Shown: piece by piece, positions 1-64,000 of the stretch
Numbering within the stretch: the stretch's first letter is position 1
Layout of the letters: every line of letters starts with the position of its first letter
Sequence record: LC739534.1
Strand: one strand, 5' to 3'
Length of the DNA stretch: 64,000 nt
From: Escherichia phage phiWec181
The notes under the pieces: generated by a model
Databases searched by the model: none
What the model was told of the DNA's origin: nothing
Seen by the model: the letters and a program-made list of their open reading frames with translations, nothing else
Position numbers and translations under genes: made by a program

Positions 1-2
1 CC

Positions 3-194
3 TTAATACACATCACCTACAAACCAGATTTCTGGATCGCCATACTGATCCTTCTCGTAAGATTTGTAGACACTACAGCAATATTTCAAAACACCGTCCA
101 CAAGGATTGTTGATCTTTCTTCTGGAATCTCTGTGATCTCCCCTTTGCGGGTTTCGAAGATGGTATCACCCTTTTCAATTAGTCGGATTTTCAT
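3..194 (-). CDS. hypothetical protein (63+ aa, 3' end beyond window start)
   Basis: ATG at 194 preceded by GAGGGAGG RBS; ORF runs off window edge without stop. Confidence 0.45.
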   Translation of the reverse strand: MKIRLIEKGDTIFETRKGEITEIPEERSTILVDGVLKYCCSVYKSYEKDQYGDPEIWFVGDVY

Positions 195-195
195 A

Positions 196-393
196 TCATA
201 CCTCCCTCAATGCGATTAGTGCGTTCACCAGATTATCAACACCTTGAGCATCCAGGGCAATAACATCAAAGTTAAACCCTGTATCAGTTGGGACTTTACG
301 TGTTATGGTGTAATAATCCTCTGCATGACGTTCAACATATGCGTATGGGTAACTGGTGTTCGGATCATGTTTTACGCGAATAGATGTTTTCAT
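196..393 (-). CDS. hypothetical protein (65 aa)
   Basis: ATG at 393 with AAGAGGAG RBS; tightly packed with neighbours. Confidence 0.5.
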   Translation of the reverse strand: MKTSIRVKHDPNTSYPYAYVERHAEDYYTITRKVPTDTGFNFDVIALDAQGVDNLVNALIALREV

Positions 394-863
394 GTTTTGT
401 TCTCCTCTTTAGTTGCAACACGGAACTTATTAGCTTCTCTCACCTGGAACATGAAGTCTTTCTTCTTCATAATCCCGATGGACATTTCATCCAGTTCTTC
501 TGGATGGATCTGGAGATTACGGCGATCGGACAGGAACCAAGATTTCTCCCACCAGAAGCGTTGATCCTCCTCCTTGTGGTGCTTGTATTCCTCTTTTTCT
601 TTTTCTGTGAGGATCTTGAAGCGATTCTTTCCTTCCCAACGCATTGCTGTGTTAAAAGGAATACCGTTATCCCCATTATACACTGCGGAAGTAGGAAGGC
701 AATAGCCAGTTTCTGCGTCGATCATTTGGTAGTGAAATTCACATTCCAGTTCAACGTACTCTAAATCCCCATAAAAATCACTGATCAAGAAAGCAATGTA
801 AGTTTCACCATGTTCGGGAACAAATTCTTGCTTTGTCAACATCTCCAGTTTCAAACCTGCCAT
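390..863 (-). CDS. hypothetical protein (157 aa)
   Basis: ATG at 863 with AAAGGAGAAAG RBS; stop overlaps next start as ATGA. Confidence 0.6.
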   Translation of the reverse strand: MAGLKLEMLTKQEFVPEHGETYIAFLISDFYGDLEYVELECEFHYQMIDAETGYCLPTSAVYNGDNGIPFNTAMRWEGKNRFKILTEKEKEEYKHHKEEDQRFWWEKSWFLSDRRNLQIHPEELDEMSIGIMKKKDFMFQVREANKFRVATKEENKT

Positions 864-875
864 TGCTTTCTCCTT

Positions 876-1109
876 TTAGTCGAACCAGTTATATTCAGAA
901 GGGTAACGCGCATAGTTTGGCTTATACCCCAGCCTTTTCATCTTAACAGACATACGAGTGAAGCCAAAGGTTTTTTTGCCCTTAGACATAAACTTCTTCC
1001 CACTCTTCATTGGCTTCTTAGGGTCTTTGATCGCCTGGTTTAACGCTCGCGCAAGCCACAAAGTGTATGCGCTCGGTGCTTGGTTAACTTTCATCTTGTT
1101 ACCCTTCAT
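876..1109 (-). CDS. lysine-rich basic small protein (77 aa)
   Basis: ATG at 1109 with AGAGGAG RBS; very K/R-rich translation. Confidence 0.55.
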   Translation of the reverse strand: MKGNKMKVNQAPSAYTLWLARALNQAIKDPKKPMKSGKKFMSKGKKTFGFTRMSVKMKRLGYKPNYARYPSEYNWFD

Positions 1110-1120
1110 ACGATCTCCTC

Positions 1121-1333
1121 TTATAAAATTTCAAGTTCTTCGAGTGTTTCTTTCAGGGAAACTGGCAAATCACACTCCACATCCAGCATCGAAACCAACC
1201 AAGAGGTGGCTTCGGCTAACTTCTGGTAATCATCATACAACACATAACCCCCTTCGTCAACCTCTACGATGCAACGATAAGATGCAAAAGGGTTTTTGCT
1301 CATTTCTTCAATGTCATAACGTTCAACAACCAT
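1121..1333 (-). CDS. hypothetical acidic protein (70 aa)
   Basis: ATG at 1333 with GAGGTGA RBS (ORF-track TTG start at 1351 judged over-extended); start overlaps upstream stop. Confidence 0.5.
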   Translation of the reverse strand: MVVERYDIEEMSKNPFASYRCIVEVDEGGYVLYDDYQKLAEATSWLVSMLDVECDLPVSLKETLEELEIL

Positions 1334-1635
1334 TATTTCACCTCTGACCAATCAACAGTAATACATTGATAAGCTTGATGATTTATGTCCAATTCAATAT
1401 AAACCACAAGCCCACGCTCGCGGAGTGCTGTTACCACCATATACATTAACTCGCGCTGTCTGGCGATCCCATCTTGGGAAAGAGGACGATTACAGAAGCC
1501 AAAATCAGAGGGCGTGAAATCCCGTTGGTAATTTCCCGCCCGTGCTTCTGAAAAACACGTCTCAATAACCTCTTCAATAGGAAAACCGATGGAAGCTTCT
1601 TTGGCAATACTGCGTAACTGTTCGGTCAAATTCAT
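1333..1635 (-). CDS. hypothetical protein (100 aa)
   Basis: ATG at 1635 with GAGAGGAG RBS. Confidence 0.55.
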   Translation of the reverse strand: MNLTEQLRSIAKEASIGFPIEEVIETCFSEARAGNYQRDFTPSDFGFCNRPLSQDGIARQRELMYMVVTALRERGLVVYIELDINHQAYQCITVDWSEVK

Positions 1636-1700
1636 TTCATTTCTCCTCTCGTCTGTGTATGCAAAGATTATCTACCAACGTGATCCTTATGTCAAGCTAT

Positions 1701-2213
1701 TTATTCAAAATAAACTTTAACTTGTGCCGTGCTGTAGCGATTGTAAATCTCGACCACGGCTTTAGCATTATCTTCTTTATAGGATTCTGCCAGATCTTCC
1801 GCATCTCGGATATTTCCGGCAACACCTACGAGAACAAGATCCACCATTACAAGATATTTTTTATCTTCTGGACTCTCTTGAGAAGGCTCTTGCACTGGTT
1901 CTTCCTTTGGTTCTGGTGGCAAACCAACCTCTGCCTCAACATAAGAGTCAAACCAAGTGATATCGTTAAAATGCTTTAACTCGTGTTTGGACAGCAGCAT
2001 ACCACAATCAACGAAAGCACCTGCATCAGCTTCAAAGACATGCCCTTCAAATGTTTGGAACTTAACCACATCCCCTTTTTCTGTTGTCTCCAACACCAGG
2101 AAGTGTTTTGGCCCCAGCAGATCTGAAATCTTTCGGTTCAGATTGACAGCTTCACGGAACGCATTGTACTCTTTTGTATTTTTGAATTTATAAGAATGCC
2201 CTTGAATAAACAT
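1701..2213 (-). CDS. hypothetical protein (170 aa), paralog of 2226-2744
   Basis: Long ORF; shares domain order and C-terminal KxxVEIYxxxSTAxxKV motif with neighbour. Confidence 0.6.
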   Translation of the reverse strand: MFIQGHSYKFKNTKEYNAFREAVNLNRKISDLLGPKHFLVLETTEKGDVVKFQTFEGHVFEADAGAFVDCGMLLSKHELKHFNDITWFDSYVEAEVGLPPEPKEEPVQEPSQESPEDKKYLVMVDLVLVGVAGNIRDAEDLAESYKEDNAKAVVEIYNRYSTAQVKVYFE

Positions 2214-2225
2214 AGTAGTCTCCTC

Positions 2226-2744
2226 TTAGTCAAATATCACATTACTTACGAGTTTCGCTGTGCTACGCAGAGTATAAATCTCCACAAGCTTCCCTGGACT
2301 CTCTTTCTTCGCTTTCGTGGCTCTTTCTTGTGCCTCTGAAAAAGATGATACAGTATGCACTACTACGTAGTCAACAATAACTGCAAACTTTTTAGGCACA
2401 ATATCGGCATCAGGACGATCGTCGTGCGCAGAAACATCCTTACCTGGCTGTGGTGCCAGCGGCGGCAAGCCTGTCATTAACAGTGCACCTCCATCAAAGA
2501 AATATCCGATTTCATCGTGTGCAATAAGGAAGCGATCCATTTGAGCATCACCTACTCCCTGATCCCAGAACACTTTCCTATCTTCTACGAAGATGATAAG
2601 GGACAGGACATTCCCATGAACATCCGTGTTAACTGGTTGGAACCAGTGATCCCCAATCGCTTCAGCCAATTGTTTAGAGATTGATTGAAACAACTCTTGG
2701 TACGTGCCTTGTCTGAAACGATATACATTATTTGTTTTAAACAT
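2226..2744 (-). CDS. hypothetical protein (172 aa), paralog of 1701-2213
   Basis: Long ORF; Pro-rich linker and conserved C-terminal motif shared with neighbour. Confidence 0.6.
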   Translation of the reverse strand: MFKTNNVYRFRQGTYQELFQSISKQLAEAIGDHWFQPVNTDVHGNVLSLIIFVEDRKVFWDQGVGDAQMDRFLIAHDEIGYFFDGGALLMTGLPPLAPQPGKDVSAHDDRPDADIVPKKFAVIVDYVVVHTVSSFSEAQERATKAKKESPGKLVEIYTLRSTAKLVSNVIFD

Positions 2745-2766
2745 TAGTGTCTCCTCTTGTATTAAA

Positions 2767-3225
2767 TTATTGTTCTACTTCACGCAGCCACGCTAAAGCC
2801 TCTTCTGGGGATTTATCGAAGTCGTTGAGCAGTTCCTGCTCCAACTCCTCTTTCATTTCATTCAGCACTTGTAGTTGACGTGCCTTTTTCCACAAGGCTA
2901 CACGATAATCAACACCTTGTGGTGCTTCTTCTGCCACTTTTACATTACCTGTCGGGCAGCGAGGAAGATAGTCTTCAATATCTTCCAAGGCACGGCGATA
3001 ATTGGGGTCCATGTAGTTCACACGAACACGATTACATTCTAACAAAGTGGCACGGAACACTTCATAACGTGTTTCGGATAGAATGTGTTTCACACAGACA
3101 GCACCAGTATCTTCTGAAATTACGCTATACACTTCCAGTAGGCTGGAGTTTCTCTTGACATAATCTGTAACGCATTGCACATATGCTCCCAATATTGTGG
3201 AAGCTCTCGCTGGTTTTTCGCTCAT
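2767..3225 (-). CDS. hypothetical protein (152 aa)
   Basis: ATG at 3225 overlapping upstream stop (ATGA). Confidence 0.6.
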   Translation of the reverse strand: MSEKPARASTILGAYVQCVTDYVKRNSSLLEVYSVISEDTGAVCVKHILSETRYEVFRATLLECNRVRVNYMDPNYRRALEDIEDYLPRCPTGNVKVAEEAPQGVDYRVALWKKARQLQVLNEMKEELEQELLNDFDKSPEEALAWLREVEQ

Positions 3226-3461
3226 TTTCTACCTCCCCATAATGCCACCATTTTATTAAAGATGGAAGCGCGTCGTGCACGAGATGCTAACATACGATTG
3301 GCTTCTTCGTAGCCATAGAACAAACGATCTGTCAATACCAACGCCAGTGTCTTCTCTTGCAGAGACTGGCAATTATGTTCAGGACGACAGTCGTGCCCTG
3401 CATCGAAGTACAGATTGTTCAGATAGTTGTTTGCTCTCTCATTCTGCTTTGCAGTGATCAC
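3222..3461 (-). CDS. hypothetical protein (79 aa)
   Basis: GTG start at 3461 with AAGGAGGG RBS 4 nt upstream. Confidence 0.45.
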   Translation of the reverse strand: MITAKQNERANNYLNNLYFDAGHDCRPEHNCQSLQEKTLALVLTDRLFYGYEEANRMLASRARRASIFNKMVALWGGRK

Positions 3462-3470
3462 GATCCCTCC

Positions 3471-3701
3471 TTAATGAACAATTTCATATTCGTGAGGAAG
3501 GAAAACATAATCTTCCCCTTCACCTGCATCTTCTTCATCCCAGAAGAAACCTGGTATCTCAATCATCTTCGAAAAGCGCACATGCGCCAACCCACTATAC
3601 CCTATCTGTGCATTCAGCACAACGGGTAACTCTGCACCAATCAGACCTACATACCCGCAAGCGGTTTCAATACGAATTTTCATACGTTTTATGTTATGCA
3701 T
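3471..3701 (-). CDS. hypothetical protein (76 aa)
   Basis: ORF with ATG at 3701; weak RBS. Confidence 0.45.
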   Translation of the reverse strand: MHNIKRMKIRIETACGYVGLIGAELPVVLNAQIGYSGLAHVRFSKMIEIPGFFWDEEDAGEGEDYVFLPHEYEIVH

Positions 3702-3903
3702 CTTTCATATTCTCCACGAAGTGACGAGCAACAGGATTCCCGTAGAAATATTCATTGATGAAATCGATCACACAGGTTTCACTGCCTGTCACAACGGACG
3801 GTGCGAAGTTTCGGAACTGCACGAGTACACGACTTGCGTTAGCAAGGGCGTTCACACGATCAGTATTAGCTAAATACAAGGATACAGTTTTCATATTCGA
3901 CAT
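3694..3903 (-). CDS. hypothetical protein (69 aa)
   Basis: ATG at 3903 with GAGGAG RBS. Confidence 0.5.
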   Translation of the reverse strand: MSNMKTVSLYLANTDRVNALANASRVLVQFRNFAPSVVTGSETCVIDFINEYFYGNPVARHFVENMKDA

Positions 3904-3974
3904 TTCAATCTCCTCATTGGCTATCTGTTATGCGCGGTATTGCGCCTCTCATGCAAACAAGTATACAGACATTT

Positions 3975-4343
3975 TTATTCAATGCAAGCATTATTTGCAT
4001 CTTCGATGCGATCTTTCACCCATTGAAGACGTAACGTGTTGGTATGACACGCCAAGTCTATACACTCTGAAAGGTAATCCATGCAATCTGCATTGAACGG
4101 AAGATTGTAGTCCAGTTTTGCACATGTAAATTGTTTCCTCATTTCGTATTTCAAACTATCCAACAAACGATCACGCCATCTTTTATCTTCTTCTCTAATT
4201 ACCTCACCAACAAAATCATCTACATAATCTACCAGACAACCACACAAGCCACTCGTTGTGCGATTCATTGCCGGATGGTTGGCAATCCATGCTTTATAGA
4301 ATCGTATTAATGTTGCACTGCTCAACGGAATGTTACTTTTCAT
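3975..4343 (-). CDS. hypothetical protein (122 aa), member of tandem 3-paralog family
   Basis: ATG at 4343 with AAGGAGG RBS; shares PLSSxxLxxFYxxWxxxxxxxxxxxGLCxCL motif with two neighbours. Confidence 0.6.
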   Translation of the reverse strand: MKSNIPLSSATLIRFYKAWIANHPAMNRTTSGLCGCLVDYVDDFVGEVIREEDKRWRDRLLDSLKYEMRKQFTCAKLDYNLPFNADCMDYLSECIDLACHTNTLRLQWVKDRIEDANNACIE

Positions 4344-4698
4344 TATTGCCTCCTTCACAATCCTGGATACGATCTTCTACCCATTGCACACGCAGTCGGT
4401 TGAGATGACATTTTCTGTTTTCACATTCTTCCTCGTAGTCGAAGAAGTTGGTATTGAAAGGTGTGGTTTTAGACAACCCTGCATACATAAACTGTACCAG
4501 CATTTCATCAGCTAAAGCTTCACGCATCTCCCAAAACTGATCCACATCGGCACCATGTATCGGACACAATACGTCCCATGCAAAATTGCCTAAACATACG
4601 CACAAGCCATTCGCTGTGTTCACCAACTCACTACGGTGAGCCATCCAATTCTTATAGAACATCAGAAGAGTATCACTACTCAAGGGAATATTTTTCAT
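4333..4698 (-). CDS. hypothetical protein (121 aa), member of tandem 3-paralog family
   Basis: ATG at 4698 with AAGGAG RBS; conserved PLSS/GLCVCL motif. Confidence 0.6.
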   Translation of the reverse strand: MKNIPLSSDTLLMFYKNWMAHRSELVNTANGLCVCLGNFAWDVLCPIHGADVDQFWEMREALADEMLVQFMYAGLSKTTPFNTNFFDYEEECENRKCHLNRLRVQWVEDRIQDCEGGNNEK

Positions 4699-4699
4699 A

Positions 4700-5080
4700 T
4701 CAGGCTCCTTTACGATTATGGAAACAATCTTTCACTCGCTCTTGCACCCACTCTACACGAAGCTTGTTTTCATGCGCTCTGTTGTGGTTATGCTCTTGCA
4801 CATAGTCTTCGTAGTTCACATTAAAGGGAACACTGACAGACAATCCTGCACAACGAAATTGTTTCTTCATTTCTTTTAATGTCGCATCACTTAGGGCACA
4901 AAGCTGATTTGCCTGTTCCTCACTGAAGTTACTGTCCCACATCTCATCCCAGATAAAACTATCCAAGCATACACATAACCCATGCCTTGTGCGCTCTTTA
5001 GTATGATGATCAGCAAGCCAACTTTCATAGAAAGCTAACAACACCGGACTACTCAACGGAACATTTTTACTCTCTTGCAT
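4700..5080 (-). CDS. hypothetical protein (126 aa), member of tandem 3-paralog family
   Basis: ATG at 5080 with AGAGGAG RBS (ORF-track start 5167 judged over-extended); conserved motif. Confidence 0.6.
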   Translation of the reverse strand: MQESKNVPLSSPVLLAFYESWLADHHTKERTRHGLCVCLDSFIWDEMWDSNFSEEQANQLCALSDATLKEMKKQFRCAGLSVSVPFNVNYEDYVQEHNHNRAHENKLRVEWVQERVKDCFHNRKGA

Positions 5081-5169
5081 GATAATCTCCTCTCTTGGTT
5101 TCATGACAAACATCCTAATTCTCAACGAGGAACATCTTACGATCAATCCTCGGCAATTACAATTCATTT

Positions 5170-6581
5170 ATCATCGCTTTTCCCTATCAATTATTCTATA
5201 TATACCTGTTATTTTTGACACCCCCTTTGGTCAAATATTAATCGGCAAAATATCTGGGGGTACTCTATAAAATGATGCCCCCTGTTCCTGCAATTTATCG
5301 AGGAGAATATCATTCGACTATCATCGGCAAAGAGACAGAAAAGCCTTTGGTAGCAAGGATTTATGGCGAGTACGTCAGGACTGCTTAACGCGAATTTTTC
5401 GGCCCCTCCACTTCTGCGAGCCGGAATCCTCAAATATCAATGAGAATAATTATCATTATCATTCGTATTCAATAACTTAGGCGATCTTTTCCCCTGCTAT
5501 AAGGTCGGGCCTAACTTAACCATCACTTTTCAAACAATCCTTTATCAATCAACTACTTAACAACCTAAACATATGATTACTACGGTGTAAAGGTGCCGCC
5601 CATAACAGACTACCTATAAAATAGATGAGAATGATTATTATTCAGACAATTCTTACAACAAATCGACCAACAAATCAAGAATTTTCTTATTTTTATTCAC
5701 GTTTAAGAGAACGTGCTCAACATTCCGCTACGCGTAACGGTTCGCCCCCAAAAGATTAGCCTTTGCTTTCCTGTATATTTATACACTATGTGCAAGGTGT
5801 CGCTACACGCTCGCCTTGCCCCGCATAATCCTTCACTGTGCTAATGATTTCATAGTGCAACAATAACACTTATTATTATATTACGCTTAATTATTCTTAC
5901 ATACAATGCTAATAATAAGCCAGCGTAATTAGTGTAAGCGTAATACGCTTGCAATAATTGCAAGCTACATAATCACAAGAAATAACTATCACCGATAGTT
6001 ATGATTGTGGGGGTGTAGTTGGCTTATTATTAGCTCGCTACGTGTCCGGCGTAGCGTGCTAATGATGAGGCTTGGAATGATTCATTTTGCAATTATTACA
6101 GTCTTCACTATTTTGATAATAGTTGTTCTTTTAATGGTTTCATTTGTTATCGTTAGTTAGTTGGTTGTTTTGTAGTGTTATCGTTATCTTGCTTAGTATT
6201 CATCACGGTTTGATTGTTTGTCGTTATCAATCATCTTTCTATTATTCCTTTGATTATGATTAGTTTGCTTATTGTTTTAGGTTGTTGGTTGGTTAGTTGT
6301 TGCGAACTATTATCAACATTATAGTTATGCACTTATATTGCATAGATACGCAAGGGTAGATGATAATGGTTATCATTGCACTGGAAAGGAAGAAAACAGC
6401 CTTTTTCGGTTGTTTGTTGTTGGTTGTTGATCTATTTTAACCGCTCTAAATAGCTCTCTAACAGCCTGTTTACCTGGGGTGTATGGTTATTCGTTTGCTG
6501 GTTGATTAGCTCGATACCGCGATTTATTCAGTTTTGTTCTGTGTCGGTTTTTCATAGGCGGAATCTATCAACATTGTTCGG
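5170..6581. other. 1.4 kb non-coding region rich in palindromes and G/T-skewed short repeats
   Basis: No credible ORF; perfect inverted repeats (ATAACTATCACCGATAGTTAT, TTGCAATAATTGCAA, AGCGTAAT/ATTACGCT) and GTTATCGTTA-type repeats on one strand. Confidence 0.6.
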
Positions 6582-6621
6582 GCAAAAAGAAAGGGCGCTT
6601 GGTGCGCCCCTTGTTTTGTTG
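6582..6621 (-). terminator. intrinsic terminator (GGGCGC-N5-GCGCCC hairpin with U-run)
   Basis: GC hairpin 6593-6609 followed on minus strand by TTTCTTTTT; lies just 3' of gene 6626-7045. Confidence 0.6.
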
Positions 6622-6625
6622 TCGA

Positions 6626-7045
6626 TTATAACGCTTCATAGATTGAGTAGATCCGGTTCGCCAGGTCATTACGAAAGCGGAATTTTTCATCACGTTTAAT
6701 CATCAGATCCTTAAAACCGCATTCTTTCAAGGCTTCATTAACTTTACTGCGGCATACTTTCATATTGTCCTGCGCGTCACCAATAAACTTATTGCTATGA
6801 TGCATTGCTTTGATCTCTTCCTCCAGGACCAGGGCAACTACACGGATCGGATCAAGCTGATACGCGGTAACATCCATGCGGCATTGTAAACGGCTTTTAA
6901 CATCGTTTACCGGATACACTGCAACCTCTTCCCCGTCAACGTTCACGATAACCAGTTTGCCATCAATTTCGAAGCCTTTAGCGGCGCTACCGTGACAAAA
7001 AGCGTTATCGAAGGAGTAAGCCGGATTATTTGATTTAATGTTCAT
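6626..7045 (-). CDS. hypothetical protein (139 aa)
   Basis: ATG at 7045; promoter upstream, terminator downstream. Confidence 0.6.
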   Translation of the reverse strand: MNIKSNNPAYSFDNAFCHGSAAKGFEIDGKLVIVNVDGEEVAVYPVNDVKSRLQCRMDVTAYQLDPIRVVALVLEEEIKAMHHSNKFIGDAQDNMKVCRSKVNEALKECGFKDLMIKRDEKFRFRNDLANRIYSIYEAL

Positions 7046-7087
7046 GTTGTTGTCCTTTGTTTGGTTGCGTTGTTTGCTGCCAGTGAG

Positions 7088-7122
7088 TTAAATATAATAT
7101 AACGCCGATCCCCTGTCAATAG
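7088..7122 (-). promoter_or_regulatory. sigma70-like promoter (TTGACA, ~18 nt spacer, TATATT) inside CCCCTATTGACAGGGG palindrome
   Basis: Hexamers read on minus strand upstream of gene 6626-7045. Confidence 0.45.
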
Positions 7123-7154
7123 GGGATAGCGTATTATTTACATTTCTTTACGTT

Positions 7155-7178
7155 AAAGGGCGCTTAGTGCGCCCTTGT
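7155..7178 (-). terminator. terminator/attenuator-like hairpin (GGGCGC-N5-GCGCCC)
   Basis: Hairpin directly 3' of gene 7185-7553; only a short U tract follows. Confidence 0.35.
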
Positions 7179-7184
7179 ATAATC

Positions 7185-7553
7185 TTACTTTGTGCGGTTG
7201 TGAACGTTATCGCGTTCAACCATCAAGGCAAGGCGGATCAGTTGATCAGTTGTATCGCGTAAGCTGTCAGGCCATGTCTTATAGTTCCAGCTATCCAGGT
7301 TTGATTGTATATAGGTTTCAATCGCTTGATCCATATTATCAAACAAGTTTTCCTCCAAGCTCTCGGCTGTTTCACACTGGAAAGCATCAGCGACACTATT
7401 AATCAATAAGCAAGCCAGTAAATCAGCGTTGCGCCAATTTTTACGGATAGTTTCATCTGTCAGATAACCAACGAGATTAACCTTTGCGCCAGTGGTGGAC
7501 GTTGCGATCACTTCTTGCGCTTTTTCAACTGCTTTAATTGCTGATTTGCTCAT
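7185..7553 (-). CDS. hypothetical protein (122 aa)
   Basis: ATG at 7553 with AAGAGGAAAAG RBS. Confidence 0.6.
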   Translation of the reverse strand: MSKSAIKAVEKAQEVIATSTTGAKVNLVGYLTDETIRKNWRNADLLACLLINSVADAFQCETAESLEENLFDNMDQAIETYIQSNLDSWNYKTWPDSLRDTTDQLIRLALMVERDNVHNRTK

Positions 7554-7631
7554 CTTCTTTTCCTCTTTGTGGGCTTGCTGTATTGCTTGCCCTACGCAAT
7601 AACTATAAGTTAACAGGGTGTATAAAGCAAG

Positions 7632-7865
7632 CTATTTTTTATAAAATTTTTCTGCTGTGATATTCTTCCCTGTAGGCTTAACCGCTTGCAAAATCTTATC
7701 ATGTGCCGAACGTCCAAAGGAATAAGATCCGTAAACGGTAAACCAATAATCGCCATTGGGTTGCACGGTTACGGCGGCGTATGGTGTACCTCTCTCATTA
7801 TCACCGATAAAGTGTGAAACATTGCCGTTAACGTTCGATTTAGTGCTTTTAATTTGTCCGATCAT
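7632..7865 (-). CDS. hypothetical protein (77 aa)
   Basis: ORF with promoter-hairpin cassette upstream. Confidence 0.5.
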   Translation of the reverse strand: MIGQIKSTKSNVNGNVSHFIGDNERGTPYAAVTVQPNGDYWFTVYGSYSFGRSAHDKILQAVKPTGKNITAEKFYKK

Positions 7866-7945
7866 GGTGTTATTCCTATATTAGACGGGAAACATTCCCG
7901 CCCTACGTGATAAATAATAATATAAGCGTGATCCGGTGTCAATAG
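7866..7945 (-). promoter_or_regulatory. promoter + 5'-UTR hairpin cassette (GGGAA-loop-TTCCC variant)
   Basis: -35 TTGACA, -10-like hexamer, GC hairpin, GA-rich RBS, all read on minus strand. Confidence 0.5.
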
Positions 7946-8081
7946 GTAGAATTGTAAAGATTTGATAGTTTGTCTCTTTGTTGTTTTGTTGTTTGATAGA
8001 TGTTAGCTATCAATATATAGCGGGGTCGTCCGGTGATTACCTCCCCCGTTGCCAGTGCCGCCCGTTCAATAAGCATAACAA

Positions 8082-8112
8082 AAAACAGGACAAAAGCAAG
8101 CCCTGTTTTGTA
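8082..8112 (-). terminator. candidate intrinsic terminator
   Basis: ACAGG/CCTGT hairpin followed by TTTTTGTT on minus strand, 3' of gene 8117-8320. Confidence 0.35.
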
Positions 8113-8116
8113 AAGA

Positions 8117-8320
8117 TTAGATGATCTGCATATCCTCCACGATAATTTCTAATTTCCAAACAAGATGATCTAAGCTCCCTGATAAAAATGATTCCGATAC
8201 ATAACCGCCATCGGACACCGTAGCAAGGATCTCGCCATTTGCTTGCTCTTTGATTTGAACATCCAGGCGGTTAGCCTTTGCTTTGTTCAGGACGGCGATC
8301 AGGCGGTTAGCTGTAGTCAT
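8117..8320 (-). CDS. hypothetical protein (67 aa)
   Basis: ORF with cassette upstream. Confidence 0.5.
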   Translation of the reverse strand: MTTANRLIAVLNKAKANRLDVQIKEQANGEILATVSDGGYVSESFLSGSLDHLVWKLEIIVEDMQII

Positions 8321-8404
8321 GGTGTTTTCCTTTCAGTTGTGAGCGGCACCATTGCCGCCCTACGTGATACATCTTACACTATCAGATACATTGTGCAAGC
8401 TATT
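8321..8404 (-). promoter_or_regulatory. promoter + 5'-UTR hairpin cassette (GCGGCA-CCAT-TGCCGC)
   Basis: Minus strand reads TTGCAC, 16 nt, TAAGAT, hairpin, GGAAAACACC, ATG. Confidence 0.55.
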
Positions 8405-8596
8405 TTAGATCTCGTCACCTATATAATCAGATCTGTTCTTCTCTGTCATACGTTTTAATAATTCTTGCATATCGCTTATAGCTTGCAATGTGTCTTCTTC
8501 CAGGCTTGAATCCACATAGTCAGGATCATTCTTTACCTTGCTATGGTTATGATAGCGCAACGCTGCTAATACCTTTCTAACTTGTTCCACGTTCAT
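8405..8596 (-). CDS. hypothetical protein (63 aa)
   Basis: ATG at 8596. Confidence 0.5.
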   Translation of the reverse strand: MNVEQVRKVLAALRYHNHSKVKNDPDYVDSSLEEDTLQAISDMQELLKRMTEKNRSDYIGDEI

Positions 8597-8605
8597 GATG
8601 TACCC

Positions 8606-8740
8606 TTAAAATAGTGTGCCGATGGAAGATAGCAGGTCACTAATAACCAGGACCAGATCTACTATCACATATCTAATCAGGAAGGGGATTAGCGCCAGCG
8701 TCGCTACTATGATCCCCATTGTCATGATTACCTTTCTCAT
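8606..8740 (-). CDS. small hydrophobic peptide (44 aa, predicted membrane)
   Basis: Below ORF-track cutoff; ATG overlaps upstream stop as ATGA; hydrophobic core IIVATLALIPFLI. Confidence 0.4.
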   Translation of the reverse strand: MRKVIMTMGIIVATLALIPFLIRYVIVDLVLVISDLLSSIGTLF

Positions 8741-9027
8741 TGTTGGCGGTTTACATAAGCTTTACCGTTTACGGTCATCGGTATGGCCTCAAGGTCTGGA
8801 TCTTCCTTAAGGTCGCGTGCAAGCTCACCGCACCGGACACCCTCGAATCCGTGGTATTCTGTTTCCCCGTTCTTAAAAGTTTTAGCGGCAAGGCATAGGC
8901 GATAATTAACACCGATCCGGTTTACTGCGTTGATATCGGTTAACGTGATCGATTCCGGCAAATCGTTAGCCATTACAGGCGCGTTAATACCAACAACCAG
9001 GGCAACTACTGCGATCATCTTTTTCAT
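8737..9027 (-). CDS. secreted/periplasmic protein (96 aa, N-terminal signal peptide)
   Basis: N-terminus MKKMIAVVALVVGINAPVMA is a typical Sec signal peptide. Confidence 0.6.
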   Translation of the reverse strand: MKKMIAVVALVVGINAPVMANDLPESITLTDINAVNRIGVNYRLCLAAKTFKNGETEYHGFEGVRCGELARDLKEDPDLEAIPMTVNGKAYVNRQQ

Positions 9028-9062
9028 GTGTCTATCCTCTTCCTATTGCGTTTAATGGGGCG

Positions 9063-9299
9063 TTATTGATTGATGTTATGATGAAAGTTATTTTCTTCAA
9101 CGGCTTTTAAAATAAAGGCTGTTACCGCTTTCGTGTCTACTTGTTCGAACGTATCAGAATAAGCCCAATAATAATCATCCCCTACTTTAGGCGGGTAAAC
9201 CTGGACAAGGAGATCGCCACCTGGTTGATCTATAAGCTCAACATGTAAGCCGGATGATTCAGCGGTTTTAACGGCGTTTAATACTGTTGCAATACTCAT
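9063..9299 (-). CDS. hypothetical protein (78 aa)
   Basis: ATG at 9299 with AAAGGAAAAG RBS. Confidence 0.5.
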   Translation of the reverse strand: MSIATVLNAVKTAESSGLHVELIDQPGGDLLVQVYPPKVGDDYYWAYSDTFEQVDTKAVTAFILKAVEENNFHHNINQ

Positions 9300-9343
9300 A
9301 ATCTTTTCCTTTCTAATGTGGGGCGTTGCCGCCCCTTTGTTGA

Positions 9344-9643
9344 TTAGATCGCTGTTTCCAGTAGTTCGGCTAACGTCTTACCGCCTGATAGTTGGTCTAA
9401 CGTTTGCTCTTCTGACAAGAAATTAGCGGATATTAAACCGACCTGGTTCCCTTTGTGCCAGTTAGCCTGGCGGGTGATTCCATCCTTTAAGGATTTTACC
9501 GCCATTGTGCAACCATCACCAAATGATTCATTTTTATGGTCCATCACTTCATAAGCGCCCAGCTTGCTGCTGTTAGGCACCATTAACGCGAATACATCAC
9601 CAACAACCAGTTTTTCTACGGTAACAATAGCGATAGTTTCCAT
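9344..9643 (-). CDS. hypothetical protein (99 aa)
   Basis: ATG at 9643 with GAGGAAAAC RBS; cassette upstream. Confidence 0.55.
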   Translation of the reverse strand: METIAIVTVEKLVVGDVFALMVPNSSKLGAYEVMDHKNESFGDGCTMAVKSLKDGITRQANWHKGNQVGLISANFLSEEQTLDQLSGGKTLAELLETAI

Positions 9644-9724
9644 TTTGTTTTCCTCATTATCGGCGGCACCATTGCCGCCCTACGTGGTAAATATTATCAC
9701 ACTGGCGATCTGTGTCAATACTTT
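9644..9724 (-). promoter_or_regulatory. promoter + 5'-UTR hairpin cassette (GGCGGCACCATTGCCGCC)
   Basis: TTGACA -35 and hairpin ahead of gene 9344-9643. Confidence 0.55.
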
Positions 9725-10111
9725 TTATTCAATATAAATCAAATTATCTTCACCAATGTAAGCCGACACGTCCGGCATGAATTTAGCGGCATTTGTTAGG
9801 CGGTTGGCTGTGTTAGTAGTGTATATTTCAGGGCGATCCCAAAATCCTACGCCGTGACCGTTACGGGTAAAATGTAAATCATTCCCGATCTGGTTGGCTG
9901 TAGCGCCGTCGCTCATTGCTTCCGCAATAGCGGCAACGTTAGCATTACAAAATGATGTAACATCGTCCGCGATACGGTCCAGGGCTTGAGAAGAAAAATC
10001 ATAATCGTCTAAGTTATCAATAAAATCACCTTCGTGATCCCTGGCTGATTCAGCAAAAATAAAAACGTCTTTATAACCGTTGATGATTTCGTTAATGATT
10101 TCTGTTTTCAT
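9725..10111 (-). CDS. hypothetical acidic protein (128 aa)
   Basis: ATG at 10111 with GA-rich RBS. Confidence 0.55.
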   Translation of the reverse strand: MKTEIINEIINGYKDVFIFAESARDHEGDFIDNLDDYDFSSQALDRIADDVTSFCNANVAAIAEAMSDGATANQIGNDLHFTRNGHGVGFWDRPEIYTTNTANRLTNAAKFMPDVSAYIGEDNLIYIE

Positions 10112-10125
10112 GTTGTGTCTCTCTT

Positions 10126-10230
10126 TTAACCGATACCGTGGGAAGATAGGATCATATTAGCCATAGTTGCAACCACTCCAACCGATAACGCCAGGCCAAC
10201 TACTGCAACCGTGAAAATTTTCTCTAACAT
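10126..10230 (-). CDS. small hydrophobic peptide (34 aa)
   Basis: Below ORF-track cutoff; has its own cassette upstream (10233-10311); hydrophobic translation. Confidence 0.4.
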   Translation of the reverse strand: MLEKIFTVAVVGLALSVGVVATMANMILSSHGIG

Positions 10231-10232
10231 GA

Positions 10233-10311
10233 TGCTACCCTCATTAATGGGCGTTGCCTTATTGCCCCGCCCTACGTAATACAGTTTACCCGATTTATAA
10301 TTGTTGTCAAA
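10233..10311 (-). promoter_or_regulatory. promoter + 5'-UTR hairpin cassette (imperfect GGGCGGGGC variant)
   Basis: TTGACA, 17 nt, AAACTG, then GC hairpin, read on minus strand. Confidence 0.45.
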
Positions 10312-10581
10312 TTATTTTTTCAAGCTTGACCACTCAAAACACGGCGGGATCTCGTTAAAACTTGCACCCTGTAAAGCACATAATTTTTTAGCAATAGCCG
10401 CCGTAACCTGGCGTTGTACGCGCGGATCTGCTACTGATTGGAGAAAGTAGGCGGCTTTATATGTGATCATGCTTTCGCCTGTTTCCTTGTTAACGTGGTG
10501 CACTATTTTAGCCTTATCATCTTTAACCAGGGTGTAACCGGATTCGATGGCCTTGATTGCAACGTCCAATGATATTTTCAT
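10312..10581 (-). CDS. hypothetical protein (89 aa)
   Basis: Second in-frame ATG (10581) has GA-rich leader; ATG at 10593 abuts the hairpin. Confidence 0.5.
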   Translation of the reverse strand: MKISLDVAIKAIESGYTLVKDDKAKIVHHVNKETGESMITYKAAYFLQSVADPRVQRQVTAAIAKKLCALQGASFNEIPPCFEWSSLKK

Positions 10582-10593
10582 GATTTGTCTCAT

Positions 10594-10665
10594 CTGATAA
10601 GCGGGGCGGTTGTCGCCCCTGTAAAATGAATACTACGCGCTTATTTTGCTGTTGTCAACAACGGG
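10594..10665 (-). promoter_or_regulatory. promoter + 5'-UTR hairpin cassette (GGGGCGGTTGTCGCCCC)
   Basis: Cassette; -35 overlaps the 3' end of upstream gene. Confidence 0.5.
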
Positions 10666-10823
10666 CGAAAAAACTTTTTGATCTGGTTTGCTGTTAGGCG
10701 CATATCTGCTTTGAGCGTTGCCAGGCGATAAGCTTTACCCTTGATCAGTTTATGGTGTCCGGTGCCGTTGCCGATGATAACATCGATTTCACACAATACG
10801 CGGGAAGCATCAATCTTTTTCAT
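10641..10823 (-). CDS. hypothetical protein (60 aa)
   Basis: ATG at 10823 with AAAGGTAA RBS. Confidence 0.5.
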   Translation of the reverse strand: MKKIDASRVLCEIDVIIGNGTGHHKLIKGKAYRLATLKADMRLTANQIKKFFRPLLTTAK

Positions 10824-10905
10824 GTTGTTACCTTTCGTGTTATGGGGCGCTTGTCGCCCCCTGTCTGATAAAGATAATCCCTTTCGGGATATCTGTCAAC
10901 TATTT
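10824..10905 (-). promoter_or_regulatory. promoter + 5'-UTR hairpin cassette (GGGGCGCTTGTCGCCCC)
   Basis: TTGACA -35 and hairpin. Confidence 0.5.
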
Positions 10906-11091
10906 TTATTGTACGGTGTGGCGATCGCTGTATTCAGCGTAAAACTCACATCCATCGTCACGGCTATCAAGTTTAACGATGTACCCGCTATTCCAACGTT
11001 CAACTGATACTACCGGATAATACTTCCCGTTAAGGATATTTTTCACCAGGTCGCCTTTTACCAGTTCTTTCGTTTTCTTGTAAGTAGTCAT
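10906..11091 (-). CDS. hypothetical protein (61 aa)
   Basis: ATG at 11091 downstream of cassette (ORF-track start 11172 runs through the promoter). Confidence 0.5.
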   Translation of the reverse strand: MTTYKKTKELVKGDLVKNILNGKYYPVVSVERWNSGYIVKLDSRDDGCEFYAEYSDRHTVQ

Positions 11092-11175
11092 GATGTTTTC
11101 TCTTCTGTTTTGCGGTGGACCGTTCCGCCGCCCTATGTAATAAACTATACGCGCCAACGTTCCAGGCGTCAAGTA
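11092..11175 (-). promoter_or_regulatory. promoter + 5'-UTR hairpin cassette (GGCGGCGGAACGGTCCACCGC)
   Basis: TTGACG, 17 nt, TATAGT, hairpin, GA-rich RBS. Confidence 0.5.
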
Positions 11176-11289
11176 TATTTTTAAAATTATTTTCTACAAC
11201 GTAAAACGCCCCAGCATAAGCCAGGGCGCACTAATTAAATCAGGTAGGGGATTGCATTGCCTTACACCTTTTAGGCTGTTAGCTGGCGA

Positions 11290-11517
11290 TTAGTAGCGTA
11301 GGATGTTTACACGCTCATCCCGCCCCAAGATATCTTCATATCTGTTTCCCCTTCCTTCGTACCAGATGATCACGGTGTCAGGATCAAACGGATTGTTTTC
11401 GATAGCCGTTACCTTACAAAAATCATAAAACGGGAACGGATAAACGCCAACCTGTAAACGCGCCCGATCTCCTGGGCGAATGGTAGCGGCACGATCTGCA
11501 ATGACATTGTTATACAT
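11290..11517 (-). CDS. hypothetical protein (75 aa)
   Basis: ATG at 11517 with AAGGGG RBS. Confidence 0.5.
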   Translation of the reverse strand: MYNNVIADRAATIRPGDRARLQVGVYPFPFYDFCKVTAIENNPFDPDTVIIWYEGRGNRYEDILGRDERVNILRY

Positions 11518-11527
11518 AGTAAGCCCC

Positions 11528-11806
11528 TTAACGATTATAAACATTGTGGATGGCATCGAAAGCAAGCCGACCATAAGCCGCCAAATCGGGATTGATCCAG
11601 GCGTTATCTAACATCGTTTCAAGGACTGTGGAATCATCGTATAAAGCATCATAAAAATCTGCACGGATGATCGTTTCAATATCGTCCGGTGTTAGTTCCC
11701 TGTTAAGGTTGCAAACCGCTAAAACGTCCACCAATAATTTCCAATCTTGCAAATTAGTGGTTAATACTGTTTTCATTTCTTCGGTTGTGAGTTTAACGAT
11801 GGTCAT
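11528..11806 (-). CDS. hypothetical protein (92 aa)
   Basis: ATG at 11806; cassette upstream. Confidence 0.55.
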   Translation of the reverse strand: MTIVKLTTEEMKTVLTTNLQDWKLLVDVLAVCNLNRELTPDDIETIIRADFYDALYDDSTVLETMLDNAWINPDLAAYGRLAFDAIHNVYNR

Positions 11807-11883
11807 GATTTTATCTCTCTGTTAGGCGGGGCGCTTGTCGCCCCTATGTGATACACTTTATCAGATTGGTTGGGCTTGTCAAA
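11807..11883 (-). promoter_or_regulatory. promoter + 5'-UTR hairpin cassette (GGGGCGCTTGTCGCCCC)
   Basis: TTGACA -35 and hairpin. Confidence 0.5.
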
Positions 11884-11994
11884 CTATTTTTTCTTTTTCT
11901 TTGCTTCCAACCGTCTAAGGTTACGGCTTGACTTATTGCGCAAGGCGCTTAGATCGTCGTACCCTTTCCATGCTTGCATATCTTTCGGATTCAT
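11884..11994 (-). CDS. small basic protein (36 aa)
   Basis: ATG at 11994 with AAGGGGG RBS; K/R-rich. Confidence 0.35.
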   Translation of the reverse strand: MNPKDMQAWKGYDDLSALRNKSSRNLRRLEAKKKKK

Positions 11995-12004
11995 GTTAGC
12001 CCCC

Positions 12005-12211
12005 TTAACGCGTTGCGTAAATAATATGACTTGCCGGACTACTGCAAACCAGGTTAAGCGGCTTGCTGTTATATTGCATCTTGTCGGCTTGTTTGCTTGC
12101 TGCGATGATTCCATCTATTACACGTTGCAAACTAACCTTTACCGCCTTTTTTGCCAACCGTTGACGCTTTACCAGTGCCTGGATCTTTTTCTTGTCTGCG
12201 TTGCTTAACAT
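12005..12211 (-). CDS. basic protein (68 aa)
   Basis: ATG at 12211 with AAGGGCG RBS. Confidence 0.5.
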   Translation of the reverse strand: MLSNADKKKIQALVKRQRLAKKAVKVSLQRVIDGIIAASKQADKMQYNSKPLNLVCSSPASHIIYATR

Positions 12212-12220
12212 GGTGCGCCC

Positions 12221-12400
12221 TTACTTGTTAGCCGGATTGTATGCCAGGATCGCGCCGCTTGCTTTCACGCTTTCATCTTCATAGTTGCGCAGATCGTTTT
12301 CTGTAAGATTGAGCGCGATCACTTCCTCGATCTCAATGCCAGTGGCAAGGGCGATCTCTTTAATGATGTTTGATGATCTGATAACGTTTACTGTTTTCAT
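12221..12400 (-). CDS. hypothetical protein (59 aa)
   Basis: ATG at 12400 with AAGGTG RBS. Confidence 0.45.
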   Translation of the reverse strand: MKTVNVIRSSNIIKEIALATGIEIEEVIALNLTENDLRNYEDESVKASGAILAYNPANK

Positions 12401-12410
12401 GGTGTGCACC

Positions 12411-12530
12411 TTATAAGATGATTGATAAGATAGTGATAACGAAAGCGATAACACCAACGGCGATCGTAGTCTTACGCCCTTCGGATACTGCCGGATTCTC
12501 TACCGTGTATTCTACTGTGTATTTGTTCAT
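12411..12530 (-). CDS. small peptide with C-terminal transmembrane segment (39 aa)
   Basis: Below ORF-track cutoff; cassette upstream; hydrophobic C-terminus. Confidence 0.4.
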   Translation of the reverse strand: MNKYTVEYTVENPAVSEGRKTTIAVGVIAFVITILSIIL

Positions 12531-12629
12531 TGTGTTATCCTCTCGCTTGCTTTGAGAACTATTCCCGCCGCCCTATGAATTAAATATACACTATCCCAAA
12601 ATGATTGCAAGCCTTTTTCTAAATTATTT
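12531..12629 (-). promoter_or_regulatory. promoter + 5'-UTR hairpin cassette (GC hairpin variant)
   Basis: Hairpin and promoter hexamers between genes. Confidence 0.45.
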
Positions 12630-12914
12630 TTATGCAGTAAACAGACCATCATTTACAACGGCGGCGATGATCTCCCGTGCCATTGATTCAGGGAACGGGG
12701 CGCTATAGTCCTGGCTTGTCTCGTCGCTGTCTGTTACCCAATGATAAGCCAACGAGTAAAAGCCTTTACTCCCTGTTTTCAGTGAAACGATGATCACTCG
12801 GTTAAGTCCATCGGTAAACGTTGCCGTTAATGTGTTATCATCTTGCGTCATGTTGGACAAGTAAGCGGCATCATTAACCAGGGAAAACAGTAGCACCGTG
12901 TTAGCTTTAACCAT
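12630..12914 (-). CDS. hypothetical protein (94 aa)
   Basis: ATG at 12914 with GAGGATC RBS; ORF-track start at 12944 is an ATG inside the cassette hairpin. Confidence 0.5.
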   Translation of the reverse strand: MVKANTVLLFSLVNDAAYLSNMTQDDNTLTATFTDGLNRVIIVSLKTGSKGFYSLAYHWVTDSDETSQDYSAPFPESMAREIIAAVVNDGLFTA

Positions 12915-12944
12915 GATTTGATCCTCAAACGGGCGCGGCACCAT

Positions 12945-13015
12945 TGCCGCCCTACGTAATACACTTTACCTTATTTCTTCCAAAAAGCAAGTTTATTTGC
13001 AATTGGTGACAAATA
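12945..13015 (-). promoter_or_regulatory. promoter + 5'-UTR hairpin cassette (GCGGCACCATTGCCGC)
   Basis: -35 TTGCTT lies inside the last codons of upstream gene. Confidence 0.5.
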
Positions 13016-13171
13016 ACGTTTACCCGCGTAAAACAGTACAGCGACACTAACCACGGCGGCGATCTCATGCATAGCCGACGGGAAACGAGTATCATAATAA
13101 GATCCAATAATAGCAATAGCGGCAACGGCTGCAACGTCGATAATGATTTTTTCTTGTTTTGCGGTGATCAT
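12971..13171 (-). CDS. small membrane protein (66 aa)
   Basis: Two hydrophobic segments; ATG at 13171. Confidence 0.55.
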   Translation of the reverse strand: MITAKQEKIIIDVAAVAAIAIIGSYYDTRFPSAMHEIAAVVSVAVLFYAGKRYLSPIANKLAFWKK

Positions 13172-13259
13172 AATATTTACCTTTTTGTATGGTGGGGGGA
13201 ACTATTCCCCGCCCTGATGTAATACAGTTTAACAGATCCGGTTATAGTGTCAACCACTT
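13172..13259 (-). promoter_or_regulatory. promoter + 5'-UTR hairpin cassette (GGGGGGAACTATTCCCCGCC)
   Basis: TTGACA -35 and hairpin. Confidence 0.5.
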
Positions 13260-13445
13260 TTAAAGATATTTTATACTGATAACATTTTCCGGTTTAACCT
13301 GGTTGTGATAAGCATCAATGTAAATCAAACCATCGTTAGAAACGCCCAGGATCACGCCTTGCGCAATAAAACCGTATCGGTCGCGGTAACGTGCCGCCAC
13401 TTTGTTCGCTGCGTTGTAGGCTGTTTTAATCTCGTTTAAGGTCAT
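13260..13445 (-). CDS. hypothetical protein (61 aa)
   Basis: ATG at 13445 with GAGAGG RBS. Confidence 0.5.
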   Translation of the reverse strand: MTLNEIKTAYNAANKVAARYRDRYGFIAQGVILGVSNDGLIYIDAYHNQVKPENVISIKYL

Positions 13446-13469
13446 GTGCTGTTATCCTCTCGTTAGATA

Positions 13470-13500
13470 TAAGAAAGGGCGCTATTTGCGCCCTTGATTT
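13470..13500 (-). terminator. candidate intrinsic terminator (GGGCGC-N5-GCGCCC)
   Basis: Hairpin 13476-13494 followed on minus strand by TTTCTT. Confidence 0.45.
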
Positions 13501-13503
13501 GTT

Positions 13504-13650
13504 TTAGTCTTCCAGGTCCATCCATGCACGTTTCTCGGTGCGGTCGCGCTTAGTTTTGTTGCGCTTGTCGCCCTTGCGGATCACTTCTTCATTCCACGCT
13601 GCGCGTGTTTTAGAAGATTGGATTTTTTCGGCGCGATTAGATGTATTCAT
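13504..13650 (-). CDS. small basic protein (48 aa)
   Basis: Below ORF-track cutoff; ATG at 13650 with cassette upstream; K/R-rich. Confidence 0.4.
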   Translation of the reverse strand: MNTSNRAEKIQSSKTRAAWNEEVIRKGDKRNKTKRDRTEKRAWMDLED

Positions 13651-13748
13651 GATGTTTCCTCTTTTTAGTTGTGAGCGGCACCATTGCCGCCCTACGTGTT
13701 TTAATTTACTTTATTGTTTGATGCCTGTCAACTACTTTTAAAAACTTT
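13651..13748 (-). promoter_or_regulatory. promoter + 5'-UTR hairpin cassette (GCGGCACCATTGCCGC)
   Basis: TTGACA -35 and hairpin. Confidence 0.5.
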
Positions 13749-14102
13749 TTATTCGTGGGAAAGTGTAAGGATCACACCTGCAATATATAACCAATAGTTT
13801 TCCCTTTCTTTCTGGATCTTGTTTTCGCTACTACGCTCGTTAATGTACCCCCAGGATGTTAACAACCGATCTACTTCCCAATACTCGAAAGCTATATTAA
13901 TATTTGACGGTAAACCTTGTAACCATGATGCTATTGCTCTGATAATGTTATGATCGTAACGTTTTTGATTATCGGTGTACCAATATTCAGATTTAAAACA
14001 GCGCATCAATTCCGCGATCTTCTCTTTCTCTTCTGTGATGCCATACTCGCTATAATCAATTGAGGCCAGAATATAAAGTTTAATTGCATTTTGTGCTTTC
14101 AT
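13749..14102 (-). CDS. hypothetical protein (117 aa)
   Basis: ATG at 14102; cassette upstream. Confidence 0.6.
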   Translation of the reverse strand: MKAQNAIKLYILASIDYSEYGITEEKEKIAELMRCFKSEYWYTDNQKRYDHNIIRAIASWLQGLPSNINIAFEYWEVDRLLTSWGYINERSSENKIQKERENYWLYIAGVILTLSHE

Positions 14103-14179
14103 GGTGTCTCTCTTCTGTTGTGAGCGGCACCATTGCCGCCCTATGTGTTACATCTTACCGGATTTTTAAAACTTGTCAA
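14103..14179 (-). promoter_or_regulatory. promoter + 5'-UTR hairpin cassette (GCGGCA-CCAT-TGCCGC)
   Basis: -35 TTGACA (+ strand tgtcaa 14174-14179), 16 nt, -10 TAAGAT (14152-14157), hairpin 14124-14139. Confidence 0.6.
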
Positions 14180-14402
14180 TCATTTTTCTACTATCATTTG
14201 ATAACCTGTTTCAAGGTTAGTAAACACCGTGATCCCGTCCTGGCGTTCACTCATAAGCAAGCAAGGCGCTAACATCCTTCCTACTTCCTTGCACTCGTTA
14301 TAAGCGGCGGTAATGTCTCCCGCTGCTTTGTCTTCTGTGGTGAATGTATCGTTTACGTAAACTTTACCAGCGACAACGGCGACAATAGCAAAAGTGATCA
14401 TG
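14180..14402 (-). CDS. hypothetical protein (74 aa)
   Basis: ATG at 14402 with AAGAGGAAAAC RBS (ORF-track start 14473 judged over-extended). Confidence 0.5.
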
Positions 14403-14479
14403 ATGTTTTCCTCTTTGTGTTTTTCGTTTTGATTAGTTGATAATACAGCAATTCGCAGATTAGTCTTTAGCAATTCATG

Positions 14480-14698
14480 CTATTTACTCACAACAGTATC
14501 GAAAACAAATTTTTCTTTGTTGTCGAAGCTAACATATCCGATTCGACCACGCAAGCCGCCAGTAGTGCCGTATTCGTAACCATCAAGGCCTTTAACCTTC
14601 CAATCCGTACCCATTAAAACCGCATTATATTTCTGACCAACTACAAACGCGCCACCAGTTGATTCAATGCAAACAACTTTAATTTTACGGATTGCCAT
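14480..14698 (-). CDS. hypothetical protein (72 aa)
   Basis: ATG at 14698; promoter TTGACT-TATAAT with hairpin upstream. Confidence 0.5.
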   Translation of the reverse strand: MAIRKIKVVCIESTGGAFVVGQKYNAVLMGTDWKVKGLDGYEYGTTGGLRGRIGYVSFDNKEKFVFDTVVSK

Positions 14699-14776
14699 TT
14701 TCTTTCTCTCTTTGTGGTGATTGGTTTCTCTTCTCTATAGCGCCCATTATAAGGCGCTATAACGAAAAGTCAACGA

Positions 14777-14944
14777 TTATTTTTTACGGCTTAAGGTGCC
14801 CAAGTTATCAGCGTGACGCAGACCAGGGAAGATCCAAGCGCCGGATTCATCTTTTACAGGTGCCTTAACACTTGCGCCCAGGTTGGCGGCGTTAACTTTA
14901 CGTGCTACGTTGCGAGCGGCTTCACGGGTAGTAAAAGTAATCAT
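14777..14944 (-). CDS. small basic protein (55 aa)
   Basis: Below ORF-track cutoff; ATG at 14944 with GAGAAGAGGAAAAC leader; cassette upstream. Confidence 0.45.
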   Translation of the reverse strand: MITFTTREAARNVARKVNAANLGASVKAPVKDESGAWIFPGLRHADNLGTLSRKK

Positions 14945-15016
14945 GATGTTTTCCTCTTCTCTTTGTTAGGCGGTGGACCATTCCGCCGCCTTGATGTAAT
15001 ACAGTTTACTCTATTT
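14945..15016 (-). promoter_or_regulatory. promoter + 5'-UTR hairpin cassette (GGCGGCGGAATGGTCCACCGCC)
   Basis: TTGCAA, 16 nt, TAAACT, hairpin. Confidence 0.5.
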
Positions 15017-15175
15017 TTATTTCTTTGCAACTACTTTTATATTTTCTTTCTTTGCCTCTTCCACCTGGTCCGCCCACTGCTTACCCCACGTTTGAGCGTT
15101 ATAGTGATATTGACAAAGAGCAACACCACGTTTTAAACCAGCGATAGACTTTTTACCACATTGACAAGTTTTCAT
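15017..15175 (-). CDS. small Cys-containing protein (52 aa, possible zinc-binding)
   Basis: Below ORF-track cutoff; translation MKTCQCGKK...LCQYHY has spaced Cys/His. Confidence 0.4.
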   Translation of the reverse strand: MKTCQCGKKSIAGLKRGVALCQYHYNAQTWGKQWADQVEEAKKENIKVVAKK

Positions 15176-15186
15176 TTTGTGATCCC

Positions 15187-15399
15187 TTAGTTGATGATAG
15201 TCAGTGTAAAATTATAATCACCATTCTTATATAACACCATATTACCGAAGGTGCCGACTCGACGCATATCCATACGGATACCTATAACATCTTTAACGTC
15301 TTTAATGTTTTTAACGCCCGTGATATCTTTATTAAAATATTCCTCGTCTGAAAATAAAACTTGACTTGCATTTTTTAACAGTGTGCGGATATTAGCCAT
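15187..15399 (-). CDS. hypothetical protein (70 aa)
   Basis: ATG at 15399; cassette upstream. Confidence 0.5.
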   Translation of the reverse strand: MANIRTLLKNASQVLFSDEEYFNKDITGVKNIKDVKDVIGIRMDMRRVGTFGNMVLYKNGDYNFTLTIIN

Positions 15400-15488
15400 C
15401 GTGATAATCTCTCTTCTGTTGTGAGCGGCACCATTGCCGCCCTACGTAATACAGTTTACTCTTTTTCTTTCCGGTGTCAACAATCTTT
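15400..15488 (-). promoter_or_regulatory. promoter + 5'-UTR hairpin cassette (GCGGCACCATTGCCGC)
   Basis: TTGACA -35 and hairpin. Confidence 0.5.
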
Positions 15489-15716
15489 TTAGATTAATTC
15501 GTCCAGGCATAACAGGCGATCAACGTTGAGATCGGTCAGGCTGATGGTTGGCACCTGATAAGATTCGATGTACTCGACGCTTGCATATTCCCCAAAGTTA
15601 GCAATAGCCCACTTATTCAAGATCTCACATACATCATTAATCTTTTTGTTTGTTACAACTGCAATAACCTGGGAAGTGCCAACGGTGCCGGATACGCGAA
15701 CAATATTGATAGCCAT
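15489..15716 (-). CDS. hypothetical protein (75 aa)
   Basis: ATG at 15716; cassette upstream. Confidence 0.5.
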   Translation of the reverse strand: MAINIVRVSGTVGTSQVIAVVTNKKINDVCEILNKWAIANFGEYASVEYIESYQVPTISLTDLNVDRLLCLDELI

Positions 15717-15795
15717 GATTTTTCTCTCTTCTGTTAGGCGGGGCGCTTGTCGCCCCTATGTGATACATCTTACACTAATTTAAAACTTTGTCAAA
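15717..15795 (-). promoter_or_regulatory. promoter + 5'-UTR hairpin cassette (GGGGCGCTTGTCGCCCC)
   Basis: TTGACA, 16 nt, TAAGAT, hairpin, AGAAGAGAG RBS. Confidence 0.55.
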
Positions 15796-15889
15796 TTATT
15801 TTCTATTTCTTCCGTAATAGCCCAATTTATGATCTAAGCTAAAACGTTTTGTGAGATAGGTCGAACGATGTTTCATTTTTATGTCTCCT

Positions 15890-16129
15890 TTACATTCCAA
15901 CCATAGCGGCGCGGATCGCGGTAGTGCTATACTTGAAACCGTCTGGAGTTTTATCTTGTCCAGTCTGTTCCAGAAAGAGCATCATATCACGCGCCGCATC
16001 GTTACGGTTAGAATTATAACTAATAAATTCTTTCGCGGTGCGGTATAATGATTCATCGTTATTAATCCAAAGGCTTACATTCCAATGAGTTTTGTTTTTG
16101 TGACCTAAGAACATTTTTGATTTAGCCAT
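15890..16129 (-). CDS. hypothetical protein (79 aa)
   Basis: ATG at 16129; cassette upstream. Confidence 0.5.
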   Translation of the reverse strand: MAKSKMFLGHKNKTHWNVSLWINNDESLYRTAKEFISYNSNRNDAARDMMLFLEQTGQDKTPDGFKYSTTAIRAAMVGM

Positions 16130-16218
16130 GATGTTAATCTCTTTTTCAGTGAGGCGGGAACTATTCCCGCGCCCTATGTAATACAGTTTACTCTTTTTAT
16201 TCGTGCTGTCAATGCTTT
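16130..16218 (-). promoter_or_regulatory. promoter + 5'-UTR hairpin cassette (GCGGGAACTATTCCCGC)
   Basis: TTGACA -35 and hairpin. Confidence 0.5.
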
Positions 16219-16572
16219 TTATAAATCTTTTTTACGTTTTACATCGCTTGCATGACTGTATACAGCGATCCCATTATCACGACAAAAACGGGTAAGGTAT
16301 GATCCGCGTGAAAACTCTTTCCCTTCCAGGTCAACAACCTTGCTAAATTCTTCCAGGGCAACGGTATCAAAATGATCACCATAACCATATTGAAACGGCA
16401 CGTTAACAACTTCAATCAATTTACCGCCGATCTCAACGTCCACGCTTAAAGAAAAATATGTGTTACCGTAGGACTGTTGAAACCAGCGACGGGCGCTAAT
16501 GTGAACGGCTTCAATCTCACCAATTTTAAATTGAGTGTTACCCAGGATCGCAACGTTGATATTTTTAGCCAT
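16219..16572 (-). CDS. hypothetical protein (117 aa)
   Basis: ATG at 16572; cassette upstream. Confidence 0.55.
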   Translation of the reverse strand: MAKNINVAILGNTQFKIGEIEAVHISARRWFQQSYGNTYFSLSVDVEIGGKLIEVVNVPFQYGYGDHFDTVALEEFSKVVDLEGKEFSRGSYLTRFCRDNGIAVYSHASDVKRKKDL

Positions 16573-16668
16573 GATTTTTTCTCTCTTTTTGGTTAGTGGG
16601 AAGTGTTCCCGATAAAAGTTATTATGCTTATACTATCGTTTTTTGTCAATAGTATAAGACTAAAACTT
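16573..16668 (-). promoter_or_regulatory. promoter + 5'-UTR hairpin cassette (GGGAACACTTCCC variant)
   Basis: TTGACA -35 and divergent hairpin sequence. Confidence 0.45.
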
Positions 16669-16848
16669 TTAACGATAATCATCGTAGGCTTTATTAACCT
16701 GGCGAATATAACATTCGAAAGCGAGATCAATAGAATCATATTCCCGCACATAATCCCCGTAAGAAACTACATACACACCTTTTTGATCCTCAAACGTCAT
16801 GATGATAGAATCCAGGCCGATGATTTCAGTTTTAGCGATGATAGTCAT
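16669..16848 (-). CDS. hypothetical protein (59 aa)
   Basis: Below ORF-track cutoff; ATG at 16848; cassette upstream. Confidence 0.45.
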   Translation of the reverse strand: MTIIAKTEIIGLDSIIMTFEDQKGVYVVSYGDYVREYDSIDLAFECYIRQVNKAYDDYR

Positions 16849-16936
16849 AATAATAACCTTTTTATTGTTGGCGGCACCATTGCCGCCCTACGTGATAAAC
16901 TATACCAGAATTTTAAACAGTGTCAAACGTTTTTTC
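16849..16936 (-). promoter_or_regulatory. promoter + 5'-UTR hairpin cassette (GGCGGCACCATTGCCGCC)
   Basis: TTGACA -35 and hairpin. Confidence 0.5.
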
Positions 16937-17182
16937 TTAGTTTGCGAAATATGGCGCGGCGGCTGATGCCGTTAATCTCCAAGTGATTTGGCTATCGATC
17001 AAGTATTCTTCATTCTTGATCCGCACGGTATCAATCGAGAAGTTACTGAAAGGCTTGCTCTTGATTTTACGAACAACCGTTACACGACGGTTATTTTTCA
17101 TCTCTTTTAACTGAATCCAGGCGTAACCTTTTTCATTGACAAATATTTCATTGTGATTGGTGATAGATGATAAGTGTTTCAT
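16937..17182 (-). CDS. hypothetical protein (81 aa)
   Basis: ATG at 17182; cassette upstream. Confidence 0.5.
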   Translation of the reverse strand: MKHLSSITNHNEIFVNEKGYAWIQLKEMKNNRRVTVVRKIKSKPFSNFSIDTVRIKNEEYLIDSQITWRLTASAAAPYFAN

Positions 17183-17273
17183 GATTTTTCTCTCTTCTGT
17201 TTTGAGCGGTGGACCATTCCGCCGCCCTATGTGTTACATCTTACTACTTTTTTAAACATTGTCAAGGATATTT
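17183..17273 (-). promoter_or_regulatory. promoter + 5'-UTR hairpin cassette (GGCGGCGGAATGGTCCACCGC)
   Basis: TTGACA -35 and hairpin. Confidence 0.5.
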
Positions 17274-17555
17274 TTAACTATATGATCCACATCGTTCGCA
17301 GTAGTGATCATCGTCGTCATCTGCTACCTGGCTGATAAAATGATCTACCTTTGCTTTCAAATTATTATAATTGCTTTCTACTTCCTGTAGTCGTCGTTGG
17401 TAGTATTCCAGGGCTTGCACATAGGCCATTTGTTCGGTTTTAGCTTGCATAGCTAAATTCATGCCACGCGTTTCATCGTATAACCAATAACCATCATTAC
17501 ATTCACTAATAGATAGTGTAGGGCTTAGTTTTTCGTGACGGATAACCTTGCTCAT
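17274..17555 (-). CDS. hypothetical protein (93 aa) with C-terminal CxxC
   Basis: ATG at 17555 with AAGGGGCAC RBS. Confidence 0.5.
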   Translation of the reverse strand: MSKVIRHEKLSPTLSISECNDGYWLYDETRGMNLAMQAKTEQMAYVQALEYYQRRLQEVESNYNNLKAKVDHFISQVADDDDDHYCERCGSYS

Positions 17556-17565
17556 AGTGTGCCCC

Positions 17566-17676
17566 TTACTTCAAAATGATTGTTGTGATAACTGCTACGG
17601 TGATCCAGAATGGAACAACTAAGATAATAGCGTTAATCGTTCCAACTGTCAAACTATTTTCTTTCTTGATCATCAT
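17566..17676 (-). CDS. small hydrophobic peptide (36 aa)
   Basis: ATG at 17676 with AAGGAAAAC RBS; hydrophobic translation; the 77-aa ORF-track call starts inside the cassette hairpin. Confidence 0.4.
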   Translation of the reverse strand: MMIKKENSLTVGTINAIILVVPFWITVAVITTIILK

Positions 17677-17683
17677 GTTTTCC

Positions 17684-17767
17684 TTACAGTGTCCAAAGAA
17701 TGATTTCAAGTGCAGCACGGAAACCAGGAATAAAATTGATTGCAAAAAACAGGGAAGTAGTAAACAT
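17684..17767 (-). CDS. small hydrophobic peptide (27 aa)
   Basis: ATG at 17767 directly downstream of cassette; hydrophobic. Confidence 0.3.
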   Translation of the reverse strand: MFTTSLFFAINFIPGFRAALEIILWTL

Positions 17768-17772
17768 TTTTC

Positions 17773-17841
17773 TATCCTTTCAGTTGTGAGCGGCACCATT
17801 GCCGCCTGATGAGTTAACTATAAGGGATCACGTTTTACCTG
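17773..17841 (-). promoter_or_regulatory. promoter + 5'-UTR hairpin cassette (GCGGCACCATTGCCGC)
   Basis: TTGACA -35 and hairpin. Confidence 0.5.
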
Positions 17842-18399
17842 TCAACCTAAATCATCAAAATAAAGATAATTTTTTTCGGCTTCTTTCTTCTCTTCCTGTG
17901 ATGCCTCAAAGACTGGGAGAAAGTGATCAAAGGCGACGCACTCAACCGCTTGATCGTCTTCCTCTTCCTGGTCTTCCTCCTGGGCTATGGCTGCAATTTT
18001 GGCTAATTTCCTTTCAGCCTGGATCAGCTTACCATCTAAAACGCTTTTAGCGGTGCTGTACGCCGTCCAAGTGATGCGCTTACTTTCCAGCGCGGCATCA
18101 AGCGCCGCTATCTTGCTGGGGTATTCATCCAGGACACGAAAAGCCGGATCTACCTTGTACAGCGGATTATCTTTCGCGCCGTCGCTATCATCTGCGGCGC
18201 TTGCAATGTCAGCGTTACCATTCGCCAGCCAACCAGGGCGATCGCTGCGTGTTTTGGTATTCCCATGACTACGCGCCGATCTGTTGCCTACTTGCTCGCC
18301 ACTATAGCCAGGAGCATGATCGATCATGTCGTCCGGTATAATGCGCGGATCATTAACGTCATGTTTTACCCAGGACTGGATCACATATTCGCGCCCCAT
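17842..18399 (-). CDS. hypothetical protein (185 aa) with acidic C-terminus
   Basis: ATG at 18399 with AAAGGGGTG RBS; no cassette of its own, so likely in operon with two genes upstream. Confidence 0.6.
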   Translation of the reverse strand: MGREYVIQSWVKHDVNDPRIIPDDMIDHAPGYSGEQVGNRSARSHGNTKTRSDRPGWLANGNADIASAADDSDGAKDNPLYKVDPAFRVLDEYPSKIAALDAALESKRITWTAYSTAKSVLDGKLIQAERKLAKIAAIAQEEDQEEEDDQAVECVAFDHFLPVFEASQEEKKEAEKNYLYFDDLG

Positions 18400-18659
18400 T
18401 ATACACCCCTTTTAACAATCATTTCACACACAAGAAATAAGCTGGCGGAATCACGGCAAGGATAGAAAGATGTACGATAATCTCTCACCCCTGCTTTTAT
18501 GATCTCCGTGGTTTTACCTGATAGCACATTGTAAATAGTGTAACTTGTCGGACTGTTTTTATATACCTTGCCAGGGTAGATCATAACATAACGAGCAAGG
18601 TTATAAAATTCCTCGTTACGAAAGGCTATGATCTTCCCGCATACCTTAAGAAAGTGCAC
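18399..18659 (-). CDS. hypothetical protein (86 aa)
   Basis: GTG start at 18659 with AAGGGGG RBS. Confidence 0.45.
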   Translation of the reverse strand: MHFLKVCGKIIAFRNEEFYNLARYVMIYPGKVYKNSPTSYTIYNVLSGKTTEIIKAGVRDYRTSFYPCRDSASLFLVCEMIVKRGV

Positions 18660-18669
18660 GTTAGCCCCC

Positions 18670-18942
18670 TTACAGCAAAAAGTTTACTTGTCTTGCTGTT
18701 AATGTAGTATCAACCATTTTCGGGCTTTTATAATTGACAAAACGCGCGGTTTTTTCAATAGCGAAGCCGAGATAATCTTGTTTGTTGAAATTACATTCTT
18801 TCTTAAATGTTTCCCGTGCAATGGCGATCGCTGCGTCCAGGGATAAACGCCCGTCAATATTGATATTTGCGAAAGATCCGCCACCGCTCATAGGTTTACC
18901 AGTGGTGCCCGTTACGATCATTGTTGCGCTATATGATGCCAT
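18670..18942 (-). CDS. hypothetical protein (90 aa)
   Basis: ATG at 18942 directly downstream of cassette. Confidence 0.5.
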   Translation of the reverse strand: MASYSATMIVTGTTGKPMSGGGSFANINIDGRLSLDAAIAIARETFKKECNFNKQDYLGFAIEKTARFVNYKSPKMVDTTLTARQVNFLL

Positions 18943-19032
18943 GATGATAATCTCTCTTAGTTGTGAGCGGTGGACCATTCCGCCGCTCTACGTGATACAT
19001 CTTATCAGGTTGTTGCCTGTTGTCAATACTTT
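18943..19032 (-). promoter_or_regulatory. promoter + 5'-UTR hairpin cassette (GCGGTGGACCATTCCGCCGC)
   Basis: TTGACA -35 and hairpin. Confidence 0.5.
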
Positions 19033-19230
19033 TTATTCAAGCCCTACGATATGTAAGACACGGCGATTAGCAATAGCGTGCTGGTCTTCTGTTATAACGC
19101 CCATTTCTACCAGTGAATCAAGAAAGGAAAGCACCGTGATATATTCGTCATCGGGTACACTCATTTCATTAGTACCGTTTACCACTACGTTGATTTGTCC
19201 TGCTTTCGCTACAATGTGCAATGTTGCCAT
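19033..19230 (-). CDS. hypothetical protein (65 aa)
   Basis: ATG at 19230 with GGAG RBS. Confidence 0.5.
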   Translation of the reverse strand: MATLHIVAKAGQINVVVNGTNEMSVPDDEYITVLSFLDSLVEMGVITEDQHAIANRRVLHIVGLE

Positions 19231-19504
19231 GATCTTAACTCCAGGTGATGAATGATGTTTTTTGTTGGTTGACGGTGGATTATGGAGATCCTCACCTTTG
19301 CCCGTCCTGCATTGCGCCCTCCTGTTGTTTATTGTCGTTGTGCCTCGCCCCCCTCGACAAGATTAATACTACGCTACCAGGTGCGGAACGTCAACGACTT
19401 TTTCAATCTTTTTTATTTTCTTTTTGCTTGCTATATATAAAGGAAAGGGCTATCATCTTTCTACCGCGCCAACCAGGGCGCACAACAGAAGAAAGGGCGA
19501 CACC

Positions 19505-19771
19505 ATGACAACTACTACATTACACCTTATGCACTCGTTAGGCTGGCAAGGCGGCACGGTCCACCAGGTAGCAAGCGCAACGGGCTTAAAGGTTGAAACA
19601 GTTCTCAACCTGGGCGATCATAAAGTGGAAGAGATAGACCATTTTGATCCGTTCGCTGATGGTTATCTCTGGGCTTGCAGTGGCGGCGGGGAAAGCAAGA
19701 TACCGCCAGCCGCGCGGGGCGATATGCATTTTTGGTTAGGTGTTCTCTCCTGGCAAGAAAACAAAAAATAA
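19505..19771 (+). CDS. hypothetical protein (88 aa) in GC-rich island
   Basis: Only plus-strand ORF here with ATG start; weak RBS. Confidence 0.35.
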   Translation: MTTTTLHLMHSLGWQGGTVHQVASATGLKVETVLNLGDHKVEEIDHFDPFADGYLWACSGGGESKIPPAARGDMHFWLGVLSWQENKK

Positions 19772-19774
19772 TCT

Positions 19775-19802
19775 TGACAAGCCCAGGGATCGGGCTTATA
19801 CT
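19775..19802 (+). promoter_or_regulatory. near-consensus sigma70 promoter (TTGACA, 16 nt, TATACT) with no downstream ORF
   Basis: Hexamers read directly; no plus-strand ORF over 30 aa for the next 6 kb. Confidence 0.55.
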
Positions 19803-20029
19803 GTTTTACATACAGAAGAGGAAGCGCCACCCCACGGCGTAAAGGCGGGGCTAACATACCAGGGGCACTGGTTGGAAGGTCGATCGCCGGGAGGCTGGGC
19901 GCTATATATTTGTAAAGAAATGTAAAGATAAAATAATCGCTTGCTTTCCTGGCTGGATCTGTTATTCTTATTACATGGCGAGGGGACACGGGAGCGCGAG
20001 ACAATCACCGGACCTGCCCGTCATTCTGC

Positions 20030-20150
20030 AAATGAGAAAAATTCTCATTTGCAAATAAGACTCATTCGCATTTAATAATTGAATGAGAATCATTCTCATT
20101 CTCATTCGTATTTCGATTTTAAGTGAGAATAATTCTCATTTCGGTAATTT
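20030..20150. repeat. three palindromic TGAGAAT-N-ATTCTCA sites (operator-like)
   Basis: TGAGAAAAATTCTCA, ATGAGAATCATTCTCAT, GTGAGAATAATTCTCAT read directly. Confidence 0.6.
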
Positions 20151-20151
20151 T

Positions 20152-20354
20152 CACGTAAACTTTAGAATTTGCTTTTCAACTTTCACTTTTGTAAAAGCAA
20201 AAAAACTTTAAATACCTGGTGCGCGCGACTTTTTAAAAAATTTTTCTCGGTTTTTTGCTTTGAAATCTGGCCCACCAATTTGAGATAGTGTACGTAAACT
20301 TTAGAATTTGGTTTTGGATTCTCACTTTTGTAAACTCGTAAAAAGTTTAAATAA
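20152..20354. repeat. two ~60 bp direct repeats (ACGTAAACTTTAGAATTTG...TTTGTAAA...TTTAAATA), iteron-like
   Basis: Copies at ~20152-20214 and ~20291-20354, ~85% identical, AT-rich; TTGAGATA repeated three times nearby. Confidence 0.6.
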
Positions 20355-20481
20355 TTGTAGGGATTTTGAGATAGTTTGCTTGTAAGGTTTGAGATAATCC
20401 TTCCCGAAGATGTTACGCAGCCTACAGCCTACCTGAATGCTCGTCTAACGAGATTAACTCTAAAAGATGAGTGTTGGTGTA

Positions 20482-20522
20482 GCTAAAGAGAAAAGGCTCT
20501 CTACGGTGTTGTAGGAGCCTTA
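20482..20522 (-). terminator. intrinsic terminator of minus-strand operon
   Basis: Hairpin AAGGCTC...GAGCCTT followed on minus strand by TTCTCTTT, 3' of gene 20592-21119. Confidence 0.5.
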
Positions 20523-20591
20523 TTTCTGTGGCACAAAGTTGACGTATTCTTTTTAAAAACGAATTTTTTCAAAATATCACGAATATCGCCT

Positions 20592-21119
20592 TTATGGTAT
20601 TTTGGCTGGGAACAGGATTTTAATCAGATTGTTGTGGTATTGTCCTAAAAGATTCTGCCCTTTCCAGTTGGCAGGATTAAGCACCCCTGGTTCGTACATA
20701 CCCATTCCAATTCCGTAAACCTTATCATAAGGACTCGCCTCAACGAACGTTTTGAATTGGTACAGTCGCAAGTCAGAATAAAGATCAGGGTTCTGTGTAT
20801 ACTTCAAGCATAAGCCTCGCATTACGATACGCTCTCGGTACTCTTCCCACATGTCATTATTAAAACCAGACACCGCTCGACCCATGCGCTTGTAGTATGC
20901 CTGTCCCTTCTCGTCGTCACGCTTCATTGAGTGATCAAGGATAGCTGCTGCGATTACCTGATCCTTGAACAGCAAAGCCTTACGCCACATCATGTATTGC
21001 TCTACACAACAGAAAGTTTCATTGTACCCTGGTTCCGTCTCTGTGAATGGTGCAATGTACCAATTGCTAAACACATCTTTATGTGAAAAGAAGAATACAT
21101 ATTCATTAGTTATTCGCAT
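20592..21119 (-). CDS. NADAR/YbiA-like domain protein (175 aa)
   Basis: Translation shows FFxxxxxFSNW, CxEQxMMxxKA and VEASPxDxVYGIG with NLLG, matching the YbiA/NADAR pattern as I recall it. Confidence 0.6.
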   Translation of the reverse strand: MRITNEYVFFFSHKDVFSNWYIAPFTETEPGYNETFCCVEQYMMWRKALLFKDQVIAAAILDHSMKRDDEKGQAYYKRMGRAVSGFNNDMWEEYRERIVMRGLCLKYTQNPDLYSDLRLYQFKTFVEASPYDKVYGIGMGMYEPGVLNPANWKGQNLLGQYHNNLIKILFPAKIP

Positions 21120-21330
21120 TTTTCATGCCTCTTAAGACTTCAGCTTGCCCGTCTTGAAAAGCTTTCATCAGAACTATCTTAAGATTGACTTCCAAGCGTT
21201 CTTCATCCTCTTTATAACAATCCAACACTGCCTTAAGTTCATCATAGTGGTTCAGAATAGGTTTAAAGATTTCATGATCTGCTAAACGTGCCATAGTTTC
21301 TCCTTTGTTAGTCCATCCACCAGTAGCCAT
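21106..21330 (-). CDS. hypothetical protein (74 aa)
   Basis: ORF overlapping neighbours, operon context. Confidence 0.5.
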   Translation of the reverse strand: MATGGWTNKGETMARLADHEIFKPILNHYDELKAVLDCYKEDEERLEVNLKIVLMKAFQDGQAEVLRGMKNANN

Positions 21331-21673
21331 AAACTGCGTCTGCGTCGATGAGTTTGTGTTTGTTGTTCCGCATGTAGTCTAAGATAAGTAGACGTTTATT
21401 GTATCTGGAGAGATTATGACCCTCTTTTCCGCCATAGTCAAAATATTTTGCAAGACTTTTACACTCAAACAAAATCAGTTCGGGAGTTTCTTCACATTGG
21501 TCTGTCTGGTACACTTGACGGATGATCATGTATACGTCATCGTCTTCCGCTAAGTGCTCTACTGGTCCACACCCAGCAGGAATAAATTCATAGTCCCATC
21601 GAATCAGATGTTTCTCTACTGCTTCAAAGAAATCCATTTTTTCGCTACGCATGATCTGAACATCAATTAACAT
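21308..21673 (-). CDS. hypothetical protein (121 aa)
   Basis: ORF, operon context. Confidence 0.55.
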   Translation of the reverse strand: MLIDVQIMRSEKMDFFEAVEKHLIRWDYEFIPAGCGPVEHLAEDDDVYMIIRQVYQTDQCEETPELILFECKSLAKYFDYGGKEGHNLSRYNKRLLILDYMRNNKHKLIDADAVYGYWWMD

Positions 21674-22679
21674 AATTTTCCTCCTGTCTCATTATTCCAC
21701 CTGCTTGGTTGATAGCACTTAAGACAACAGCCAAATCCTCACGCAGGAAGGTTTCACTATGACCGTCTTTCATGTGCAACGCTTCCACACAGCCGATAGA
21801 CGGTAGGATCTGATCAGTCTTAGATTTTAGCTTACTCTCTAACGCCCTGCAAGCCTGGTAGGACGGCAGATCAAACAATGCTACACGTTGCATAAAGTAG
21901 TTATTATTTGCATTCTGAATCTTCAAACGTATATCACTATCCTTTGCAATCCCCAGCTTGAAAGCTCCCGTATCTTCTCCATACTCATCAAGGATAACGT
22001 TGATGTAAAATTCTTGCTGTGATCTGCCTTTACATTCAGAACAACCATTCCCACTTAGATACTTATTAGGTGTTATCGTTTGTTCTCCGTGCTCACTACA
22101 TAAATATTTAAACTTAGACATGGTTCCCACCTTACCAACGAACCCTATAAACTGGTCCCCTCGTTCCTGGCAAGCTTCAGTCATACGGAAAATCCATTGC
22201 GCAGGAGTGTAACGATGGTTTTTAGAACAACGGCAAGCAAGCAGCCCATCTCTAAGACTGCTCCTCGTTACTTCAAACCTACCGTTACACACGCCAGCCT
22301 TTACATATTCGTCATGAGAACATACGGAACACTTAACTATCCAATAAGCCGCCCATCCTTTACTATCTAATCTATCACTACGATAATACTCACGCGGAAC
22401 GTTATCAGGACACGCTTTGTTAAAGGTTGTGATATGGATTGAATCATCAATTAAACATGTTTGCCTTATTGCTTCCACCCTACAACCTTTACAACCACTT
22501 CCTATTTTAGCATTATCTATAGAAGTTGTTCTCCATTCCCCATGTATAGAACATTCACAGGTTAGTTTAGTGCGTGCCCCCTTCCATTCACCATGCCACC
22601 CCGTAATGGTCCACGGTTTATCCTGGTAAGCTTGTTCTATTTCTTCCTGATATTCCTCCCAACTTTTAGCCCTCATCAT
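21663..22679 (-). CDS. zinc-ribbon repeat protein with C-terminal T5orf172/GIY-YIG-like domain (338 aa)
   Basis: Multiple CxxC/CxC pairs; C-terminal FKLGIAKDSDIRLKIQ...KDGHSETF shared with paralog 26247-27200. Confidence 0.55.
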   Translation of the reverse strand: MMRAKSWEEYQEEIEQAYQDKPWTITGWHGEWKGARTKLTCECSIHGEWRTTSIDNAKIGSGCKGCRVEAIRQTCLIDDSIHITTFNKACPDNVPREYYRSDRLDSKGWAAYWIVKCSVCSHDEYVKAGVCNGRFEVTRSSLRDGLLACRCSKNHRYTPAQWIFRMTEACQERGDQFIGFVGKVGTMSKFKYLCSEHGEQTITPNKYLSGNGCSECKGRSQQEFYINVILDEYGEDTGAFKLGIAKDSDIRLKIQNANNNYFMQRVALFDLPSYQACRALESKLKSKTDQILPSIGCVEALHMKDGHSETFLREDLAVVLSAINQAGGIMRQEENYVN

Positions 22680-22689
22680 CCCCCCTACA

Positions 22690-22716
22690 ACAAATGCCCC
22701 TTGCGGGGCATCTTTA
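22690..22716 (-). terminator. intergenic hairpin (attenuator/terminator-like)
   Basis: ATGCCCC-TTGC-GGGGCAT stem-loop between genes; modest U tract. Confidence 0.35.
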
Positions 22717-23856
22717 TTAGAACACGCTACTTAAGGTTGCAGATCGTGTAGTGGTTGGTTCCAGAACCACACGGAACGTATCCCCAGGTTTATCGCTCAC
22801 TACTACAATCTTACCACCTTCGATCAGGTCACACTTCAAACCTTCGGCAGTAGCTTTCAGGTCGATGCGTGGATCGCCATCATCATCCAGGATAACGTAG
22901 CTGCTATCTTCGAGAGGCTCCAGTTCTTCGTCTTTCACGGCTTCCAGGTAGATGTTCAGTTCACATGCACCAGACAAGAACTTGGTAGGAGTGAACTCAT
23001 GCCAGTTGTTGACCCAGTTAGGCTTGATAGCTTTACCGTTGACAACAATAGAGCTAATCGTCCAGCGTGCATCGTTACCCAGAGAGATACCCATCATCTC
23101 CAGACAGGTCTTGAACGTCATTTTCGGATAGAAGTTTAACTCTTCTACGATCCCTTGAATAACATCGAAAGACAGTTCAGTGCTAACATCCCACAAACGT
23201 TGGAAGCTTTCAACATGTTTGCGATTCTTCAGATTCTTGTCCAGGTAGTCCAGCATAGTTTCAATAGACAGTTTGTCGTAGTTGAAGCTATAGAAGATAC
23301 GGCTCGGACGGTTGACGAAGTATTCCGAGATGTATCCGCTGTTCTTTGTCAGCATGAACAGTTTGTTACCGCTACCTGTGCCATCCAGCAGAGTCAGCAG
23401 TGCTTCCTGATCTTCCTTCTTGGAATACACTTTGTCGAACTCATCGAACAGTACTACTGCGCGTTCAGAGATCTTACTCATGAACTCCAGGAAATTGGCA
23501 TCAGAATATGGCTGCGTTACCAGAATAGTTGGGATTCCCAGGTCTTCCGCTTCCAACAGAGTGTTACTGATCAGTTTTGCCAGCATTGTCTTGCCACTGC
23601 CTTTTGTACCCGACAACAGGACACCTGTGTTCTTACCTTCTTTACTACGACGAGCGAAGGTACGGATAACGTGGGCTGCACGTTCTTTGGTTTCCCCGTA
23701 CAGGCGATCAGGAATCGTGAACTTATCAGCGCGACTAAGAGAATAGTTACCATGTGGATCACAATTGACAGTCCAAACGCCAGCGGGGAGTTTATCAACC
23801 TCTACACCAAAATCTTTATTAACAATTGCAACATCCCCATAAACTGTGTATTTCAT
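22717..23856 (-). CDS. AAA+ family ATPase (379 aa)
   Basis: Walker A GTKGSGKT and Walker B VVLFDEFD in translation; RBS AGAAGAGGAGAAAG. Confidence 0.7.
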   Translation of the reverse strand: MKYTVYGDVAIVNKDFGVEVDKLPAGVWTVNCDPHGNYSLSRADKFTIPDRLYGETKERAAHVIRTFARRSKEGKNTGVLLSGTKGSGKTMLAKLISNTLLEAEDLGIPTILVTQPYSDANFLEFMSKISERAVVLFDEFDKVYSKKEDQEALLTLLDGTGSGNKLFMLTKNSGYISEYFVNRPSRIFYSFNYDKLSIETMLDYLDKNLKNRKHVESFQRLWDVSTELSFDVIQGIVEELNFYPKMTFKTCLEMMGISLGNDARWTISSIVVNGKAIKPNWVNNWHEFTPTKFLSGACELNIYLEAVKDEELEPLEDSSYVILDDDGDPRIDLKATAEGLKCDLIEGGKIVVVSDKPGDTFRVVLEPTTTRSATLSSVF

Positions 23857-23881
23857 TTACTTTCTCCTCTTCTGTTGGAAT

Positions 23882-23916
23882 AGACGTATTATCTCTTGTC
23901 TAATACGTCTTGTCAA
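23882..23916 (-). promoter_or_regulatory. promoter (TTGACA, 17 nt, GATAAT) overlapped by perfect 10 bp inverted repeat AGACGTATTA/TAATACGTCT
   Basis: Read directly; the IR spans the spacer and -10. Confidence 0.55.
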
Positions 23917-23924
23917 TACTTGTT

Positions 23925-24284
23925 TTAGATCCCTTCGCCTTTAGTGATGATAGCTTCCATCACCACAGCTTTCTTCTTACGTTGAACATCTTGACGGATC
24001 AGGAGGCTACCACCTTGATCATCCTTATACTGCTTCATGATGATGAAGTTGTTGCCACACACAGCGCCGATAGCCACGTATGGGCGATTAGAATTATCCA
24101 CATCCGCAGATGGGGTTACATCCGTGCAAGTAAAGAACTTGCCATCAGGATCAGTATAAGCAAAGTGGCCTTTAGCAGTTACTGCAACTTCTCCGGTGCT
24201 TGTGGACTGTGCAGCCACAAACGGTGCAGCAGATGCTACGAAACTTGCAGACAGCAGGGCTACAGCTAAAATAATCTTTTTCAT
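23925..24284 (-). CDS. secreted protein (119 aa, signal peptide)
   Basis: N-terminus MKKIILAVALLSASFVASA. Confidence 0.6.
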   Translation of the reverse strand: MKKIILAVALLSASFVASAAPFVAAQSTSTGEVAVTAKGHFAYTDPDGKFFTCTDVTPSADVDNSNRPYVAIGAVCGNNFIIMKQYKDDQGGSLLIRQDVQRKKKAVVMEAIITKGEGI

Positions 24285-24296
24285 GGTGATCTCCTC

Positions 24297-24458
24297 TTAT
24301 TCCAACAACATACACAATGCAGCTACAACCAAGAACAGAGTAGCCACGCTTAAAGCGATAAACATTCCTAATTGAGAATGAAATTCGCCTATGATAGGTG
24401 CAGACAACGCACTTAGCAAACAACCTGTCAAACTTGCTTTGATAATAAGATCTAACAT
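24297..24458 (-). CDS. small membrane protein (53 aa)
   Basis: Below ORF-track cutoff; GGAGGTAAT RBS then ATG; two hydrophobic segments. Confidence 0.45.
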   Translation of the reverse strand: MLDLIIKASLTGCLLSALSAPIIGEFHSQLGMFIALSVATLFLVVAALCMLLE

Positions 24459-24466
24459 ATTACCTC

Positions 24467-24718
24467 CTACAATTCCACAATAGTTTTATCTAAGTGGTGT
24501 GCCTCAACTTGAGATAAGGTTAGCACTTCAACCAAACCTCTGTCAATACCTAATTTGATCACTTGCAAATAATCACCGAAAAGATCAGAGATTTCAATCT
24601 GGTGTTCAGTAACCACCACGACCTCGTTACCCTTGGTATACTCTCTCCAGATTCGTCCACACTTATAAATGAAATCTTTCTGGTCTTCACTGATCATCTT
24701 AGGCTTAACGCTTAACAT
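24467..24718 (-). CDS. hypothetical protein (83 aa)
   Basis: ORF, operon context. Confidence 0.5.
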   Translation of the reverse strand: MLSVKPKMISEDQKDFIYKCGRIWREYTKGNEVVVVTEHQIEISDLFGDYLQVIKLGIDRGLVEVLTLSQVEAHHLDKTIVEL

Positions 24719-25086
24719 TACATACTCCCGTAGTCTGGTTCAATATGGTGTTTACGACAAATAGCATCCCAACGTTCACTACCGAAACCCCGTCCGTGTA
24801 GTGCATCGTATGCGAAATGTTCTGCCAACCACAATACTACACCATCTGGTTCAGTGTCAAGCGGAATTCGAAATTCTCGATCATAACGCATACGGAGAAC
24901 AAACTCATTACCGTCTTCCAGGAGATGCATGTGACTTTTCGCTCGTGATGCCAAGTCAAAGAAAGGTGCCTCGTCTTTCCAAACCTGGCGCTCAACCTCA
25001 ATACCGTGATCAACTACCAGGGTAGCAATCACATCTTTCATTTCTTTACTAAACATATTCCCTCCTAATAATGTTTTAAAGTCCAC
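24718..25086 (-). CDS. hypothetical protein (122 aa)
   Basis: ORF, operon context. Confidence 0.55.
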   Translation of the reverse strand: MDFKTLLGGNMFSKEMKDVIATLVVDHGIEVERQVWKDEAPFFDLASRAKSHMHLLEDGNEFVLRMRYDREFRIPLDTEPDGVVLWLAEHFAYDALHGRGFGSERWDAICRKHHIEPDYGSM

Positions 25087-25310
25087 TCAATACCTGACGG
25101 GTAACTGCCTCGACAAATCTTACCATCGGAATGCCAGTTAATGCTATCAGGGAAAGTATGATTTAGTGTTTTTTCATGAGGAAGCCATTCTGTAGGCTTC
25201 TCTCCACCATTGATCCATACAAAACCTTCGTCTTCCAGTAAACCTAAAGCAAACTCCATCTCTTCTGCATCGTGAACCGTTACTTTCTGACCTTTCTGTA
25301 ATTTAATCAT
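25065..25310 (-). CDS. hypothetical protein (81 aa)
   Basis: ORF, operon context. Confidence 0.5.
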   Translation of the reverse strand: MIKLQKGQKVTVHDAEEMEFALGLLEDEGFVWINGGEKPTEWLPHEKTLNHTFPDSINWHSDGKICRGSYPSGIEWTLKHY

Positions 25311-25319
25311 ATTACCCCC

Positions 25320-25505
25320 TTAACCAATTAGTTGGACTGCCTTGCAGATGTAAATCCAAACAGGACTAAGCATAAGTGCTACAATACTGGGGTAAATCCC
25401 TTTTGGCTCTATCTCAATTATTGATAAGATTAAGGTGACAGCACTGATAAACATATAAGCTCCCAAGAAAGCCAGCGTCAAGAATTCAGACATAATTAGC
25501 TCCAC
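25320..25505 (-). CDS. small membrane protein (61 aa)
   Basis: Two hydrophobic helices in translation. Confidence 0.5.
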   Translation of the reverse strand: MELIMSEFLTLAFLGAYMFISAVTLILSIIEIEPKGIYPSIVALMLSPVWIYICKAVQLIG

Positions 25506-25828
25506 AAGTTATGAAAATATTCAGCAAACAGGCAACGACCTTCGATTTTATCCGTTTTGGTCATAACGGATTCAGGTTTAAAACCTTCAATCATTTGATC
25601 AATAATGGATAACCACTCCACTGTAGCTTCCCGCTCCTGCTCTTCTGTTAGTTTACGGTAATCTGACACATATTTAGCCCAAATCTTAGATGGGATAAGG
25701 ATATCCCCTCGTTCCACAATACGTGCCTTGAACGCGTACAGTCCAGCACAGATAATCGCGGAGAACGTATCATCCAGGTCTTGCAGATCTTCTACGCCAA
25801 ATTGTAATTCATCATGGATAATTTTCAT
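25496..25828 (-). CDS. hypothetical protein (110 aa)
   Basis: ORF, operon context. Confidence 0.55.
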   Translation of the reverse strand: MKIIHDELQFGVEDLQDLDDTFSAIICAGLYAFKARIVERGDILIPSKIWAKYVSDYRKLTEEQEREATVEWLSIIDQMIEGFKPESVMTKTDKIEGRCLFAEYFHNLWS

Positions 25829-26112
25829 TTTGTTTCTCCCCGCTCTGCGTCTAATTTCAATAAGAAGGCTGCATACTCTTCCGAACCTTTGTGTAAGAAC
25901 ATACGATAAGAACTCACCAGTTTCTTCGTTGTTGTATAACGCTCCATTCCGCCGACAACCCCTGTACCGAGAGTGTAGAGAACAACACCTTCAACCCCAA
26001 CATGGGTTACGACTTCAACCATGTCCGTGTTATCCCAGTGATATTTAGGGGATACAATAAGATCGCCAACTGCTAATTTGATGTTTGCCGCTTCGTCTTG
26101 TGAATAGTACAT
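25825..26112 (-). CDS. hypothetical protein (95 aa), first gene of minus operon
   Basis: ATG at 26112 with GAGAGGAGAAC RBS; promoter upstream. Confidence 0.55.
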   Translation of the reverse strand: MYYSQDEAANIKLAVGDLIVSPKYHWDNTDMVEVVTHVGVEGVVLYTLGTGVVGGMERYTTTKKLVSSYRMFLHKGSEEYAAFLLKLDAERGETK

Positions 26113-26152
26113 TTTGTTCTCCTCTCACATTAGGACACGTTTTGTGTCGATG

Positions 26153-26187
26153 GGTGTAGATTACGTGAGCACAAAGGGGTTGTCAAC
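26153..26187 (-). promoter_or_regulatory. sigma70-like promoter (TTGACA, 17 nt, TAATCT) for minus operon
   Basis: Read on minus strand; -35 is one arm of TTGTCAA-N7-TTGACAA inverted repeat. Confidence 0.5.
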
Positions 26188-26193
26188 TACTTA

Positions 26194-26222
26194 TTGACAA
26201 AAATTTCTAAACGTTGTAAATT
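26194..26222 (+). promoter_or_regulatory. sigma70-like promoter (TTGACA, 17 nt, TAAATT) for plus block
   Basis: Read directly; back-to-back with the minus promoter. Confidence 0.55.
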
Positions 26223-26246
26223 AAAAACATCTACAAAGGAGGAAAC

Positions 26247-27200
26247 ATGAAATACGAAGATTTTAAACAAATAGTTAAAGACGATGTGGTATTTGAGAAC
26301 TTACAGGAAGGTTGTGAAGTCTTAGGTTGGACAGAAAGAGATAGAAACTTTGCAAAAATATACGTAATACGTTGTAGTGTTTGTGCCAAAGACCCCGAAA
26401 TGTATGGAGATGGTCTTTTTACAGCTACAAAAGGGCGTTTAGTGAAAGGTCAGAAATGTTGCGCGTGCGCTGTATCCTTTAAATACAGTCAAAACCAACA
26501 CCTAATTCTGCTAAACAGGCATTTAAGTGTCGCAGGGTACAGCATAGTTTCTATTGGTGCTTGGGAGTGTTCTAAGACGAGAATAGAGTTTAGTTGTGAG
26601 AATGGACACACGAAGAACAGAACCCTGGCTCAAGCAAAGGTAGTAGAACCTTGTAAACAGTGTCTTGAAGAAGGCTGTACAAAACACAAACAAGATGAGG
26701 CAGAGGCAAAAATTATGAAGATAATAGAAGATAAATGTTTACCTTATGTATTTGTAGGGTGGGATACTTCTTACAAGAATGTAACTTCAAAATTCAACCT
26801 CATCTGTTCGGATCACGGTTTAAAAACAATAAGATACGCTTGTTTCCTAAATGGTCATTTTTGTAACGAGTGTTCTGGTAGAAATTGCCTAAGTCTTTAT
26901 TTATTAGGAGTTTATGATAGAGACTTGTTGGTAGGTTTAAAATTTGGCATCTCTCAGAGTCCAGTAAGAAGGGTTCAACAGTTAAATAAAAGGAACTTAT
27001 TTAAATGTAAAATACTACAGATTTGGACTTTTACATCACATGATCAAGCTGTACGGATGGAAACATTATTAAAGAACACATTGCGAACTGGAATATTTAC
27101 TAAAAGAGAGATGAAAGATGGTCATACAGAAACCACAGAAGTTACTAATTTAGAAACCATAATGGACCTTATGACCTCATCTCATGGATTGGTTAGTTAA
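26247..27200 (+). CDS. zinc-ribbon repeat protein with C-terminal T5orf172/GIY-YIG-like domain (317 aa)
   Basis: RBS AAGGAGGAAAC; Cys pairs; LKFGISQSPVRRVQQL...KDGHTETT, paralog of 21663-22679. Confidence 0.6.
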   Translation: MKYEDFKQIVKDDVVFENLQEGCEVLGWTERDRNFAKIYVIRCSVCAKDPEMYGDGLFTATKGRLVKGQKCCACAVSFKYSQNQHLILLNRHLSVAGYSIVSIGAWECSKTRIEFSCENGHTKNRTLAQAKVVEPCKQCLEEGCTKHKQDEAEAKIMKIIEDKCLPYVFVGWDTSYKNVTSKFNLICSDHGLKTIRYACFLNGHFCNECSGRNCLSLYLLGVYDRDLLVGLKFGISQSPVRRVQQLNKRNLFKCKILQIWTFTSHDQAVRMETLLKNTLRTGIFTKREMKDGHTETTEVTNLETIMDLMTSSHGLVS

Positions 27201-27495
27201 CAAAAACCTTAACATTTCCGATGTTCTTGCTGACTTCTTGTGAGAACATTGAAAGTACCTTGTCAAGCAGTTTTACTAATTCATTTGTAATTTGTTCCTC
27301 TGAACGAGAAGAAGTAAGTACCTTACTCTCACCAACGATGTGCATCACCTTGATAGGAGCATTCAGGATAACATTGTGCTTTTCATCTTCTTCGAAAGAT
27401 GCTAACCACTTCTCATTATTCCCGTGCAAAGCCACGATAACACCAAAACCGTTAATAGTTTGTGAAATGTTCTTAGTTGCTAATGTAATGTTCAT
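27193..27495 (-). CDS. hypothetical protein (100 aa), convergent
   Basis: ATG at 27495 with AGAGAGGTG RBS. Confidence 0.5.
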   Translation of the reverse strand: MNITLATKNISQTINGFGVIVALHGNNEKWLASFEEDEKHNVILNAPIKVMHIVGESKVLTSSRSEEQITNELVKLLDKVLSMFSQEVSKNIGNVKVFVN

Positions 27496-27554
27496 TGTTC
27501 ACCTCTCTTAATAATGTAGGGCTATTGTACACTAAAAATATTTCAGGTCAAGTG

Positions 27555-27582
27555 TTGACAAGCTTTTTGGTTCTGTTATGAT
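27555..27582 (+). promoter_or_regulatory. sigma70-like promoter (TTGACA, 16 nt, TATGAT)
   Basis: Read directly upstream of 27613. Confidence 0.55.
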
Positions 27583-27612
27583 TAGCTCATACTAAATGAG
27601 AGGAGAAAACAA

Positions 27613-28050
27613 ATGCAAAACATCAAACTGACTTGGACCGAAGCTAAAGAAGCAATGAAGGAAGGTAGACGTGTTAAACACGAGTATTTCTGTGGTGGGG
27701 AATGGTTTGAGATGCAATATGGTGTTATTCTGGACGAACATGGTTATAATATGACTGATTGGTATCGTGACGAAGCTTGGCAGGATGATGGTTGGTCTGT
27801 GGTTGAGAAAGAAGGTAATGAGGAAGAAGGACTGTTGTCTAATGTAGAGCGCGAAATGCGGGAAACAAAGGTGCCCGAACTGGACTACCATCACCTGGAA
27901 CTTCTTGTGGCAGCATCTTTCGCTACTGGAGATACAATGTGGCAAACTCCGGTGTCCCGTGTCGATAACCAAAATAAACCGTCTGCCCGTAATCACAAGC
28001 TTTACAAAGGTAAAGGTCATAACAAACTGAAGAAAGGAAAGAAGAAATGA
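27613..28050 (+). CDS. DUF2829-like protein (145 aa)
   Basis: RBS GAGAGGAG; N-terminus TWTEAKEAMKEGRRVKHEY...GEW resembles DUF2829 as I recall it; Lys-rich tail. Confidence 0.5.
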   Translation: MQNIKLTWTEAKEAMKEGRRVKHEYFCGGEWFEMQYGVILDEHGYNMTDWYRDEAWQDDGWSVVEKEGNEEEGLLSNVEREMRETKVPELDYHHLELLVAASFATGDTMWQTPVSRVDNQNKPSARNHKLYKGKGHNKLKKGKKK

Positions 28051-28193
28051 TCTACAAAAACAAGTTCACTGGTTGTCTACGTAAGTTTGTCGATAAAAAA
28101 GGTTATGTTTCGCTTGACAACGGGACTACATGGGTGCAGAATGGGACTTCAGAACAATTGATCAAGGCTCTGCCTTACTACGAGGAGGTTTAA

Positions 28194-28517
28194 ATGTCCA
28201 ACAATCTGTTTAGCGTGTCAATCGCACCGCGTGTTAATATTCGCTGTCAGTTTGTTACCTTGCCAGGCGTGACACACATTACTTTAGAGTATGATCCTCG
28301 TTCACGAGAGAACCCAATTACAGGCAAGATTGATTCAGCCTACGGCGACTTCCTAATGGATCACCAAGCGATCTTATGTTGTGTGCAACGCTTACAGGCA
28401 GGGTCTTTATACATCTTTAAGAAGTCTGTGTTCCAAGAGATTGCTCAAGCAGTTGAAAGCGGTATGGAGACTCTTAACGCTATGATTGAAGCAGCCAACA
28501 AGAAGGAGGTTTTATGA
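28194..28517 (+). CDS. hypothetical protein (107 aa)
   Basis: RBS GGAGG; overlapping stop/start with next genes. Confidence 0.55.
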   Translation: MSNNLFSVSIAPRVNIRCQFVTLPGVTHITLEYDPRSRENPITGKIDSAYGDFLMDHQAILCCVQRLQAGSLYIFKKSVFQEIAQAVESGMETLNAMIEAANKKEVL

Positions 28518-28771
28518 CACTCTATCACGTAACCACTGAAGGCGATACCGAAGGTCGTACTACAAAAGACTTAGGGTATGTTGAAGCAGATTCGCCTGAA
28601 CATGCAATCAAGTATCTGCACTCTATAGGGAAGTATGCAGGGTATAAATATGACATTCAAGAAGTTGAAGTCAACCCTGTACAAGTGGCAACACCTATGG
28701 TAGAGTTGCAGTATCTTAAAGCCAAGGTTACACCTGGGCCTTTGGGCGGTTATAAGGGAGAGGTAAAATGA
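28514..28771 (+). CDS. hypothetical protein (85 aa)
   Basis: ATGA overlap with previous stop. Confidence 0.55.
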   Translation: MTLYHVTTEGDTEGRTTKDLGYVEADSPEHAIKYLHSIGKYAGYKYDIQEVEVNPVQVATPMVELQYLKAKVTPGPLGGYKGEVK

Positions 28772-28977
28772 GCGGTTGGATTAAGGTATCTGGCACCGAA
28801 GATGTTCCTGTAGGAGAGTGGCTTGTCATCATGGCAGACGGCAAGAAGGGCTTCTGTGAGGTGCACAAAGCCGCAAAAGGGACAATAGCAGTCATTAACC
28901 GTTTATTTTACTTTGACTGTGAACCTGTAATAGCGTATCATGCATTACCAACTTATGAAGAGGAGACTAACAAATGA
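28768..28977 (+). CDS. hypothetical protein (69 aa)
   Basis: ATGA overlap. Confidence 0.5.
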   Translation: MSGWIKVSGTEDVPVGEWLVIMADGKKGFCEVHKAAKGTIAVINRLFYFDCEPVIAYHALPTYEEETNK

Positions 28978-29270
28978 GCCTTACCACTATGCACAAAACA
29001 CTGCTCAAACTATTTAACAATCAACGTAATCTTTTGATCGAAGATTTCCGTAGCTTTAAACGTAACAAGGTCAATCGTGCCTACATGCCTCATTCAGCCT
29101 TTGATGCCACGTTAAAAGAGTTTCGTAACCGTATCTCTGAAATGGATGCTTACATCCGTGGCACAAAGCTTGCACGCACAGTAACTATCCAAACAGGATT
29201 GTTGCACTTTTATGATGGAACTACCGGATCGATCTACAATCCAGACAGCATAGAGAATTATTTAAAATAG
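28974..29270 (+). CDS. hypothetical protein (98 aa)
   Basis: ATGA overlap. Confidence 0.55.
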   Translation: MSLTTMHKTLLKLFNNQRNLLIEDFRSFKRNKVNRAYMPHSAFDATLKEFRNRISEMDAYIRGTKLARTVTIQTGLLHFYDGTTGSIYNPDSIENYLK

Positions 29271-29472
29271 TTGTTGACTTTGATATACGAAGTATGCTAC
29301 CCTACCCACGAAGTGCCGAGCGGGAGCGAGGTATAAGTGTTACCCTCCCGTTAGGGTAGAGGGTAGTAATTATAGTTTCTATCGTTAGATTGTTCGAAGA
29401 ACAGAAACTTAGATCTTGTTCTTATCGTTAGATGATCGTAAGATCAAGAACATAATATAGAGGAGATAAAGA
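29271..29472 (+). promoter_or_regulatory. 200 bp structured leader with nested inverted repeats
   Basis: CTACCCTACC...GGTAGAGGGTAG and GAACAGAAACTTAGATCTTGTTC repeats, then AGAGGAG RBS. Confidence 0.4.
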
Positions 29473-30009
29473 ATGAAATTGTTAGACTATGCGATGGTTA
29501 TGGATCTTAGTGTGCTTCGTGACGATGCTCAATACATGACACAGAACCAGGATGGCACCTTAAACCTGTATTCTGCCTATCCACGTAATCATGGTCCAGT
29601 TACAACTTACGGTTGGGGTGATAGCAACTTCCTGGATTACTACCCAGCACCACGTAGCCTGGAAACTGCTGAAGATTGGTTCCACTCTATTATCAACTTG
29701 CAAGCAATCCGTGACTACCAAGAGAGTGGGTCAGATAGCAACCTGGCAAATACATTGGGAACGTTGAATACCATCTCTTACAAAGAGAAGCCGCCTAAGC
29801 TTTACTTCCTGCGGGATATTCCAGAAGGCACTTTCTTTGTCTATGGCGGTGCTGACGCTTCTGGTGAGCCTCCTATCTGGCAGAAAGTAGATGGCGGTTT
29901 AGCAGTTATGTTTGATACAGGGATCACTTCTCCGCAAGATACTTTCTCTCAAGATCGTGTGTGGAAAATCTTGAAAGCGCATCTGACTGTTAGCCCAATC
30001 CGAGAATAA
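29473..30009 (+). CDS. hypothetical protein (178 aa)
   Basis: Strong RBS; long ORF. Confidence 0.65.
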   Translation: MKLLDYAMVMDLSVLRDDAQYMTQNQDGTLNLYSAYPRNHGPVTTYGWGDSNFLDYYPAPRSLETAEDWFHSIINLQAIRDYQESGSDSNLANTLGTLNTISYKEKPPKLYFLRDIPEGTFFVYGGADASGEPPIWQKVDGGLAVMFDTGITSPQDTFSQDRVWKILKAHLTVSPIRE

Positions 30010-30087
30010 TCTTAATCTGCAAATAAGTCTTGATCACAAGGTTGTATTCTGATAGAATGCAATCTCACTAAACAAAAGGAGATTTAA

Positions 30088-30285
30088 ATGGCTACGAAGA
30101 AACAAAAAATGAAATGTCTGTCACTAACTCAACTGGGACACAGTGCAGGTTGTGTGACGATCGGTAAAACCTACTCCACCACTTTGAATAAAGAGAACAA
30201 CAGCTTTACATTCAAAGATGACAATGGTAACATGCAGGTGGGGATTTACCCTGAGTGTGCATTCGGTACTTGGGAAAAAGTTTAA
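30088..30285 (+). CDS. hypothetical protein (65 aa)
   Basis: RBS AAAGGAG. Confidence 0.5.
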   Translation: MATKKQKMKCLSLTQLGHSAGCVTIGKTYSTTLNKENNSFTFKDDNGNMQVGIYPECAFGTWEKV

Positions 30286-30304
30286 TTAACTGATCGGAGG
30301 GAGT

Positions 30305-30478
30305 ATGCAAGACAAGAAAAACAATGTTCGTTATGCTTTGTACGGACGTATGGGCGTAGACTGCGAATGGAGACTTCTGTTACAGCGTATTCCCTCTTAT
30401 CAAGAAGCTATGACGAAGCGAGAACATTATAAGAAGACGTGGAGACACGTTGTTTGCAAACATTACGAGGAGGCATAA
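30305..30478 (+). CDS. hypothetical protein (57 aa)
   Basis: Below ORF-track cutoff; RBS GGAGGGAG; stop overlaps next ATG. Confidence 0.45.
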   Translation: MQDKKNNVRYALYGRMGVDCEWRLLLQRIPSYQEAMTKREHYKKTWRHVVCKHYEEA

Positions 30479-30786
30479 TGAGCACATTATCAACAGCAGT
30501 CAAGTTCCACCAGGATTATGAAGAAGCTGTCAAAGATGCTGACAATCCTTCCTCGTTAGTGTTTGAGGATCGTACAGGTTTGAAGTGGGTTAAATCTTTC
30601 GATGAGATCTATTTCTGGTATCCGCAGGGAGCCACAAGCAATAGTTCTCTGTATAGCTACGAACTGGAATACCGTGGCCCTGTAGATGAAGATGAAAACT
30701 TTATCATGTATTTCGTAAATAATGGTTGCGGTGAAACGTTTAATGTTGTATTCTCTAAAGCAGATGAGTCTGACGAGGAGGTGTAA
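30478..30786 (+). CDS. hypothetical protein (102 aa), paralog of next gene
   Basis: RBS GAGGAGG; shares YELEYRGP..FIMYFV..G.GE..V.F with neighbour. Confidence 0.6.
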   Translation: MSTLSTAVKFHQDYEEAVKDADNPSSLVFEDRTGLKWVKSFDEIYFWYPQGATSNSSLYSYELEYRGPVDEDENFIMYFVNNGCGETFNVVFSKADESDEEV

Positions 30787-31091
30787 TGCAGTACAATACG
30801 ACTTTAAGTTTGGCAGTTGCAGCCCACATGCTGTACAATGATTCTGTGAAGGATGAGTTGTCGCCTGTGAGTTTAGCTTTCTATCTGATAGAAAGGGATT
30901 GGATGTTCTCTGGTGAGGACGAAATCTACTACGTAAATTCGCGCGGTTTTATTGAAAGTTTTGAACTTGAACATCGCGCACCAACAGCAGAAGATGATCG
31001 TTTTATTATGTTCTGTGTAAGTGATGGTTACGGAGAGGTATATGATGTAGTATTCTTCAAAAACCGACAGAAGATTGAAGAGGAATTCTAA
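30786..31091 (+). CDS. hypothetical protein (101 aa), paralog of previous gene
   Basis: ATG overlapping previous stop; conserved motif. Confidence 0.6.
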   Translation: MQYNTTLSLAVAAHMLYNDSVKDELSPVSLAFYLIERDWMFSGEDEIYYVNSRGFIESFELEHRAPTAEDDRFIMFCVSDGYGEVYDVVFFKNRQKIEEEF

Positions 31092-31454
31092 ATGAAAAAG
31101 CTACTTTGTGTCCTGATGTTGATGATTGCCACCAATGCTACAGCCGCCCGTGACGGTTTCAAGATTGGGGTGGAAGGTAGCCAATTCTTCACTTGGTACG
31201 GTGGTGAAGCTGTCTACCAGGTGGATGATAAAAAGTATAACTGTAAGTTTGATCGTATAGATCGTGGAGTAGATAATTGGGGCGACGCTTATAAAGCAAC
31301 AGGTTTTTATTGCACCAAAGAAATCTACATTACGGTCAAAGAACCACAAGACAACAGAAAGGTGTTGTTTATTGTGATAAACCCTGCTAAATTTGAAGAA
31401 CGTAAAGCTTACTATGCAGATATGTTCATTGAATACAAAAAGGAGGAAAAATGA
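31092..31454 (+). CDS. secreted protein (120 aa, signal peptide)
   Basis: N-terminus MKKLLCVLMLMIATNATAA. Confidence 0.6.
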   Translation: MKKLLCVLMLMIATNATAARDGFKIGVEGSQFFTWYGGEAVYQVDDKKYNCKFDRIDRGVDNWGDAYKATGFYCTKEIYITVKEPQDNRKVLFIVINPAKFEERKAYYADMFIEYKKEEK

Positions 31455-31813
31455 GAGAAACAATCGTAGATGTTGTTATTAATGGACAACGTTATGTACC
31501 TGTTATAGAGAAAGCTGAACCAGACGCTTTAGATGTTGTCTTTGAAGATGATGATCTTGGCACTGTTACTGTACGTGAATATTTCAGACGACTACTCTCT
31601 ACACTTTGGGAAGAAGAAGACAGTTTTAGTGGAAAACGACCTTTTGGTAACTCTTGCTGGCAGTTCGATTTGATTATCGGTTTGATCGATGCTGGCTACC
31701 TGGAGGGTAAAGTTTATCGTGACGAAGATGGAGGTATAGAAGATACCGACTATGATCGTGAAGAAGCAGATAAACTCATTCAAGGTCTAATTTCACGTAT
31801 GTGTTTGGGGTAA
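31451..31813 (+). CDS. hypothetical acidic protein (120 aa)
   Basis: ATGA overlap; RBS AAGGAGGAAAA. Confidence 0.55.
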   Translation: MRETIVDVVINGQRYVPVIEKAEPDALDVVFEDDDLGTVTVREYFRRLLSTLWEEEDSFSGKRPFGNSCWQFDLIIGLIDAGYLEGKVYRDEDGGIEDTDYDREEADKLIQGLISRMCLG

Positions 31814-31814
31814 T

Positions 31815-32183
31815 ATGAAAGTCTTGAACTTCTACCATTTAGGTAAAGTTGTTCCCGACACTGCAATATACATTGGACGCGCGATGCCCCACTTCGGGTT
31901 GAAAGCGTCAAAGTTTGCCAACCCGTTCAAACTGAAAGAGGATGAACCAAGAGGTGCTACCATTCAAAGATACAAAGAGTGGTTGTGGGATCAGATCCGT
32001 TCTGGTAAGATAACTCTTGAAGATTTGTTGGAGTTGGAAGGTAAAGATGTAGTCTGCTTTTGCTCGCCCCAGAAATGTCATGGAGATGTGCTCGTTGCAG
32101 CCGTGGCATGGGCGCGAAGGGAATACGATAGACGTAATCCACCGTTTACGGATGGGTATTGGAACTGGGAGGAAAATCTATGA
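31815..32183 (+). CDS. DUF4326-like small protein (122 aa)
   Basis: Motifs YIGR, FANPF, CFCSPQKCHGD resemble DUF4326 as I recall it. Confidence 0.5.
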   Translation: MKVLNFYHLGKVVPDTAIYIGRAMPHFGLKASKFANPFKLKEDEPRGATIQRYKEWLWDQIRSGKITLEDLLELEGKDVVCFCSPQKCHGDVLVAAVAWARREYDRRNPPFTDGYWNWEENL

Positions 32184-32533
32184 AGAATATTATTGCGGTG
32201 GATGTATTTGGTGCAAGCGTCTTGCAAGACAAGCAAGCTATGCTGTACCACTATGAAGAAGATAAGCTTACGTACATTTATGTCGGGTCAGAAAAGTATC
32301 GTATCTTTGATTTGGCTTTGTTGAAAGAGGGTGATCTCCCTTTAACAGAGAAGCTATATGGCTTCAAATTCAGACGAGATGTAAAGCTTGATGGGAAGAT
32401 TGCAGTGATTCAAGTTGACGCGTATTATATCATTACCTTTGTCACCCCTGTGTTCAGCGATCTGAACGGAGAAGGTGCTATTAATGATGTGATCGTCCTG
32501 AAAGTAGGTAATGCATTGCACGATGTGAAATAA
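32180..32533 (+). CDS. hypothetical protein (~117 aa)
   Basis: ATG 32180 with GGGAGG RBS (ORF-track start 32159). Confidence 0.5.
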   Translation: MKNIIAVDVFGASVLQDKQAMLYHYEEDKLTYIYVGSEKYRIFDLALLKEGDLPLTEKLYGFKFRRDVKLDGKIAVIQVDAYYIITFVTPVFSDLNGEGAINDVIVLKVGNALHDVK

Positions 32534-32544
32534 CAGGAGGTAGT

Positions 32545-33054
32545 ATGTTCTTTGACGTAGATTCCTTATTCGTTGCCACTGCTGGACAATCTGCGGTTAA
32601 CGCAGAGTTTGAAGAAAGGGAGGCGTGGATTGATGCTCATAACTATGATCCTACAAACCTAAACTGGTGCTGTATGGATATCAAAGGTATGAGCAGGGAT
32701 AGTGCGTTTAGGGCATACTACGCTGTATATACTCTTGACAATCTTTATCAGTATTTTGTATTCCGTAATATGATTGTCAACCTTAATCTTGCTGGGAGAC
32801 TAAAGAACAAAAAAGAGTTTACTTTAGGGCACTACATACCGTTCAAAAAAGGTGGTGAACATTTTCCTTCCAACTGGACAGTGCAAATAAGAGTTGAAAA
32901 TAACAACGCAGGTGATACAATACCAAAAGTCAAAACAAAATGGTCATGGGAGAAACAGGAACGTTATATACGTTCCCATCTCCCACCAAACCTGAGAGAG
33001 CCGTATGCGAGTCGGGCCTTTCATTTAATGAATATTGTCAAGAGTTTTTACTAA
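32545..33054 (+). CDS. HNH endonuclease-like protein (169 aa)
   Basis: C-terminal H-x5-GGEH-x4-N...N pattern typical of HNH nucleases. Confidence 0.5.
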   Translation: MFFDVDSLFVATAGQSAVNAEFEEREAWIDAHNYDPTNLNWCCMDIKGMSRDSAFRAYYAVYTLDNLYQYFVFRNMIVNLNLAGRLKNKKEFTLGHYIPFKKGGEHFPSNWTVQIRVENNNAGDTIPKVKTKWSWEKQERYIRSHLPPNLREPYASRAFHLMNIVKSFY

Positions 33055-33064
33055 GGAGGATTTA

Positions 33065-34666
33065 GTGTCTAATACTTTGAGTTTCACTCCAACCGAAGAG
33101 CAATTTGCTATTGAGCGTGCTTTCGGGGAAAACCGTTTTGTAACTATTCAAGCAAAATCTGGTTCGGGGAAAACATCTACTCTATACATGTTGGCAAATG
33201 GCACAGACAAGAGCATCCTGTACCTGGCATTCAATAAGAGCATGGCGGAAGAGGCGCGTCGCAAGATGCCGCACAATGTAGAGTGTCGAACTCTGCACTC
33301 AATCTGCTATCAGAAGCTTCCACAAAACTTACGTCACAAACTCTCGCGTCCTGAAGGGAAGTATGTGAATGTGGCGGGAACAGGTAGCGAAATTGCCAAG
33401 AAGTTTAAGATCCAAAACCTTATTGATAAAAACGGAAAGACTTTGGTCACTCGTGCTATGATCGGTTTAATGGTTAAACAAACTTTGGCTAAATATGAGT
33501 TTTCAGATGATGAGCATATCTCTTTGAAACACTTCCCTAAAATGCACATCTCTGATCTGAAACGTAAGAATGTGAATGAGAATAAGCTGATCGCAGAAGT
33601 CGTTAAATATGCAAAACAATTGTGGCGTGAGCGTATTGATCCTAACTCGGAAACGATCATGACTCATGACACCTATGTGAAACTGTTCGAACTATCGGGC
33701 GAAGATTTAGGGTATGATATCATCTTTGGTGATGAGTTCCAGGATGTTAACCCTGCATTCCTGTCTATCCTACGTAACGCAGAAAAGGCCAGTCGTATTG
33801 TGGTTGTAGGCGATGAGTTCCAGAGTATTTATCAGTTCCGAGGTAGTCAGAACATGATGAAAGAGACGGCTCAATATGGTGTAGAATTACCATTGACAGC
33901 ATGTTTCCGTTTTGGTCCTAAAGTGGCAGACATTGCTAATGCGATCCTTAGCGATAAAACTCCACTGGCCCATCCACTGGTAGGGAAAGGGTATAACACG
34001 GTGACAGGTAGCTTCCACTCGGATATAGTGGACTTCTCCAAACCGTACACAATCATCTTCCGTAAAAACCTGACGTTGCTTATGGATGCAATGGATCGTA
34101 TTGCGAACGGAGAAGATATCAATATTAACGTTGACACCAAAGATTTTATTGCTATGGTGGACAGTGTGAATGCGTTGCGTCGAGGAGATATTGACAAAGT
34201 GAAGCATGAAACCGTTCTACCGTATGCAGACTGGCAGGAGTTTGTGGATTGTGCGGAATCAGATCCAGACGCTAAACGTCTACTGAATATTGTTGTTTCA
34301 GGTAAGGCTAACAACATTGCGTACACACTCCGTATGCACCGTAACTCACCTACAGCAAAGGTGACACTGACCACAGCACACAAATCGAAAGGTTTGGAAT
34401 GGGACCAAGTTATTGTTGCAAATGACTTCCCTTCGAACTATGATAAGAAGACACGCGAGTGGGTAGGGCTGGAAGAATCTGAACGTAACCTTCTATATGT
34501 TGCTCACACACGTTGTATTAAATGTTTGCAGTGGAATGAGACAGTGCATGAGATCTTAACCATGCAGCAATTAGGAGGAGACACATCTCCTAAAATGACG
34601 GAAGAAGATGAGATGGTTGCAGCATTGGCTCGTAAGATCAAGCAGATTCGATGCGAGGAGTATTAA
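33065..34666 (+). CDS. SF1 (UvrD/Rep/PcrA-like) DNA helicase
   Basis: GTG start with AAGGAGGA RBS; motifs AKSGSGKT, GDEFQD, VVGDEFQSIYQFRG, TAHKSKGLEWD. Confidence 0.8.
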   Translation: MSNTLSFTPTEEQFAIERAFGENRFVTIQAKSGSGKTSTLYMLANGTDKSILYLAFNKSMAEEARRKMPHNVECRTLHSICYQKLPQNLRHKLSRPEGKYVNVAGTGSEIAKKFKIQNLIDKNGKTLVTRAMIGLMVKQTLAKYEFSDDEHISLKHFPKMHISDLKRKNVNENKLIAEVVKYAKQLWRERIDPNSETIMTHDTYVKLFELSGEDLGYDIIFGDEFQDVNPAFLSILRNAEKASRIVVVGDEFQSIYQFRGSQNMMKETAQYGVELPLTACFRFGPKVADIANAILSDKTPLAHPLVGKGYNTVTGSFHSDIVDFSKPYTIIFRKNLTLLMDAMDRIANGEDININVDTKDFIAMVDSVNALRRGDIDKVKHETVLPYADWQEFVDCAESDPDAKRLLNIVVSGKANNIAYTLRMHRNSPTAKVTLTTAHKSKGLEWDQVIVANDFPSNYDKKTREWVGLEESERNLLYVAHTRCIKCLQWNETVHEILTMQQLGGDTSPKMTEEDEMVAALARKIKQIRCEEY

Positions 34667-34667
34667 T

Positions 34668-34919
34668 ATGGCGGGTTATCATTTAATAGATATTGAGAAA
34701 CAACCTTACGGCAGTATTGAAAAGATTCAGGAAGAAGTTTATGAACTTTTTGATGCTGTCGAACAGGATTGCAAAGTTATGCAATTGGTTGAATTGTCTG
34801 ATATTGTGGGTGCTGTTGAAGGTGTGCTGGAGACACAGTTTCCTGGGATGACGTTGCAAGATTTGATCACCATGTCAGACATTACCAAACGTGCTTTCCG
34901 CACAGGAGGAAGATCATGA
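34668..34919 (+). CDS. small acidic protein (83 aa), possibly MazG-like pyrophosphohydrolase
   Basis: ATG right after helicase stop; EExYELxDAVEQ helix pattern only. Confidence 0.3.
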   Translation: MAGYHLIDIEKQPYGSIEKIQEEVYELFDAVEQDCKVMQLVELSDIVGAVEGVLETQFPGMTLQDLITMSDITKRAFRTGGRS

Positions 34920-35479
34920 ATGGGGAAGTCATTGCCAATGCGATCCACTATTACGGACGCTATGCACAAATGATTCAAGTACCTTACCTGGTAGATGCAG
35001 ATATTCTTGCATACACACTACCAGAAGGTAAAGAGGATCGCCCTTTGGGGCATCCTAATGGGAGATTCTATGTTGCCAGCGCAGAACAATCCTTCCTCCA
35101 GATGGAGAAAGATGGTTTTGAGTTTGTAGCAGAGCATCCTTATATGGCATTGACACCATGTTACCGCACAGAAGATGTTCTTGATGAAAGTCATTTTAAC
35201 ATCTTTCTGAAACTGGAACTAATTGAGTTTTATCCGAAACATGGGCCTATAGCATATGCAAAGGATATGTGTAATTTTCTTTGGACCTATTATAGTCTGG
35301 AAACACGTATAGTAAAAACTGAAATAGGGTTTGACGTGGAAGACAAATATGGGTTAGAATTAGGATCATTCGGGATGAAGAATTCTCCGAAAGGTCATCC
35401 GTACATGTATGCCACAGGCATAGCAGAACCACGAGCATCTATTGCTCTTAACCACAGAGAGGGGTTTATTTATGAATAA
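34916..35479 (+). CDS. hypothetical protein (187 aa)
   Basis: ATGA overlap; YRTED and GIAEPR motifs; fold assignment uncertain. Confidence 0.55.
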   Translation: MNGEVIANAIHYYGRYAQMIQVPYLVDADILAYTLPEGKEDRPLGHPNGRFYVASAEQSFLQMEKDGFEFVAEHPYMALTPCYRTEDVLDESHFNIFLKLELIEFYPKHGPIAYAKDMCNFLWTYYSLETRIVKTEIGFDVEDKYGLELGSFGMKNSPKGHPYMYATGIAEPRASIALNHREGFIYE

Positions 35480-36971
35480 GTCGATGGAAGAATTAGTTAA
35501 ATATTATGTCCACACAGAAGACCTGACAGACGCAGAGTTTACCAAGATTTATGATCTGTGCGAACAGCTTCAACCTGGCCCGTGGAACAGTGAAGAAGAC
35601 TTCCGTGCCGATGTTAATCAAGATACAGGGTTTTTGTTCTTCGATCCTGCTAATGGCATTGATGCCGTACACAACGAAGATTATATCCCAGCAGGTCTTT
35701 CTGTTACCACTACAGAGCATTTCGTTGATCTGCTTTTGGAGACAGCTTGGTGTGATTCCAAACCAATCTACTACTGCATGAAGGATACGCTACGTATGGC
35801 AGCAAGTCGCCTGTATGACGGGAACTCTCGCTTATATACGGCTGTAGCCGAGCTTTATGGTAATGGTTGGACTGCCGATCAACTCCAAAAAGCTTGGGAA
35901 GAAGGGCGTGGTGGGCGTGACGTTGTTATTTTCTCTGAAGTTTTAGGGGTGGATTCTATCGCTTATGAAAATATTCCACGCTTAGGGACAAAACCAGAAA
36001 TCATTGATGGAGAAGAAATGTTAGATCTTATTTTAGCTAAAGTGGCAGGGCGATCTATTCACGAAGTGTGCGTATCTACCAGAAAGATCTCCACAAGTCA
36101 AATGGAATCTCTTTTAAAGATTTTCACCCTGGTGACTGGTGAAGGGTATTGGAAAGATGCTGAACATTTTCTGATGTATAGTCGTGGTCTGTCTGAACAC
36201 TACTCTTTCTATAGTTCTAAGTCGGGGATTGATGGTCACAACAGTCCACAAGGATTAGAAATAGGTGTTGACGAATTTATCAAACTGTTTTTGAAGCATT
36301 TAGGTATTGACAATACCGAGAAATCATTGGAAGATATCCTTGCTGACTTAACAAAAGAAGGAGAAGAAGTGGAAGAGAATACTTTTGAAGTTGAAGAATA
36401 TGTGGAAGAATACCTTCCGAACCCTGGGTTCCCTCCAGAGGGTAATCCTTATGTGAAGATCGTCTGCCGTAACGGGCAAACTTTCACAGGTCCAGCCGAC
36501 GATATGGGTTGGAGGGTCGATGAGAACCATCCCCATGATCTGGATATGGTGAAATATATGATTGTTCCGCGTGTAGCCAAAGTGGAGGCTGCTCCAGATG
36601 AGGTAGTTGCTCCGGTATATGCACCGAAGCCACGTTATCGTAAGACGCGCCAAAAGCCTCCTGTAGGTAAGAAGCCAGTTGTGCGTATTCTCTACACTAC
36701 ACAACAAACGTACATGTTTAAGAATGTGGACAGTGTGCAGGTTACAGGTGAGAAAGTGTATATCCAGTATGCTCGTAATATTGCAGAAGGTATTGTTGAG
36801 TCTGTTGTTTCCGAGATCGACAGCAATCTGCTTCTCGCAGTGGTGATTGAAGAGAATGGACACCGTGATAATTTCTTAGCTAACATCGACGGTTCTTGGG
36901 ATTACCAAGGGCATGATGGTACTGCCGTTAAAGGTGGTAAGCTGATGGGACGACAGTTCCTTTCTAAATAA
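35472..36971 (+). CDS. hypothetical protein (499 aa)
   Basis: Long ORF with RBS GAGGGG; terminator follows. Confidence 0.7.
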   Translation: MNKSMEELVKYYVHTEDLTDAEFTKIYDLCEQLQPGPWNSEEDFRADVNQDTGFLFFDPANGIDAVHNEDYIPAGLSVTTTEHFVDLLLETAWCDSKPIYYCMKDTLRMAASRLYDGNSRLYTAVAELYGNGWTADQLQKAWEEGRGGRDVVIFSEVLGVDSIAYENIPRLGTKPEIIDGEEMLDLILAKVAGRSIHEVCVSTRKISTSQMESLLKIFTLVTGEGYWKDAEHFLMYSRGLSEHYSFYSSKSGIDGHNSPQGLEIGVDEFIKLFLKHLGIDNTEKSLEDILADLTKEGEEVEENTFEVEEYVEEYLPNPGFPPEGNPYVKIVCRNGQTFTGPADDMGWRVDENHPHDLDMVKYMIVPRVAKVEAAPDEVVAPVYAPKPRYRKTRQKPPVGKKPVVRILYTTQQTYMFKNVDSVQVTGEKVYIQYARNIAEGIVESVVSEIDSNLLLAVVIEENGHRDNFLANIDGSWDYQGHDGTAVKGGKLMGRQFLSK

Positions 36972-36977
36972 TAAATA

Positions 36978-37004
36978 AGAAGGCGCTAAGTGCGCCTTTT
37001 TTGA
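36978..37004 (+). terminator. intrinsic terminator
   Basis: AAGGCGC-TAAGT-GCGCCTT hairpin followed by TTTTTT. Confidence 0.7.
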
Positions 37005-37072
37005 TCCTGAACAAAGTCTTTCGATGGATAAATGGTAAAATAGAATCTCAATCTATTAAATAAGGAACCCAC

Positions 37073-38887
37073 ATGCATAATTTATATCAGGACGTATTTT
37101 CTTTTTTGGATAAAACTTGTGACACATATACACGAGAGAACGCAAACAAACCCTCTCACCTCGTTAACACACATAGGGACTTACTGGCGGGGATTTTAAG
37201 TAAGCACATGGCAATGACTCAGATATTACCAAAGAACCTCGCAGAATGGCATACAGAAGGTTTTGGACATATCCATGATCTTGATTATCTGTTGTCTCCT
37301 CTTACGAATTGTTGTCTGGTAAACTACCAAGATATGCTGGAGAATGGCTTTAAAATCGGTGCTGCATATATTGAGAAACCTAAGTCCATTGGTGTAGCCA
37401 CCACAGTGTTGACGCAAATCATCCAGGCTGTTGCTTCAAGCCAGTATGGGGGACAAACTTGTGCTCATATTGATCAGGGGTTAAGTCAGTATGTTGAAGC
37501 TACCTACCTTAAGAATTTGAGAGAAACAGAACTACGTTACGGATACCCAGCCTGTAACGAAGCTTTAGCAGCAACAGATAAGGCTGTATATGATGCTATG
37601 CAGACATTGCTGTACCAGGTGAATACACTGATGAGCGTCAATGGACAATCTCCTTTCATCACTATCAGTATGGGATTAGATACAACAGTTTTTGGGAGAA
37701 TGATCACTAAGAACTATCTTAAGGTACACAGTGAAGGGTTAGGGAAAGATCATGTCACACCTGTGTTCCCTAAAGTTGTGTTCTTCCTGGAGGAAGGTGT
37801 TAACATGGCAACTGAAGATCCTAATTACGATCTGAAAAAACAAGCTTTAGAGTGTTGTGCAGATCGAATCTATCCTGACTTCATTTCTGTGCCTCTTAAC
37901 AAGGAAGTGACAGGCTCTACGAAAGGAAATGTTACCAGTATGGGGTGCCGTTCGTTCCTGTCTTACTACACTACAGAACAGGGAGAGAAGTATGATGGAC
38001 GTTTTAATTTAGGAGTTGTGTCAATAAACTTACCATTAATTGCAGCTAAAGCAAAAACAGAAGGATATTGTTTCTCTGACCTACTTGATGAACATATGCG
38101 TCTGGCTTACGATGCTCATATGCTTCGGGTGGAACGCCTACGTCATACACGCGCATCAGAGAACCCTATCCTGTTTATGGAAGGGGCTTTAGCACGTCTC
38201 AATGCTGACGATGAGATTGGAGTTTTGTTTGAGGGTGGGTATGCTTCAATCAGTATTGGGTATGTAGGATTGTCCGAAGCTTTGGAGATCTTATACTCTG
38301 AAGAAGCGGATAAGAAAGAGATGGGCAAAGCTATTCTGCAATACATGAAAGACACTTGTGCAGAGTTTAAAGAGTTGTCTAATCTGCCTTTCAGTTTGTA
38401 TGGCACTCCTGCGGAATCCTTGTGCTACAAGTTTGCCACAGCTTTAAATAAAAATTATCCTAATCTGCATGTACGGGATTACCTGACCAACTCGTTCCAT
38501 CAACCTGTTTGGGAGGTTACAAATCCTTTTGAGAAGTGGGACTACGAAACAGGTTTTGCTCAAATCAGTAATGGCGGGAATATTAGTTATGTAGAAACTC
38601 CCAACCTGAAGAACAACTTGGAAGCTTTAGAAGCTTTGGTCGATTATGCTTATGAGCGCATCCATTACTTTGGCATCAATCAACCAGTGGATCAATGTTT
38701 CAAATGCAACTTTCATGGGGAGTTTAAAGCTACAGCAAAAGGTTTTGAATGCCCTTCGTGCGGGAATAATGAAGAAGAAACTATCTCCGTTATTCGTCGT
38801 GTTTCCGGTTATCTGTCTGCCCCTAACTCGCGCCCTTACAACAAAGGGAAAATGCAGGAAGTGTTACAAAGGGAGAAACATCTTTGA
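37073..38887 (+). CDS. nrdD: anaerobic ribonucleoside-triphosphate reductase, class III (NrdD)
   Basis: 604 aa; C-terminal zinc ribbon CFKC...CPSCGN and glycyl-radical motif RRVSGYL. Confidence 0.9.
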   Translation: MHNLYQDVFSFLDKTCDTYTRENANKPSHLVNTHRDLLAGILSKHMAMTQILPKNLAEWHTEGFGHIHDLDYLLSPLTNCCLVNYQDMLENGFKIGAAYIEKPKSIGVATTVLTQIIQAVASSQYGGQTCAHIDQGLSQYVEATYLKNLRETELRYGYPACNEALAATDKAVYDAMQTLLYQVNTLMSVNGQSPFITISMGLDTTVFGRMITKNYLKVHSEGLGKDHVTPVFPKVVFFLEEGVNMATEDPNYDLKKQALECCADRIYPDFISVPLNKEVTGSTKGNVTSMGCRSFLSYYTTEQGEKYDGRFNLGVVSINLPLIAAKAKTEGYCFSDLLDEHMRLAYDAHMLRVERLRHTRASENPILFMEGALARLNADDEIGVLFEGGYASISIGYVGLSEALEILYSEEADKKEMGKAILQYMKDTCAEFKELSNLPFSLYGTPAESLCYKFATALNKNYPNLHVRDYLTNSFHQPVWEVTNPFEKWDYETGFAQISNGGNISYVETPNLKNNLEALEALVDYAYERIHYFGINQPVDQCFKCNFHGEFKATAKGFECPSCGNNEEETISVIRRVSGYLSAPNSRPYNKGKMQEVLQREKHL

Positions 38888-39354
38888 ATTGTTCAGGCTA
38901 TGAAGCAACAGACATGCTTAACGGAGAAGGGGTGAGATGCTCTCTATGGGTCAGTGGATGTAGCCACGGATGCAGAGGATGTTTCAATCAGAAAGCCTGG
39001 TCATACTCTTACGGCGCAGCTTTCACAGAAGCAGATGTAGAACGTGTGTTAGCAGATTTGGCACGACCTTTCATTAAAGGTGTAACAATCTTAGGGGGAG
39101 AACCTTTAGACCCACAGAATATTGATGAAGTTTATAAGTTGATACTCCGAATCAAGGAAGTGTACGGGGAAGATAAGGATGTGATGGTGTATACAGGATA
39201 TTTGTTTGAAGACATTCCTTCCCACATCAAGAATGTTGTGGATACAATCATGGATGGTAAATATGATTTAAATCAACCAACAGCAAAGCCATTCAGAGGT
39301 TCTGATAATCAGAGATTATGGAACAAGAAGAATGGTATTTGGCAAGCAGATTAA
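38884..39354 (+). CDS. nrdG: anaerobic RNR activating enzyme, radical SAM (NrdG)
   Basis: CSHGCRGC = CxxxCxxC near N-terminus; directly follows nrdD; start may be TTG 38884 or ATG 38914. Confidence 0.85.
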   Translation: MNCSGYEATDMLNGEGVRCSLWVSGCSHGCRGCFNQKAWSYSYGAAFTEADVERVLADLARPFIKGVTILGGEPLDPQNIDEVYKLILRIKEVYGEDKDVMVYTGYLFEDIPSHIKNVVDTIMDGKYDLNQPTAKPFRGSDNQRLWNKKNGIWQAD

Positions 39355-39367
39355 TACAGGAGATAAT

Positions 39368-39559
39368 ATGGTTACGTATTTTGCAGTTAAAAACGAAGTA
39401 GGGACGGCTGGGAAGCTGATTCTGGACAGCGATCGAGATACCCGTGAGGTTATTTGTACCCTGATTGATATTTTACAAAGAAAAGAGTTGCTTTCTGATC
39501 GGGACATTGCTAATCTATTGGATATCGGCGGTGACGAACTCGAACGACTGCCATTCTAA
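39368..39559 (+). CDS. hypothetical acidic protein (63 aa)
   Basis: ATG 39368 with AGGAGA RBS. Confidence 0.45.
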   Translation: MVTYFAVKNEVGTAGKLILDSDRDTREVICTLIDILQRKELLSDRDIANLLDIGGDELERLPF

Positions 39560-39571
39560 AGGAGACTAACA

Positions 39572-40174
39572 ATGCAACAACTGATCGTTAATATGCCTCG
39601 CACTGGTAATGAAGTTTTTGGCTCACCAGTAGACAAAGTTTGGAAAGCACACTTTCATCTGACCTTAGCCGAGGTAAGTAGTAAAGAGCTTATGCGAGCA
39701 GCAAAGATTATCGGTGCAAAATGCACAACTATCGATCTACATCGGGACACGCAATCACAGCGCGATCGTATGTTAACTAAGTATCAGGGTGGCATTGACA
39801 CAGGCTTAATGTTGGAATGTGTGGCAAAGTTAAAAGCGGCTGGCTTCAAAGTGTTACGCTATAAACTGGAACAAATGTTCAAGGACGTAGAACACGTAAT
39901 GCAGATGAACCTAAGCAAAGAACATTACGGAGAAGTACACATCAAGACTCCTGCCTCTATGCCGGAGATTGATACTGGCTTCTTCCGTATCTCTTCTAAT
40001 GCCGAAGAGGTGGATTATCGTTTCTATAATGCCCGTCTGTATACCGAAGAAGATAAGTTGCAGTTCAAGAAAGCTTATGATATGCTTCTGGCAAATGATG
40101 TTGAAATAAAGGGCTACCATGTAGAACAAGTGGTAGTAGACAGTAATCTTAACTTAGACGCATGGTGGGCTTAA
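39572..40174 (+). CDS. hypothetical protein (200 aa)
   Basis: RBS AAAGGAG. Confidence 0.65.
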   Translation: MQQLIVNMPRTGNEVFGSPVDKVWKAHFHLTLAEVSSKELMRAAKIIGAKCTTIDLHRDTQSQRDRMLTKYQGGIDTGLMLECVAKLKAAGFKVLRYKLEQMFKDVEHVMQMNLSKEHYGEVHIKTPASMPEIDTGFFRISSNAEEVDYRFYNARLYTEEDKLQFKKAYDMLLANDVEIKGYHVEQVVVDSNLNLDAWWA

Positions 40175-40175
40175 T

Positions 40176-40832
40176 ATGACTATTAAACATATCTCTTTTG
40201 ATGTATGGAACACACTGATCACAGCAAACCCCAATTACGCAGATATGCGAGCGTGGACTATCGCAAAATACGGGGATATTACGGAAGTAGAAGCAAGAGC
40301 AGCTTACAAGAAGATCAAAAAGGAACTGGACAATGCCGCACTTCAGGGAACAGCCGAGTGTGCAGCATATGCCTGGGAAAGACTTGGTTACGAACTTGGG
40401 ATAACACCTTTGAAGTCTGCAAAGCTTCGTTTCGAGTGTGAACAGTGGTTCCTTAAGTTTCCACCGCATGTGGCTGTGGATTTACCGATGCACTTGCTGT
40501 ATCTTTCGGGGCGTTATGATTTGAGCATCAAGAGTAATACCAACTTCATATCAGGAGATATCTTGCGACGTGCCTGTAAGTTTGAAGGTTGGAATTGTTT
40601 TGAGTTCACACATTTCTCGGATGAAGCTTTACTTTGTAAACCAGATCCGCGATTCTTTGCTCGCACGATCACTTATTCTCCAATCCCTCTGGTAGGGCAG
40701 GAAGTGTTGCACGTAGGTGATAGTGAAGAATATGATGGAAAATGTGTTGACGTAGGATTTAACTTCTGTCATATTAAGAACCCTAACGACTTGTTAGATA
40801 AACTTGCTAAAGGAGAACTTGTTAATGCGTAA
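40176..40832 (+). CDS. HAD-superfamily hydrolase-like protein (218 aa)
   Basis: N-terminal FDVWNTL resembles HAD motif I; C-terminal HVGDSEEYD resembles motif IV. Confidence 0.55.
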   Translation: MTIKHISFDVWNTLITANPNYADMRAWTIAKYGDITEVEARAAYKKIKKELDNAALQGTAECAAYAWERLGYELGITPLKSAKLRFECEQWFLKFPPHVAVDLPMHLLYLSGRYDLSIKSNTNFISGDILRRACKFEGWNCFEFTHFSDEALLCKPDPRFFARTITYSPIPLVGQEVLHVGDSEEYDGKCVDVGFNFCHIKNPNDLLDKLAKGELVNA

Positions 40833-41652
40833 TCAAACTCAAATCTTTGCTCACAAATTCGATAGTCTGGAAACTGCTCGCTTTGATATTCGTGACTATT
40901 CCAAACTGAAGTTTGGCAGCAACCAGGCGGCTCGCCGTATGGGGCGAACGCTGGCAGTCTCTTTCTATGACTTGGTAGTCAAGAATATGCCGGAAGAAGA
41001 ATTTGTGGTGATTCCTTCACCTTACAACCATGTGCATAACGCAGCAACCATGATGACCAATCAGTTCATCAACTTCCTGAACCTGTTGCTGTTGAATCAC
41101 AAGGGTAGCCGTGCAGTAGAATTGGATACGATCCACCGCAAGGTGAGTTACATTAACGATTATGGTTTCCTGGACAAAGCGAGCCGTAAGAAACTGATTG
41201 ATGGTGACACCTTCTATTGCAACAAAGATTTTTGGGGCAACAAGAAGCTGATCTTCATTGATGATGTGAACATCACGGGAACTCATGAAGACAAACTGAT
41301 TGAGATCCTGGATGAAAATAAAGTTACGAATGATGTTTACTTCCTGTATTTTGCGAAGTATACTGGTAATCAAGCAGACACAGAGGCTAAACTGAACTTC
41401 AACCATATTAACACGACAGATGCTTTTGTTAAGATGATCAATGAAGAATGTGATGCGCAGTGTCTTGTTCGTCCTATCAAGTATTTGATGGGACAAACAC
41501 CGGAAGAGTTTAAAATCATTCTTTCCCGTTTGCCGCACCAATACGTAGAAGCACTGTTCTTTGGGTGTCTTGGGGAAGGTTATGATAAGATCGAGAAGTA
41601 TTCTGAAAACTTCGTCTTCCTGAACCGTTACTTTAACCAGCATATCCTGTAA
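40825..41652 (+). CDS. phosphoribosyltransferase (PRTase)-fold protein (275 aa)
   Basis: ATG 40825 with AAGGAGAAC RBS; KKLIFIDDVNITGTHED matches PRPP-binding loop. Confidence 0.6.
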   Translation: MRNQTQIFAHKFDSLETARFDIRDYSKLKFGSNQAARRMGRTLAVSFYDLVVKNMPEEEFVVIPSPYNHVHNAATMMTNQFINFLNLLLLNHKGSRAVELDTIHRKVSYINDYGFLDKASRKKLIDGDTFYCNKDFWGNKKLIFIDDVNITGTHEDKLIEILDENKVTNDVYFLYFAKYTGNQADTEAKLNFNHINTTDAFVKMINEECDAQCLVRPIKYLMGQTPEEFKIILSRLPHQYVEALFFGCLGEGYDKIEKYSENFVFLNRYFNQHIL

Positions 41653-41661
41653 GGAGGGAAA

Positions 41662-42144
41662 ATGTTGAAGGTTGTTACTGGGAATCTGATCGATGCCGCC
41701 AAGAATGGGAAAGTGAACGTTATAGCCCACTGTTGTAACTGTATGTGTAATATGGGTGCAGGGATTGCTCCGCAAATTAAACGAGCATTTCCTTATGCAT
41801 ATGCAGCCGACTTGGATACAGCGGCAGGTGATCAAAGCAAACTGGGTTCTTTTAGTTTAGGGGTGCCGGAGGAAGTGTCTGACCCACTGGTTTATAACCT
41901 GTACGGACAGTACCGTTACGGGTATAACGGTAAAGGTCGTCAGTTGGACTATGATGCCCTGTACGATGCTCTTGAGGCTATGGCAAAGGATCTCCACAAA
42001 TGGGTGAACACATCTGCCAAACATAAGATTGGTCTACCTATGATCGGAGCAGGGTTGGCAGGAGGTAATTGGGCTATCATTGAAGTGATGATTGAAGAAA
42101 CTTTAGTAAAAACAGGTCACGATGTGACTATTTATAAACTTTAA
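41662..42144 (+). CDS. macrodomain protein (160 aa)
   Basis: N-terminus VVTGNLIDAAKNGKVNVIAHCCNCMCNMGAGIA matches macrodomain GDI...AIVNAAN...GGGV pattern. Confidence 0.7.
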   Translation: MLKVVTGNLIDAAKNGKVNVIAHCCNCMCNMGAGIAPQIKRAFPYAYAADLDTAAGDQSKLGSFSLGVPEEVSDPLVYNLYGQYRYGYNGKGRQLDYDALYDALEAMAKDLHKWVNTSAKHKIGLPMIGAGLAGGNWAIIEVMIEETLVKTGHDVTIYKL

Positions 42145-42157
42145 GAGGAGAAATAAT

Positions 42158-42379
42158 ATGGGTGTTGTTGCAGGTGTTCTGGCAGTAGTTATCGTGTTTG
42201 TTCTGGCTTTCCTGATTAGTATGATTCCAGCATGGCTTCTGCTGCTGGCTTATAACTACGTTGTTGAAATGATGGGTCACACAGATATCACTGTTCCTAT
42301 CACCTTCTGGACTGTGGTGTGTGTGGCATTTATCATGGCTGTACTACGTGGGATCTTTTCCTCAAGTTCTTCAAAATAA
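42158..42379 (+). CDS. small membrane protein (73 aa)
   Basis: Two hydrophobic helices; RBS AAGAGGAG. Confidence 0.6.
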   Translation: MGVVAGVLAVVIVFVLAFLISMIPAWLLLLAYNYVVEMMGHTDITVPITFWTVVCVAFIMAVLRGIFSSSSSK

Positions 42380-42460
42380 GTGTTGACAAGGTTTTAGAAT
42401 AGAGTAAGATGTATCACATGAGGCGGGGAGTGGTTCCCCGCAAAGAGAAAGGAGAAAATA

Positions 42461-43435
42461 ATGCAACTTGGTTTTCCAATCATTGATGTAGTGGTGTTGG
42501 TAGGTATTCTTGTTCTGTCGATCTGTGTTGACTTTTTTGGTCATCGTGAAAACAAGGAGATCTCTTTCAAATCCGCTGTGGCTTGGTCAGTATTCTGGAT
42601 TGGTGTGTCTTTAGCCTACTACGGTTTTGTATACTTCCAGCACGGCGCAGCTTTTGCAAACTTATTCTTGAGTGGATATGTGTTAGAGAAGTCGCTCTCG
42701 GTAGATAACTTGGTAGTGTTTGTAGCAGTGTTCTCCAGTTTCGGGATTAAGAGCACACACTTACAACACAAAATTCTACTCTGGGGTATTGCAGGTGCGA
42801 TTGTCTTCCGAGGTGTGTTTGTAGCAGCAGGGACTTATCTGCTAAGTTTGGGTTGGTTTGTTAATATCATCTTCGGTGCTGTTATCCTGTTCTGTGCTTT
42901 TAAAATGGTAATGGCTGGCGGTGATGATGAAGAAGTGGATTACTCTAAACATTGGGCGACACGCTTTGTACGTAAACTATTCCCAGTATCGGATCAGATG
43001 GATGGCGAGAAGTTCTTCACAATTAAGAATGGTGTTCGTGTAGCAACTCCGGCTCTGGTTTGTGTGTTCGTGATGGAAATGGTGGATGTGATCTTTGCAG
43101 TAGACTCGGTTCCGGCTGTAATTGCAGTGACACAAGAACCACTGCTTGTATTCTCTTCGATGCTCTGTGCAATCTTAGGCTTACGTGCTCTGTTCTTTGT
43201 TCTTAGTGTGGCCCTGAAGTATCTGGTTCACCTGGAAAAAGCAGTTATCGCAGTCCTGGTGTTTGTTGGTGTGAAACTGATGTATCACCCGTTTGCAGAA
43301 ACGCTGCACGCAAAAGTGAGCTTCCTGCCAGCGCATATTGACCCGACGATCAGCATGTATATCGTGCTTGGTACTCTGACCCTGGGCGTGATTGCAAGTT
43401 TCATCTTCCCTGAAAAAGAAGAAGCTACCGCTTAA
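42461..43435 (+). CDS. TerC-family integral membrane protein (324 aa)
   Basis: Multi-pass hydrophobic translation with YVLEKSLSVDNLVVF, which I recognise as the TerC signature. Confidence 0.7.
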   Translation: MQLGFPIIDVVVLVGILVLSICVDFFGHRENKEISFKSAVAWSVFWIGVSLAYYGFVYFQHGAAFANLFLSGYVLEKSLSVDNLVVFVAVFSSFGIKSTHLQHKILLWGIAGAIVFRGVFVAAGTYLLSLGWFVNIIFGAVILFCAFKMVMAGGDDEEVDYSKHWATRFVRKLFPVSDQMDGEKFFTIKNGVRVATPALVCVFVMEMVDVIFAVDSVPAVIAVTQEPLLVFSSMLCAILGLRALFFVLSVALKYLVHLEKAVIAVLVFVGVKLMYHPFAETLHAKVSFLPAHIDPTISMYIVLGTLTLGVIASFIFPEKEEATA

Positions 43436-43443
43436 TACCAATG

Positions 43444-43468
43444 AACCTCCTTCGGGAGGTTTCTTACT
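43444..43468 (+). terminator. candidate intrinsic terminator
   Basis: AACCTCC-TTCG-GGAGGTT hairpin followed by TCTT. Confidence 0.5.
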
Positions 43469-43483
43469 AACATAGGAGGAATT

Positions 43484-43834
43484 ATGTCTGTATATTTTGA
43501 CGATGTTCAGGAATATGTTTGGTGTCTTTCTGGCACAATCTCGGAAGTAGAAGCTGCGATTCAAGAGGTTTTTCCTTACGCTTATGTAGAAGTTAAACAG
43601 GCACCTCCTATGGATCTTCCCCCTAATGTGGAAGCTTGTTGTGGTTCCGGCGAGGGTACAGTCATCCCAGTTCTGCGTTACGAACTACAAGCAGCAAGTG
43701 CAAATGTCGATGATATTATTACAGAAATTAAGGCGTATGGTTTCTGGACCTCTCCTTACGCTAAATGGGATAACTCTGACACTTGGGATTTATTCTTCTG
43801 GGATAATGAGACAGATGACGAGGTATTTCTGTAA
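43484..43834 (+). CDS. hypothetical acidic protein (116 aa)
   Basis: RBS AGGAGG. Confidence 0.6.
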   Translation: MSVYFDDVQEYVWCLSGTISEVEAAIQEVFPYAYVEVKQAPPMDLPPNVEACCGSGEGTVIPVLRYELQAASANVDDIITEIKAYGFWTSPYAKWDNSDTWDLFFWDNETDDEVFL

Positions 43835-44076
43835 TGAAAGTTGTTTGGGTTGTGTTTGAAAATATTTGTTTTGCAATAGGTTTGTTCGTCATACTTTTTG
43901 TGTTGACAAACGTGATCAATGGTAGTAAAGTATCCCTATACAAAGACGGGGAGCAGATTTACTGCTTCTCTGGAGATTTCAAACACACCTGTGTTAATAT
44001 GCAGAAAGAAGAAACTCCACACCAGAAGTCAAGAGAAGATTTTGATTGGTGGTCACTACTTAATAACTTAAGATGA
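43834..44076 (+). CDS. membrane-anchored small protein (80 aa)
   Basis: N-terminal hydrophobic helix. Confidence 0.5.
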   Translation: MKVVWVVFENICFAIGLFVILFVLTNVINGSKVSLYKDGEQIYCFSGDFKHTCVNMQKEETPHQKSREDFDWWSLLNNLR

Positions 44077-44085
44077 GGAGAAAAT

Positions 44086-44955
44086 ATGAAAAATATTCAG
44101 CCATTACCTGTAGTTGGGGATTTGTATTTCTTATCTGGTACGGGTTATTCCCCAGAAGCATTAGAAGTTAACAAGAACGTCTTCCGAGTGAAAGAAATAA
44201 GAGAAGAATGTAATGAAATTGTTTTCGAAGGTATTACTAATGGAGTTCTTCAGTATGCAGAGATGCGTAGCTGCTTCCAGCAACCTTTCCGCCCGTTGGC
44301 AGACGAGTATAAGATTGCGGTAAATATTGATGATCTTAAAAAAGAACCAGGGTTCGAAGCGTTCTCTACTTTTATGGAAGATACGTATGTGGATGTAAAG
44401 AGATCTAACCTTTTCGCGGGGGATAATTTCCCTCACTTTGTGTCAGAGAAAAGTGATGGTTTTTCCGACTACGTGGATGCTGTAAACTATGATGTTTCTG
44501 AATTGACAGGAGAGCAGGATTATCTTCTGCTGTCTCCTAAAGATTTCATGCGCGTAATGTATGCCGTAGCCGAACAGAAAAAGAAGAAAGAAAAGCTTGT
44601 AGCCAAAAAAGTTAAAAAGGTTAAAGGTAAACGTGCCAAAGGTGTTCCAGAACGTAAGCGCACCGTAAATAAGGCGACAGTCTTCTTTACCAGCGGTGAG
44701 CAATATACGATCAAAGGTTTTAAAGAAGTGGGTTACACTGCTGGCGGAAACCTTCTGTTCTTCACAGTTGCAGAAGAAGGAGAAACTTTTATCCGTTTTT
44801 CCAATATGTGGGAAATGTCTGTAGAAGATATTAAAAGTGTTGTTGTTTTAGGTGTACATAAGAGTTTCATTATTAATCAAATCTCTGATTTCAGTGCACA
44901 CTTGACAGCACCAGATTTCGAAACTACCACAACAAGCTTTAACTTCAAGGTGTAA
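44086..44955 (+). CDS. hypothetical protein (289 aa) with Lys-rich segment
   Basis: RBS GAGGAG; internal KKKKEKLVAKKVKKVKGKRAK. Confidence 0.65.
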   Translation: MKNIQPLPVVGDLYFLSGTGYSPEALEVNKNVFRVKEIREECNEIVFEGITNGVLQYAEMRSCFQQPFRPLADEYKIAVNIDDLKKEPGFEAFSTFMEDTYVDVKRSNLFAGDNFPHFVSEKSDGFSDYVDAVNYDVSELTGEQDYLLLSPKDFMRVMYAVAEQKKKKEKLVAKKVKKVKGKRAKGVPERKRTVNKATVFFTSGEQYTIKGFKEVGYTAGGNLLFFTVAEEGETFIRFSNMWEMSVEDIKSVVVLGVHKSFIINQISDFSAHLTAPDFETTTTSFNFKV

Positions 44956-44958
44956 TGC

Positions 44959-45549
44959 ATGAATACCGAGAGAGATTTAAAACTCTTGTGGTGGGAAGTG
45001 ATGCAGGAGATCAAGGAGGATTTCCCTGTTTACTACAACATGCTACGTGAAGCTGGATATACGGCTTGCGTTAGGAACAAAGTGAATAACTCTTTCGGTT
45101 GGTGCAACTACCGAGAAAAGATTGTTGTTGTGAATTGGCACTTGCATAAAAACTCCACAAGGGATATGATAGTGGACACAATGAAGCATGAGATTGCTCA
45201 TGCGATCGACGGTTGTATGGGTAAGTTCAGTCGTCATGGACCACACTGGCAAAAGCTGGCAGCAGAGTTGGGAGCCAATCCTAAAGCTACTTCCAAAGAA
45301 CCGTTAAACCATGAGTACAAATATGTTCTTGTTTTGGTGGACAGATTTGCCACAAGATGTGTTAGAGGGTATAATCGTAAACCTAACCGTATGACTCCAG
45401 GGAAACAACCACATATTTGGTTGAAGAGTGATAAAGAGGGGACAGAAGGAAAAATATGGTTGTATAAATGGGAAGATTGGGTTAAAGTAGCTAAAGAATA
45501 TGGTGTTTCACCTTACACAAGAGAAATAGAAGAGGAGAATGAAGAATGA
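44959..45549 (+). CDS. SprT-like zinc metalloprotease-motif protein (196 aa)
   Basis: HEIAHAI (HExxH) preceded by conserved Cys/Trp region. Confidence 0.5.
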   Translation: MNTERDLKLLWWEVMQEIKEDFPVYYNMLREAGYTACVRNKVNNSFGWCNYREKIVVVNWHLHKNSTRDMIVDTMKHEIAHAIDGCMGKFSRHGPHWQKLAAELGANPKATSKEPLNHEYKYVLVLVDRFATRCVRGYNRKPNRMTPGKQPHIWLKSDKEGTEGKIWLYKWEDWVKVAKEYGVSPYTREIEEENEE

Positions 45550-46658
45550 CAAGTCCATTTTTGAAAGCGGCAACTGGTGGTCAAAAGAAATCTGAAACGA
45601 GTGTACTGACTGCTACTACAGATGCAAGCAAGTCCGTGTTCGCTCCGAGTGTCCTGGATGCAAGTCCAGTGTATGCTCCAGCAGCGCCAAAAGCTGTGCC
45701 TACCTTGCCAACAATGTCTCGTAAAGAGATTGAAGAAGTGGGTGCAGAAGCAGGTTTAACTCTCCGCACGCTGAATGCCGAAGTGTTAAAGCACCAACGT
45801 AGCAATCAAGGCGATGAAATGAGCCAACGCCTTACCGCGCTGATTAAACAAGCCAAACAGCTTGATCCTGCTTCTATCAAGCAGAGCAAAGGTGTAGGCA
45901 AACTTATCAAGAAACTGATGGGTATGAAGGAAGATCTGTTCGGGGAATTCGATAATGTGAACAACCGTATCGAAGAACTCGTTAAGAATCTTCAGATGGA
46001 TATTCGTAAAGAAGAAGATTCTCTGGTGTACCTGGAGAAGCTGCACCAGGCGATCGGACAGTACGCCGCAAGCCTGAATCGTGATATGGAATTACTCACA
46101 GCAGCTTATGAGCAAGAACTGGCTAACTTTGAAGCTACGCCAGAAGATGACGTAGAAGCCCGTCAACGCGTCCGTGACACGCTTGATCTTCTGGAGATAC
46201 GTATTGCTGACTTGAAGGCATTACGCTTGCTGTGCGTGCAAATGGGGCCGCGTGTATTGGGTATGCAGAAAGTATCTGCCAGCCTCATGCGTTCTGCTCG
46301 TAATATTGTGAACAATGTGATTCCTGCTTACTCGGCAAACTTCTCGATGTATATTGAAAGTCTGCGCCAGAAGAAAGCAGCAGAAACACAGAACAACGTT
46401 CTGGACGAGTTCAACCTGGCAATCAAACTGGGTAGCGATCTTGCCACACAGAACCAGATCGAAGCAGCAGCACTGGCTAACCGCCAAGTGTTGGATATCG
46501 AAACTCTGCGTCACGATCAGGAGAACTTGGTTAAGATGTTGGAAGAAACTAACCGCATCAATACGGAAGCCCGTGCTGCCCGTGTTGATTACATCAATGA
46601 AGTTCAATCTCTCGAAGATGGGATGGTTGACGCTGTTAAGAAGGGGTTGGGTAAATGA
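45546..46658 (+). CDS. coiled-coil protein (370 aa), possibly TelA-like
   Basis: Long helical, heptad-rich translation; TelA guess rests on size and Ter neighbourhood only. Confidence 0.6.
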   Translation: MTSPFLKAATGGQKKSETSVLTATTDASKSVFAPSVLDASPVYAPAAPKAVPTLPTMSRKEIEEVGAEAGLTLRTLNAEVLKHQRSNQGDEMSQRLTALIKQAKQLDPASIKQSKGVGKLIKKLMGMKEDLFGEFDNVNNRIEELVKNLQMDIRKEEDSLVYLEKLHQAIGQYAASLNRDMELLTAAYEQELANFEATPEDDVEARQRVRDTLDLLEIRIADLKALRLLCVQMGPRVLGMQKVSASLMRSARNIVNNVIPAYSANFSMYIESLRQKKAAETQNNVLDEFNLAIKLGSDLATQNQIEAAALANRQVLDIETLRHDQENLVKMLEETNRINTEARAARVDYINEVQSLEDGMVDAVKKGLGK

Positions 46659-46861
46659 GAATCCGTGTATACATGCTTGACGAACAAGCTGGAGAAATAG
46701 GTGTTCGTTATGATGAAGAGAAACGCTTTGCCCCAATGACCCAGCTACAAACTCCAGATATTTTTGCAGCTTGTCGTGACGGATATATCTATGAAGGTTG
46801 TCGCAACTTTGGCAGATTTAAAGTTATTTCTGATGTGGAATTTAACGAGGAGGAAGAATGA
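46655..46861 (+). CDS. hypothetical protein (68 aa)
   Basis: ATGA overlap. Confidence 0.5.
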   Translation: MRIRVYMLDEQAGEIGVRYDEEKRFAPMTQLQTPDIFAACRDGYIYEGCRNFGRFKVISDVEFNEEEE

Positions 46862-47028
46862 AAACATTGCGTGTGAACATCGAAACTACCTGGCGAGATT
46901 TCGAGGTTGTTGATATTGAGATTGAAGACGATATGTCTCAAGAAGATATCGAAGATCTTGCAAAAGAAACATTTCAGGACTATTGTAATTACGGGTTCCA
47001 TATTTTAGGGGAGGAAGAAGATGTTTAA
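46858..47028 (+). CDS. hypothetical acidic protein (56 aa)
   Basis: Below ORF-track cutoff; ATG overlaps previous stop; RBS GAGGAGG. Confidence 0.4.
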   Translation: MKTLRVNIETTWRDFEVVDIEIEDDMSQEDIEDLAKETFQDYCNYGFHILGEEEDV

Positions 47029-47419
47029 ACACACAAACGTAAACTTGAAATTAACAGTAACAGATCCGACTCTTTTCATCAATCTTACAAGCGGGGAAGT
47101 TTATGAAGTTATCACAGACGAGGATGGTTCTTGCTTCCTTAAAGGTTATTATCTCTGTGAATCTGATGAGTTGGTATCTATTATCACCTTGGGAGAATAC
47201 GAAGAACCAGGCTTCCGTGTGGAGGTTGTTAAGAATCCCGATATTATCCAGTTGACTCGCCAAGAACTGATCACAATCATGGAAGACGCTTTTATTGATG
47301 GATGGAAGACTCAAAACTATGATTGGAGTGGCCCAGAAGACTTCCTGCGTCTTCATAAAGAGTATGACGATTCCAGCGAAACTACTATTGCCATTGATAG
47401 TATTAAGGCTGGTGTGTAA
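47021..47419 (+). CDS. hypothetical protein (132 aa)
   Basis: RBS GGAGGAAGAAG. Confidence 0.6.
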   Translation: MFKHTNVNLKLTVTDPTLFINLTSGEVYEVITDEDGSCFLKGYYLCESDELVSIITLGEYEEPGFRVEVVKNPDIIQLTRQELITIMEDAFIDGWKTQNYDWSGPEDFLRLHKEYDDSSETTIAIDSIKAGV

Positions 47420-47488
47420 TGAAAAGTGTTGACAACAATCTCCATAAGATGGATAATACCTCCATCGAAAAAACGGGAGGAGATAAGA

Positions 47489-47761
47489 ATGTTTGATTTT
47501 AAAATAAAGGATTCAAAACCCCAAGATGTAGCAGTTCGTTTCGAAGAGTTGGGGATTGGTGAAACTTTCATGTATTATTCAGCATATGAAGAAAATGGTT
47601 TGGATACATTTGCAAACTTAGTATTCCTTAAAAGCGGCGGCGCGACTGCTGTTTGTTTGAATAGTTCATCAAGAGGGAGTGTCCATACCGTATCCCCAGA
47701 TGTGCCGATGGTTGCAGTTCGTTTAGTAGTTACTGATATTACACTTACAGAGGAGAAATAA
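47489..47761 (+). CDS. hypothetical protein (90 aa), paralog of 48783-49064
   Basis: ATG 47489 with GGGAGGAG RBS; both paralogs sit immediately upstream of a TerD-type gene. Confidence 0.55.
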   Translation: MFDFKIKDSKPQDVAVRFEELGIGETFMYYSAYEENGLDTFANLVFLKSGGATAVCLNSSSRGSVHTVSPDVPMVAVRLVVTDITLTEEK

Positions 47762-47762
47762 T

Positions 47763-48563
47763 ATGTCCAATAAAATTAGCCTGAAGAAACGCCAAGACAC
47801 CCTGACCATTTCACTGAAGAAAAAGAAAATTGTCAACGAAGATCAAAAGATCGTTCTGCGTGTTGCAAGCGCACTGGATATCTCCGGCAGCATGTCCAGC
47901 CTGTATCGTAACGGTACTGTAAGTGAGTTTGTTGGTAAGCTGCTTCCGTTTGGTATGCTGTTCGATGATAACGCGCAGATCGATATGTGGGCTTTCAACA
48001 ATAGCTCTCGTGAAATCACTCCAGCAACTGCTGATGTGTATGATGATTACGTTGGTAAATGCATTAATGGTCGTGTAACAGTCCAGGGTGGCACAAGCTA
48101 TGCACCTGTTATGCAGGATATTTACGATTCCTACTTCGGTAGCACCACTAAATATGAAACTGTAGAAACCCCTGTAACCAAAGAAGTTCCTAAGAAAGGT
48201 TTCTTCAACCGTTTACTGGGTAAAACCGAAACTGTAGAAGCTATTGTAGAAAAAACTGTAGCCGTTGCTGTGCCTGGTGTAGACGTTACTCCGGCAGTTG
48301 TGTTCTTCCAGACAGATGGAGAGAACGATGATCCGAGCCGTGTACTCTCCGTACTGGAAAAGAACAAGGGTAAACCTATTTACTGGTTCATGGTGGGTGT
48401 TGGTAGTGCTCGTTTCTCTTTCCTGAAAGATTTGGCTGAAGCTTACGACAACGTAGCATTCATTGGTCTGAACGATCTTTCCTTGACAGACGAGCAGCTT
48501 TACGATAAACTCTTGTCTGAAGAGTTCGGTGAGTGGGTTGAAAAGGTTGGTGCTAAGAAATGA
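47763..48563 (+). CDS. vWA-domain protein with TerD-like N-terminal leader (266 aa)
   Basis: MIDAS-like DISGSM; GGTSYAPV; VVFFQTDGEND; N-terminus KISLKK...ISLKKK like the TerD gene. Confidence 0.65.
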   Translation: MSNKISLKKRQDTLTISLKKKKIVNEDQKIVLRVASALDISGSMSSLYRNGTVSEFVGKLLPFGMLFDDNAQIDMWAFNNSSREITPATADVYDDYVGKCINGRVTVQGGTSYAPVMQDIYDSYFGSTTKYETVETPVTKEVPKKGFFNRLLGKTETVEAIVEKTVAVAVPGVDVTPAVVFFQTDGENDDPSRVLSVLEKNKGKPIYWFMVGVGSARFSFLKDLAEAYDNVAFIGLNDLSLTDEQLYDKLLSEEFGEWVEKVGAKK

Positions 48564-48802
48564 TCGACACGCTGATCTCTCAAACGGTGTTGCAAGTGAT
48601 GCGTGAGAGAGAAGCTTTCATCATGAAGGGTCTTAAAGATTATTTTGGGACTCTTTCTTTGGAAGAACTCAAACTACGCGTTGAGATCCATGCGTATCCT
48701 TCTTATGAAGAATGGATTGACAAAGCAAATAAAGCTGTTATAATGCGTATCAACAAACCAGAAATCACGACAGGAGGACAAGATGTTAAATTTCGCCATT
48801 AA
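48560..48802 (+). CDS. hypothetical protein (80 aa)
   Basis: ATGA overlap. Confidence 0.5.
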   Translation: MIDTLISQTVLQVMREREAFIMKGLKDYFGTLSLEELKLRVEIHAYPSYEEWIDKANKAVIMRINKPEITTGGQDVKFRH

Positions 48803-49064
48803 GAAAGATAGCAAACCAAAGATTCAGACTTGTCGCATTGCAAATCTTACACATGGTGATTTGTTTGTTCTGAAAAGTGCCTACGACGAAGACGGTCTTG
48901 ATCCAGAAGCAGTCGTCGTTTATATGGTGTTGCGGCGAGATGAAGACACCAAGCACCCATACAATGCGGTAGAGATGAATTACAATGCAATGTTGTGCTC
49001 AATACACTATACGGCAGAGTTGGTGCAGGTAGAGTTAACAGTTAACGAAATTAAACTTAAATAA
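48783..49064 (+). CDS. hypothetical protein (93 aa), paralog of 47489-47761
   Basis: RBS CAGGAGGA. Confidence 0.55.
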   Translation: MLNFAIKKDSKPKIQTCRIANLTHGDLFVLKSAYDEDGLDPEAVVVYMVLRRDEDTKHPYNAVEMNYNAMLCSIHYTAELVQVELTVNEIKLK

Positions 49065-49079
49065 TAGAGGAGACACATA

Positions 49080-49682
49080 ATGAGCGATAAAATTTCCCTG
49101 AAAAAAGGTTCCACCGAGAAGATTTCCCTGAAGAAAGTTGCTCCGGCACTGAAAGAACTGCGTCTGGAGTTCTCCTGGAAATCAAACTCTAAACTGGATC
49201 TGGATGTAAGCGCACTTGTATGCCGACACAACGCCTCTGGCAACCCTGAAATGCTGTCTGCACGTCATCTGGTTTGTTATGCTAACAAGTTTGATCCAGA
49301 ACGTTCTGTATTCGCAGGTGATGATGTTCGTGACGGTACTGGTCAAATGGAACAAATCGATGTAACCTTGGCTAAGATCTCCGATAAAGCCGAAGAGATT
49401 GCTTTTGTCCTAACTATTGATGATGAAACGGGTCAGAAACGTCTGGGTCACGCTACTGAAGGTATGCTGAAGATCTTTGATGCCGAGCGTAACGTTGAGA
49501 TCCTGGACTTCGACTTCTTGGCTCCTGAAGTGGCTGGTAATACCATCTGCCACGTAGCTTCCCTGGTTCGTGAAGACGGTGAATGGAAACTGAAAGCTTA
49601 CGGTGTTGGTAAAGCAGGTATGGATATCTGTGATGTGGTTATGGCCTTCGGTGGTCAGAAAGAATGGTACGATTGCCCGTAA
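49080..49682 (+). CDS. TerD-domain protein (200 aa)
   Basis: Translation aligns by eye to E. coli TerD: ISLKKG, DLDVSAL, GDDVRDGTG, IAFVLTIDD, REDGEWKLKAYGVG. Confidence 0.8.
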   Translation: MSDKISLKKGSTEKISLKKVAPALKELRLEFSWKSNSKLDLDVSALVCRHNASGNPEMLSARHLVCYANKFDPERSVFAGDDVRDGTGQMEQIDVTLAKISDKAEEIAFVLTIDDETGQKRLGHATEGMLKIFDAERNVEILDFDFLAPEVAGNTICHVASLVREDGEWKLKAYGVGKAGMDICDVVMAFGGQKEWYDCP

Positions 49683-49779
49683 GATTTAACTGAAATGTTG
49701 TTGGGGGAGAAATCCCCCATTGCAAAAACGCCTCTCATGTGTTATACTGGTAGTTCATTCACCCAAAAGGAGGCAAAAT

Positions 49780-50301
49780 TTGCTGATAAAAAACTTTGTA
49801 ACAGTTGCGTTACTATCCTTAACTGCTTTTACATTTACACCTGTCACGGCAACCGCCGAAGCTGCAAACGTAAAGACTGCTAAAGTAGTTCACAAATGTG
49901 CAAAGCAAGATACTAAAGAAAATCTCTTGGCTTGTGCAATTTACGCTGAAAGTCGTAATCAGGGTAAACGTGGGATGTATGCTGTAGGTAATGTAGTATT
50001 GAACAGGAAAGGTGATGATTACTTCCCTGATAATATTAAAGATATTCTCTTCCAACGAGGACAATTCTCTTACAGGAAGAAGTTTAACGTTACCGAAGCA
50101 GAGCGATGGAAAGAAGCTAAAGCTATCGCAAAACGACTTATATACCTGGATACACACTTCCCTACACTTAGAGAAGCCCAGGACATGACAAAAGGTGCGA
50201 CATTTTTTAAGAAAGTAAAAACCCGTGCACACTGGACAAAAGATATGGTCTTAGTGTATCGTTATAAAGAACATCAGTTCTACCTACCGACAAGGAGCTA
50301 A
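49780..50301 (+). CDS. SleB/CwlJ-like cell-wall hydrolase with signal peptide (~173 aa)
   Basis: LLACAIYAESRNQG...AVGNVVLNR motif; TTG start 49780 after AAAGGAGG gives a signal peptide, whereas ATG 49720 has no RBS. Confidence 0.65.
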   Translation: MLIKNFVTVALLSLTAFTFTPVTATAEAANVKTAKVVHKCAKQDTKENLLACAIYAESRNQGKRGMYAVGNVVLNRKGDDYFPDNIKDILFQRGQFSYRKKFNVTEAERWKEAKAIAKRLIYLDTHFPTLREAQDMTKGATFFKKVKTRAHWTKDMVLVYRYKEHQFYLPTRS

Positions 50302-50302
50302 T

Positions 50303-50587
50303 ATGCGAGAAGATAATACTGTTGTTGTTGCGAGCTATCTCGTTATCGGTTTAACCGAAGAAGATGTGTACTACATTCGTAAAGGTTTGGAAGCTTACGC
50401 TACCCTCTTCATGGAAGACGAAAGCGATGTTGATAAATATTCCGTGGAGTTGATCAACGACAGTATTTATCCTTGCATAGCTCTTAAAGTAGATGCTGTT
50501 CTGTGGGAGCGTTTTGCAAGAAGTCACGATGCTATTGAATCTTCAATGGTTATGACACAAAACAACATTTTGGGGGTGATTCACTAA
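50303..50587 (+). CDS. hypothetical acidic protein (94 aa)
   Basis: RBS AAGGAG. Confidence 0.55.
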   Translation: MREDNTVVVASYLVIGLTEEDVYYIRKGLEAYATLFMEDESDVDKYSVELINDSIYPCIALKVDAVLWERFARSHDAIESSMVMTQNNILGVIH

Positions 50588-50817
50588 TGGCAGATATCAT
50601 TGAGGTAAACTTCCGTACTCGGAAGAAAGTAGAGAAATATACAATATTGAAAAGTGTTTGCGTTGTTTGTTTCAATAGTGTAATCTACGATTCAAGAAAG
50701 GGCGAAGACGGTAATGAGCCGTATATCGAACTGTCAAAGGGCAACGGTAGTTGCATTTGTAAAGCTTGTGCTGTTCAGATTAAGGGGGTTGTTGATGAAA
50801 ACGAATGGGATAAATAA
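50587..50817 (+). CDS. small zinc-ribbon protein (76 aa)
   Basis: CVVC...CICKAC Cys pairs. Confidence 0.5.
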   Translation: MADIIEVNFRTRKKVEKYTILKSVCVVCFNSVIYDSRKGEDGNEPYIELSKGNGSCICKACAVQIKGVVDENEWDK

Positions 50818-50989
50818 TACAGGGGAACTTTCTCTTGAGAACGTAACAAACGACAAACTGATTAAAATGCGAGATGTAGCTTTGGATCATCTCCAAGACT
50901 CCTTCAAGGAATATATGGAAGCACGGGATCGTGTGCTTGAGATTCGTCAAGCAATGGTTAAACGCGGAATGGTGGTGGATTCTAAATAA
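50795..50989 (+). CDS. hypothetical protein (64 aa)
   Basis: ATG 50795 with AAGGGGG RBS (ORF-track 50714 start judged over-extended). Confidence 0.4.
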   Translation: MKTNGINNTGELSLENVTNDKLIKMRDVALDHLQDSFKEYMEARDRVLEIRQAMVKRGMVVDSK

Positions 50990-50998
50990 GGGGTCAGT

Positions 50999-51562
50999 AT
51001 GATTTATTATATTACCCCCTATCTAAGTGGAGATATCGGCAAAGCAATTAACGATGCTATTGCCGTTCTTCACGAAGATAGTTGGGTCTGTTTACGTGAT
51101 ATCGATACCATGTTCTTACTGCCAGACCAACCTTCTATGTTGGAAGATTTGGTAGCAACCAATCCACCGTTTGATGTGATCGGTGCGTCTTGTAATCGTT
51201 TAGGTAGTGGTTATCAACTTCTCGGTGGAAAGATTGATGATGATCCTAACATTCTGAACCATATTTCTCATGCCAAAGTTGCTCGTGATTACTATGGTGA
51301 TGAAATTGAAGAAGTCCCACAAGGCACTCCCTTAGCAGGTTTCTTTCTATTGTTCAGGAAATCATTATGGAAGGAGATCCCTTTTGAAGAACGTACCATC
51401 CAGTTCGATATAATCTTCTCAAACACTTTACATGAACGAGGAAAAAGGTTAGGATTGATGCGTGGGATGTATCTCTTCCATATTTACCGTTTAGGTCAAA
51501 AAGATCCTCAACGGGCAATATCACACCTTATGCATTGTCATGATCACCGGAAAACTATTTAG
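50999..51562 (+). CDS. glycosyltransferase-like protein (187 aa)
   Basis: DxD-like CLRDIDTMF; tandem with three other glycosyltransferases. Confidence 0.45.
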   Translation: MIYYITPYLSGDIGKAINDAIAVLHEDSWVCLRDIDTMFLLPDQPSMLEDLVATNPPFDVIGASCNRLGSGYQLLGGKIDDDPNILNHISHAKVARDYYGDEIEEVPQGTPLAGFFLLFRKSLWKEIPFEERTIQFDIIFSNTLHERGKRLGLMRGMYLFHIYRLGQKDPQRAISHLMHCHDHRKTI

Positions 51563-51570
51563 GGGGAAAG

Positions 51571-52254
51571 ATGGAAAATATTAAAATTGGGGTTGGCGTT
51601 ATCACTGTAGGTGTTCGTCCACTTAAAGATTACATGGTTGCACCTGGTGTAGACTTCAAAGTGTTTCACGATCCCGATCGTAAAGGTGTAGCTTATGCTC
51701 GCAACCAATTAATGAAACAGTTCTACGATGAAGGTTTTGACTACTGGTTCATTTTTGACGATGATTGCTATCCGGTTAAACGTGGCTGGGAAGAATACTT
51801 CGTTAACCAGGCTGTCGAGAATGGTTGGGACTTCTTCGGTATGCCAGAATACTTCAAAGATACTGTGATAGGTTGTTCTGGAGAAGTAGTCTTCTGGGAA
51901 TTGGCTATGTGTCAGTTTGCAATGTATTCTCGTGCAACTGTTGAGACGATGGGTTATTTCCGTCCTTATACACACGGATATGGTTTCGAAGATGCAGAAT
52001 GGACTAATCGTCTGAAAGCTTCAGGTTTGAATAAAGGACTCCAGGGCGTACCTTGTCCGATGCGCATTATGGCGTACATTCACCCCGACGATGTTTTCGG
52101 TGATAACCCTTTACCTTTTGCTAATCTGACAAAAGAAGAGAAAGAATCAGCAATCGGGATCAATTGGGAAGAATACAAACTGTCTTTGGAGGATATTAAT
52201 AATGGCAAAACACACATCTCTTTTGAAGAGGCTGAAGGATATGGCGTTAAATAA
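51571..52254 (+). CDS. GT-A (family 2-like) glycosyltransferase (227 aa)
   Basis: FIFDDDCYP DxD motif. Confidence 0.55.
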   Translation: MENIKIGVGVITVGVRPLKDYMVAPGVDFKVFHDPDRKGVAYARNQLMKQFYDEGFDYWFIFDDDCYPVKRGWEEYFVNQAVENGWDFFGMPEYFKDTVIGCSGEVVFWELAMCQFAMYSRATVETMGYFRPYTHGYGFEDAEWTNRLKASGLNKGLQGVPCPMRIMAYIHPDDVFGDNPLPFANLTKEEKESAIGINWEEYKLSLEDINNGKTHISFEEAEGYGVK

Positions 52255-53188
52255 GAAACCAACCCTACTGTGTGACAACAAATTCAACAGTGGTTGTGAT
52301 TACCATCGCATTGTCATGCCATTTTCTAACACAGAGATCAAGCCACGTACTGATGTACTGGTCTTTAACCGCATCTTCTCGAAGGGTGCTGATGAAGTAG
52401 CCAAACTTAAGCGCCAAGGTGTTAAGATTGTTGTAGATTTGGATGATTTCTATCAATTGAATCCAGAACACTACCTGGCGCATCTGTACGCGCCAAACAC
52501 CCGCACAATCGTGGAAATGGTTAAAATAGCAGATATTGTCATTGTCACAACCGAATACCTGGCGTACAAAGTTCGTCACTTAAACTCTAACGTTGTTGTG
52601 ATCCGAAATGCTCTACCGTTTGATGATGGTCAATTCACTCTCTCGAATGATCGTACTTCGGGTACGCCTATCATTTGGGCTGGAGGTGCGAGTCATGAAC
52701 CGGATTTACGTTTGCTTTCAAACACTTTTGATGATAGTTTATTGTCTATCGCAGGGTATGAAGCGAGCAGCACAGTGACAGGGCAAGAGTGGGTTAAGAT
52801 CCGCCGTAGTTTGCCTAATGCGCAGTATAAACCTGCTGTAGATTCTTTGAATCATTATATGTCTGCATACGATGGTCATGCTATGGCTGTAGCTCCGTTA
52901 GTAGATAACGACTTCAACCATTGCAAGAGCAACCTGAAAGTATTAGAAGCTGGTGCTAAAGGCATTCCAATCGTTTGTTCTAAGGTATTACCTTACTACA
53001 ACCCGATCGATGCCCGTGCAGTAACCTTCGCAGATAGCAAAGCAGAGTGGCACTATGAAGTTGTAAAACTACTTCGTAATCCAAACTACCGCGAAGATCG
53101 TGGACTGTTCTTGGCTGAACATGTTCGTACTCACTACAACTTGAAGGATGCAAACGAATTGCGTCGTCAAGTGATCGAAAGTCTGTAG
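52241..53188 (+). CDS. GT-B glycosyltransferase (315 aa), paralog of next gene
   Basis: C-terminal KSNLKVLEAGAKGIPIVCS resembles GT1/GT4 nucleotide-sugar-binding motif; shared CDYHR N-terminus. Confidence 0.6.
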   Translation: MALNKKPTLLCDNKFNSGCDYHRIVMPFSNTEIKPRTDVLVFNRIFSKGADEVAKLKRQGVKIVVDLDDFYQLNPEHYLAHLYAPNTRTIVEMVKIADIVIVTTEYLAYKVRHLNSNVVVIRNALPFDDGQFTLSNDRTSGTPIIWAGGASHEPDLRLLSNTFDDSLLSIAGYEASSTVTGQEWVKIRRSLPNAQYKPAVDSLNHYMSAYDGHAMAVAPLVDNDFNHCKSNLKVLEAGAKGIPIVCSKVLPYYNPIDARAVTFADSKAEWHYEVVKLLRNPNYREDRGLFLAEHVRTHYNLKDANELRRQVIESL

Positions 53189-53194
53189 GTGTTT

Positions 53195-54139
53195 ATGGGA
53201 CAAATTATTCTTGACAATCGTGGTGGAAAAGAATATAGTGTCTGTGATTATCACCGAGTAATGCTGCCTTACACAAGGCAGTTCTCGGCCCAACCGTCAC
53301 AGAACGTATATGTCTTTAACGGTGTCCCTACGAAAGGGAAACAAGGCTTCATAGCCCTTAAGAGCATGGGCTTTAAGATGGTAATGGATTTGGATGACTC
53401 TTTAAACATTCCCCAAGGCCATATGCTGGAAGACATTTTTGATGCAGGTATTCGAGAAGACTTGCAATGGTTCCTCGAACGCAGTGATCTTGTAACGACA
53501 ACAACCCCTGCTCTCCAGGTGGAATTGTCCCAGTACAATCCTAACGTGCATATTATCCCAAATGGTTTACCGTTTGACGAGGATCAGTTTACGTTAACTC
53601 GTGATCGCTACTCCAAGTCCCCTGTAGTTTGGGCTGGAAGTGAAACACACAAGCAAGACCTGGCTCTACTACCGAACTTCGGGAGTGACTTAACGATTTG
53701 CGGATTCCGCAGAGATAGTGAAGTGTTAAGTAGTCAGCAATGGACCGATATACGTGAAAAGGTGGCTCCAAGCTGCAAATATGAGGCTGTTAGACCATAT
53801 GAGAGCTATATGGAATCTTACGACGGTCATCAGATAATGCTTGCACCTCTAACAGATAACATGTTTAATAACGCTAAGAGTAACCTGAAGATTCTGGAAG
53901 CAGGTGCCAAGGGTTTACCTTTAGTGTGTTCTCCCCGTGAAAACTACTTCACCGAAGAGTTTAAAGATTTGTTGTTCTTTGCAGAAACAAAAAGCGAGTG
54001 GGAAGATATTGTTAATTACCTGATCCAGTGTCCTGATGTGGGTATTGAAAAGGGATTAGCTTTAGCTAAGTATGTTCGTAAGCATTACCATATTGATGTG
54101 CTGAATGAACGCCGTAGATTATTATTTGAGGAGTTATAA
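53195..54139 (+). CDS. GT-B glycosyltransferase (314 aa), paralog of previous gene
   Basis: KSNLKILEAGAKGLPLVCS; CDYHRVMLPY. Confidence 0.6.
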   Translation: MGQIILDNRGGKEYSVCDYHRVMLPYTRQFSAQPSQNVYVFNGVPTKGKQGFIALKSMGFKMVMDLDDSLNIPQGHMLEDIFDAGIREDLQWFLERSDLVTTTTPALQVELSQYNPNVHIIPNGLPFDEDQFTLTRDRYSKSPVVWAGSETHKQDLALLPNFGSDLTICGFRRDSEVLSSQQWTDIREKVAPSCKYEAVRPYESYMESYDGHQIMLAPLTDNMFNNAKSNLKILEAGAKGLPLVCSPRENYFTEEFKDLLFFAETKSEWEDIVNYLIQCPDVGIEKGLALAKYVRKHYHIDVLNERRRLLFEEL

Positions 54140-54417
54140 TGCTGAATACTTTTGATTTTGAATACACTACGAAAAGTGGTTTTAATGTTGTGGTGGAGGT
54201 TGACTATTACTACGAAGAGCCTGATCCACACTCACGGGAAAGTGATTGGGATTACCACGGCGGGTTACTGATCGACGGTATCCGTTTCTATGCGGGTCTG
54301 GAACAGATTAATGCGGAAGACATTAACGTCACCGTAACAGAAATCGCATACCAATTCAAAAAACATATGGAGGCATTAGAAGCCGAGTACATGATGGAAA
54401 CTAACGAATCATTTTAA
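54139..54417 (+). CDS. hypothetical acidic protein (92 aa)
   Basis: ATG overlapping previous stop. Confidence 0.5.
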   Translation: MLNTFDFEYTTKSGFNVVVEVDYYYEEPDPHSRESDWDYHGGLLIDGIRFYAGLEQINAEDINVTVTEIAYQFKKHMEALEAEYMMETNESF

Positions 54418-54426
54418 CAGGAGAGG

Positions 54427-55071
54427 ATGACCATGAGGTTAGTACAAGGTTGGGGGATTAATGATATAGGTAGTATCCCTAAAACAGGTTTTATCCGAGT
54501 AGCTTACAGGTGTTGGTCAAGAGTTTTAGAAAGATCTCACAGTAAAGCTTGGAAGAATAAGTATCCTACATACAAGGATGTAACATGTTGCGAAGACTGG
54601 AAATATTTTTCAGTATTCATGGACTGGATGGAGACACAACCTTGGGAAGGAAACGATTTGGATAAGGATTTGTTAGGAGATGGTAGCTTATACTCCCCTC
54701 AAACTTGTGTTTTTATACCTCCTGAAATAAATAAAGCTTTAGCTGCAAATAAAAAACAAGGAGAATTCTTATCTGGAGTCTGGTTTCAAACAAAGTCTAA
54801 AACTATGGTTAATAGTTTAAAACGTCCTTGGGCTGTTAAAGCCCATAGACAGGGTAGTAAAAAACCTGTATATTTAGGAAACTATTATTCAGAACAAGAA
54901 GCCCATAATGTGTGGTTGACTACACGCGCAGAGGATATGTTATGGTGGTGCGACCAATGGGAAAACAACGAGAAGTATAATAAATCTTGGAAACCTGTGT
55001 TTAAAGAAGCTTTTAATAAGAAAGCTGAAGCTTATAGAGGGAGGATAAAAAATGTCATACATTGTCACTAA
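54427..55071 (+). CDS. HNH/AP2-type homing endonuclease-like protein (214 aa)
   Basis: W..RC...Y..V..CEDWKxFSxFxxW...YSPxTC then AP2-like Y.SEQEAH..W; paralog of 59542-60138. Confidence 0.6.
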   Translation: MTMRLVQGWGINDIGSIPKTGFIRVAYRCWSRVLERSHSKAWKNKYPTYKDVTCCEDWKYFSVFMDWMETQPWEGNDLDKDLLGDGSLYSPQTCVFIPPEINKALAANKKQGEFLSGVWFQTKSKTMVNSLKRPWAVKAHRQGSKKPVYLGNYYSEQEAHNVWLTTRAEDMLWWCDQWENNEKYNKSWKPVFKEAFNKKAEAYRGRIKNVIHCH

Positions 55072-56833
55072 GTATGGTTTTGATGTAGATTTAAGCAAAG
55101 AGGGGCACACAGGGTGTCCCCGTTGTATGAAGAACGGAAAAGATAGATCGAAGAATAACTTGATGTGTTATGGGTTGGATTCTAACGATGAGCATAAAGG
55201 AGCAAAATGCTTCGCGTGTGAGTACACAATCCCCAGCGTTGAATGGTTACGAGAGAATGGTGAAGTTTTAGAAGAAGAGGAGGATATTGTGGGTTCGGAA
55301 TTTAATAAAGAGATTCATCGTAAGATTGTAGAAGAAACAGGCACTAACCCACGAGGCTACCGTGGGATCAAGGAAGAATATTCTAAATTCTACGGTGTAC
55401 GTTACCAGTACAAACAAGAAGAATCTGGTGTTGTTGTGGAACATACTTTGTATCCAACAACTATCGGTAAAGAACTGGTAGGTTTTAAGCGTCGTATCCA
55501 CCCTAAAGACTTCTCCAAGCCCATTGGTCAAGTAGGTAAAGATGTAGATTTGTTTGGACAAGTTCGTTTCCTTGAGCGTTCCCACACCGTAATCATTACT
55601 GGTGGTGAACATGATGCCTTGGCAGCATATCAAATGTTGGCAGAAGGTCTTGACAGGAAATATGAATTACCAGCAGTAGTTAGTGGCACAACTGGTGAAA
55701 CCAGTATGTACAAACAGGTACAGGCACAGTACCCTTTCTTTGAGAAGTTCAAGAAGATCATCGTCTGCATGGATAATGATAAGGCAGGTAAAGAAGCTTT
55801 TGAGAACATTGTGAAGGTGTTGCCTCGTAATAAAGTTTACCTGATGAAGATGGAACTGAAAGATGCTAATGAATACCTGGTGCAAGATAAAGCAAAAGAT
55901 TTTGTGAAAGCTTATTGGGGTGCAAAACTTTATACCCCAGCGGGTGTTTATGCTTCGAACGAACTTTATGAAGCTGCAATGGACTGTCTGGATGCACAAG
56001 TGATCACCCTCCCTCCGTTCATGCGTACTGCTGCGAACATGTTGGGTGGTGGTCTGGTAGAAGAAGAGATCACAGTTATTCTGGCTAAAACGAGTATCGG
56101 TAAGACGTTGATGGTCAATGAGATCACCAAACACATTATCGTGGCTCATCCAGAACATGTGCTGGGTATTCTGTCTCTGGAGGCAACGTATAAGAAATAC
56201 TCCCGTAACCTTCTTTCTTCGTTCCTGCATATTCCTTTGCATCGTAAGACTAAGGAAGAAAAGGCTGCGATCCTGGAAGAGAACAAGGAAGCTATCAATA
56301 ACTTCTACGTTCGTGAAGATGGTTCTCCTCGCTTCTTTGTTTGTGATGATCGTGGTGCAGACATTGATTCAATCAAGGAGAAAGTGCTGGAGATGATCAT
56401 CTACTTCGGCATTACCATCCTGGTAATTGACCCATACTCGGATCTGTTGTCGGGGATGAGTGTTCAGGAACAAGAAGAGTTGGCAACGTGGTTGAAGCGC
56501 ATCATGAAAGAATACGGCATCACGATCATTGTAATCTCGCACGTTAAGAAAGCTGCCAACAATGGTAACGAACACTTAACAGAAGATGATGCAATGGGTA
56601 GTAGCTTCTTGGCTAAAGGCGCAGGTATTACACTGGCACTGGAACGAGATAAGGCTAACGATGACCCCGTACTTAGAAACACAACTTTTTGTTATATTCT
56701 CAAAAACCGAGAGTTTTCAGAAACTGGTCCGGCTGGGGAGTTTTATTACGATATTAAAACTGCCACGCTACACGACAAAGCACAGTATTTTGCTAACCCT
56801 GATAATGCAGGTGGTGCAGAAGGCGCGTATTGA
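55052..56833 (+). CDS. DNA primase/helicase (593 aa)
   Basis: N-terminal zinc ribbon CPRC...CFAC; TOPRIM (GGEHD, DNDKAG); DnaB-like Walker A AKTSIGKT and Walker B LVIDPYSD. Confidence 0.85.
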   Translation: MSYIVTKYGFDVDLSKEGHTGCPRCMKNGKDRSKNNLMCYGLDSNDEHKGAKCFACEYTIPSVEWLRENGEVLEEEEDIVGSEFNKEIHRKIVEETGTNPRGYRGIKEEYSKFYGVRYQYKQEESGVVVEHTLYPTTIGKELVGFKRRIHPKDFSKPIGQVGKDVDLFGQVRFLERSHTVIITGGEHDALAAYQMLAEGLDRKYELPAVVSGTTGETSMYKQVQAQYPFFEKFKKIIVCMDNDKAGKEAFENIVKVLPRNKVYLMKMELKDANEYLVQDKAKDFVKAYWGAKLYTPAGVYASNELYEAAMDCLDAQVITLPPFMRTAANMLGGGLVEEEITVILAKTSIGKTLMVNEITKHIIVAHPEHVLGILSLEATYKKYSRNLLSSFLHIPLHRKTKEEKAAILEENKEAINNFYVREDGSPRFFVCDDRGADIDSIKEKVLEMIIYFGITILVIDPYSDLLSGMSVQEQEELATWLKRIMKEYGITIIVISHVKKAANNGNEHLTEDDAMGSSFLAKGAGITLALERDKANDDPVLRNTTFCYILKNREFSETGPAGEFYYDIKTATLHDKAQYFANPDNAGGAEGAY

Positions 56834-56838
56834 TTCAG

Positions 56839-56866
56839 AAGGGGCGCAAGCCCCTCTTGACTTTTG
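56839..56866 (+). terminator. candidate terminator/processing hairpin
   Basis: AGGGGC-GCAA-GCCCCT hairpin followed by CTTGACTTTTGATTG. Confidence 0.45.
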
Positions 56867-56916
56867 ATTGAGGAATGTGATACCCTTCAGGTTGAGTTAC
56901 ATAATATGGAGGACTA

Positions 56917-59514
56917 ATGAGTAAGTTTACATGGGATATTGAAGCAACCGCATTACTGAACAATGACACAATTGATTACCTGGCAAGCCCTTATCGATTG
57001 AAAGACACTTTTGGTATGCATTGTATTTGTCTGGAAAACCACGAAACAGGAGAGATCATTGCTTTTCACGATGGTCCTAAGTACATTTTCGATGGTCGTC
57101 CTTATGAAGAGTCTGACGGTAAGTACACTTATGTACTGAAGGAGTATGTGGCACAAGAATACACACACTTTCCTCTGTCAGATTTTCCAGATTTTGTCAA
57201 CCATACAGGCAAGTTCGCAGATAAGCCTGAATACCTCGTAGAAATGGCTGTAGCCCACAACGGCATCAACTATGACCACTTGGCAGTTAAGCTTTACTAC
57301 GGGCTGAATTACAGCGTTAAATACAATACTTGGGGTGATTCGAAAGTTAAGATTATTGATACCCTGATCCTTAGTAAAGTATTGAACCCTGATCGCAAGG
57401 TTGATGGTAAACCTGGGCACAACTTGAATGCTCTTTCTAAAAAAGCTGGCGGTGATGTTAAGATTGATTTCCGTAAAGAGCTTCCAGAAGGAGAACGATT
57501 CAAGACTTTCGCAGCAGATATGTTGTACTACTGTATCTACGACAACAAGGCAACTACAGCAGTATATTATTACCTCATGGAAGAATGGGGCGATTATAAG
57601 AAGTGGCAAGAGCCGTTCGACTTGGAGCAACGTATTGCGGATATCATCACCCGTCAAGAACACCGTGGCTTTAAGTTCAACATGCAACAAGCTGAACAGA
57701 ACCTGGAATTCTTGGACAAAGAAATGGAACGTCTACGTTTGTTGGTAGAGCCTATTCTTCCACCTAAGCCAGCGACTAAAGGTTATCTGAAAGATTTTAT
57801 TCCGCCGAAACTTCAAATCAAGAAGAACGGTGAGCCAACAAACCATATCATCAGGTTTGCGGAGAAACATGGCGGTAGCCTTGAAGAACGTGAAGGTGAT
57901 TGGTGGCTGCTTGTTTTAGATAAAGAGTTTAAGTTACCGATCTCAAGTGAAGAACCTATTTGTGAACCTACCATTCCGTCTACGCTGAATGATACGACAC
58001 ACATTAAAAACTGGCTTGTAGGTTTAGGTTGGGTTCCGTCTGAATATAAAGACAAGGATTTGACGCTTAAATCTGGTTCGAAGATCAAGAAAGATCCTGA
58101 CGACTTAGAGAAAGGTATTCTGTCTTATGTCAAACAGACCTTGGAAAGCAATTTCTGTAATGACCGTTGCGAACACTTACAAGCCGATGCTGAAACACTG
58201 GAGCTTAGAATCCGTGAACGTCTGGCTAAAGGGAAAGGTCGTGGTCTTAAAGTGCTGACCAACCCATGCTTCACGAAGGGGCAGGAGAAAGAGATTTGTC
58301 CTAATCTTGAAGCACTGGGCGAGAAGTTCCCGTATGCCACACAGATTGTGCAGTACCTGACGTACAAACATCGTCGAAACTCTATTTTGGGCGGTGGTGC
58401 AGATTGGGAAGACGATGAGGAAGATCAAGAATACGACAAAGGTTTCTTGGCAGCAGTTCGTGCCGATGGTCGTATAGCGACTCCAGCGGCTACATGTGAC
58501 GCTGCAACATCTCGTATGAAGCATCGCTCTGTTGCTAACGTTCCTCGCGTTACATCGTTGTTTGGGTACGAAATGCGTAACTTGTTTGGGGTAGAAACAC
58601 CGCGTTACTTCCAGATCGGTTATGACTTTGACTCCTTGGAAGCAAAGATTGAGTCGCATTATTGTTGGCGCTACGAACCGGAGCCTCATGAATACTGTAA
58701 CGCTCTCTTGTTGGAGAAGCCTAACGATGTTCATACCATGATGGCAAGACGTATCACAGAAACTATTGGACGTAAGTTTGAACGTAGTCCAGCTAAATCT
58801 GTTAAATACGGGATTACATATGGAGCACAGGCAGACAAAGTTGCTAAGACAATTGGTAGTGATAAGTACACAGGACAACTGGTATTTGATGCGTTCTGGG
58901 AAGCAGCTTTCCCGTTAGCACAACTGAAAGAGAAGTTGAATGCTTTCTGGGTTAACACTGGCAAGCAGTATGTTCTCGGTATTGATGGACGTAAAGTTCC
59001 AACACGATCTGCACATGCAATCTTAAACTCCTTGTTCCAAAGTGGCGGGGTTATCTGTGCCAAGCGTGCAATGGTAATCTATGACGATATGATTGAAGAG
59101 GAAGGTTTAGCTGTTGACTTCTTCGTAGATGACTGGAAGAATAAAGAGTTCGTTCAGCAAATGATTGCTTACCACGATGAAGCGCAGCTTGAAGTATCTC
59201 GTAACTTGGTGGAATTTAAATGGTTCTCCAAAGAGTCTTTAGGTTGGGTTAAAGTGGATGACGAGAAAGAGCAGAAGAAAATAGATGCGGAATGTCTTGC
59301 AAAAGCTAATGAATGGAAGCATAATAAAGAGAAAGAGACAGGGCAGATTTGGGCTAACGTTCACGAATCACCTAAAGGTGGTTGGTTTACCGCTTATAGT
59401 CGTGCCGGAGAACTTGCTTCTCTTGCTGTTATCAAAGCTGGGGAATATTACAAACTAAACGTTCAGCTTACCGCTGGATACGATGTTGGTAGTTCCTGGG
59501 CCAGTTGTCATTGA
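56917..59514 (+). CDS. family A DNA polymerase with 3'-5' exonuclease domain (865 aa)
   Basis: Exo motifs DIEATAL, NGINYDH, YYCIYD; polymerase motif A GYDFDSLE, motif B KSVKYGITYG, motif C YHDE. Confidence 0.9.
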   Translation: MSKFTWDIEATALLNNDTIDYLASPYRLKDTFGMHCICLENHETGEIIAFHDGPKYIFDGRPYEESDGKYTYVLKEYVAQEYTHFPLSDFPDFVNHTGKFADKPEYLVEMAVAHNGINYDHLAVKLYYGLNYSVKYNTWGDSKVKIIDTLILSKVLNPDRKVDGKPGHNLNALSKKAGGDVKIDFRKELPEGERFKTFAADMLYYCIYDNKATTAVYYYLMEEWGDYKKWQEPFDLEQRIADIITRQEHRGFKFNMQQAEQNLEFLDKEMERLRLLVEPILPPKPATKGYLKDFIPPKLQIKKNGEPTNHIIRFAEKHGGSLEEREGDWWLLVLDKEFKLPISSEEPICEPTIPSTLNDTTHIKNWLVGLGWVPSEYKDKDLTLKSGSKIKKDPDDLEKGILSYVKQTLESNFCNDRCEHLQADAETLELRIRERLAKGKGRGLKVLTNPCFTKGQEKEICPNLEALGEKFPYATQIVQYLTYKHRRNSILGGGADWEDDEEDQEYDKGFLAAVRADGRIATPAATCDAATSRMKHRSVANVPRVTSLFGYEMRNLFGVETPRYFQIGYDFDSLEAKIESHYCWRYEPEPHEYCNALLLEKPNDVHTMMARRITETIGRKFERSPAKSVKYGITYGAQADKVAKTIGSDKYTGQLVFDAFWEAAFPLAQLKEKLNAFWVNTGKQYVLGIDGRKVPTRSAHAILNSLFQSGGVICAKRAMVIYDDMIEEEGLAVDFFVDDWKNKEFVQQMIAYHDEAQLEVSRNLVEFKWFSKESLGWVKVDDEKEQKKIDAECLAKANEWKHNKEKETGQIWANVHESPKGGWFTAYSRAGELASLAVIKAGEYYKLNVQLTAGYDVGSSWASCH

Positions 59515-59541
59515 CATTTACTTGATTTTAAAGGAGTTTTT

Positions 59542-60138
59542 ATGCTTACTGTATATGGTGAAGGTATTAATGATCTGGAGGGTGAGAGCACTCTACCTGG
59601 TAGTAAGAAACTGACTCCTCATTATATGAAATGGATGGCTATGTTGGGGAGGTGTTACTCCCCTTGCCAACAAGAACGTGATCCTTGTTATCATGGGGTG
59701 CTGGTCTGTGAAGAATGGAAGCTGTTTTCCAACTTCTATGCTTGGTTAAAAACTTGGGAAGAGTGGGAGAAATTAGAATTAGACAAGGATATTATTGGAG
59801 GGGGAGTTTACTCCCCTAACACCTGCCTTTTAGTAACAGGAGATCTTAACAAGTTCTTAGCTTATAGAGTGAGTAAAAGATCTCATGGAACTATGGTAGG
59901 TTTACATTACGAAAAAGATCGTAAGAAGTATAAAGCCAATATTAAAACAGGCTCACGCATGGTAACACTTGGACGTTTTGATACTGAACTTGAGGCGCAT
60001 CTTTGTTGGTTGAAAGCTAAAGCAGAACAACTTACAAAGTTTTTTGAAACAGAAGACAAAAGAGTTGTTCCACATCTTAAAGCATTGTATAATGATATGC
60101 TTGAACATATTGAACAACGTAAGGAGTGGACACGATAG
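59542..60138 (+). CDS. HNH/AP2-type homing endonuclease-like protein (198 aa)
   Basis: Paralog of 54427-55071; AP2-like GRFDTELEAHLCW. Confidence 0.6.
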   Translation: MLTVYGEGINDLEGESTLPGSKKLTPHYMKWMAMLGRCYSPCQQERDPCYHGVLVCEEWKLFSNFYAWLKTWEEWEKLELDKDIIGGGVYSPNTCLLVTGDLNKFLAYRVSKRSHGTMVGLHYEKDRKKYKANIKTGSRMVTLGRFDTELEAHLCWLKAKAEQLTKFFETEDKRVVPHLKALYNDMLEHIEQRKEWTR

Positions 60139-60341
60139 GAGGGTATATGCGTTACGATTTAGATTACTTTGGTATGCCTTACCTACCCGATGAGTTCGCA
60201 GATGAGGCGGAAGATCGTGAGTGGGATGATGGGGATATCCGTTGTTGGTCTTGTGGTAAAGACATGTCTTACGAACAACACATGCACAACGATGGCTTCT
60301 GTCCGCACTGTCAGAATGAAATAGATTTAGAGGAGGACTAA
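60126..60341 (+). CDS. small zinc-ribbon protein (71 aa)
   Basis: CWSCGK...CPHCQNE. Confidence 0.5.
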   Translation: MDTIGGYMRYDLDYFGMPYLPDEFADEAEDREWDDGDIRCWSCGKDMSYEQHMHNDGFCPHCQNEIDLEED

Positions 60342-60343
60342 TA

Positions 60344-60511
60344 ATGACTTCCGGTATTATGATCTGTTATAAGATCGTTCGTATTGTTGGGGATGAAGTT
60401 ACTACTCGCCACTTTATGATTGAAAATCATGCTGATGAGGTGTATAATGATTGGCTGGAACAAGGCGGATACGACTTCGTATCTAAAGAAACTTTCCACT
60501 TAGAAGTATAA
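60344..60511 (+). CDS. hypothetical protein (55 aa)
   Basis: Below ORF-track cutoff; RBS GAGGAGGA. Confidence 0.4.
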   Translation: MTSGIMICYKIVRIVGDEVTTRHFMIENHADEVYNDWLEQGGYDFVSKETFHLEV

Positions 60512-60520
60512 GGAGAAGAA

Positions 60521-60739
60521 ATGCGTAAATTAGTGAGTTTTAATGTTTCAATTCTGATTGATGAACAAAATGAAGATGTTATTAAAGGTCTTGCAAATAA
60601 GATTGAAGGTGGAATGACGGAAGCAGAAGTATGGGAAGAATGTGCTCGACTTTATGAAGCAGGTGTTCTTGAAGTCTTGGAAGATGAGATTAATATGGAT
60701 GATGTTGTTAAAGTAACTGTGGAGCGTATCAATGACTAA
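60521..60739 (+). CDS. hypothetical acidic protein (72 aa)
   Basis: RBS AAGGAGAAG. Confidence 0.5.
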   Translation: MRKLVSFNVSILIDEQNEDVIKGLANKIEGGMTEAEVWEECARLYEAGVLEVLEDEINMDDVVKVTVERIND

Positions 60740-61337
60740 ATCAAGCCAGATTACCCTTGCCCGTGAGATCCTTACTGTTCTTAAGATTGCTGATCCTCGT
60801 TCAATCCTGGCAGGTGGCGCGGTCCGTGATTGGTACATGCTGGACATTGCAGGGCGAGATCTGGACTTCTATACATCATTCCAGCCACACCGAAACATAG
60901 ATCAGGTGATTACGTTTATCAAAGAGAATCTTAAAGGCACCAATGTAACCGTGTTAGGTCAGGAGGAAATGGGTGACAACTATGAGTCTATGATCGGACT
61001 GAAACATGTGTTTGAGTTTATCCGTGATGATCAGGTTTGCAATCTCATGATCATGGAACCATGCTACATGAGCAACATCCTGAAAAACTTTGATCTTTCT
61101 GTTTGCAAAGCTTCGTTTGATGGTGTAGAATATTACTTCGATCCTGACTTCCTGGTAACAGATGCAACAAATATTTGCTTCGTGCATAAGGATGTTAAAG
61201 TGGATGCGAAACACGTCCGTAAGATCGCGGATCGCTTCCCGCACATGCGTTTTGTACGTGACTTGGATGTGCAGCGTCGCACGCAAGATAAGGCTCTACC
61301 AAAGTTCGAAGATACTGATGAAGATATTCCTTGGTAA
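60732..61337 (+). CDS. Pol-beta-type nucleotidyltransferase, CCA-adding-enzyme head-like (201 aa)
   Basis: ILAGGAVRDWYMLDIAGRDLDF matches GGxVRD...DxD signature. Confidence 0.55.
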   Translation: MTKSSQITLAREILTVLKIADPRSILAGGAVRDWYMLDIAGRDLDFYTSFQPHRNIDQVITFIKENLKGTNVTVLGQEEMGDNYESMIGLKHVFEFIRDDQVCNLMIMEPCYMSNILKNFDLSVCKASFDGVEYYFDPDFLVTDATNICFVHKDVKVDAKHVRKIADRFPHMRFVRDLDVQRRTQDKALPKFEDTDEDIPW

Positions 61338-61381
61338 TAAAGCTTGACTTTCACTAATCTTTTATGATAGGATGACAATCA

Positions 61382-61777
61382 ATGACTGAACGTTCAAAAG
61401 TAAGTGTTGAAACTGAATACAGCGAATACCTGAACAGTTTGATACTTGTTGAAAAAGATGTAATAGGTCTGGATAACTCGTTCTTCTTTCAAATCCTGAT
61501 AGGTAAGGGTGGACACCGAAAGTTATTCTCTCGCGTGGAAGACTCTGACCTATCCGAAACTGAAATAACGGTTAAAGAACTTATTAGCCTACAGGATAAC
61601 ATCCGAAAAGTTATTGACACAGCCGGGAACGCTGTTACAATAAAACTCGACATGCATTCTGTGCAATTTGTTCATTTTCCGAATGGAGAAATTGGAGTTG
61701 GAATAGGTAAAGGTAAGTACCTTTTAGAAAAAGAAAACGCAGAGCTTCTTCGTGAGTTCTGTGCAAAAACAATGTGA
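61382..61777 (+). CDS. hypothetical protein (131 aa)
   Basis: ORF. Confidence 0.55.
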   Translation: MTERSKVSVETEYSEYLNSLILVEKDVIGLDNSFFFQILIGKGGHRKLFSRVEDSDLSETEITVKELISLQDNIRKVIDTAGNAVTIKLDMHSVQFVHFPNGEIGVGIGKGKYLLEKENAELLREFCAKTM

Positions 61778-61794
61778 ATATAGAGGAGATAATA

Positions 61795-62703
61795 ATGTCC
61801 GTAATTAATACTGAAACTGATCGTAAAGGCAAAACTGTAACTTATGCAACTGGTGTTGTAGACTACGTTAAACTGGATAAATTCGCAGAGCCTAAAACCT
61901 TCCAATGGGATGGTAAGTCGATTGTTTCTACTCACCGTGCTTCACTCGTTCTGAAAGAAAAGGGTGCCAAGCAGGATGCAAAAGGGACGTGGATTAGCCT
62001 GGGTGATATTGAACTGAAAGAAGGTTACGAAAATCTTCAGGTTAAAGATGGTGATACTTGGATCACTATCGAAAAAGGTGTTGAAGTTAGTATTGATATC
62101 GACAAAGTTGATACCAAAGGCGACAAAACTTACTACAATACCAAGAAATCTCGTATCACTGTTCTTTCTACTGAAGGTGTTCAGAAGAAAGAAAATAAAT
62201 CTGGTGGGACTGGCGTTTCAGGTAATACTGGAAACAAACAATCCTTCAAAAAACGTGATACCGTAGGTCTTGAGACTGGTCATGCAGTTAACGGAGCTTT
62301 GGAACTGATTCGTAATGGTGTGAAAGGTGAAGCGTTTGATATTGCAGGTGTGGTTCAGTCTGCTACTGTGACTCTGAAAGCTGAAGTGGCTAAAGAGCGT
62401 GGCGTAGATATCAGTGATTATGATCTGGGGGCTTCTGTTGGTCACGCTGTTCTGAATGCCTGTAAAGATCATTCCGGTAAGACTGTTTCGGTAGAAGATT
62501 TGATTGAAACTGCTCGTGAAGTTCTGGCACTTTCTGACAAGGTAGCTAATGCCATTCGTGGCGCAGCAGAACAACCTAAGAAAGAAGAAGCCAAGAAAGA
62601 GCCTAAGAAGGAAGAACCGAAGCAGGAGCCTAAACAAGAACCTGCTCCTCAACAAAATCCAGAAGAACCTCCAATGGACTTCGATGATGATATTCCATTC
62701 TGA
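61795..62703 (+). CDS. ssb: single-stranded DNA-binding protein (302 aa)
   Basis: ATG 61795 with AGAGGAG RBS; Lys/Glu/Pro-rich linker and acidic tail ending DFDDDIPF. Confidence 0.75.
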   Translation: MSVINTETDRKGKTVTYATGVVDYVKLDKFAEPKTFQWDGKSIVSTHRASLVLKEKGAKQDAKGTWISLGDIELKEGYENLQVKDGDTWITIEKGVEVSIDIDKVDTKGDKTYYNTKKSRITVLSTEGVQKKENKSGGTGVSGNTGNKQSFKKRDTVGLETGHAVNGALELIRNGVKGEAFDIAGVVQSATVTLKAEVAKERGVDISDYDLGASVGHAVLNACKDHSGKTVSVEDLIETAREVLALSDKVANAIRGAAEQPKKEEAKKEPKKEEPKQEPKQEPAPQQNPEEPPMDFDDDIPF

Positions 62704-62730
62704 TCTTATTGATTTATAAAGAGTTTTTAT

Positions 62731-62766
62731 AAAAGAAAAGGGAACCTTTGCGGGTTCCCTTTTTTA
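62731..62766. terminator. bidirectional intrinsic terminator
   Basis: A-run, GGGAACC-TTTGC-GGGTTCCC hairpin, T-run, between convergent genes. Confidence 0.8.
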
Positions 62767-64000
62767 TTAGTCGTAATATTTCAAACCTGTAATAAACTTC
62801 GATCCCCAATCCGCACTTGCGGCGGTGAACGTCAACATCCAAGTTGTAGCTGTACCAGTGAAGACCTCTCGTTGCACAGTACCATCAGTGTGGTAAATGT
62901 CCACGCCAGTATGTCCATTCTTAGGAATAGTGAAGGTAACAGCACTGGTAGTGTCTCGTGCATAAGAACAAACAAATGGTGTCCCCGCCCAGACTGGATT
63001 TGTCAAATCACCCATCTCAAGTTGTGGAACCCAAGCAATAAGACCTGCCGTACCATCTCCTGCGAAAGTGTCTGATCCACTTGCATTCAAAGCTATAATC
63101 TCATAGGTTATAGATGCTTGTTTGGCAACTGTCACTTTGTGTAGAATTACACGATACCAACCATTCCCCATATCGATTATGTTTGCATCTGCACCTGTAA
63201 ATGTTCCAGCTACAAGATCATAAGTCCCTTCGTTAATCTCATCTCCTGAAGTCAATTTGAGTTTCACTTTAGTGATCCCGTCTGGCTTCAAGAATACGGA
63301 TGCCGCCCAGTGCTTACCTGCTGTAATATCAGAAGCTGTATTCACTGCTGATAAAATATGTTGTCCTGAAGTTGTAGAAGGTGTTAACTTGTAAGTGTTA
63401 GCCGTAGTTCCAATCGGAGAGTTGATTGTTGATGCTGTGACTGTCAAGTTCGTCTTCAACCACGGGGAAGCTGTTGTCAAGTTATTGTTGATAAAGATAT
63501 GTGTACGGTTGGCTGCTACAACACGTCTACCTTGTGGAGTTGTACCAACATATTCTAAAGGTGCTACGGGAGCAGAACTCTCTGTAGGTACAAGGATATC
63601 TCCAGAAGTCCTGGCATAACGGTTACTCCTGTTGACCTTTACATCCACCGGAATAGTTTCTTGCGTCAAATCATAGTCCATCACAATCACCACAGCATTC
63701 ACTGCGAGATAAGAACTATCTTCGGCAGTTACCACGCCTTGATAAGTTGCTCTACAACCAATACGACAATCTCCATCAGTAACCGCTGTAATAACGCCTG
63801 TAACGGGGTCAACTGTTGCTACTGTAGGGTCGTTAGAGAAATACTCAACAACCATACCAGGGAGGTTTTCTGCCCCTGCTGGGGTTATTTCTGCCACCAA
63901 TGTTTGCGTTGTCCCTTCATCCATAGCTGAAAGACTTGGAGTATACACTTCCAACGTTGAAGCATAACCTCCAGAGCTATCTGATAAAGTTGTTCCTGCT
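62767..64000 (-). CDS. tail fibre-like structural protein with Ig-like (Big_2-type) domain; 5' end beyond window
   Basis: Open frame continues to window edge; Thr/Ser/Gly-rich beta-type sequence; TVDPVTGVITAVTDGD. Confidence 0.6.
   Translation of the reverse strand, partial: AGTTLSDSSGGYASTLEVYTPSLSAMDEGTTQTLVAEITPAGAENLPGMVVEYFSNDPTVATVDPVTGVITAVTDGDCRIGCRATYQGVVTAEDSSYLAVNAVVIVMDYDLTQETIPVDVKVNRSNRYARTSGDILVPTESSAPVAPLEYVGTTPQGRRVVAANRTHIFINNNLTTASPWLKTNLTVTASTINSPIGTTANTYKLTPSTTSGQHILSAVNTASDITAGKHWAASVFLKPDGITKVKLKLTSGDEINEGTYDLVAGTFTGADANIIDMGNGWYRVILHKVTVAKQASITYEIIALNASGSDTFAGDGTAGLIAWVPQLEMGDLTNPVWAGTPFVCSYARDTTSAVTFTIPKNGHTGVDIYHTDGTVQREVFTGTATTWMLTFTAASADWGSKFITGLKYYD

Follow-up and report, generated by a model that had tools for sequence, protein, structure and literature searches.

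The window analysed here, a stretch of 64,000 nucleotides from Escherichia phage phiWec181 (sequence record LC739534.1), contains at 40176–42144 three adjacent genes for a HAD hydrolase, a PRPP-loop protein of the PRTase_3 family and a macrodomain protein (Table 1). The initial annotation had listed exactly these three, and open reading frames, ribosome-binding sites and family assignments all agree with it. Each gene has a Shine-Dalgarno sequence ahead of its ATG: GGTGGG at 6 nt for the HAD gene, AAGGAG at 9 nt for the PRTase_3 gene, located within the HAD gene, and AAGGAGG at 5 nt for the macrodomain gene. The HAD and PRTase_3 genes overlap by 8 nt; the longest open reading frame of the latter begins earlier, with a TTG at 40804. 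A 4.5-kb block used as query is kept in 127 phage records, in 69 of them with at least 80% query coverage, from which it follows that the three genes are real and not chance open reading frames. The phage group carrying the locus is the Stephanstirmvirinae, and the locus directly follows nrdD and nrdG.

Table 1. Genes and other features in and around the HAD-PRTase_3-macrodomain locus (positions in the window).
Feature	Position	Strand	Length	Remarks
Upstream ORF, enzyme-like family without Pfam model	39572–40174	+	200 aa	1-nt gap to HAD gene
HAD hydrolase	40176–40832	+	218 aa	
PRTase_3 (PF15610)	40825–41652	+	275 aa from ATG	
Macrodomain	41662–42144	+	160 aa	
Hydrophobic, probably membrane protein	42158–42379	+	73 aa	phrog_16065
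Sigma-70-like promoter match	42383–42410	+		TTGACA-16-TAAGAT; inside 81-nt gap just before terC
TerC/Alx-family integral membrane protein	42461–43435	+		PF03741, 1.1e-39; TIGR03718, 1.2e-96
SprT-like metalloprotease-domain protein	44959–45549	+		PF10263, 2.2e-9; 4-nt overlap with telA
TelA-family protein	45546–46658	+		PF05816, 2.3e-34
Small ORF immediately upstream of vWA-TerF	47426–47761	+		paralogue of 48783–49064
vWA-TerF-like protein	47763–48563	+		PF10138, 2.7e-37
Small ORF immediately upstream of terD	48783–49064	+		paralogue of 47426–47761
TerD-domain protein	49080–49682	+		PF02342, 1.8e-29

The upstream ORF and the HAD, PRTase_3 and macrodomain genes follow each other with spacings of −8 to 13 nt and lie before the sole promoter-like gap, the 81 nt ahead of terC, which are the only sizeable gap in the region. 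In phAPEC8 a promoter is annotated at the place equivalent to the sigma-70-like match in this gap, which may divide two transcription units. It should be noted that in a promoter and terminator scan of the region sites were no richer than in shuffled sequence; the operon boundaries therefore rest on gene spacing and on the one annotated phAPEC8 promoter. The 73-aa protein follows the macrodomain throughout the Stephanstirmvirinae (loci L001, L002, and L010–L014).

The PRPP-loop protein matches PF15610 ("PRTase_3, ComF-like") with an E value of 6.7e-41 (140.8 bits; cut-off 28.7), residues 17–273 of the TTG-start form covering positions 8–264 of the 264 of the model. It has a type I PRTase fold, in which the PRPP loop (LIFIDDVNITGTHED) is made up of a hydrophobic run, two acidic residues and a TG-T motif, and at its C terminus some 90 residues form a helical domain. 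The segment DDVxITGTHE and other loops are invariant in 19 homologues (45–79% identity) from phages and bacteria. The predicted structure, which is of high confidence, has its best structural matches in ComF and HGPRT. That the protein is unlike Prs, as had been proposed at the outset, holds in profile and structure searches, which revealed neither sequence nor fold likeness to Prs or to NAMPT and other type II PRTases; nor is there a sequence match to any salvage PRTase family. We found neither a solved structure nor an enzyme assay for a member of PF15610, and in the literature no experimental study of PF15610 or of the Ter genes of Stephanstirmvirinae. The HAD-PRTase_3 module is present in over 100 E. 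coli phages with sequenced genomes that are relatives of phAPEC8 and phi92; in phiWec179 the two proteins are BDU12242 and BDU12243, and in phAPEC8 gp048 and gp049. On enterobacterial Ter plasmids no PRTase_3 was detectable with this query; matches on plasmids came only from Rhizobium, Sinorhizobium, and Hymenobacter.

The HAD protein scores 22.3 bits in the Pfam profile search against PF00702 (cut-off 26.4), a threshold that its orthologues in three other loci (L030, L042, and L046) exceed, and it matches phrog_14393 ("hydrolase") with an E value of 8.7e-114. Motifs I to IV (FD9VWNTL, SNT, KP, and GDSxxxD) are recognisable and are kept across 40 orthologues; among the residues retained are the nucleophile Asp of motif I, the Ser/Thr of motif II, the Lys of motif III and the acids of motif IV. 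The nearest solved relative, 2om6, likewise has FDVWNTL as motif I. At nucleophile+2, where phosphatases and mutases have an Asp as general acid/base, there is a Trp here and a Trp, Tyr or Leu family-wide, so that a role as a simple 5′-nucleotidase is not secure.

Wherever both genes are present, the HAD gene lies directly upstream of the PRTase_3 gene on the same strand (44 of 44 loci from phages and four bacterial groups, which collapse to 30 non-redundant ones). The pairwise identities of the two proteins are correlated (Spearman 0.62), and 0 of 2000 Mantel permutations reach this value. HAD and PRTase_3 are thus an obligate, co-evolving gene pair and, as judged from sequence, a translationally coupled, co-inherited unit of two predicted enzymes.

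It has to be asked whether PRTase_3 is an enzyme at all. To our knowledge, it is not established that ComF, its closest structural relative, is a catalytic PRTase, and a protein of this kind could be a ComF-, PyrR- or PurR-like binder of nucleotides, PRPP or nucleic acid that serves as sensor or regulator with a HAD partner. We consider this quite unlikely. Across phages and bacteria there is no variation in the full PRPP loop, with its two acidic residues and TGT, or at a number of further polar positions. Consecutive catalysis also accounts better for the fact that PRTase_3 is always paired with a hydrolase in which the nucleophile, the Lys and the acids of motif IV are retained.

The initial annotation had also placed the trio just upstream of a Ter-like module. 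Indeed, from 42461 to 49682 the core Ter domains PF03741, PF05816, PF10138 and PF02342, those of TerC, TelA, vWA-TerF and TerD, are found well over cut-offs in one co-directional cluster, in which the two small paralogous ORFs are 34% identical (E 2e-10, BLASTP). Ter genes within 10 kb of HAD-PRTase_3 occur in five phage lineages and in loci of Bacteroidales, Peribacteria and Pedococcus. For example, the gene order in Pedococcus (L046) is TelA, TerD, TerC, vWA-TerF, TerD, TerD, HAD, PRTase_3, PRTase_3, and in another locus (L042) three TerD and two vWA genes are followed by TerY, PP2C, kinase, HAD and PRTase_3; kinases, phosphatases and ATPases are further members of the bacterial Ter operons with the pair. 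PRTases and HAD phosphoesterases together form what has been called the biosynthetic arm of the Ter system, and complete or abbreviated Ter systems occur in jumbo phages and certain related smaller phages (Iyer et al., 2021, PMC7824862); the module was originally described by Anantharaman, Iyer and Aravind in 2012 (as summarised in PMC7824862). The phage pair with its Ter genes corresponds by its gene families to the module of Aravind's group for which the synthesis of a "nucleoside-like metabolite" is predicted. The association of HAD, PRTase and Ter genes, mentioned in the initial annotation, was thus already predicted and its occurrence in phages already reported; PF15610 is the Ter-linked family, and the same association is seen in bacteria.

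This does not mean that the pair always has Ter genes around it. Of the phage lineages having HAD-PRTase_3, roughly one in two has no Ter gene within 10 kb, and the same is true of every Rhizobiaceae locus with the pair, which indicates that the pair can function without Ter proteins. In these Ter-less phage loci the pair has no recurring neighbour (ClpP, a metallophosphatase, an AAA_33 kinase-like protein and a weak DSPc match were seen), and on rhizobial plasmids it adjoins ClpP. An RNA-repair setting was also considered, and rejected: homologues of the RNA ligase, 2H phosphoesterase, NUDIX and HD proteins that are found near the pair elsewhere are absent from this genome.

The explanation that we favour, and hold to be somewhat more probable than its negation, is that a phage Ter-type system has its front part here, in which HAD-PRTase_3 makes a nucleoside-like molecule, and that the macrodomain is a separate enzyme. 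PRTase_3 would join PRPP to a base-like acceptor, yielding the analogue of a ribonucleoside 5′-monophosphate, from which the HAD protein would strip the phosphate, setting free a nucleoside-like small molecule. This molecule would work together with TerD, TerC, TelA and vWA-TerF, for example in superinfection exclusion or in remodelling the membrane or stress state of the infected cell. The macrodomain would process ADP-ribose separately and not take part in a core step of the HAD-PRTase_3 chemistry.

A more ordinary role would be nucleotide salvage or pool adjustment for phage DNA synthesis, the pair being located here owing to nrdD and nrdG. Besides its position directly after these two genes, this reading can point to other phages, in which thymidine kinase, dCTP deaminase/dUTPase and a canonical Pribosyltran gene are found within 10 kb of the pair. 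It is nevertheless very unlikely: PRTase_3 matches no salvage PRTase family by sequence, salvage would gain nothing from a PRTase whose product is dephosphorylated by its partner, and the same pair resides inside bacterial Ter operons with kinases, phosphatases and ATPases and beside ClpP on rhizobial plasmids.

The macrodomain passes the cut-off of PF01661 narrowly (23.0 bits; cut-off 22). Its sequence matches in the PDB are five solved macrodomains (5e3b, 2fg1, 5m31, 4j5r, and 6lfu), and among named proteins it matches SCO6735, Bt_1257, DarG, TARG1 and Poa1p. The ADP-ribose phosphate-binding loops are kept, MGAGIAP and IGAGLAGGNW aligning to 5e3b, 2fg1, 5m31 and 4j5r. An ordinary salvage PRTase and a macrodomain lacking its ADP-ribose-binding residues had been named beforehand as what would refute the proposed pathway; with a PRTase of non-salvage type and a macrodomain retaining its loops, neither was encountered. 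By sequence the protein is assigned to the stand-alone macrodomains of the ALC1-like class, SCO6735/Bt_1257/Adpp subclass. NLYGQ83YRYGYNGKGRQLDY, part of a long mobile loop, aligns with NMIGQHGMKTGSKGAPVRY and places a Gln opposite Gln85 of SCO6735, a residue essential in that protein (PMC9411070), whereas Lys34 of SCO6735 is replaced by Ala. The Lys84/Asp125 dyad of TARG1 is absent, as it is from SCO6735: TARG1 GCGLDRLQW aligns with GAGLAGGNW of the phage protein, and no Lys is found at the position of Lys84. Searches with DarG models gave 43.7 bits for NCBIfam NF048014 (cut-off 250) and 3.2e-12 for the PADLOC model, and the C-terminal DarT-binding domain of DarG is missing in the 160-aa phage protein. 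The identity to the macrodomain of Vibrio phage Pontus is 39–41%; the gene for the latter sits between those for Adps and Namat, and its product is 94.9% identical to Adpp of Vibrio phage Gary, which dephosphorylates ADPR-1″-phosphate (Osterman et al., 2026, preprint, bioRxiv 10.64898/2026.01.28.702374).

The macrodomain family is found in about 2,965 phage records (about 2,900 phages) versus 156 records for PRTase_3 (126 of the latter with 60–80% identity to the protein studied here). Macrodomain and pair are adjacent in only two of about 13 phage lineages, the Stephanstirmvirinae and one other contig, and no bacterial locus shows this arrangement. The macrodomain is therefore a lineage-specific neighbour rather than a conserved third partner of HAD-PRTase_3, and the three-enzyme pathway first suggested is not upheld. 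The other contig (L008) is from a diverged phage (about 45–53% identity) and has another gene order with no Ter genes nearby. Its macrodomain adjacency hints at a functional link with the pair, which the favoured explanation treats as incidental. Since L008 has several genes in common with the phage group studied here, it counts as only partly independent evidence.

The upstream ORF belongs to an undescribed and unnamed family, and is here a neighbour whose membership in a pathway is not proven. Its bacterial relatives occupy the usual antitoxin position of AbiEii toxin genes, and within the family there are fusions to the nucleotide hydrolases NUDIX, HD_4 and Ham1. Some Justusliebigvirus-like loci (L012 and L014) lack it, and in L008 it is not near the pair.

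These two neighbours bear on the possibility that upstream ORF, HAD, PRTase_3 and macrodomain act as three or four enzymes of a single pathway on ADP-ribose, NAD+ or a PRPP-derived metabolite, for example in salvaging or destroying what NADase or ADP-ribosyltransferase defences of the host produce, as a cassette distinct from NARP1 and NARP2. The dense packing of the four genes before the only promoter-like gap would fit such a pathway, as would the adjacency of macrodomain, HAD and PRTase_3 in Ter-less L008, the homology of the macrodomain to Adpp, and the fusion partners of the upstream family, of which HD_4 is encoded in L008 two genes past PRTase_3. We nonetheless regard one common pathway as unlikely, because about 11 of the 13 phage lineages and every bacterial locus have no macrodomain near the pair, because the upstream ORF is missing or not nearby in the loci named above, and because neither Adps, a pyrophosphokinase, nor Namat is encoded in the 150 kb searched (tblastn with the Pontus proteins against phiWec179 1–150000 and the window; nothing better than E 3). 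Without these two there is no known route from ADPR to a PRTase substrate, and on the strength of this search NARP1 or NARP2 in the phage was rejected. Of the second proposal in the initial annotation, that such enzymes rebuild NAD+ or degrade ADP-ribose-derived immune signals, the part concerning the PRTase thus finds no support; for the macrodomain, owing to its homology to Adpp, ADP-ribose-centred counter-defence is the likeliest role, and from its sequence it is probably a separate ADPR-1″-phosphate phosphatase or a de-ADP-ribosylase directed against host NAD+/ADP-ribose defences.

A bolder reading, to which we give only a small chance, is that the AbiEi-like upstream ORF, HAD, PRTase_3 and macrodomain are a dedicated counter-defence cassette. 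Through a nucleoside-like signal that it makes or reshapes, the pair would jam or hijack Ter-type or nucleotide-signalling immunity of the host, or would turn NADase products into something usable by the phage, while macrodomain and upstream protein would neutralise ADP-ribose-based (aRES, DarT) and AbiEii-type toxins. Were the cassette reading true, it would give the "Ter metabolite" its first chemical identity, and would do so in an E. coli phage that is amenable to genetics.

Ter systems occur widely, and work connecting them with resistance to phages, colicins and metalloids goes back to the 1990s. We know of no identification of the small-molecule product predicted for the Ter system. Being compact and translationally coupled, the HAD-PRTase_3 unit of these E. 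coli phages can easily be deleted or expressed, which makes its chemistry directly testable. Beyond that, the locus adds one further context outside NARP1 operons for the Adpp-like macrodomain family and brings to light an unnamed enzyme-like family in the AbiEii antitoxin position that has been acquired by phages.

Among known systems, angustmycin biosynthesis provides a precedent for the proposed order of reactions, the PRTase-domain protein AgmE and then the phosphatase AgmB leading to a nucleoside (PMC8599513). AgmE and AgmB belong to a six-enzyme antibiotic cluster of Streptomyces and have no detectable sequence kinship to the phage pair beyond the common fold. ComF/ComFC (PDB 7p0h) is 9% identical to PRTase_3, which differs from it by its own C-terminal helical domain, its obligate HAD partner and its non-competence context. 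With NARP1 (Adps and Namat) and NARP2 (NAMPT and NMNAT) the locus has in common that phages encode PRPP- or ADPR-centred enzymes, and with NARP1-AP that the macrodomain is accessory; the motifs AHxCNC..MGxGIAP, NxYGQY and IGxGLAGGxW are shared with Adpp of NARP1-AP, which, unlike the macrodomain here, is part of an Adps-Namat operon. The Ter biosynthetic module is matched in the PF15610 family, the HAD partner and the TerD, TerC, TelA and vWA-TerF neighbours. It differs in that the phage has a single PRTase, is without ATP-grasp, TerB, TerY, kinase and phosphatase genes, and has an AbiEi-like ORF on one side of its pair and an ADP-ribose macrodomain on the other; in gene content the phage locus corresponds to that of Pedococcus (L046).

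The 4.5 kb around the HAD, PRTase and macrodomain genes are 100% identical to the corresponding DNA of Escherichia phages phiWec179 and phiWec186 in a search of phage records, and 78–94% identical to that of many genomes of the Phapecoctavirus/Justusliebigvirus group (Stephanstirmvirinae; myoviruses, ~150 kb). Altogether 127 phage records matched this query, 69 of them with a coverage of at least 80%. The genes between 37073 and 50301 are co-directional and densely packed (see table). From the 200-aa ORF to the 73-aa ORF every start has a Shine-Dalgarno sequence; the 200-aa ORF and HAD genes are separated by 1 nt, HAD and PRTase overlap by 8 nt, and gaps of 9 and 13 nt precede the macrodomain gene and the 73-aa ORF, respectively. 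The annotation of phage phAPEC8 has the identical gene order, with the labels "hydrolase", "hypothetical protein" and "phosphatase" for the trio, and a promoter ahead of terC. The initial annotation had thus placed and described the trio correctly, as the ORFs, the Shine-Dalgarno sites and the phAPEC8 order agree.

Features of the gene array and relatives of the 200-aa ORF (whole-stretch numbering; relatives in the numbering of the compared loci)
Feature	Coordinates	Strand
nrdD	37073-38887	+
nrdG	38884-39354	+
75-aa ORF	39332-39559	+
200-aa ORF	39572-40174	+
HAD	40176-40832	+
PRTase	40825-41652	+
macrodomain	41662-42144	+
73-aa hydrophobic ORF	42158-42379	+
promoter-like site in 81-nt gap	42383-42410	
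terC	42461-43435	+
SprT-like	44959-45549	+
telA	45546-46658	+
small ORF directly 5' of vWA-TerF	47426-47761	+
vWA-TerF	47763-48563	+
small ORF directly 5' of TerD	48783-49064	+
terD	49080-49682	+
endolysin	49720-50301	+
relative of 200-aa ORF, locus L051	6001-6576	
relative of 200-aa ORF, locus L053	6001-6558	
relative of 200-aa ORF, locus L055	1293-1880	

Some features of the surroundings should be mentioned. The GC skew changes sign at ~26 kb of the window (region ~24000-26000), matching the switch from minus- to plus-strand genes in the record's annotation. The two small ORFs of the Ter cluster are paralogues of each other (34% identity, E 2e-10) without a Pfam family match. The gene with a SprT-like metalloprotease domain shares 4 nt with the beginning of telA; it was detected in the loci of Phapecoctavirus and in one of the four that are Justusliebigvirus-like. 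Outside the window, phiWec179 carries an annotated four-gene dTDP-rhamnose pathway (42284-45559; locus L048).

The PRTase matches Pfam PF15610 ("PRTase_3, ComF-like") over its full length (E 6.7e-41); no NCBIfam model and no solved structure was matched by sequence. An AlphaFold2 model built from 19 homologues (mean pLDDT 90.9) places a type I PRTase core in residues ~1-185 and a helical domain of ~90 residues behind it; its Foldseek matches are HGPRTs, ComF and PyrR. The PRPP loop LIFIDDVNITGTHE and several more polar positions are invariant among homologues of 45–79% identity. From family match, model and invariant loop, the protein is therefore assigned as a ComF-like type I PRTase-fold protein with a predicted intact PRPP site. 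That it is unlike canonical Prs, as initially noticed, was borne out by profile and structure comparison, which pointed neither to Prs nor to NAMPT; with the full-length PF15610 match and the ComF-like type I fold, assignment as a salvage enzyme, Prs or NAMPT was rejected. A role in ordinary nucleotide salvage, linked to the nrdD and nrdG genes of the same array, is very unlikely. A non-catalytic binding role like that of ComF or PyrR, both among the fold matches, we judge distinctly unlikely for a protein with an invariant PRPP loop and a constant HAD partner.

The HAD protein scores slightly under the Pfam cut-off, which its orthologues at other loci exceed; it is a member of phrog_14393 and aligns lengthwise with the solved HAD protein 2om6. 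Among PRTase_3-relative loci drawn from viral contigs, bacterial genomes and contig look-ups, all 44 that contain both genes (30 non-redundant at <90% identity) have HAD directly upstream of PRTase_3 and on its strand; only one PRTase lacks a HAD gene, namely an apparently disrupted second copy carried by a Rhizobium plasmid. The pairwise identities among the HAD proteins are correlated with those among the PRTase_3 proteins (Spearman 0.62, a value reached in none of 2000 Mantel permutations). The pair is therefore passed on as a single unit. In 40 HAD orthologues, Asp (nucleophile), Ser/Thr (motif II), Lys (motif III) and the acidic residues of motif IV are all kept. Residue 11, the Asp+2 general acid/base site of HAD phosphatases, is Trp, in a few orthologues Tyr or Leu; this replacement is common to the phage, Rhizobium, Bacteroidales and Pedococcus proteins. 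For HAD superfamily members lacking Asp+2, a plain phosphomonoesterase mechanism is not to be presumed. The Trp points to an unusual substrate, or else to a leaving group with no need of protonation.

Iterated profile searches and Pfam scans found at least two of TerC, TerD, TelA and vWA-TerF within 10 kb of the HAD-PRTase_3 pair in the phiWec179-type phages (Stephanstirmvirinae), in four further lineages of phages (contigs of 197 and 350 kb among them) and, among bacteria, in Bacteroidales, one Peribacteria genome and Pedococcus. For example, the order in Pedococcus is TelA, TerD, TerC/DUF475, vWA-TerF, TerD, TerD, HAD, PRTase_3, PRTase_3, a parts list identical to that of the phage Ter region, and in Tannerella three TerD, two vWA, TerY, PP2C, kinase, HAD, PRTase_3 and P-type ATPase. 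The association behind the initial proposal of a nucleoside-like metabolite made beside TerD genes thus held in phages and bacteria. It is not universal, however. No Ter genes lie near the pair in two T4-like contigs (L006 and L007), in contig L008, in five more viral contigs or in any Rhizobiaceae locus (L027-L040: Rhizobium, Sinorhizobium, Ensifer); in the latter, often on large plasmids, HAD and PRTase_3 are followed by a ClpP-like protease gene (e.g., L030 9061-11584). Enterobacterial Ter plasmids gave no match to the phage PRTase_3 protein as query, so their PRTases come from other families. One phage contig has a ClpP gene 2 kb upstream of the pair (L015 5772-6464). In T4-like and jumbo-phage contigs the pair has an RNA ligase nearby, and in L006 genes for a DUF2828/DUF7788 (vWA-like) protein and for a 2H-SAK phosphoesterase come after it (L006 10967-13168 and 7171-8475; L004 686-1834); homologues of these three are absent from phiWec179.

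The best PDB sequence matches of the macrodomain are SCO6735 (E 6e-13), Bt_1257, DarG from T. aquaticus, human TARG1 and yeast Poa1p, and in the alignment both ADP-ribose phosphate-binding loops are intact. Unlike TARG1, it lacks the Lys84/Asp125 dyad. Its Gln83 aligns with Gln85 of SCO6735, and it has the long mobile loop seen in the SCO6735 subclass; Lys34 of SCO6735 is replaced by Ala. In SCO6735, Gln85 is essential, and ADP-ribose is removed from DarT-modified DNA and acidic protein residues (PMC9411070). The macrodomain of Vibrio phage Pontus is 39–41% identical over the whole length; its gene lies between Adps and Namat, and it is 94.9% identical to Adpp of Vibrio phage Gary, which dephosphorylates ADPR-1''-phosphate and so lets the NARP1 pathway overcome aRES defence (bioRxiv 10.64898/2026.01.28.702374). 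No Adps or Namat homologues were found in the 150 kb of phiWec179 that the search covered. Adpp/SCO6735-type macrodomains occur in about 2,700–2,965 phage records versus 156 for PRTase_3, and only 15% of 859 NARP1 operons have an Adpp-type gene (bioRxiv 10.64898/2026.01.28.702374); most phage copies, including T4-like, rV5-like and FelixO1-like ones, are therefore "orphans". Among the fetched loci the macrodomain adjoins the pair only in Stephanstirmvirinae and in the diverged L008 (macrodomain, 89-aa ORF, HAD, PRTase_3); it lies 7–8 kb away in two other lineages, and near the pair in no bacterial locus examined. Of the proposed single pathway, the intact ADP-ribose loops stood and the conserved third partner did not. 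Being common in phages and rarely beside the pair, the macrodomain is treated as a separate gene, probably for ADP-ribose processing in counter-defence. A functional link is possible, since the adjacency persists in L008; a single counter-defence pathway of three or four enzymes, to which the tight spacing would be congenial, is unlikely in view of this distribution. A SIR2/CobB-like gene of phiWec179, annotated "NAD-dependent protein deacylase" (58118-58918, outside the window; L049 8118-8918), may bear on the macrodomain's substrate, but is 57 kb distant.

The 200-aa ORF has no Pfam match, but matches two PADLOC "AbiEi" models nearly full length (E 6.7e-13); one bacterial relative reaches 1.7e-63. 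In a full profile search the family comprises 225 representative clusters, mostly stand-alone proteins of 170–220 aa; in some the domain follows NUDIX or HD_4 in a fusion protein or is joined to a Ham1-like domain. Nineteen positions, including HxT and ExHxK motifs, are invariant in phage and bacterial members and in fusions alike. The model (pLDDT 81.6) resembles two halves of ferredoxin-like type, and no PDB entry was a convincing match. Members of the bacterial subgroup to which that relative belongs lie directly 5' of toxin-position genes in three cases: one has two genes that carry PF08843 AbiEii domains; in the other two the encoded proteins are ~300 aa long, with no domain match on record. 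The family appears to be one of enzymes not described before, which takes the antitoxin position in AbiEii modules and has a branch in phages; the ORF itself may be an enzymatic antitoxin, or a factor against AbiE, that phages have acquired.

The analysis shows gene structure, family, fold, conserved motifs and the statistics of the gene neighbourhood. From these features we infer that HAD-PRTase_3 would condense PRPP with an acceptor and dephosphorylate the product to a nucleoside-like molecule, that the unit would work together with the phage-encoded TerD, TerC, TelA and vWA-TerF, and that the macrodomain would act independently on ADP-ribose derivatives. This is the best-supported reading, and we hold it to be somewhat more probable than not. 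For AgmE and AgmB of angustmycin synthesis, the same condense-then-dephosphorylate logic has been demonstrated by experiment (PMC8599513). Ter systems are on record for jumbo "and certain other related smaller" phages, where they were proposed to serve competition with superinfecting phages (Iyer et al., 2021; PMC7824862), and it was from such Ter association that Aravind's group predicted a nucleoside or nucleotide derivative as the product of the PRTases and HAD phosphoesterases of the Ter system (summarised in PMC7824862). The phage HAD-PRTase_3/Ter finding is real and of a kind already described as a predicted Ter biosynthetic pair; its value is practical, in that a minimal, translationally coupled version of this predicted pair is present in many easily handled E. 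coli phages.

What the first reader, a model, noticed from the sequence alone, without database searches (positions are those of the whole stretch)
42461..49682. Phage-encoded Ter-like module: TerC-like membrane protein, vWA protein and TerD-domain protein
Within 7 kb on one strand sit a TerC-family membrane protein (LSVDN signature), a long coiled-coil protein of TelA-like size, a vWA protein with MIDAS-like DISGSM whose N-terminus mimics TerD, and a clear TerD-domain protein. Two paralogous ~90 aa genes each sit immediately upstream of a TerD-type gene. Ter systems are chromosomal or plasmid stress and phage-resistance loci; a compact version in a phage replication region suggests the phage manipulates host membrane or ion state, or mimics or counters a host Ter-type defence.
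Basis: partly seen in the sequence, partly recalled or inferred. Interest (0 to 1): 0.8.

Follow-up and report, generated by a model that had tools for sequence, protein, structure and literature searches.

The report
Phage-borne reduced Ter stress-response gene set
A virulent E. coli phage (phiWec186, phAPEC8/phi92 group) really does carry a conserved, intact set of Ter membrane/metal stress genes, but this has already been noted in these and other large phages and nobody has tested what the genes do.

Summary
The window is Escherichia phage phiWec186 (Phapecoctavirus). Pfam places 42461-43435 in TerC (1e-39), 45546-46658 in TelA (2e-34), 47763-48563 in vWA-TerF-like (3e-37) and 49080-49682 in TerD (2e-29). 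The two ~90 aa genes are true paralogs. The set is larger than reported: a HAD hydrolase and a PRTase_3 phosphoribosyltransferase, the predicted Ter-linked metabolite enzymes, lie just upstream (40176-41652). The same pair sits next to TerC/TerD/vWA in three unrelated uncultured phage contigs. Transport, MIDAS and PRPP-binding residues are intact. dN/dS against phAPEC8 is 0.03-0.10. The cluster occurs in about 130-145 phage records. The vWA N-terminus that resembles TerD is a family-wide motif, not phage mimicry. Phage Ter clusters are already published (phi92 annotation; Iyer et al. 2021; phiKp34; phiPsa374), so this is a known kind. The most likely role is an early-expressed inner-membrane, divalent-cation-dependent complex that protects envelope and ion state and excludes rival phages or pore-forming toxins. 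That role is inferred, not shown. A decoy against host Ter defence is unlikely. Interest is modest.

The parts
40176..40832 (+). HAD-superfamily hydrolase paired with the PRTase. The nucleophile Asp9 is kept, but the Asp+2 position is an invariant Trp.
   Evidence: Pfam Hydrolase 2e-4; NCBIfam HAD-IA subfamilies; PDB 2om6 at 1e-4. Invariant D9, W11, T13, S120, N121, K155, G181, D182 and D187 in 7 phage homologs. 93% aa identity to phAPEC8, dN/dS 0.10.
40825..41652 (+). PRTase_3 (ComF-like phosphoribosyltransferase), the Ter-associated PRTase family.
   Evidence: PF15610 at 6.7e-41. PRPP loop D146-D147-V-x-I-T-G-T invariant in 17 homologs. Adjacent to HAD in every locus examined. Contiguous with TerC/TerD/vWA in L007, L008 and L009.
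41662..42144 (+). Macro-domain protein, DarG-like. It sits between the PRTase and TerC. Membership in the module is uncertain.
   Evidence: PF01661 at 8e-5; PADLOC DarG 3e-12; NCBIfam antitoxin_DarG 2e-11, below cutoff. Conserved at the same position in phi92 gp185, 49% identity. Absent next to Ter genes in L007-L009.
42158..42379 (+). 73 aa small hydrophobic (probably membrane) protein just upstream of the terC promoter. Function unknown.
   Evidence: ORF; no significant Pfam family; 93% identity to phAPEC8.
42383..42410 (+). Sigma-70-like promoter for terC (TTGACA-16-TAAGAT).
   Evidence: Identical in phAPEC8, where it is annotated as a host-dependent promoter. The -35 element and a TATAGT -10 are kept in phi92.
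42423..42441 (+). GC-rich 7-bp hairpin in the terC 5' leader, with no U-tract.
   Evidence: MFE -14.3 kcal/mol, z -2.1. Stem kept in phi92 through changes on both arms. No Rfam family and no yybP-ykoY riboswitch.
42461..43435 (+). TerC/Alx-family inner-membrane divalent-metal transporter.
   Evidence: PF03741 at 1e-39; TIGR03718 at 1e-96, above cutoff. 37% identity to E. coli Alx. All five acidic residues needed for Mn2+ export are conserved: E76, D82, E206, D209, D215 (PMC10197570).
43484..44955 (+). Three genes of unknown function (116 aa; 80 aa with an N-terminal hydrophobic segment; 289 aa with a Lys-rich linker). They evolve fast but keep their position.
   Evidence: PHROGs of unknown function only. 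51%, 70% and 39% identity to phAPEC8. The 289 aa protein is 29% identical to phi92 gp179.
44959..45549 (+). SprT-like zinc metalloprotease (HEIAH motif). Its 3' end overlaps the telA start by 4 nt.
   Evidence: PF10263 at 2e-9. 93% identity to phAPEC8, dN/dS 0.05. phi92 gp180, the 196 aa protein in the same TerC-TelA interval, is unrelated.
45546..46658 (+). TelA-family coiled-coil protein.
   Evidence: PF05816 at 2.3e-34. 90% identity to phAPEC8, dN/dS 0.03. No solved relative by sequence.
46655..47419 (+). Three small genes (68, 56 and 132 aa) of unknown function.
   Evidence: PHROGs of unknown function; conserved in phAPEC8.
47429..47457 (+). Sigma-70-like promoter (TTGACA-17-GATAAT) upstream of p90a. 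Specific to the phiWec186 lineage.
   Evidence: Not conserved in phAPEC8 or phi92, where an extra 187 aa gene occupies this place.
47489..47761 (+). p90a: small SH3-like beta-barrel protein, paralog 1.
47763..48563 (+). Stand-alone vWA-TerF-like protein with an intact MIDAS site and the conserved ISLxK leader.
   Evidence: PF10138 at 2.7e-37; invariant MIDAS residues; AlphaFold pLDDT 92.7; Foldseek matches to MIDAS vWA domains.
48560..48802 (+). 80 aa gene of unknown function. Its 3' part carries a perfect consensus extended -10 promoter at 48717-48744.
   Evidence: phrog_22387. Promoter scores 12/12 with TG. Both hexamers are conserved in phAPEC8.
48783..49064 (+). p90b: paralog 2 of the SH3-like protein. 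Two copies are found in Phapecoctavirus records and one in Justusliebigvirus.
   Evidence: two places per Phapecoctavirus record, one per Justusliebigvirus record.
49080..49682 (+). Single TerD-domain protein.
   Evidence: PF02342 at 1.8e-29. Matches PDB 3IBZ and 2KXT at E about 1e-14 over the full length. 91% identity to phAPEC8, 81% to phi92. dN/dS 0.05.

Best explanation
This is the Stephanstirmvirinae version of a reduced Ter system that recurs in large phages. It has six recognisable parts.

- A HAD-family hydrolase.
- A PRTase_3 enzyme. Together with the HAD, it is predicted to make a ribosylated base (nucleotide- or nucleoside-like) metabolite from PRPP.
- A TerC/Alx-type divalent-metal transporter in the inner membrane.
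- A TelA coiled-coil protein.
- A MIDAS-bearing vWA-TerF-like protein.
- One TerD protein.

**Proposed mechanism (inferred).** Host RNA polymerase transcribes terC, and in Phapecoctavirus the p90b-terD pair, from sigma-70-type promoters early in infection. The proteins assemble a divalent-cation-dependent complex at the inner membrane. This complex changes metal and ion flux and stabilises the membrane barrier of the infected cell. The phage gains in two ways. Superinfecting phages are excluded. The cell is protected from pore-forming toxins and premature membrane failure. This parallels the phage-inhibition and colicin-resistance phenotypes of the plasmid ter operon.

**Shown here:** family membership, intact functional residues, purifying selection, conservation across two phage genera, and recurrent linkage of the six gene families in phages.

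**Inferred:** complex formation, expression timing, the metabolite and the phenotype.

The confidence given (0.45) is for the functional reading. That the genes are an intact phage-borne Ter set is close to certain.
For: - **Family assignments:**
- **Functional residues kept:** the five Alx Mn2+-export residues; the MIDAS residues; the PRPP loop; the HAD nucleophile.
- **Purifying selection:** dN/dS 0.03-0.10 against phAPEC8, with synonymous sites near saturation.
- **Conservation:** the cluster is present in about 130-145 phage records across Phapecoctavirus and Justusliebigvirus.
- **Recurrent linkage:** HAD+PRTase_3 is contiguous with TerC/TerD/vWA(/TelA), in three different gene orders, in unrelated uncultured phage contigs.
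- **Promoters:** sigma-70-like promoters are conserved upstream of terC and of p90b-terD. The terC one is annotated as host-dependent in phAPEC8.
- **Published hypothesis:** Iyer et al. 2021 (PMC7824862) propose that phage Ter systems serve in competition with superinfecting phages. They describe the same division into PRTase/HAD, TerD, TerC and TelA/vWA parts.
- **Plasmid phenotypes:** the R478 ter cluster confers phage inhibition and colicin resistance (Whelan 1995, seen in the reference list).
Against: - No experiment on any phage Ter gene was found.
- TerB and the extra TerD paralogs of the canonical operon are absent, so the plasmid phenotypes may not transfer.
- No PADLOC defence model matches the Ter proteins.
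- The HAD+PRTase_3 pair also occurs without nearby Ter genes, so it may act independently.
- The TerD acidic Ca2+ loop is shortened and loses two Asp residues relative to the solved TerDs.
- The HAD lacks the Asp+2 general acid, so a simple phosphatase step is not assured.
- Promoter calls are consensus matches only.
Confidence: 0.45

Rival explanations
1. Metal housekeeping only. The phage TerC/Alx exports Mn2+ or another divalent cation, or hands metal to exported proteins. It has been freed from the host's Mn2+/pH riboswitch control. TerD, vWA and TelA act as metal-binding accessories. The benefit is correct metallation of phage or host enzymes during infection, not exclusion of competitors.
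For: - TIGR03718 match above cutoff, and all five Alx export residues conserved.
- No riboswitch in the leader, but a constitutive-looking promoter.
- TerC-family proteins export Mn2+ and metallate Sec-exported enzymes (PMC10197570, PMC10550928, PMC13274385; titles and abstracts).
- TerC occurs alone in several other phage groups: Proteus, Vibrio and Pectobacterium phages.
- A SleB-like hydrolase with a hydrophobic N-terminus lies directly downstream.
Against: - It does not explain why TelA, vWA-TerF, TerD and the PRTase/HAD pair travel with TerC in several phage lineages.
- No phage metalloenzyme that depends on it has been identified.
Confidence: 0.2
2. The HAD+PRTase_3 pair is a nucleotide-metabolism unit (base salvage, or synthesis of a modified nucleotide for phage DNA or RNA). 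It lies beside the Ter genes only because both sit in the replication and nucleotide-metabolism region. On this reading the Ter set proper is just TerC, TelA, vWA and TerD.
For: - The pair occurs without adjacent Ter genes in Xanthomonas phage XaC1, Rhizobium phage RHph_TM30 and contig L010. There it sits near thymidine kinase, RNA ligase, a cytidyltransferase and a PurA-like enzyme.
- In the window it follows NrdD/NrdG.
Against: - In L009 the pair is inserted between TerC and TerD. In L007 and L008 it directly follows the vWA gene.
- It is adjacent to the Ter genes across the Stephanstirmvirinae records examined.
- PF15610 is the PRTase family that I recall was defined from bacterial Ter neighbourhoods (own knowledge of Anantharaman et al. 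2012, which I could not read).
Confidence: 0.2
3. Decoy or counter-defence, one of the first reader's readings. The phage proteins mimic host Ter components and poison or titrate a host Ter-type defence complex.
For: - Bacterial ter loci inhibit some phages (Whelan 1995, cited).
- The neighbouring genes look like counter-defence candidates: a DarG-like macro domain and an AbiEi-like protein.
Against: - A decoy would not need a full set of transporter, enzymes and intact metal sites held under strong purifying selection.
- Similarity to the bacterial Ter/Alx proteins compared is distant: 37% identity to E. coli Alx, and TerD matches solved bacterial TerDs only at E about 1e-14.
- Many carriers were isolated on K-12 MG1655, which to my knowledge has no ter operon.
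- The TerD-like N-terminus of the vWA protein is a family-wide feature.
Confidence: 0.05
4. Host-benefit cargo. The genes confer tellurite or xenobiotic resistance on the infected or pseudolysogenic cell.
For: - Iyer et al. 2021 mention this as an additional possibility for jumbo phages.
- Database annotations call the genes 'tellurite resistance'.
Against: - These are virulent myoviruses.
- TerB and TerE are absent.
- Warring et al. judge an equally incomplete phage set unlikely to give tellurium resistance.
Confidence: 0.03

Closest known systems
Ter cluster of Escherichia phages phi92 (gp172-gp187) and phAPEC8 (gp048-gp066), subfamily Stephanstirmvirinae
   Same: Same genes in the same order: HAD, PRTase_3, macro, small membrane protein, TerC, TelA, p90, vWA, TerD, then the SleB-like hydrolase. 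Against phAPEC8, the recognised family genes are 72-93% identical and the p90 paralogs 42-51%; against phi92, 65-93% where measured. phi92 already annotates gp172 as a stress protein, gp178 as a toxic anion resistance protein and gp182 as a tellurium resistance protein.
   Different: - phiWec186 lacks the 187 aa gene found upstream of p90a in phAPEC8 and phi92, and has a promoter-like site there instead.
- phi92 has one p90 copy, and the protein in its TerC-TelA interval that was compared (gp180) is not SprT-like.
- The phiWec186 TerC is of the phi92 type (93% identity) rather than the phAPEC8 type (72%).
Phage Ter operons described by Iyer, Anantharaman, Krishnan, Burroughs and Aravind 2021 (Acinetobacter phage ME3; Caulobacter jumbo phages), plus Klebsiella phage phiKp34 and Pseudomonas phage phiPsa374
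   Same: The same TerC, TerD, vWA-TerF and TelA quartet, with PRTase and HAD in the fuller versions. The same open question about function.
   Different: Different phage lineages and gene orders, and only distant sequence similarity: TelA 22-28% and TerD 24-32% identity to non-Stephanstirmvirinae phage records such as the Caulobacter, Brevundimonas, jumbo and phiPsa phages. The p90 SH3-like genes and orf289 were detected only in Stephanstirmvirinae, and SprT only in the Phapecoctavirus members examined.
Bacterial/plasmid terZABCDEF operon (IncHI2 R478, E. coli O157 islands, Klebsiella)
   Same: TerC, a TerD-fold protein and a TerF-type vWA domain. In the bacterial loci these are associated with PRTase/HAD biosynthetic genes (own knowledge of Anantharaman et al. 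2012; summary).
   Different: - No TerB, and a single TerD instead of the TerZ/A/D/E/F paralogs.
- The vWA protein is stand-alone rather than fused to TerD.
- No ATP-grasp enzyme and no TerW/X/Y.
- TelA is present, whereas in bacteria it is usually a separate telAB/klaABC locus (own knowledge).
- TerD matches the solved bacterial TerDs only at E about 1e-14.
E. coli Alx, riboswitch-controlled Mn2+ exporter of the TerC family
   Same: 37% identity over 279 residues. All five acidic residues needed for export are conserved. Both belong to NCBIfam subfamily TIGR03718.
   Different: No yybP-ykoY riboswitch. The phage gene has a short leader with a hairpin, behind a sigma-70-like promoter.

Membership tests
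Ter system in the broad comparative-genomics sense (TerD/TerC/TelA/vWA-TerF plus PRTase/HAD) | TerD-domain protein | tested here: met
   PF02342 at 1.8e-29. Full-length match to PDB 3IBZ and 2KXT at E about 1e-14.
Ter system in the broad comparative-genomics sense (TerD/TerC/TelA/vWA-TerF plus PRTase/HAD) | TerC-family membrane protein | tested here: met
   PF03741 at 1.1e-39. TIGR03718 scores 323.8 bits against a cutoff of 246.4.
Ter system in the broad comparative-genomics sense (TerD/TerC/TelA/vWA-TerF plus PRTase/HAD) | TelA protein | tested here: met
   PF05816 at 2.3e-34, covering 13-326 of 332 profile positions.
Ter system in the broad comparative-genomics sense (TerD/TerC/TelA/vWA-TerF plus PRTase/HAD) | TerF-type vWA domain with a MIDAS site | tested here: met
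   PF10138 at 2.7e-37. D39, S41, S43, T111 and D185 invariant. vWA fold confirmed.
Ter system in the broad comparative-genomics sense (TerD/TerC/TelA/vWA-TerF plus PRTase/HAD) | Linked PRTase_3 and HAD enzymes (predicted metabolite synthesis) | tested here: met
   PF15610 at 6.7e-41, with an adjacent HAD. The same linkage appears in L007, L008 and L009. The PRPP loop is invariant.
Ter system in the broad comparative-genomics sense (TerD/TerC/TelA/vWA-TerF plus PRTase/HAD) | TerB protein | tested here: not met
   No TerB (PF05099) hit in any of the 20 ORFs between 39332 and 50301 scanned at E <= 0.1. TerB is not universal in Ter neighbourhoods, so this marks the set as reduced rather than excluding it.
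Ter system in the broad comparative-genomics sense (TerD/TerC/TelA/vWA-TerF plus PRTase/HAD) | Membrane-associated multi-protein complex | not testable with these tools
   Needs co-purification, localisation or complex modelling.
terZABCDEF tellurite-resistance operon (R478 / O157 type) | Multiple TerD paralogs (TerZ, A, D, E, F) and TerB | tested here: not met
   Only one TerD-domain ORF, one stand-alone vWA protein and no TerB.
terZABCDEF tellurite-resistance operon (R478 / O157 type) | Confers tellurite resistance, phage inhibition and colicin resistance | not testable with these tools
   These are phenotypes. Warring et al. consider an equally partial phage set unlikely to give tellurium resistance.
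TerC/Alx Mn2+ exporter subfamily (TIGR03718) | Score above the curated cutoff and the acidic transmembrane residues E86, D92, E213, D216, D222 (Alx numbering) | tested here: met
   The alignment gives E76, D82, E206, D209 and D215. Residue requirement taken from PMC10197570.
TerC/Alx Mn2+ exporter subfamily (TIGR03718) | yybP-ykoY Mn2+ riboswitch in the leader (typical of bacterial members) | tested here: not met
   No Rfam match at gathering threshold in the window, and nothing relevant at E <= 10 in 42100-42600.
TerC/Alx Mn2+ exporter subfamily (TIGR03718) | Mn2+ export activity | not testable with these tools
   Needs complementation of an mntP/alx mutant or metal measurements.
Catalogued anti-phage defence systems (PADLOC, e.g. 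TerY-P) | Match to a PADLOC model for the Ter proteins | tested here: not met
   TerC, TelA, vWA and TerD have no PADLOC hit at E <= 0.01. Only the neighbouring macro (DarG) and 200 aa (AbiEi) proteins hit.

The most novel reading that the evidence does not exclude
The six-family phage set (HAD with Asp+2 replaced by Trp, PRTase_3, TerC, TelA, vWA-TerF, TerD) is a self-contained, minimal Ter machine. In it, a still-unknown ribosylated small molecule made by the two enzymes controls a Ca2+/Mn2+-dependent membrane complex. That complex blocks DNA entry by rival phages or neutralises pore-forming abortive-infection toxins. Because it works in a virulent phage that plates on E. coli K-12, it would be the simplest genetic system in which to solve how Ter systems work. 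That question has been open since the 1990s.
Probability: 0.15. Interest if true: 0.7.

Novelty: already known. Interest (0 to 1): 0.28.

Why it matters
How Ter systems act is still unknown, even though they are widespread in pathogens and are linked to tellurite, colicin and phage resistance. A compact, strongly conserved version in easily handled virulent E. coli phages (phi92, phAPEC8, phiWec186) offers a small knock-out-friendly model. It carries one TerD, one TerC, one TelA, one vWA and the two predicted metabolite enzymes. For this particular window the result is mainly better annotation. The GenBank record names only TerC, while twelve neighbouring genes are labelled hypothetical. Several of them can now be named: TelA, TerD, vWA-TerF-like, SprT-like, HAD, PRTase_3 and macro.

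Tried and rejected
1. **Riboswitch or other RNA in the terC leader.** Rfam gave no hits. Only a simple hairpin is present.
3. **'TerD mimicry' by the vWA N-terminus.** Rejected, because the motif is conserved in bacterial homologs and is modelled as a helix.
4. **PADLOC.** No hits for the Ter proteins.
5. **PDB sequence searches.** Nothing for TelA, PRTase_3 or vWA.
6. **Key background paper.** Anantharaman et al. 2012 (PMC4104200) is not held. Statements about it rest on my memory and on its summary in Iyer et al. 2021.
7. **Python access to loci.** Loci L002-L004 and L008-L010 were not available to the Python sandbox. As a result, dN/dS against phi92 and profile searches of those loci were not done.
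8. **TerD structure prediction.** Not run. The allowed input would have been a single sequence, and the Pfam and PDB sequence matches already settle the fold.

Full report
**Identity of the window.** Megablast of 42461-49682 gives 100% identity to Escherichia phage phiWec186 (LC739535.1, 15941-23162) and to phiWec179. It gives about 95% identity to phiWec188/190, and about 80% over roughly half of the region to phAPEC8-like phages. The record is a 154.5 kb virulent myovirus of Stephanstirmvirinae, genus Phapecoctavirus. In GenBank only TerC is named. The vWA gene carries the gene label 'ycbR', and the other twelve genes under the finding are 'hypothetical'.

| Coordinates | Assignment | Evidence |
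|---|---|---|
| 42461-43435 | TerC | PF03741, 1.1e-39; TIGR03718 above its curated cutoff |
| 45546-46658 | TelA | PF05816, 2.3e-34, nearly full-length |
| 47763-48563 | vWA-TerF-like | PF10138, 2.7e-37 |
| 49080-49682 | TerD | PF02342, 1.8e-29; end-to-end alignment to 3IBZ and 2KXT |

The two small genes (47489-47761, using the annotated ATG, and 48783-49064) are paralogs. They share 34% identity at E 2e-10 and both fall in phrog_11278. The N-terminal 20 residues of the vWA protein and of TerD share 14 identities. The DNA similarity extends upstream through the ribosome-binding site into the 3' end of each p90 gene.

**The module is larger than reported.** The region upstream of TerC holds the following genes.

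- A HAD-family hydrolase (40176-40832).
- A PRTase_3 'ComF-like' phosphoribosyltransferase (annotated 40825-41652; PF15610, 6.7e-41). To my knowledge this is the PRTase family defined from Ter neighbourhoods.
- A macro-domain protein and a 73 aa membrane protein.
- A SprT-like metalloprotease (44959-45549), whose end overlaps the telA start.

To test whether HAD+PRTase_3 belongs with the Ter genes, I looked up contigs that encode PRTase_3 homologs of 45-50% identity.

- In three unrelated uncultured phage contigs the pair is contiguous with Ter genes, in three different orders:
  - L007: TerC-x-x-TerD-x-vWA-x-x-HAD-PRTase.
  - L008: TerC-x-TerD-x-vWA-HAD-PRTase.
  - L009: TelA-vWA-...-TerC-HAD-PRTase-TerD.
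- The pair stands alone in contig L010, in Xanthomonas phage XaC1 and in Rhizobium phage RHph_TM30.

Linkage is therefore frequent but not obligatory.

**Are the genes functional?** The evidence says yes.

- **TerC.** Against E. coli K-12 Alx (37% identity), the phage TerC keeps all five acidic transmembrane residues shown to be required for Mn2+ export. These are Alx E86, D92, E213, D216 and D222, corresponding to phage E76, D82, E206, D209 and D215 (PMC10197570).
- **vWA.** The MIDAS residues are invariant in 58 homologs. The AlphaFold model is confident (pLDDT 92.7) and matches MIDAS vWA domains.
- **PRTase_3.** The PRPP loop DDVxITGT is invariant.
- **HAD.** The nucleophile Asp and motifs II-IV are kept, but the Asp+2 general acid is an invariant Trp in all seven phage homologs. 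Its chemistry may therefore not be that of a standard phosphatase.
- **TerD.** The DLD motif is retained. The acidic loop reads GDDVRDGTGQME where solved TerDs have GDNxTGEGxGDDE, so it is two residues shorter and has lost two Asp. I cannot tell whether Ca2+ binding survives.
- **Selection.** Nei-Gojobori dN/dS against phAPEC8 is 0.03-0.10 for HAD, PRTase_3, TerC, SprT, TelA and TerD, and 0.31 for p90a.
- **Conservation.** Amino-acid identity to phAPEC8 is 91% for TerD, 90% for TelA, 73% for vWA and 72% for TerC, against 87% for NrdD.
- **Distribution.** tblastn finds the genes in about 125-145 Stephanstirmvirinae records, including phi92.

**The small paralogs and the 'TerD-like' N-terminus.**

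- p90 is restricted to this phage subfamily and a few metagenomic relatives. An exhaustive profile search of 1.8 billion representatives gave 15 hits at E <= 0.001, 11 of them short 54-93 aa proteins and 4 giant repeat proteins.
- Phapecoctavirus records have two copies and Justusliebigvirus records have one.
- The ISLKK...ISLKK leader of the vWA protein is not a phage invention. Bacterial stand-alone vWA-TerF-like proteins from Paenibacillus, Paraclostridium and cyanobacteria carry it. So does the TerD-vWA linker of fused proteins.
- L7, K9 and L18 of the leader are at least 90% conserved. AlphaFold models residues 7-20 as a helix.

**Expression signals.**

- A sigma-70-like promoter lies in the 82 nt gap before terC (42383-42410). 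It is identical in phAPEC8, where it is annotated as host-dependent, and recognisable in phi92.
- It is followed by a 7 bp GC hairpin whose stem is kept in phi92 through changes on both arms.
- There is no yybP-ykoY riboswitch.
- A perfect extended -10 consensus promoter (48717-48744) precedes p90b-terD and is conserved in phAPEC8.
- A third promoter-like site (47429-47457) precedes p90a-vWA only in the phiWec186 lineage. There a 187 aa gene present in phAPEC8 and phi92 is missing.

These are consensus matches, not proof of activity.

**What is already known.**

- The phi92 record (genome paper of 2012, per my recollection) annotates gp172 as a stress protein, gp178 as a toxic anion resistance protein and gp182 as a tellurium resistance protein.
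- Iyer et al. 2021 describe Ter systems in jumbo 'and certain other related smaller tailed phages'. They include a full set with PRTase and HAD in Acinetobacter phage ME3, and they propose a role in competition with superinfecting phages.
- The same quartet is reported in Klebsiella phage phiKp34 and Pseudomonas phage phiPsa374. The latter paper judges tellurium resistance unlikely and the function unknown.
- I found no experimental work on any phage Ter gene.

**Mechanism.** I commit to the following, at moderate confidence. The cluster is an early-expressed, reduced Ter system that builds a divalent-cation-dependent complex at the inner membrane. Its predicted parts are a TerC transporter, a TelA coiled-coil protein, a vWA MIDAS protein and a TerD. 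It is possibly tuned by a ribosylated small molecule from PRTase_3 and HAD. The complex would stabilise the ion and barrier state of the infected cell, and so exclude rival phages and pore-forming toxins. Family membership, intact sites, selection and recurrent linkage are shown here. Everything downstream of that is inference from the plasmid ter phenotypes and from the comparative-genomics model.

The rivals are pure metal homeostasis by TerC, an independent nucleotide-metabolism role for PRTase/HAD, a decoy against host Ter, and host-benefit tellurite resistance. The decoy reading is weak for three reasons. A complete, catalytically intact, strongly constrained set is kept. Similarity to the bacterial Ter/Alx proteins compared is distant (37% identity to Alx). 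Many of these phages were isolated on K-12 MG1655, which to my knowledge has no ter operon.

**Verdict.** The kind of feature is already known. The value of this analysis lies in improved annotation and in pointing to a tractable minimal model for the unsolved Ter mechanism. Interest is about 0.28.

Noticed in passing
window 41662-42144 (+): The 160 aa macro-domain protein resembles the macro domain of DarG, the DNA ADP-ribosyl glycohydrolase antitoxin (PADLOC DarG 3e-12; NCBIfam 2e-11, far below cutoff). It is conserved as the C-terminal part of phi92 gp185 (49% identity). It may be a phage counter to DarT-type DNA ADP-ribosylation.
   Followed up: partly
window 39572-40174 (+): This 200 aa protein matches two PADLOC AbiEi (antitoxin) models over nearly their full length (7e-13 and 3e-10). 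It has no significant Pfam family. It may be a phage-encoded AbiEi-like counter to AbiE abortive infection. It is 74% identical in phAPEC8.
   Followed up: no
window 42461-44955 (+): The region is a mosaic. The phiWec186 TerC is 93% identical to the phi92 (Justusliebigvirus) type and to some Phapecoctavirus records, but only 72% to phAPEC8. TerD and TelA show the opposite pattern (91% and 90% to phAPEC8; 81% and 78% to phi92). The three genes after TerC are very divergent (39-70%). This suggests allele exchange around terC between genera.
   Followed up: partly
window 40176-40832 (+) and loci L003, L004, L007-L010: In every PRTase_3-linked HAD examined, the Asp+2 general acid/base of HAD motif I is an invariant Trp (D-x-W-x-T). 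This defines a distinct HAD clade whose chemistry may differ from that of ordinary phosphatases.
   Followed up: partly
window 42423-42441 (+): A conserved GC-rich hairpin sits in the short terC leader (-14.3 kcal/mol). Its stem is kept in phi92 through changes on both arms. It has no U-tract and no Rfam match. It may stabilise the mRNA or serve as a processing site.
   Followed up: partly
window 47419-47489 (+): The phiWec186 lineage lacks the 187 aa gene that phAPEC8 (gp061) and phi92 (gp175) carry upstream of p90a. It has an 11/12 sigma-70-like promoter at the junction instead.
   Followed up: partly
window 49720-50301 (+): A SleB-like cell-wall hydrolase (PF07486, 5e-17) with a hydrophobic N-terminal segment lies directly after terD. 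It is annotated as the endolysin in phAPEC8. An exported endolysin next to a TerC-family protein is notable, because TerC proteins assist Sec-exported enzymes in Bacillus.
   Followed up: no
window 47763-48563 (+), residues 127-171: The AlphaFold model of the vWA protein shows a long two-stranded beta-hairpin arm inserted in the vWA fold. In the homologs read this region differs in length.
   Followed up: no
window 26247-27200 (+): A 317 aa protein carries CapR homology domains (PF21817, 1.5e-20, two stretches). It lies at the start of the plus-strand replication block.
   Followed up: no
phage records: Several records named after other hosts are close relatives of E. coli Stephanstirmvirinae in this region. 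Examples are Campylobacter phages A150, A110a and B15 (TerD 81% identical, the same as phi92-type phages), Pseudomonas phage PsgM04F (94% nt identity) and Acinetobacter phage vB_AbaM_ABPW7 (TerD 91% identical). The host labels may be wrong, or the phages may have come from contaminating enterobacteria.
   Followed up: no

Follow-up and report, generated by a model that had tools for sequence, protein, structure and literature searches.

The presence of a gene for a SleB-like cell-wall hydrolase among the replication genes of Escherichia phage phiWec181 raises the question of whether its product is the endolysin of this phage or an enzyme with some other task. Our analysis concerns a window of 64,000 nucleotides from sequence record LC739534.1, and the features of the locus are collected in Table 1. 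The explanation that we favour, and that taken as a whole seems to us fairly probable, is that the gene encodes an accessory muralytic enzyme, started from TTG in the early block and exported to the periplasm, with a T4-type lysozyme as the main endolysin.

Table 1. Features of the SleB-like locus of phiWec181 (window coordinates).
Feature	Position	Strand	Basis or remarks
G+C-rich hairpin UGGGGGA-GAAA-UCCCCCA	49702..49719	+	between TerD gene and promoter-like site
sigma70-like promoter (candidate)	49720..49748	+	-35 TTGCAA 49720-49725; 17-nt spacer; -10 TATACT 49743-49748
Shine-Dalgarno AAAGGAGG	49766..49773	+	read from sequence; six bases 5' of TTG 49780
SleB-like ORF	49780-50301	+	read from sequence; frame and coordinates as in the first-pass annotation
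Start codon TTG	49780..49782	+	sequence, conservation, GenBank annotation
Predicted Sec/SPase I signal peptide, residues 1-26	49780..49857	+	n/h/c anatomy, -3/-1 rule
Alternative signal-peptide end, cleavage after residue 28	to 49863	+	AEA/AN
Mature enzyme (predicted), ~147 aa	49858..50298	+	short linker, then single SleB-fold catalytic domain
Cys40 and Cys52 codons, putative disulfide pair	49897-49899; 49933-49935	+	conservation, covariation
Glu57 codon, putative catalytic glutamate	49948..49950	+	motif A-I-Y-A-E-S-R
Pfam Hydrolase_2 (PF07486), residues 61-168	49960..50283	+	profile match
Stop codon TAA	50299..50301	+	read from sequence

The gene product is a 173-aa precursor. Its surroundings (window positions 49000-51000) match Escherichia phage phiWec179 (LC739533.1) and phiWec186 at 100% identity; the figure falls to 97% with phiWec188, phiWec190 and 'Pseudomonas phage PsgM04F' and to ~78% with many members of Phapecoctavirus and Justusliebigvirus (subfamily Stephanstirmvirinae). 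In the GenBank entry of phiWec179, whose positions convert to window positions by subtraction of 74325, the same CDS with the same TTG start appears as BDU12260.1, a 'hypothetical protein'; GenBank gives an equivalent start for the PsgM04F, ESCO13, Schickermooser and alia homologues, which are labelled either 'endolysin' or 'putative cell wall hydrolase'. The downstream gene begins with an ATG at 50303 and is thus tightly packed against the SleB-like gene. Two further reading frames at the locus, one of 137 aa on the minus strand (49819-50232) and one of 62 aa starting at ATG 49695, have no Pfam match, and we have taken both as shadow ORFs. The 5' part of the SleB-like gene is unusually conserved; a structured RNA was considered there and rejected, the fold z-score being -0.91 and an Rfam match lacking.

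A word-indexed protein search yielded close relatives only, and the diverse set employed below comes from an exhaustive HMMER search that gave 3494 representatives at E ≤ 0.001, of which 102 diverse members were aligned. A single-protein scan of 185,579 species-representative bacterial genomes brought up nothing closely related to the phage protein, and the SleB-like clade is therefore phage-specific.

That translation begins at the TTG, as the first-pass annotation had proposed, agrees with both the GenBank start and the intergenic alignment, in which the AGGAGG and the TTG are invariant in 5/5 relatives from two genera. Four relatives (PsgM04F, ESCO13, Schickermooser and alia) have an in-frame stop 4-18 codons 5' of the TTG, with no in-frame ATG, GTG or TTG in between; no start other than the TTG would therefore preserve the conserved N-terminus. 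We have rejected the upstream start at 49720, which had been read as an ATG: the codon is an in-frame TTG that forms part of TTGCAA, the -35 hexamer in a promoter-like site, it is absent or stop-blocked in the same four relatives, and its sole possible Shine-Dalgarno is buried in a hairpin stem. The nearest true ATG (49695) is in a different frame and heads the 62-aa shadow ORF. Downstream, the first in-frame ATG is that of Met66, which follows the putative catalytic glutamate, so that a later start would yield a dead protein. As for the company that this start codon keeps, the 94 annotated CDS in the first 50 kb of PsgM04F comprise 84 ATG, 6 GTG and 4 TTG starts, so that TTG is rare as a start in this type of genome; of these four, the SleB-like gene alone has a strong Shine-Dalgarno, the other three calls being 34-59-aa ORFs without any. 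The start codons of the homologues vary from group to group: TTG in the Stephanstirmvirinae, GTG in the Vequintavirus JES2013 and ATG in CR8 and BF23.

The promoter-like site has 9/12 matches in a consensus scan plus a TG at 49740-49741, just 5' of the -10 hexamer, although in this AT-rich region consensus matches of this kind occur at chance frequency (41 observed versus 40 expected in 20 kb). Both TTGCAA and TGTGTTAyAmT are kept in 5/5 relatives belonging to two genera, so that the hexamers, the TG and their spacing persist where the spacer sequence and the neighbouring bases have diverged. A leader of about 24 nt separates the site from the gene. Host sigma70 RNA polymerase thus probably transcribes the SleB-like gene from a conserved promoter of its own, and a promoter of the sigma70 type would suggest early or middle expression. 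The hairpin that precedes the site has a centroid fold of -13.6 kcal/mol (z = -2.64 versus shuffles) and a G5/C5 stem that is kept in 5/5 relatives; it is without a T-run and may be a weak terminator or an insulator.

The Hydrolase_2 domain claimed in the first-pass annotation is present: with E = 5.7e-17 and 62.6 bits, above the cutoff of 27, the Pfam match covers profile positions 2-100 of 100, and no second Pfam domain was found in the protein. An AlphaFold2 model built from the 102-sequence alignment has a mean pLDDT of 92.3, with residues 1-37 forming the predicted signal peptide and an unstructured linker; the mature protein has a computed mass of ~17 kDa and a pI of 9.85. The only significant PDB matches found by Foldseek were 4FET and 4F55 (probability 1.00, target-normalised TM-score 0.72-0.78), the catalytic domain of SleB from Bacillus anthracis and from B. 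cereus, of which 4FET was deposited as a 'germination-specific lytic transglycosylase'. The earlier description of the protein as 'amidase-type' consequently finds no support, its structural matches being exclusively to SleB catalytic domains, that is, to lytic transglycosylases. Both Glu57 and Arg76 are invariant in 102/102 homologues, and Glu57 aligns with the glutamate of YGESR in 4F55 and 4FET. For Glu57 as the putative catalytic residue of the phage protein we rely on published work on the equivalent glutamates (PMC12331253, PMC11148199); Li et al. (2012) reportedly dealt with that of SleB.

With the Bacillus SleB/CwlJ spore cortex-lytic enzymes (4F55, 4FET) the phage protein shares the catalytic fold and the Y-x-E-S/A-R glutamate motif, but only about 21-24% identity. 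A true SleB orthologue can be set aside: the score against the spore_SleB equivalog (NCBIfam TIGR02869) is 42.2 bits, far from its cutoff of 236.5, and the N-terminal peptidoglycan-binding domain of the true SleB architecture is absent. Bacillus SleB requires muramic-delta-lactam, which E. coli peptidoglycan lacks, and the substrate specificity of the phage enzyme must therefore differ; its host has no spore cortex, so that muramic-delta-lactam peptidoglycan cannot be the substrate. A review groups the SleB domain with the lytic transglycosylases (PMC6403190), and the catalytic glutamate of SleB is essential to lytic transglycosylase activity (PMC12331253); several phage papers nonetheless carry on the older amidase label (including PMC7344957). 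There are also SleB-like domains that act on Gram-negative peptidoglycan, in the SleB-fold T6SS effector T6EC3, whose toxicity in the E. coli periplasm requires the intact glutamate (PMC11148199), and in SleB of Zymomonas mobilis; unlike the phage protein, however, these are bacterial proteins, delivered by the T6SS or engaged in housekeeping remodelling. Judging from the model and from these analogies, the phage protein is most likely a lytic transglycosylase that uses Glu57.

The N-terminus of the precursor resembles a Sec signal peptide of the cleavable kind; in silico, the Sec-type signal noted in the first-pass annotation has the expected n/h/c anatomy. A basic n-region (MLIK) is followed by a 14-residue h-region (FVTVALLSLTAFTF) and Pro21, and small residues occupy positions -3 and -1 of two candidate cleavage sites, ATA/EA after residue 26 and AEA/AN after residue 28. 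In close relatives the -1 and -3 residues remain small, whereas position -2 may be T, K, Q, I, A or Y, a pattern that fits a signal peptidase I site. More widely, a hydrophobic 12-mer begins within the first 25 residues in 95/102 of the diverse homologues. Textbook signal peptides are predicted for the homologues of JES2013 (MKIKIFAIILSAFLSLPVVA, cleaved before AP), BF23 (MKAALLLVAALTFSFSSQA, before SH) and CR8 (...SFASVPALA, before KD); typical ones with an A-x-A ending are present in the rV5-like, T5-like and Certrevirus homologues. An N-terminal signal peptide is thus a feature that the phiWec181 protein would share with the Vequintavirinae members rV5, CR3/CR8, CB7_83 and PVP-SE1 and with the T5-like BF23 sleB and AKFV33 ORF81. 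For the homologue of phage CB7 (CB7_83), a signal peptide has been reported, together with toxicity on expression in E. coli (PMC7344957); this conflicts with a Phapecoctavirus paper in which no signal peptides were reported (PMC10698182). We also considered a bacterial lipoprotein and rejected it, as there is no lipobox L-x-x-C and the first cysteine (residue 40, in V-H-K-C) lies well past the hydrophobic segment.

The cysteines, too, are suggestive of life outside the cytoplasm. Cys40 and Cys52 are both invariant in a 13-sequence clade, and across the 102 homologues they covary with a Fisher p = 3e-13, a value that overstates the independence of the sequences on account of their kinship. Most other homologues have an alternative pair at positions 49/87, which also covaries and is mutually exclusive with 40/52; in all, the number of cysteines beyond query position 30 is exactly two in 73/102 homologues. 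Such covarying pairs resemble the disulfides of an extracytoplasmic protein.

With respect to its genomic context, the SleB-like gene sits in the early/replication block and adjoins TerD, just as the first-pass annotation had it. The TerD gene (49080-49682; Pfam TerD, E = 1.8e-29) lies upstream, with a vWA-TerF-like gene; downstream, as annotated in the syntenic PsgM04F, come three small genes, four glycosyltransferase genes, a primase/helicase and a DNA polymerase. The gene is not part of a lysis cassette, its neighbours being TerD, small soluble proteins and glycosyltransferases, and no membrane protein gene adjoins it in the window. This location had been viewed as an unusual arrangement for an endolysin, a view that comparison does not sustain: homologues bearing signal peptides are found away from the lysis genes in the Stephanstirmvirinae, the Vequintavirinae, the T5-like phages and Pseudomonas Nankokuvirus. 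In rV5-like, T5-like and Pseudomonas phages the homologues reside, as in the window, in early or replication regions.

The proteins called 'SleB' or 'endolysin' in Phapecoctavirus, Justusliebigvirus, the Vequintavirinae and the T5-like phages belong to the same family and are of the same size, with 35-100% identity. There is no essential difference between these homologues and the gene in the window, except that start codons and neighbours differ, the neighbour being TerD here, rIIA in JES2013 and a protein with two TMDs in CR8. A second 'endolysin' in the replication module has, moreover, already been described (PMC12210895, PMC10793346, PMC7344957, PMC11180984). Two lytic proteins are reported for Phapecoctavirus and rV5-like phages (PMC10793346, PMC12210895), and Phapecoctavirus iGC_PHA_EC001 encodes both PF00959 and PF07486 (PMC10793346). 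The T5-like phages have a lysozyme (or M15 peptidase) and a holin plus a distant SleB gene (PMC3326045, PMC11180984), and Certrevirus CB7 follows the same two-enzyme pattern (PMC7344957). The gene, its TTG start, the 'cell wall hydrolase/endolysin' label and the two-enzyme arrangement are therefore already known, and with the signal peptide of a homologue already reported, the gene call adds nothing new.

What, then, lyses the host? A tblastn search with T4 lysozyme detected a 167-aa protein, annotated 'hypothetical', with 49% identity over 158 residues and a Pfam Phage_lysozyme match; the identical T4-e-type lysozyme is encoded in phiWec179 at LC739533.1 45980-46483, outside the window. Its N-terminus (MAKKVVDEFDMLAVDEGLKL) is without a hydrophobic segment or signal sequence. 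In addition to the T4-type lysozyme there is an Rz-like i-spanin gene, which adjoins terL elsewhere in the genome; no holin was identified in the genome. The 'hol-like chemotaxis protein' of PsgM04F has no hydrophobic segment by eye, and a simple lipobox search near the Rz-like gene gave no o-spanin. Probably the signal-less T4-type lysozyme is the main endolysin, dependent on a holin and working with the Rz-like spanin. As the same genome encodes this lysozyme, the SleB-like protein is probably not the main endolysin; with its conserved, signal-peptide-like N-terminus and its position outside any lysis cassette, it would also be unlike a canonical holin-dependent cytoplasmic endolysin.

The SleB-like protein might nevertheless be a true endolysin of the signal-peptide type, comparable to Lys44 of fOg44 or to the SLT of Campylobacter Fletchervirus. 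It would then be exported early by Sec, stay inactive in the energised envelope and be activated when the holin collapses the membrane potential, with the T4-type lysozyme in a secondary role. Although we regard this as unlikely, several observations speak for it. [quoted passage not shown] In the window, however, no membrane protein gene adjoins the SleB-like gene, whose place is among early and replication genes, downstream of a promoter of the sigma70 type. The T4-e-type lysozyme of the same genome is, furthermore, related to a proven endolysin, that of T4, and the T5-like phages retain a SleB homologue besides a separately annotated lysozyme and holin. The comparison with Lys44 and the Fletchervirus SLT is itself instructive: their export is Sec-dependent and holin-independent and their genes have no adjoining holin (PMC7692668), which is what we predict here, but they have another catalytic domain and are the endolysins of their phages, whereas phiWec181 encodes a T4-type lysozyme as well.

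An uncleaved SAR domain, as in P1 Lyz or R21, would keep the enzyme tethered and inactive in the inner membrane until depolarisation sets it free. The composition of the N-terminus is compatible with this (a basic end followed by a 22-residue uncharged segment with 11/22 Thr, Ala or Ser), and the Cys40-Cys52 pair, which adjoins the catalytic helix, recalls the disulfide regulation of SAR endolysins. The conserved proline at -6, together with the small -3/-1 and variable -2 residues, nevertheless indicates a signal peptidase I site; the T5-like, rV5-like and CR8 homologues carry short classical signal peptides ending in SQA, VVA and ALA; and in the model about 20 linker residues separate the hydrophobic segment from the folded domain. 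An SAR enzyme seems to us improbable on these grounds. Finally, it is scarcely credible that the protein is a virion-associated lysin serving DNA entry, or else a remnant that is neither an enzyme nor muralytic: some polyvalent phage proteins delivered with the virion do contain Hydrolase_2 domains (PMC5512222), but virions are assembled in the cytoplasm, and a cleavable export signal is unsuited to packaging there; the gene is located outside the structural module; the PA5oct homologue gp368 was not detected by virion mass spectrometry; and the invariance of Glu57, Arg76 and other motif residues argues against a dead remnant.

We return, therefore, to an accessory periplasmic enzyme, for which the course of events may be pictured as follows. 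The precursor would be translated from the TTG behind its strong Shine-Dalgarno, within the early/replication block of this Phapecoctavirus, and exported by Sec, signal peptidase I removing about 26 residues. The basic mature protein would fold in the periplasm, where a disulfide probably joins Cys40 to Cys52, and its single SleB-type domain would cut glycan strands, most likely as a Glu57-dependent lytic transglycosylase. Having no wall-binding domain, and acting independently of the holin, the enzyme could remodel or pre-weaken the sacculus during infection, release muropeptides or assist lysis; muropeptide release has been suggested for PAK_P3 gp151. An exported wall-cutting enzyme would be dangerous before the progeny are assembled, since CB7_83 and T6EC3 are toxic, as is Z. 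mobilis SleB on overexpression, which impairs growth. With a start codon that is weak and conserved, TTG in this gene and GTG in Vequintavirus, such a toxic enzyme is most likely held at a low dose, and we infer that dose limitation is the best explanation for the conjunction of a strong Shine-Dalgarno with a conserved weak start.

In terms of annotation, the 'endolysin' or 'amidase' label supplied by the pipelines would have to be corrected: as far as sequence and structural model can tell, the protein combines a SleB fold with a predicted export signal, would probably act as a lytic transglycosylase and exists beside a T4-type lysozyme. The SleB-like enzyme is found in many phages of E. coli, Salmonella, Klebsiella and Pseudomonas that are proposed for therapy. 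Tentatively, and as a possibility in which we have limited confidence, the SleB-fold enzymes could form a distinct class of phage proteins, 'periplasmic auxiliary muralytic enzymes', characterized by early transcription by the host RNA polymerase, holin-independent Sec export, a low dose ensured by non-ATG starts and action prior to lysis, and present in at least four unrelated virulent lineages. If this is true, such auxiliary enzymes would act before lysis; they could, for example, thin or remodel the sacculus, release anhydromuropeptides, as has been proposed for PAK_P3 gp151, or set the pace at which the cell bursts once the holin fires.

The main endolysin of the phage is likely the signal-less T4-e-type lysozyme encoded at 45980-46483 of LC739533.1 (phiWec179, 100% identical to the window around the SleB-like gene); its gene is labelled only 'hypothetical protein' in the records of both phiWec179 and the syntenic relative PsgM04F. 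Adjoining this lysozyme gene, elsewhere in the genome, are genes of the dTDP-rhamnose pathway. The SleB-like gene has different neighbours in other genera. In Certrevirus (Cronobacter phage CR8, L012:2411-3129) its 3' end is overlapped by a gene for a 62-aa, two-TMD membrane protein (phrog_10205), an arrangement that resembles an endolysin-holin pair, and in the Vequintavirus JES2013 (L004) rIIA directly abuts it; the window contains neither of these two neighbours.

Over the first ~35 codons of the SleB-like gene (49780-49884; signal peptide and linker), third positions are far better kept than in the remainder: 30/35 against 62/130 in the comparison with ESCO13, and 30/35 against 72/130 with alia, both relatives from the Stephanstirmvirinae. 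This pattern suggests that the mRNA itself is under constraint or that recombination has left a boundary here. When folded as RNA, the conserved 5' part gave no significant structure (z = -0.91), and it had no match in Rfam. Farther along, the alignment of 102 Hydrolase_2 homologues (A1) contains two covarying and mutually exclusive cysteine pairs, 40/52 (codons within 49897-49935) in the clade of the SleB-like protein and 49/87 in most other homologues, which would imply alternative disulfides within one common fold.

Features around the SleB-like gene and the T4-type lysozyme gene (window positions unless stated)
Feature	Position	Remark
vWA-TerF-like protein	47763-48563	
Hairpin	48675-48696	followed by consensus promoter
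Promoter	48717-48744	perfect consensus TTGACA-16-TATAAT with upstream TG
TerD	49080-49682	
Four consecutive glycosyltransferase genes	50999-54200 (end approximate)	directly downstream; per PsgM04F and ESCO13 annotation
Second G+C-rich hairpin	56839-56865	AGGGGCGCAAGCCCCT; CTTGAC immediately after
T4-e-type lysozyme, signal-less	LC739533.1 45980-46483 (= L013:4001-4504)	outside window; shares 49% identity with T4 lysozyme; matches Pfam Phage_lysozyme

The hairpin and promoter at 48675-48744 lie inside the end of the ORF 48560-48802, shortly upstream of the gene at 48783. The hairpin abutting the -35 at 49702-49725 is repeated in layout at 56839-56865, and the two may represent a recurring terminator/promoter module. 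A Ter-like cluster (47763-49682) is present in this virulent phage; in PsgM04F an additional 'tellurite resistance protein' is annotated upstream of it.

'Pseudomonas phage PsgM04F' (OR584014.1; loci L002, L008-L010) has 97% identity to the window's E. coli Phapecoctavirus over a 2-kb query, and its isolation host on record is P. coronafaciens pv. garcae. Either the phage is polyvalent or its host assignment is questionable. Finally, the four glycosyltransferase genes, taken with those of the dTDP-rhamnose pathway, suggest a glycan or DNA modification directed by the phage.
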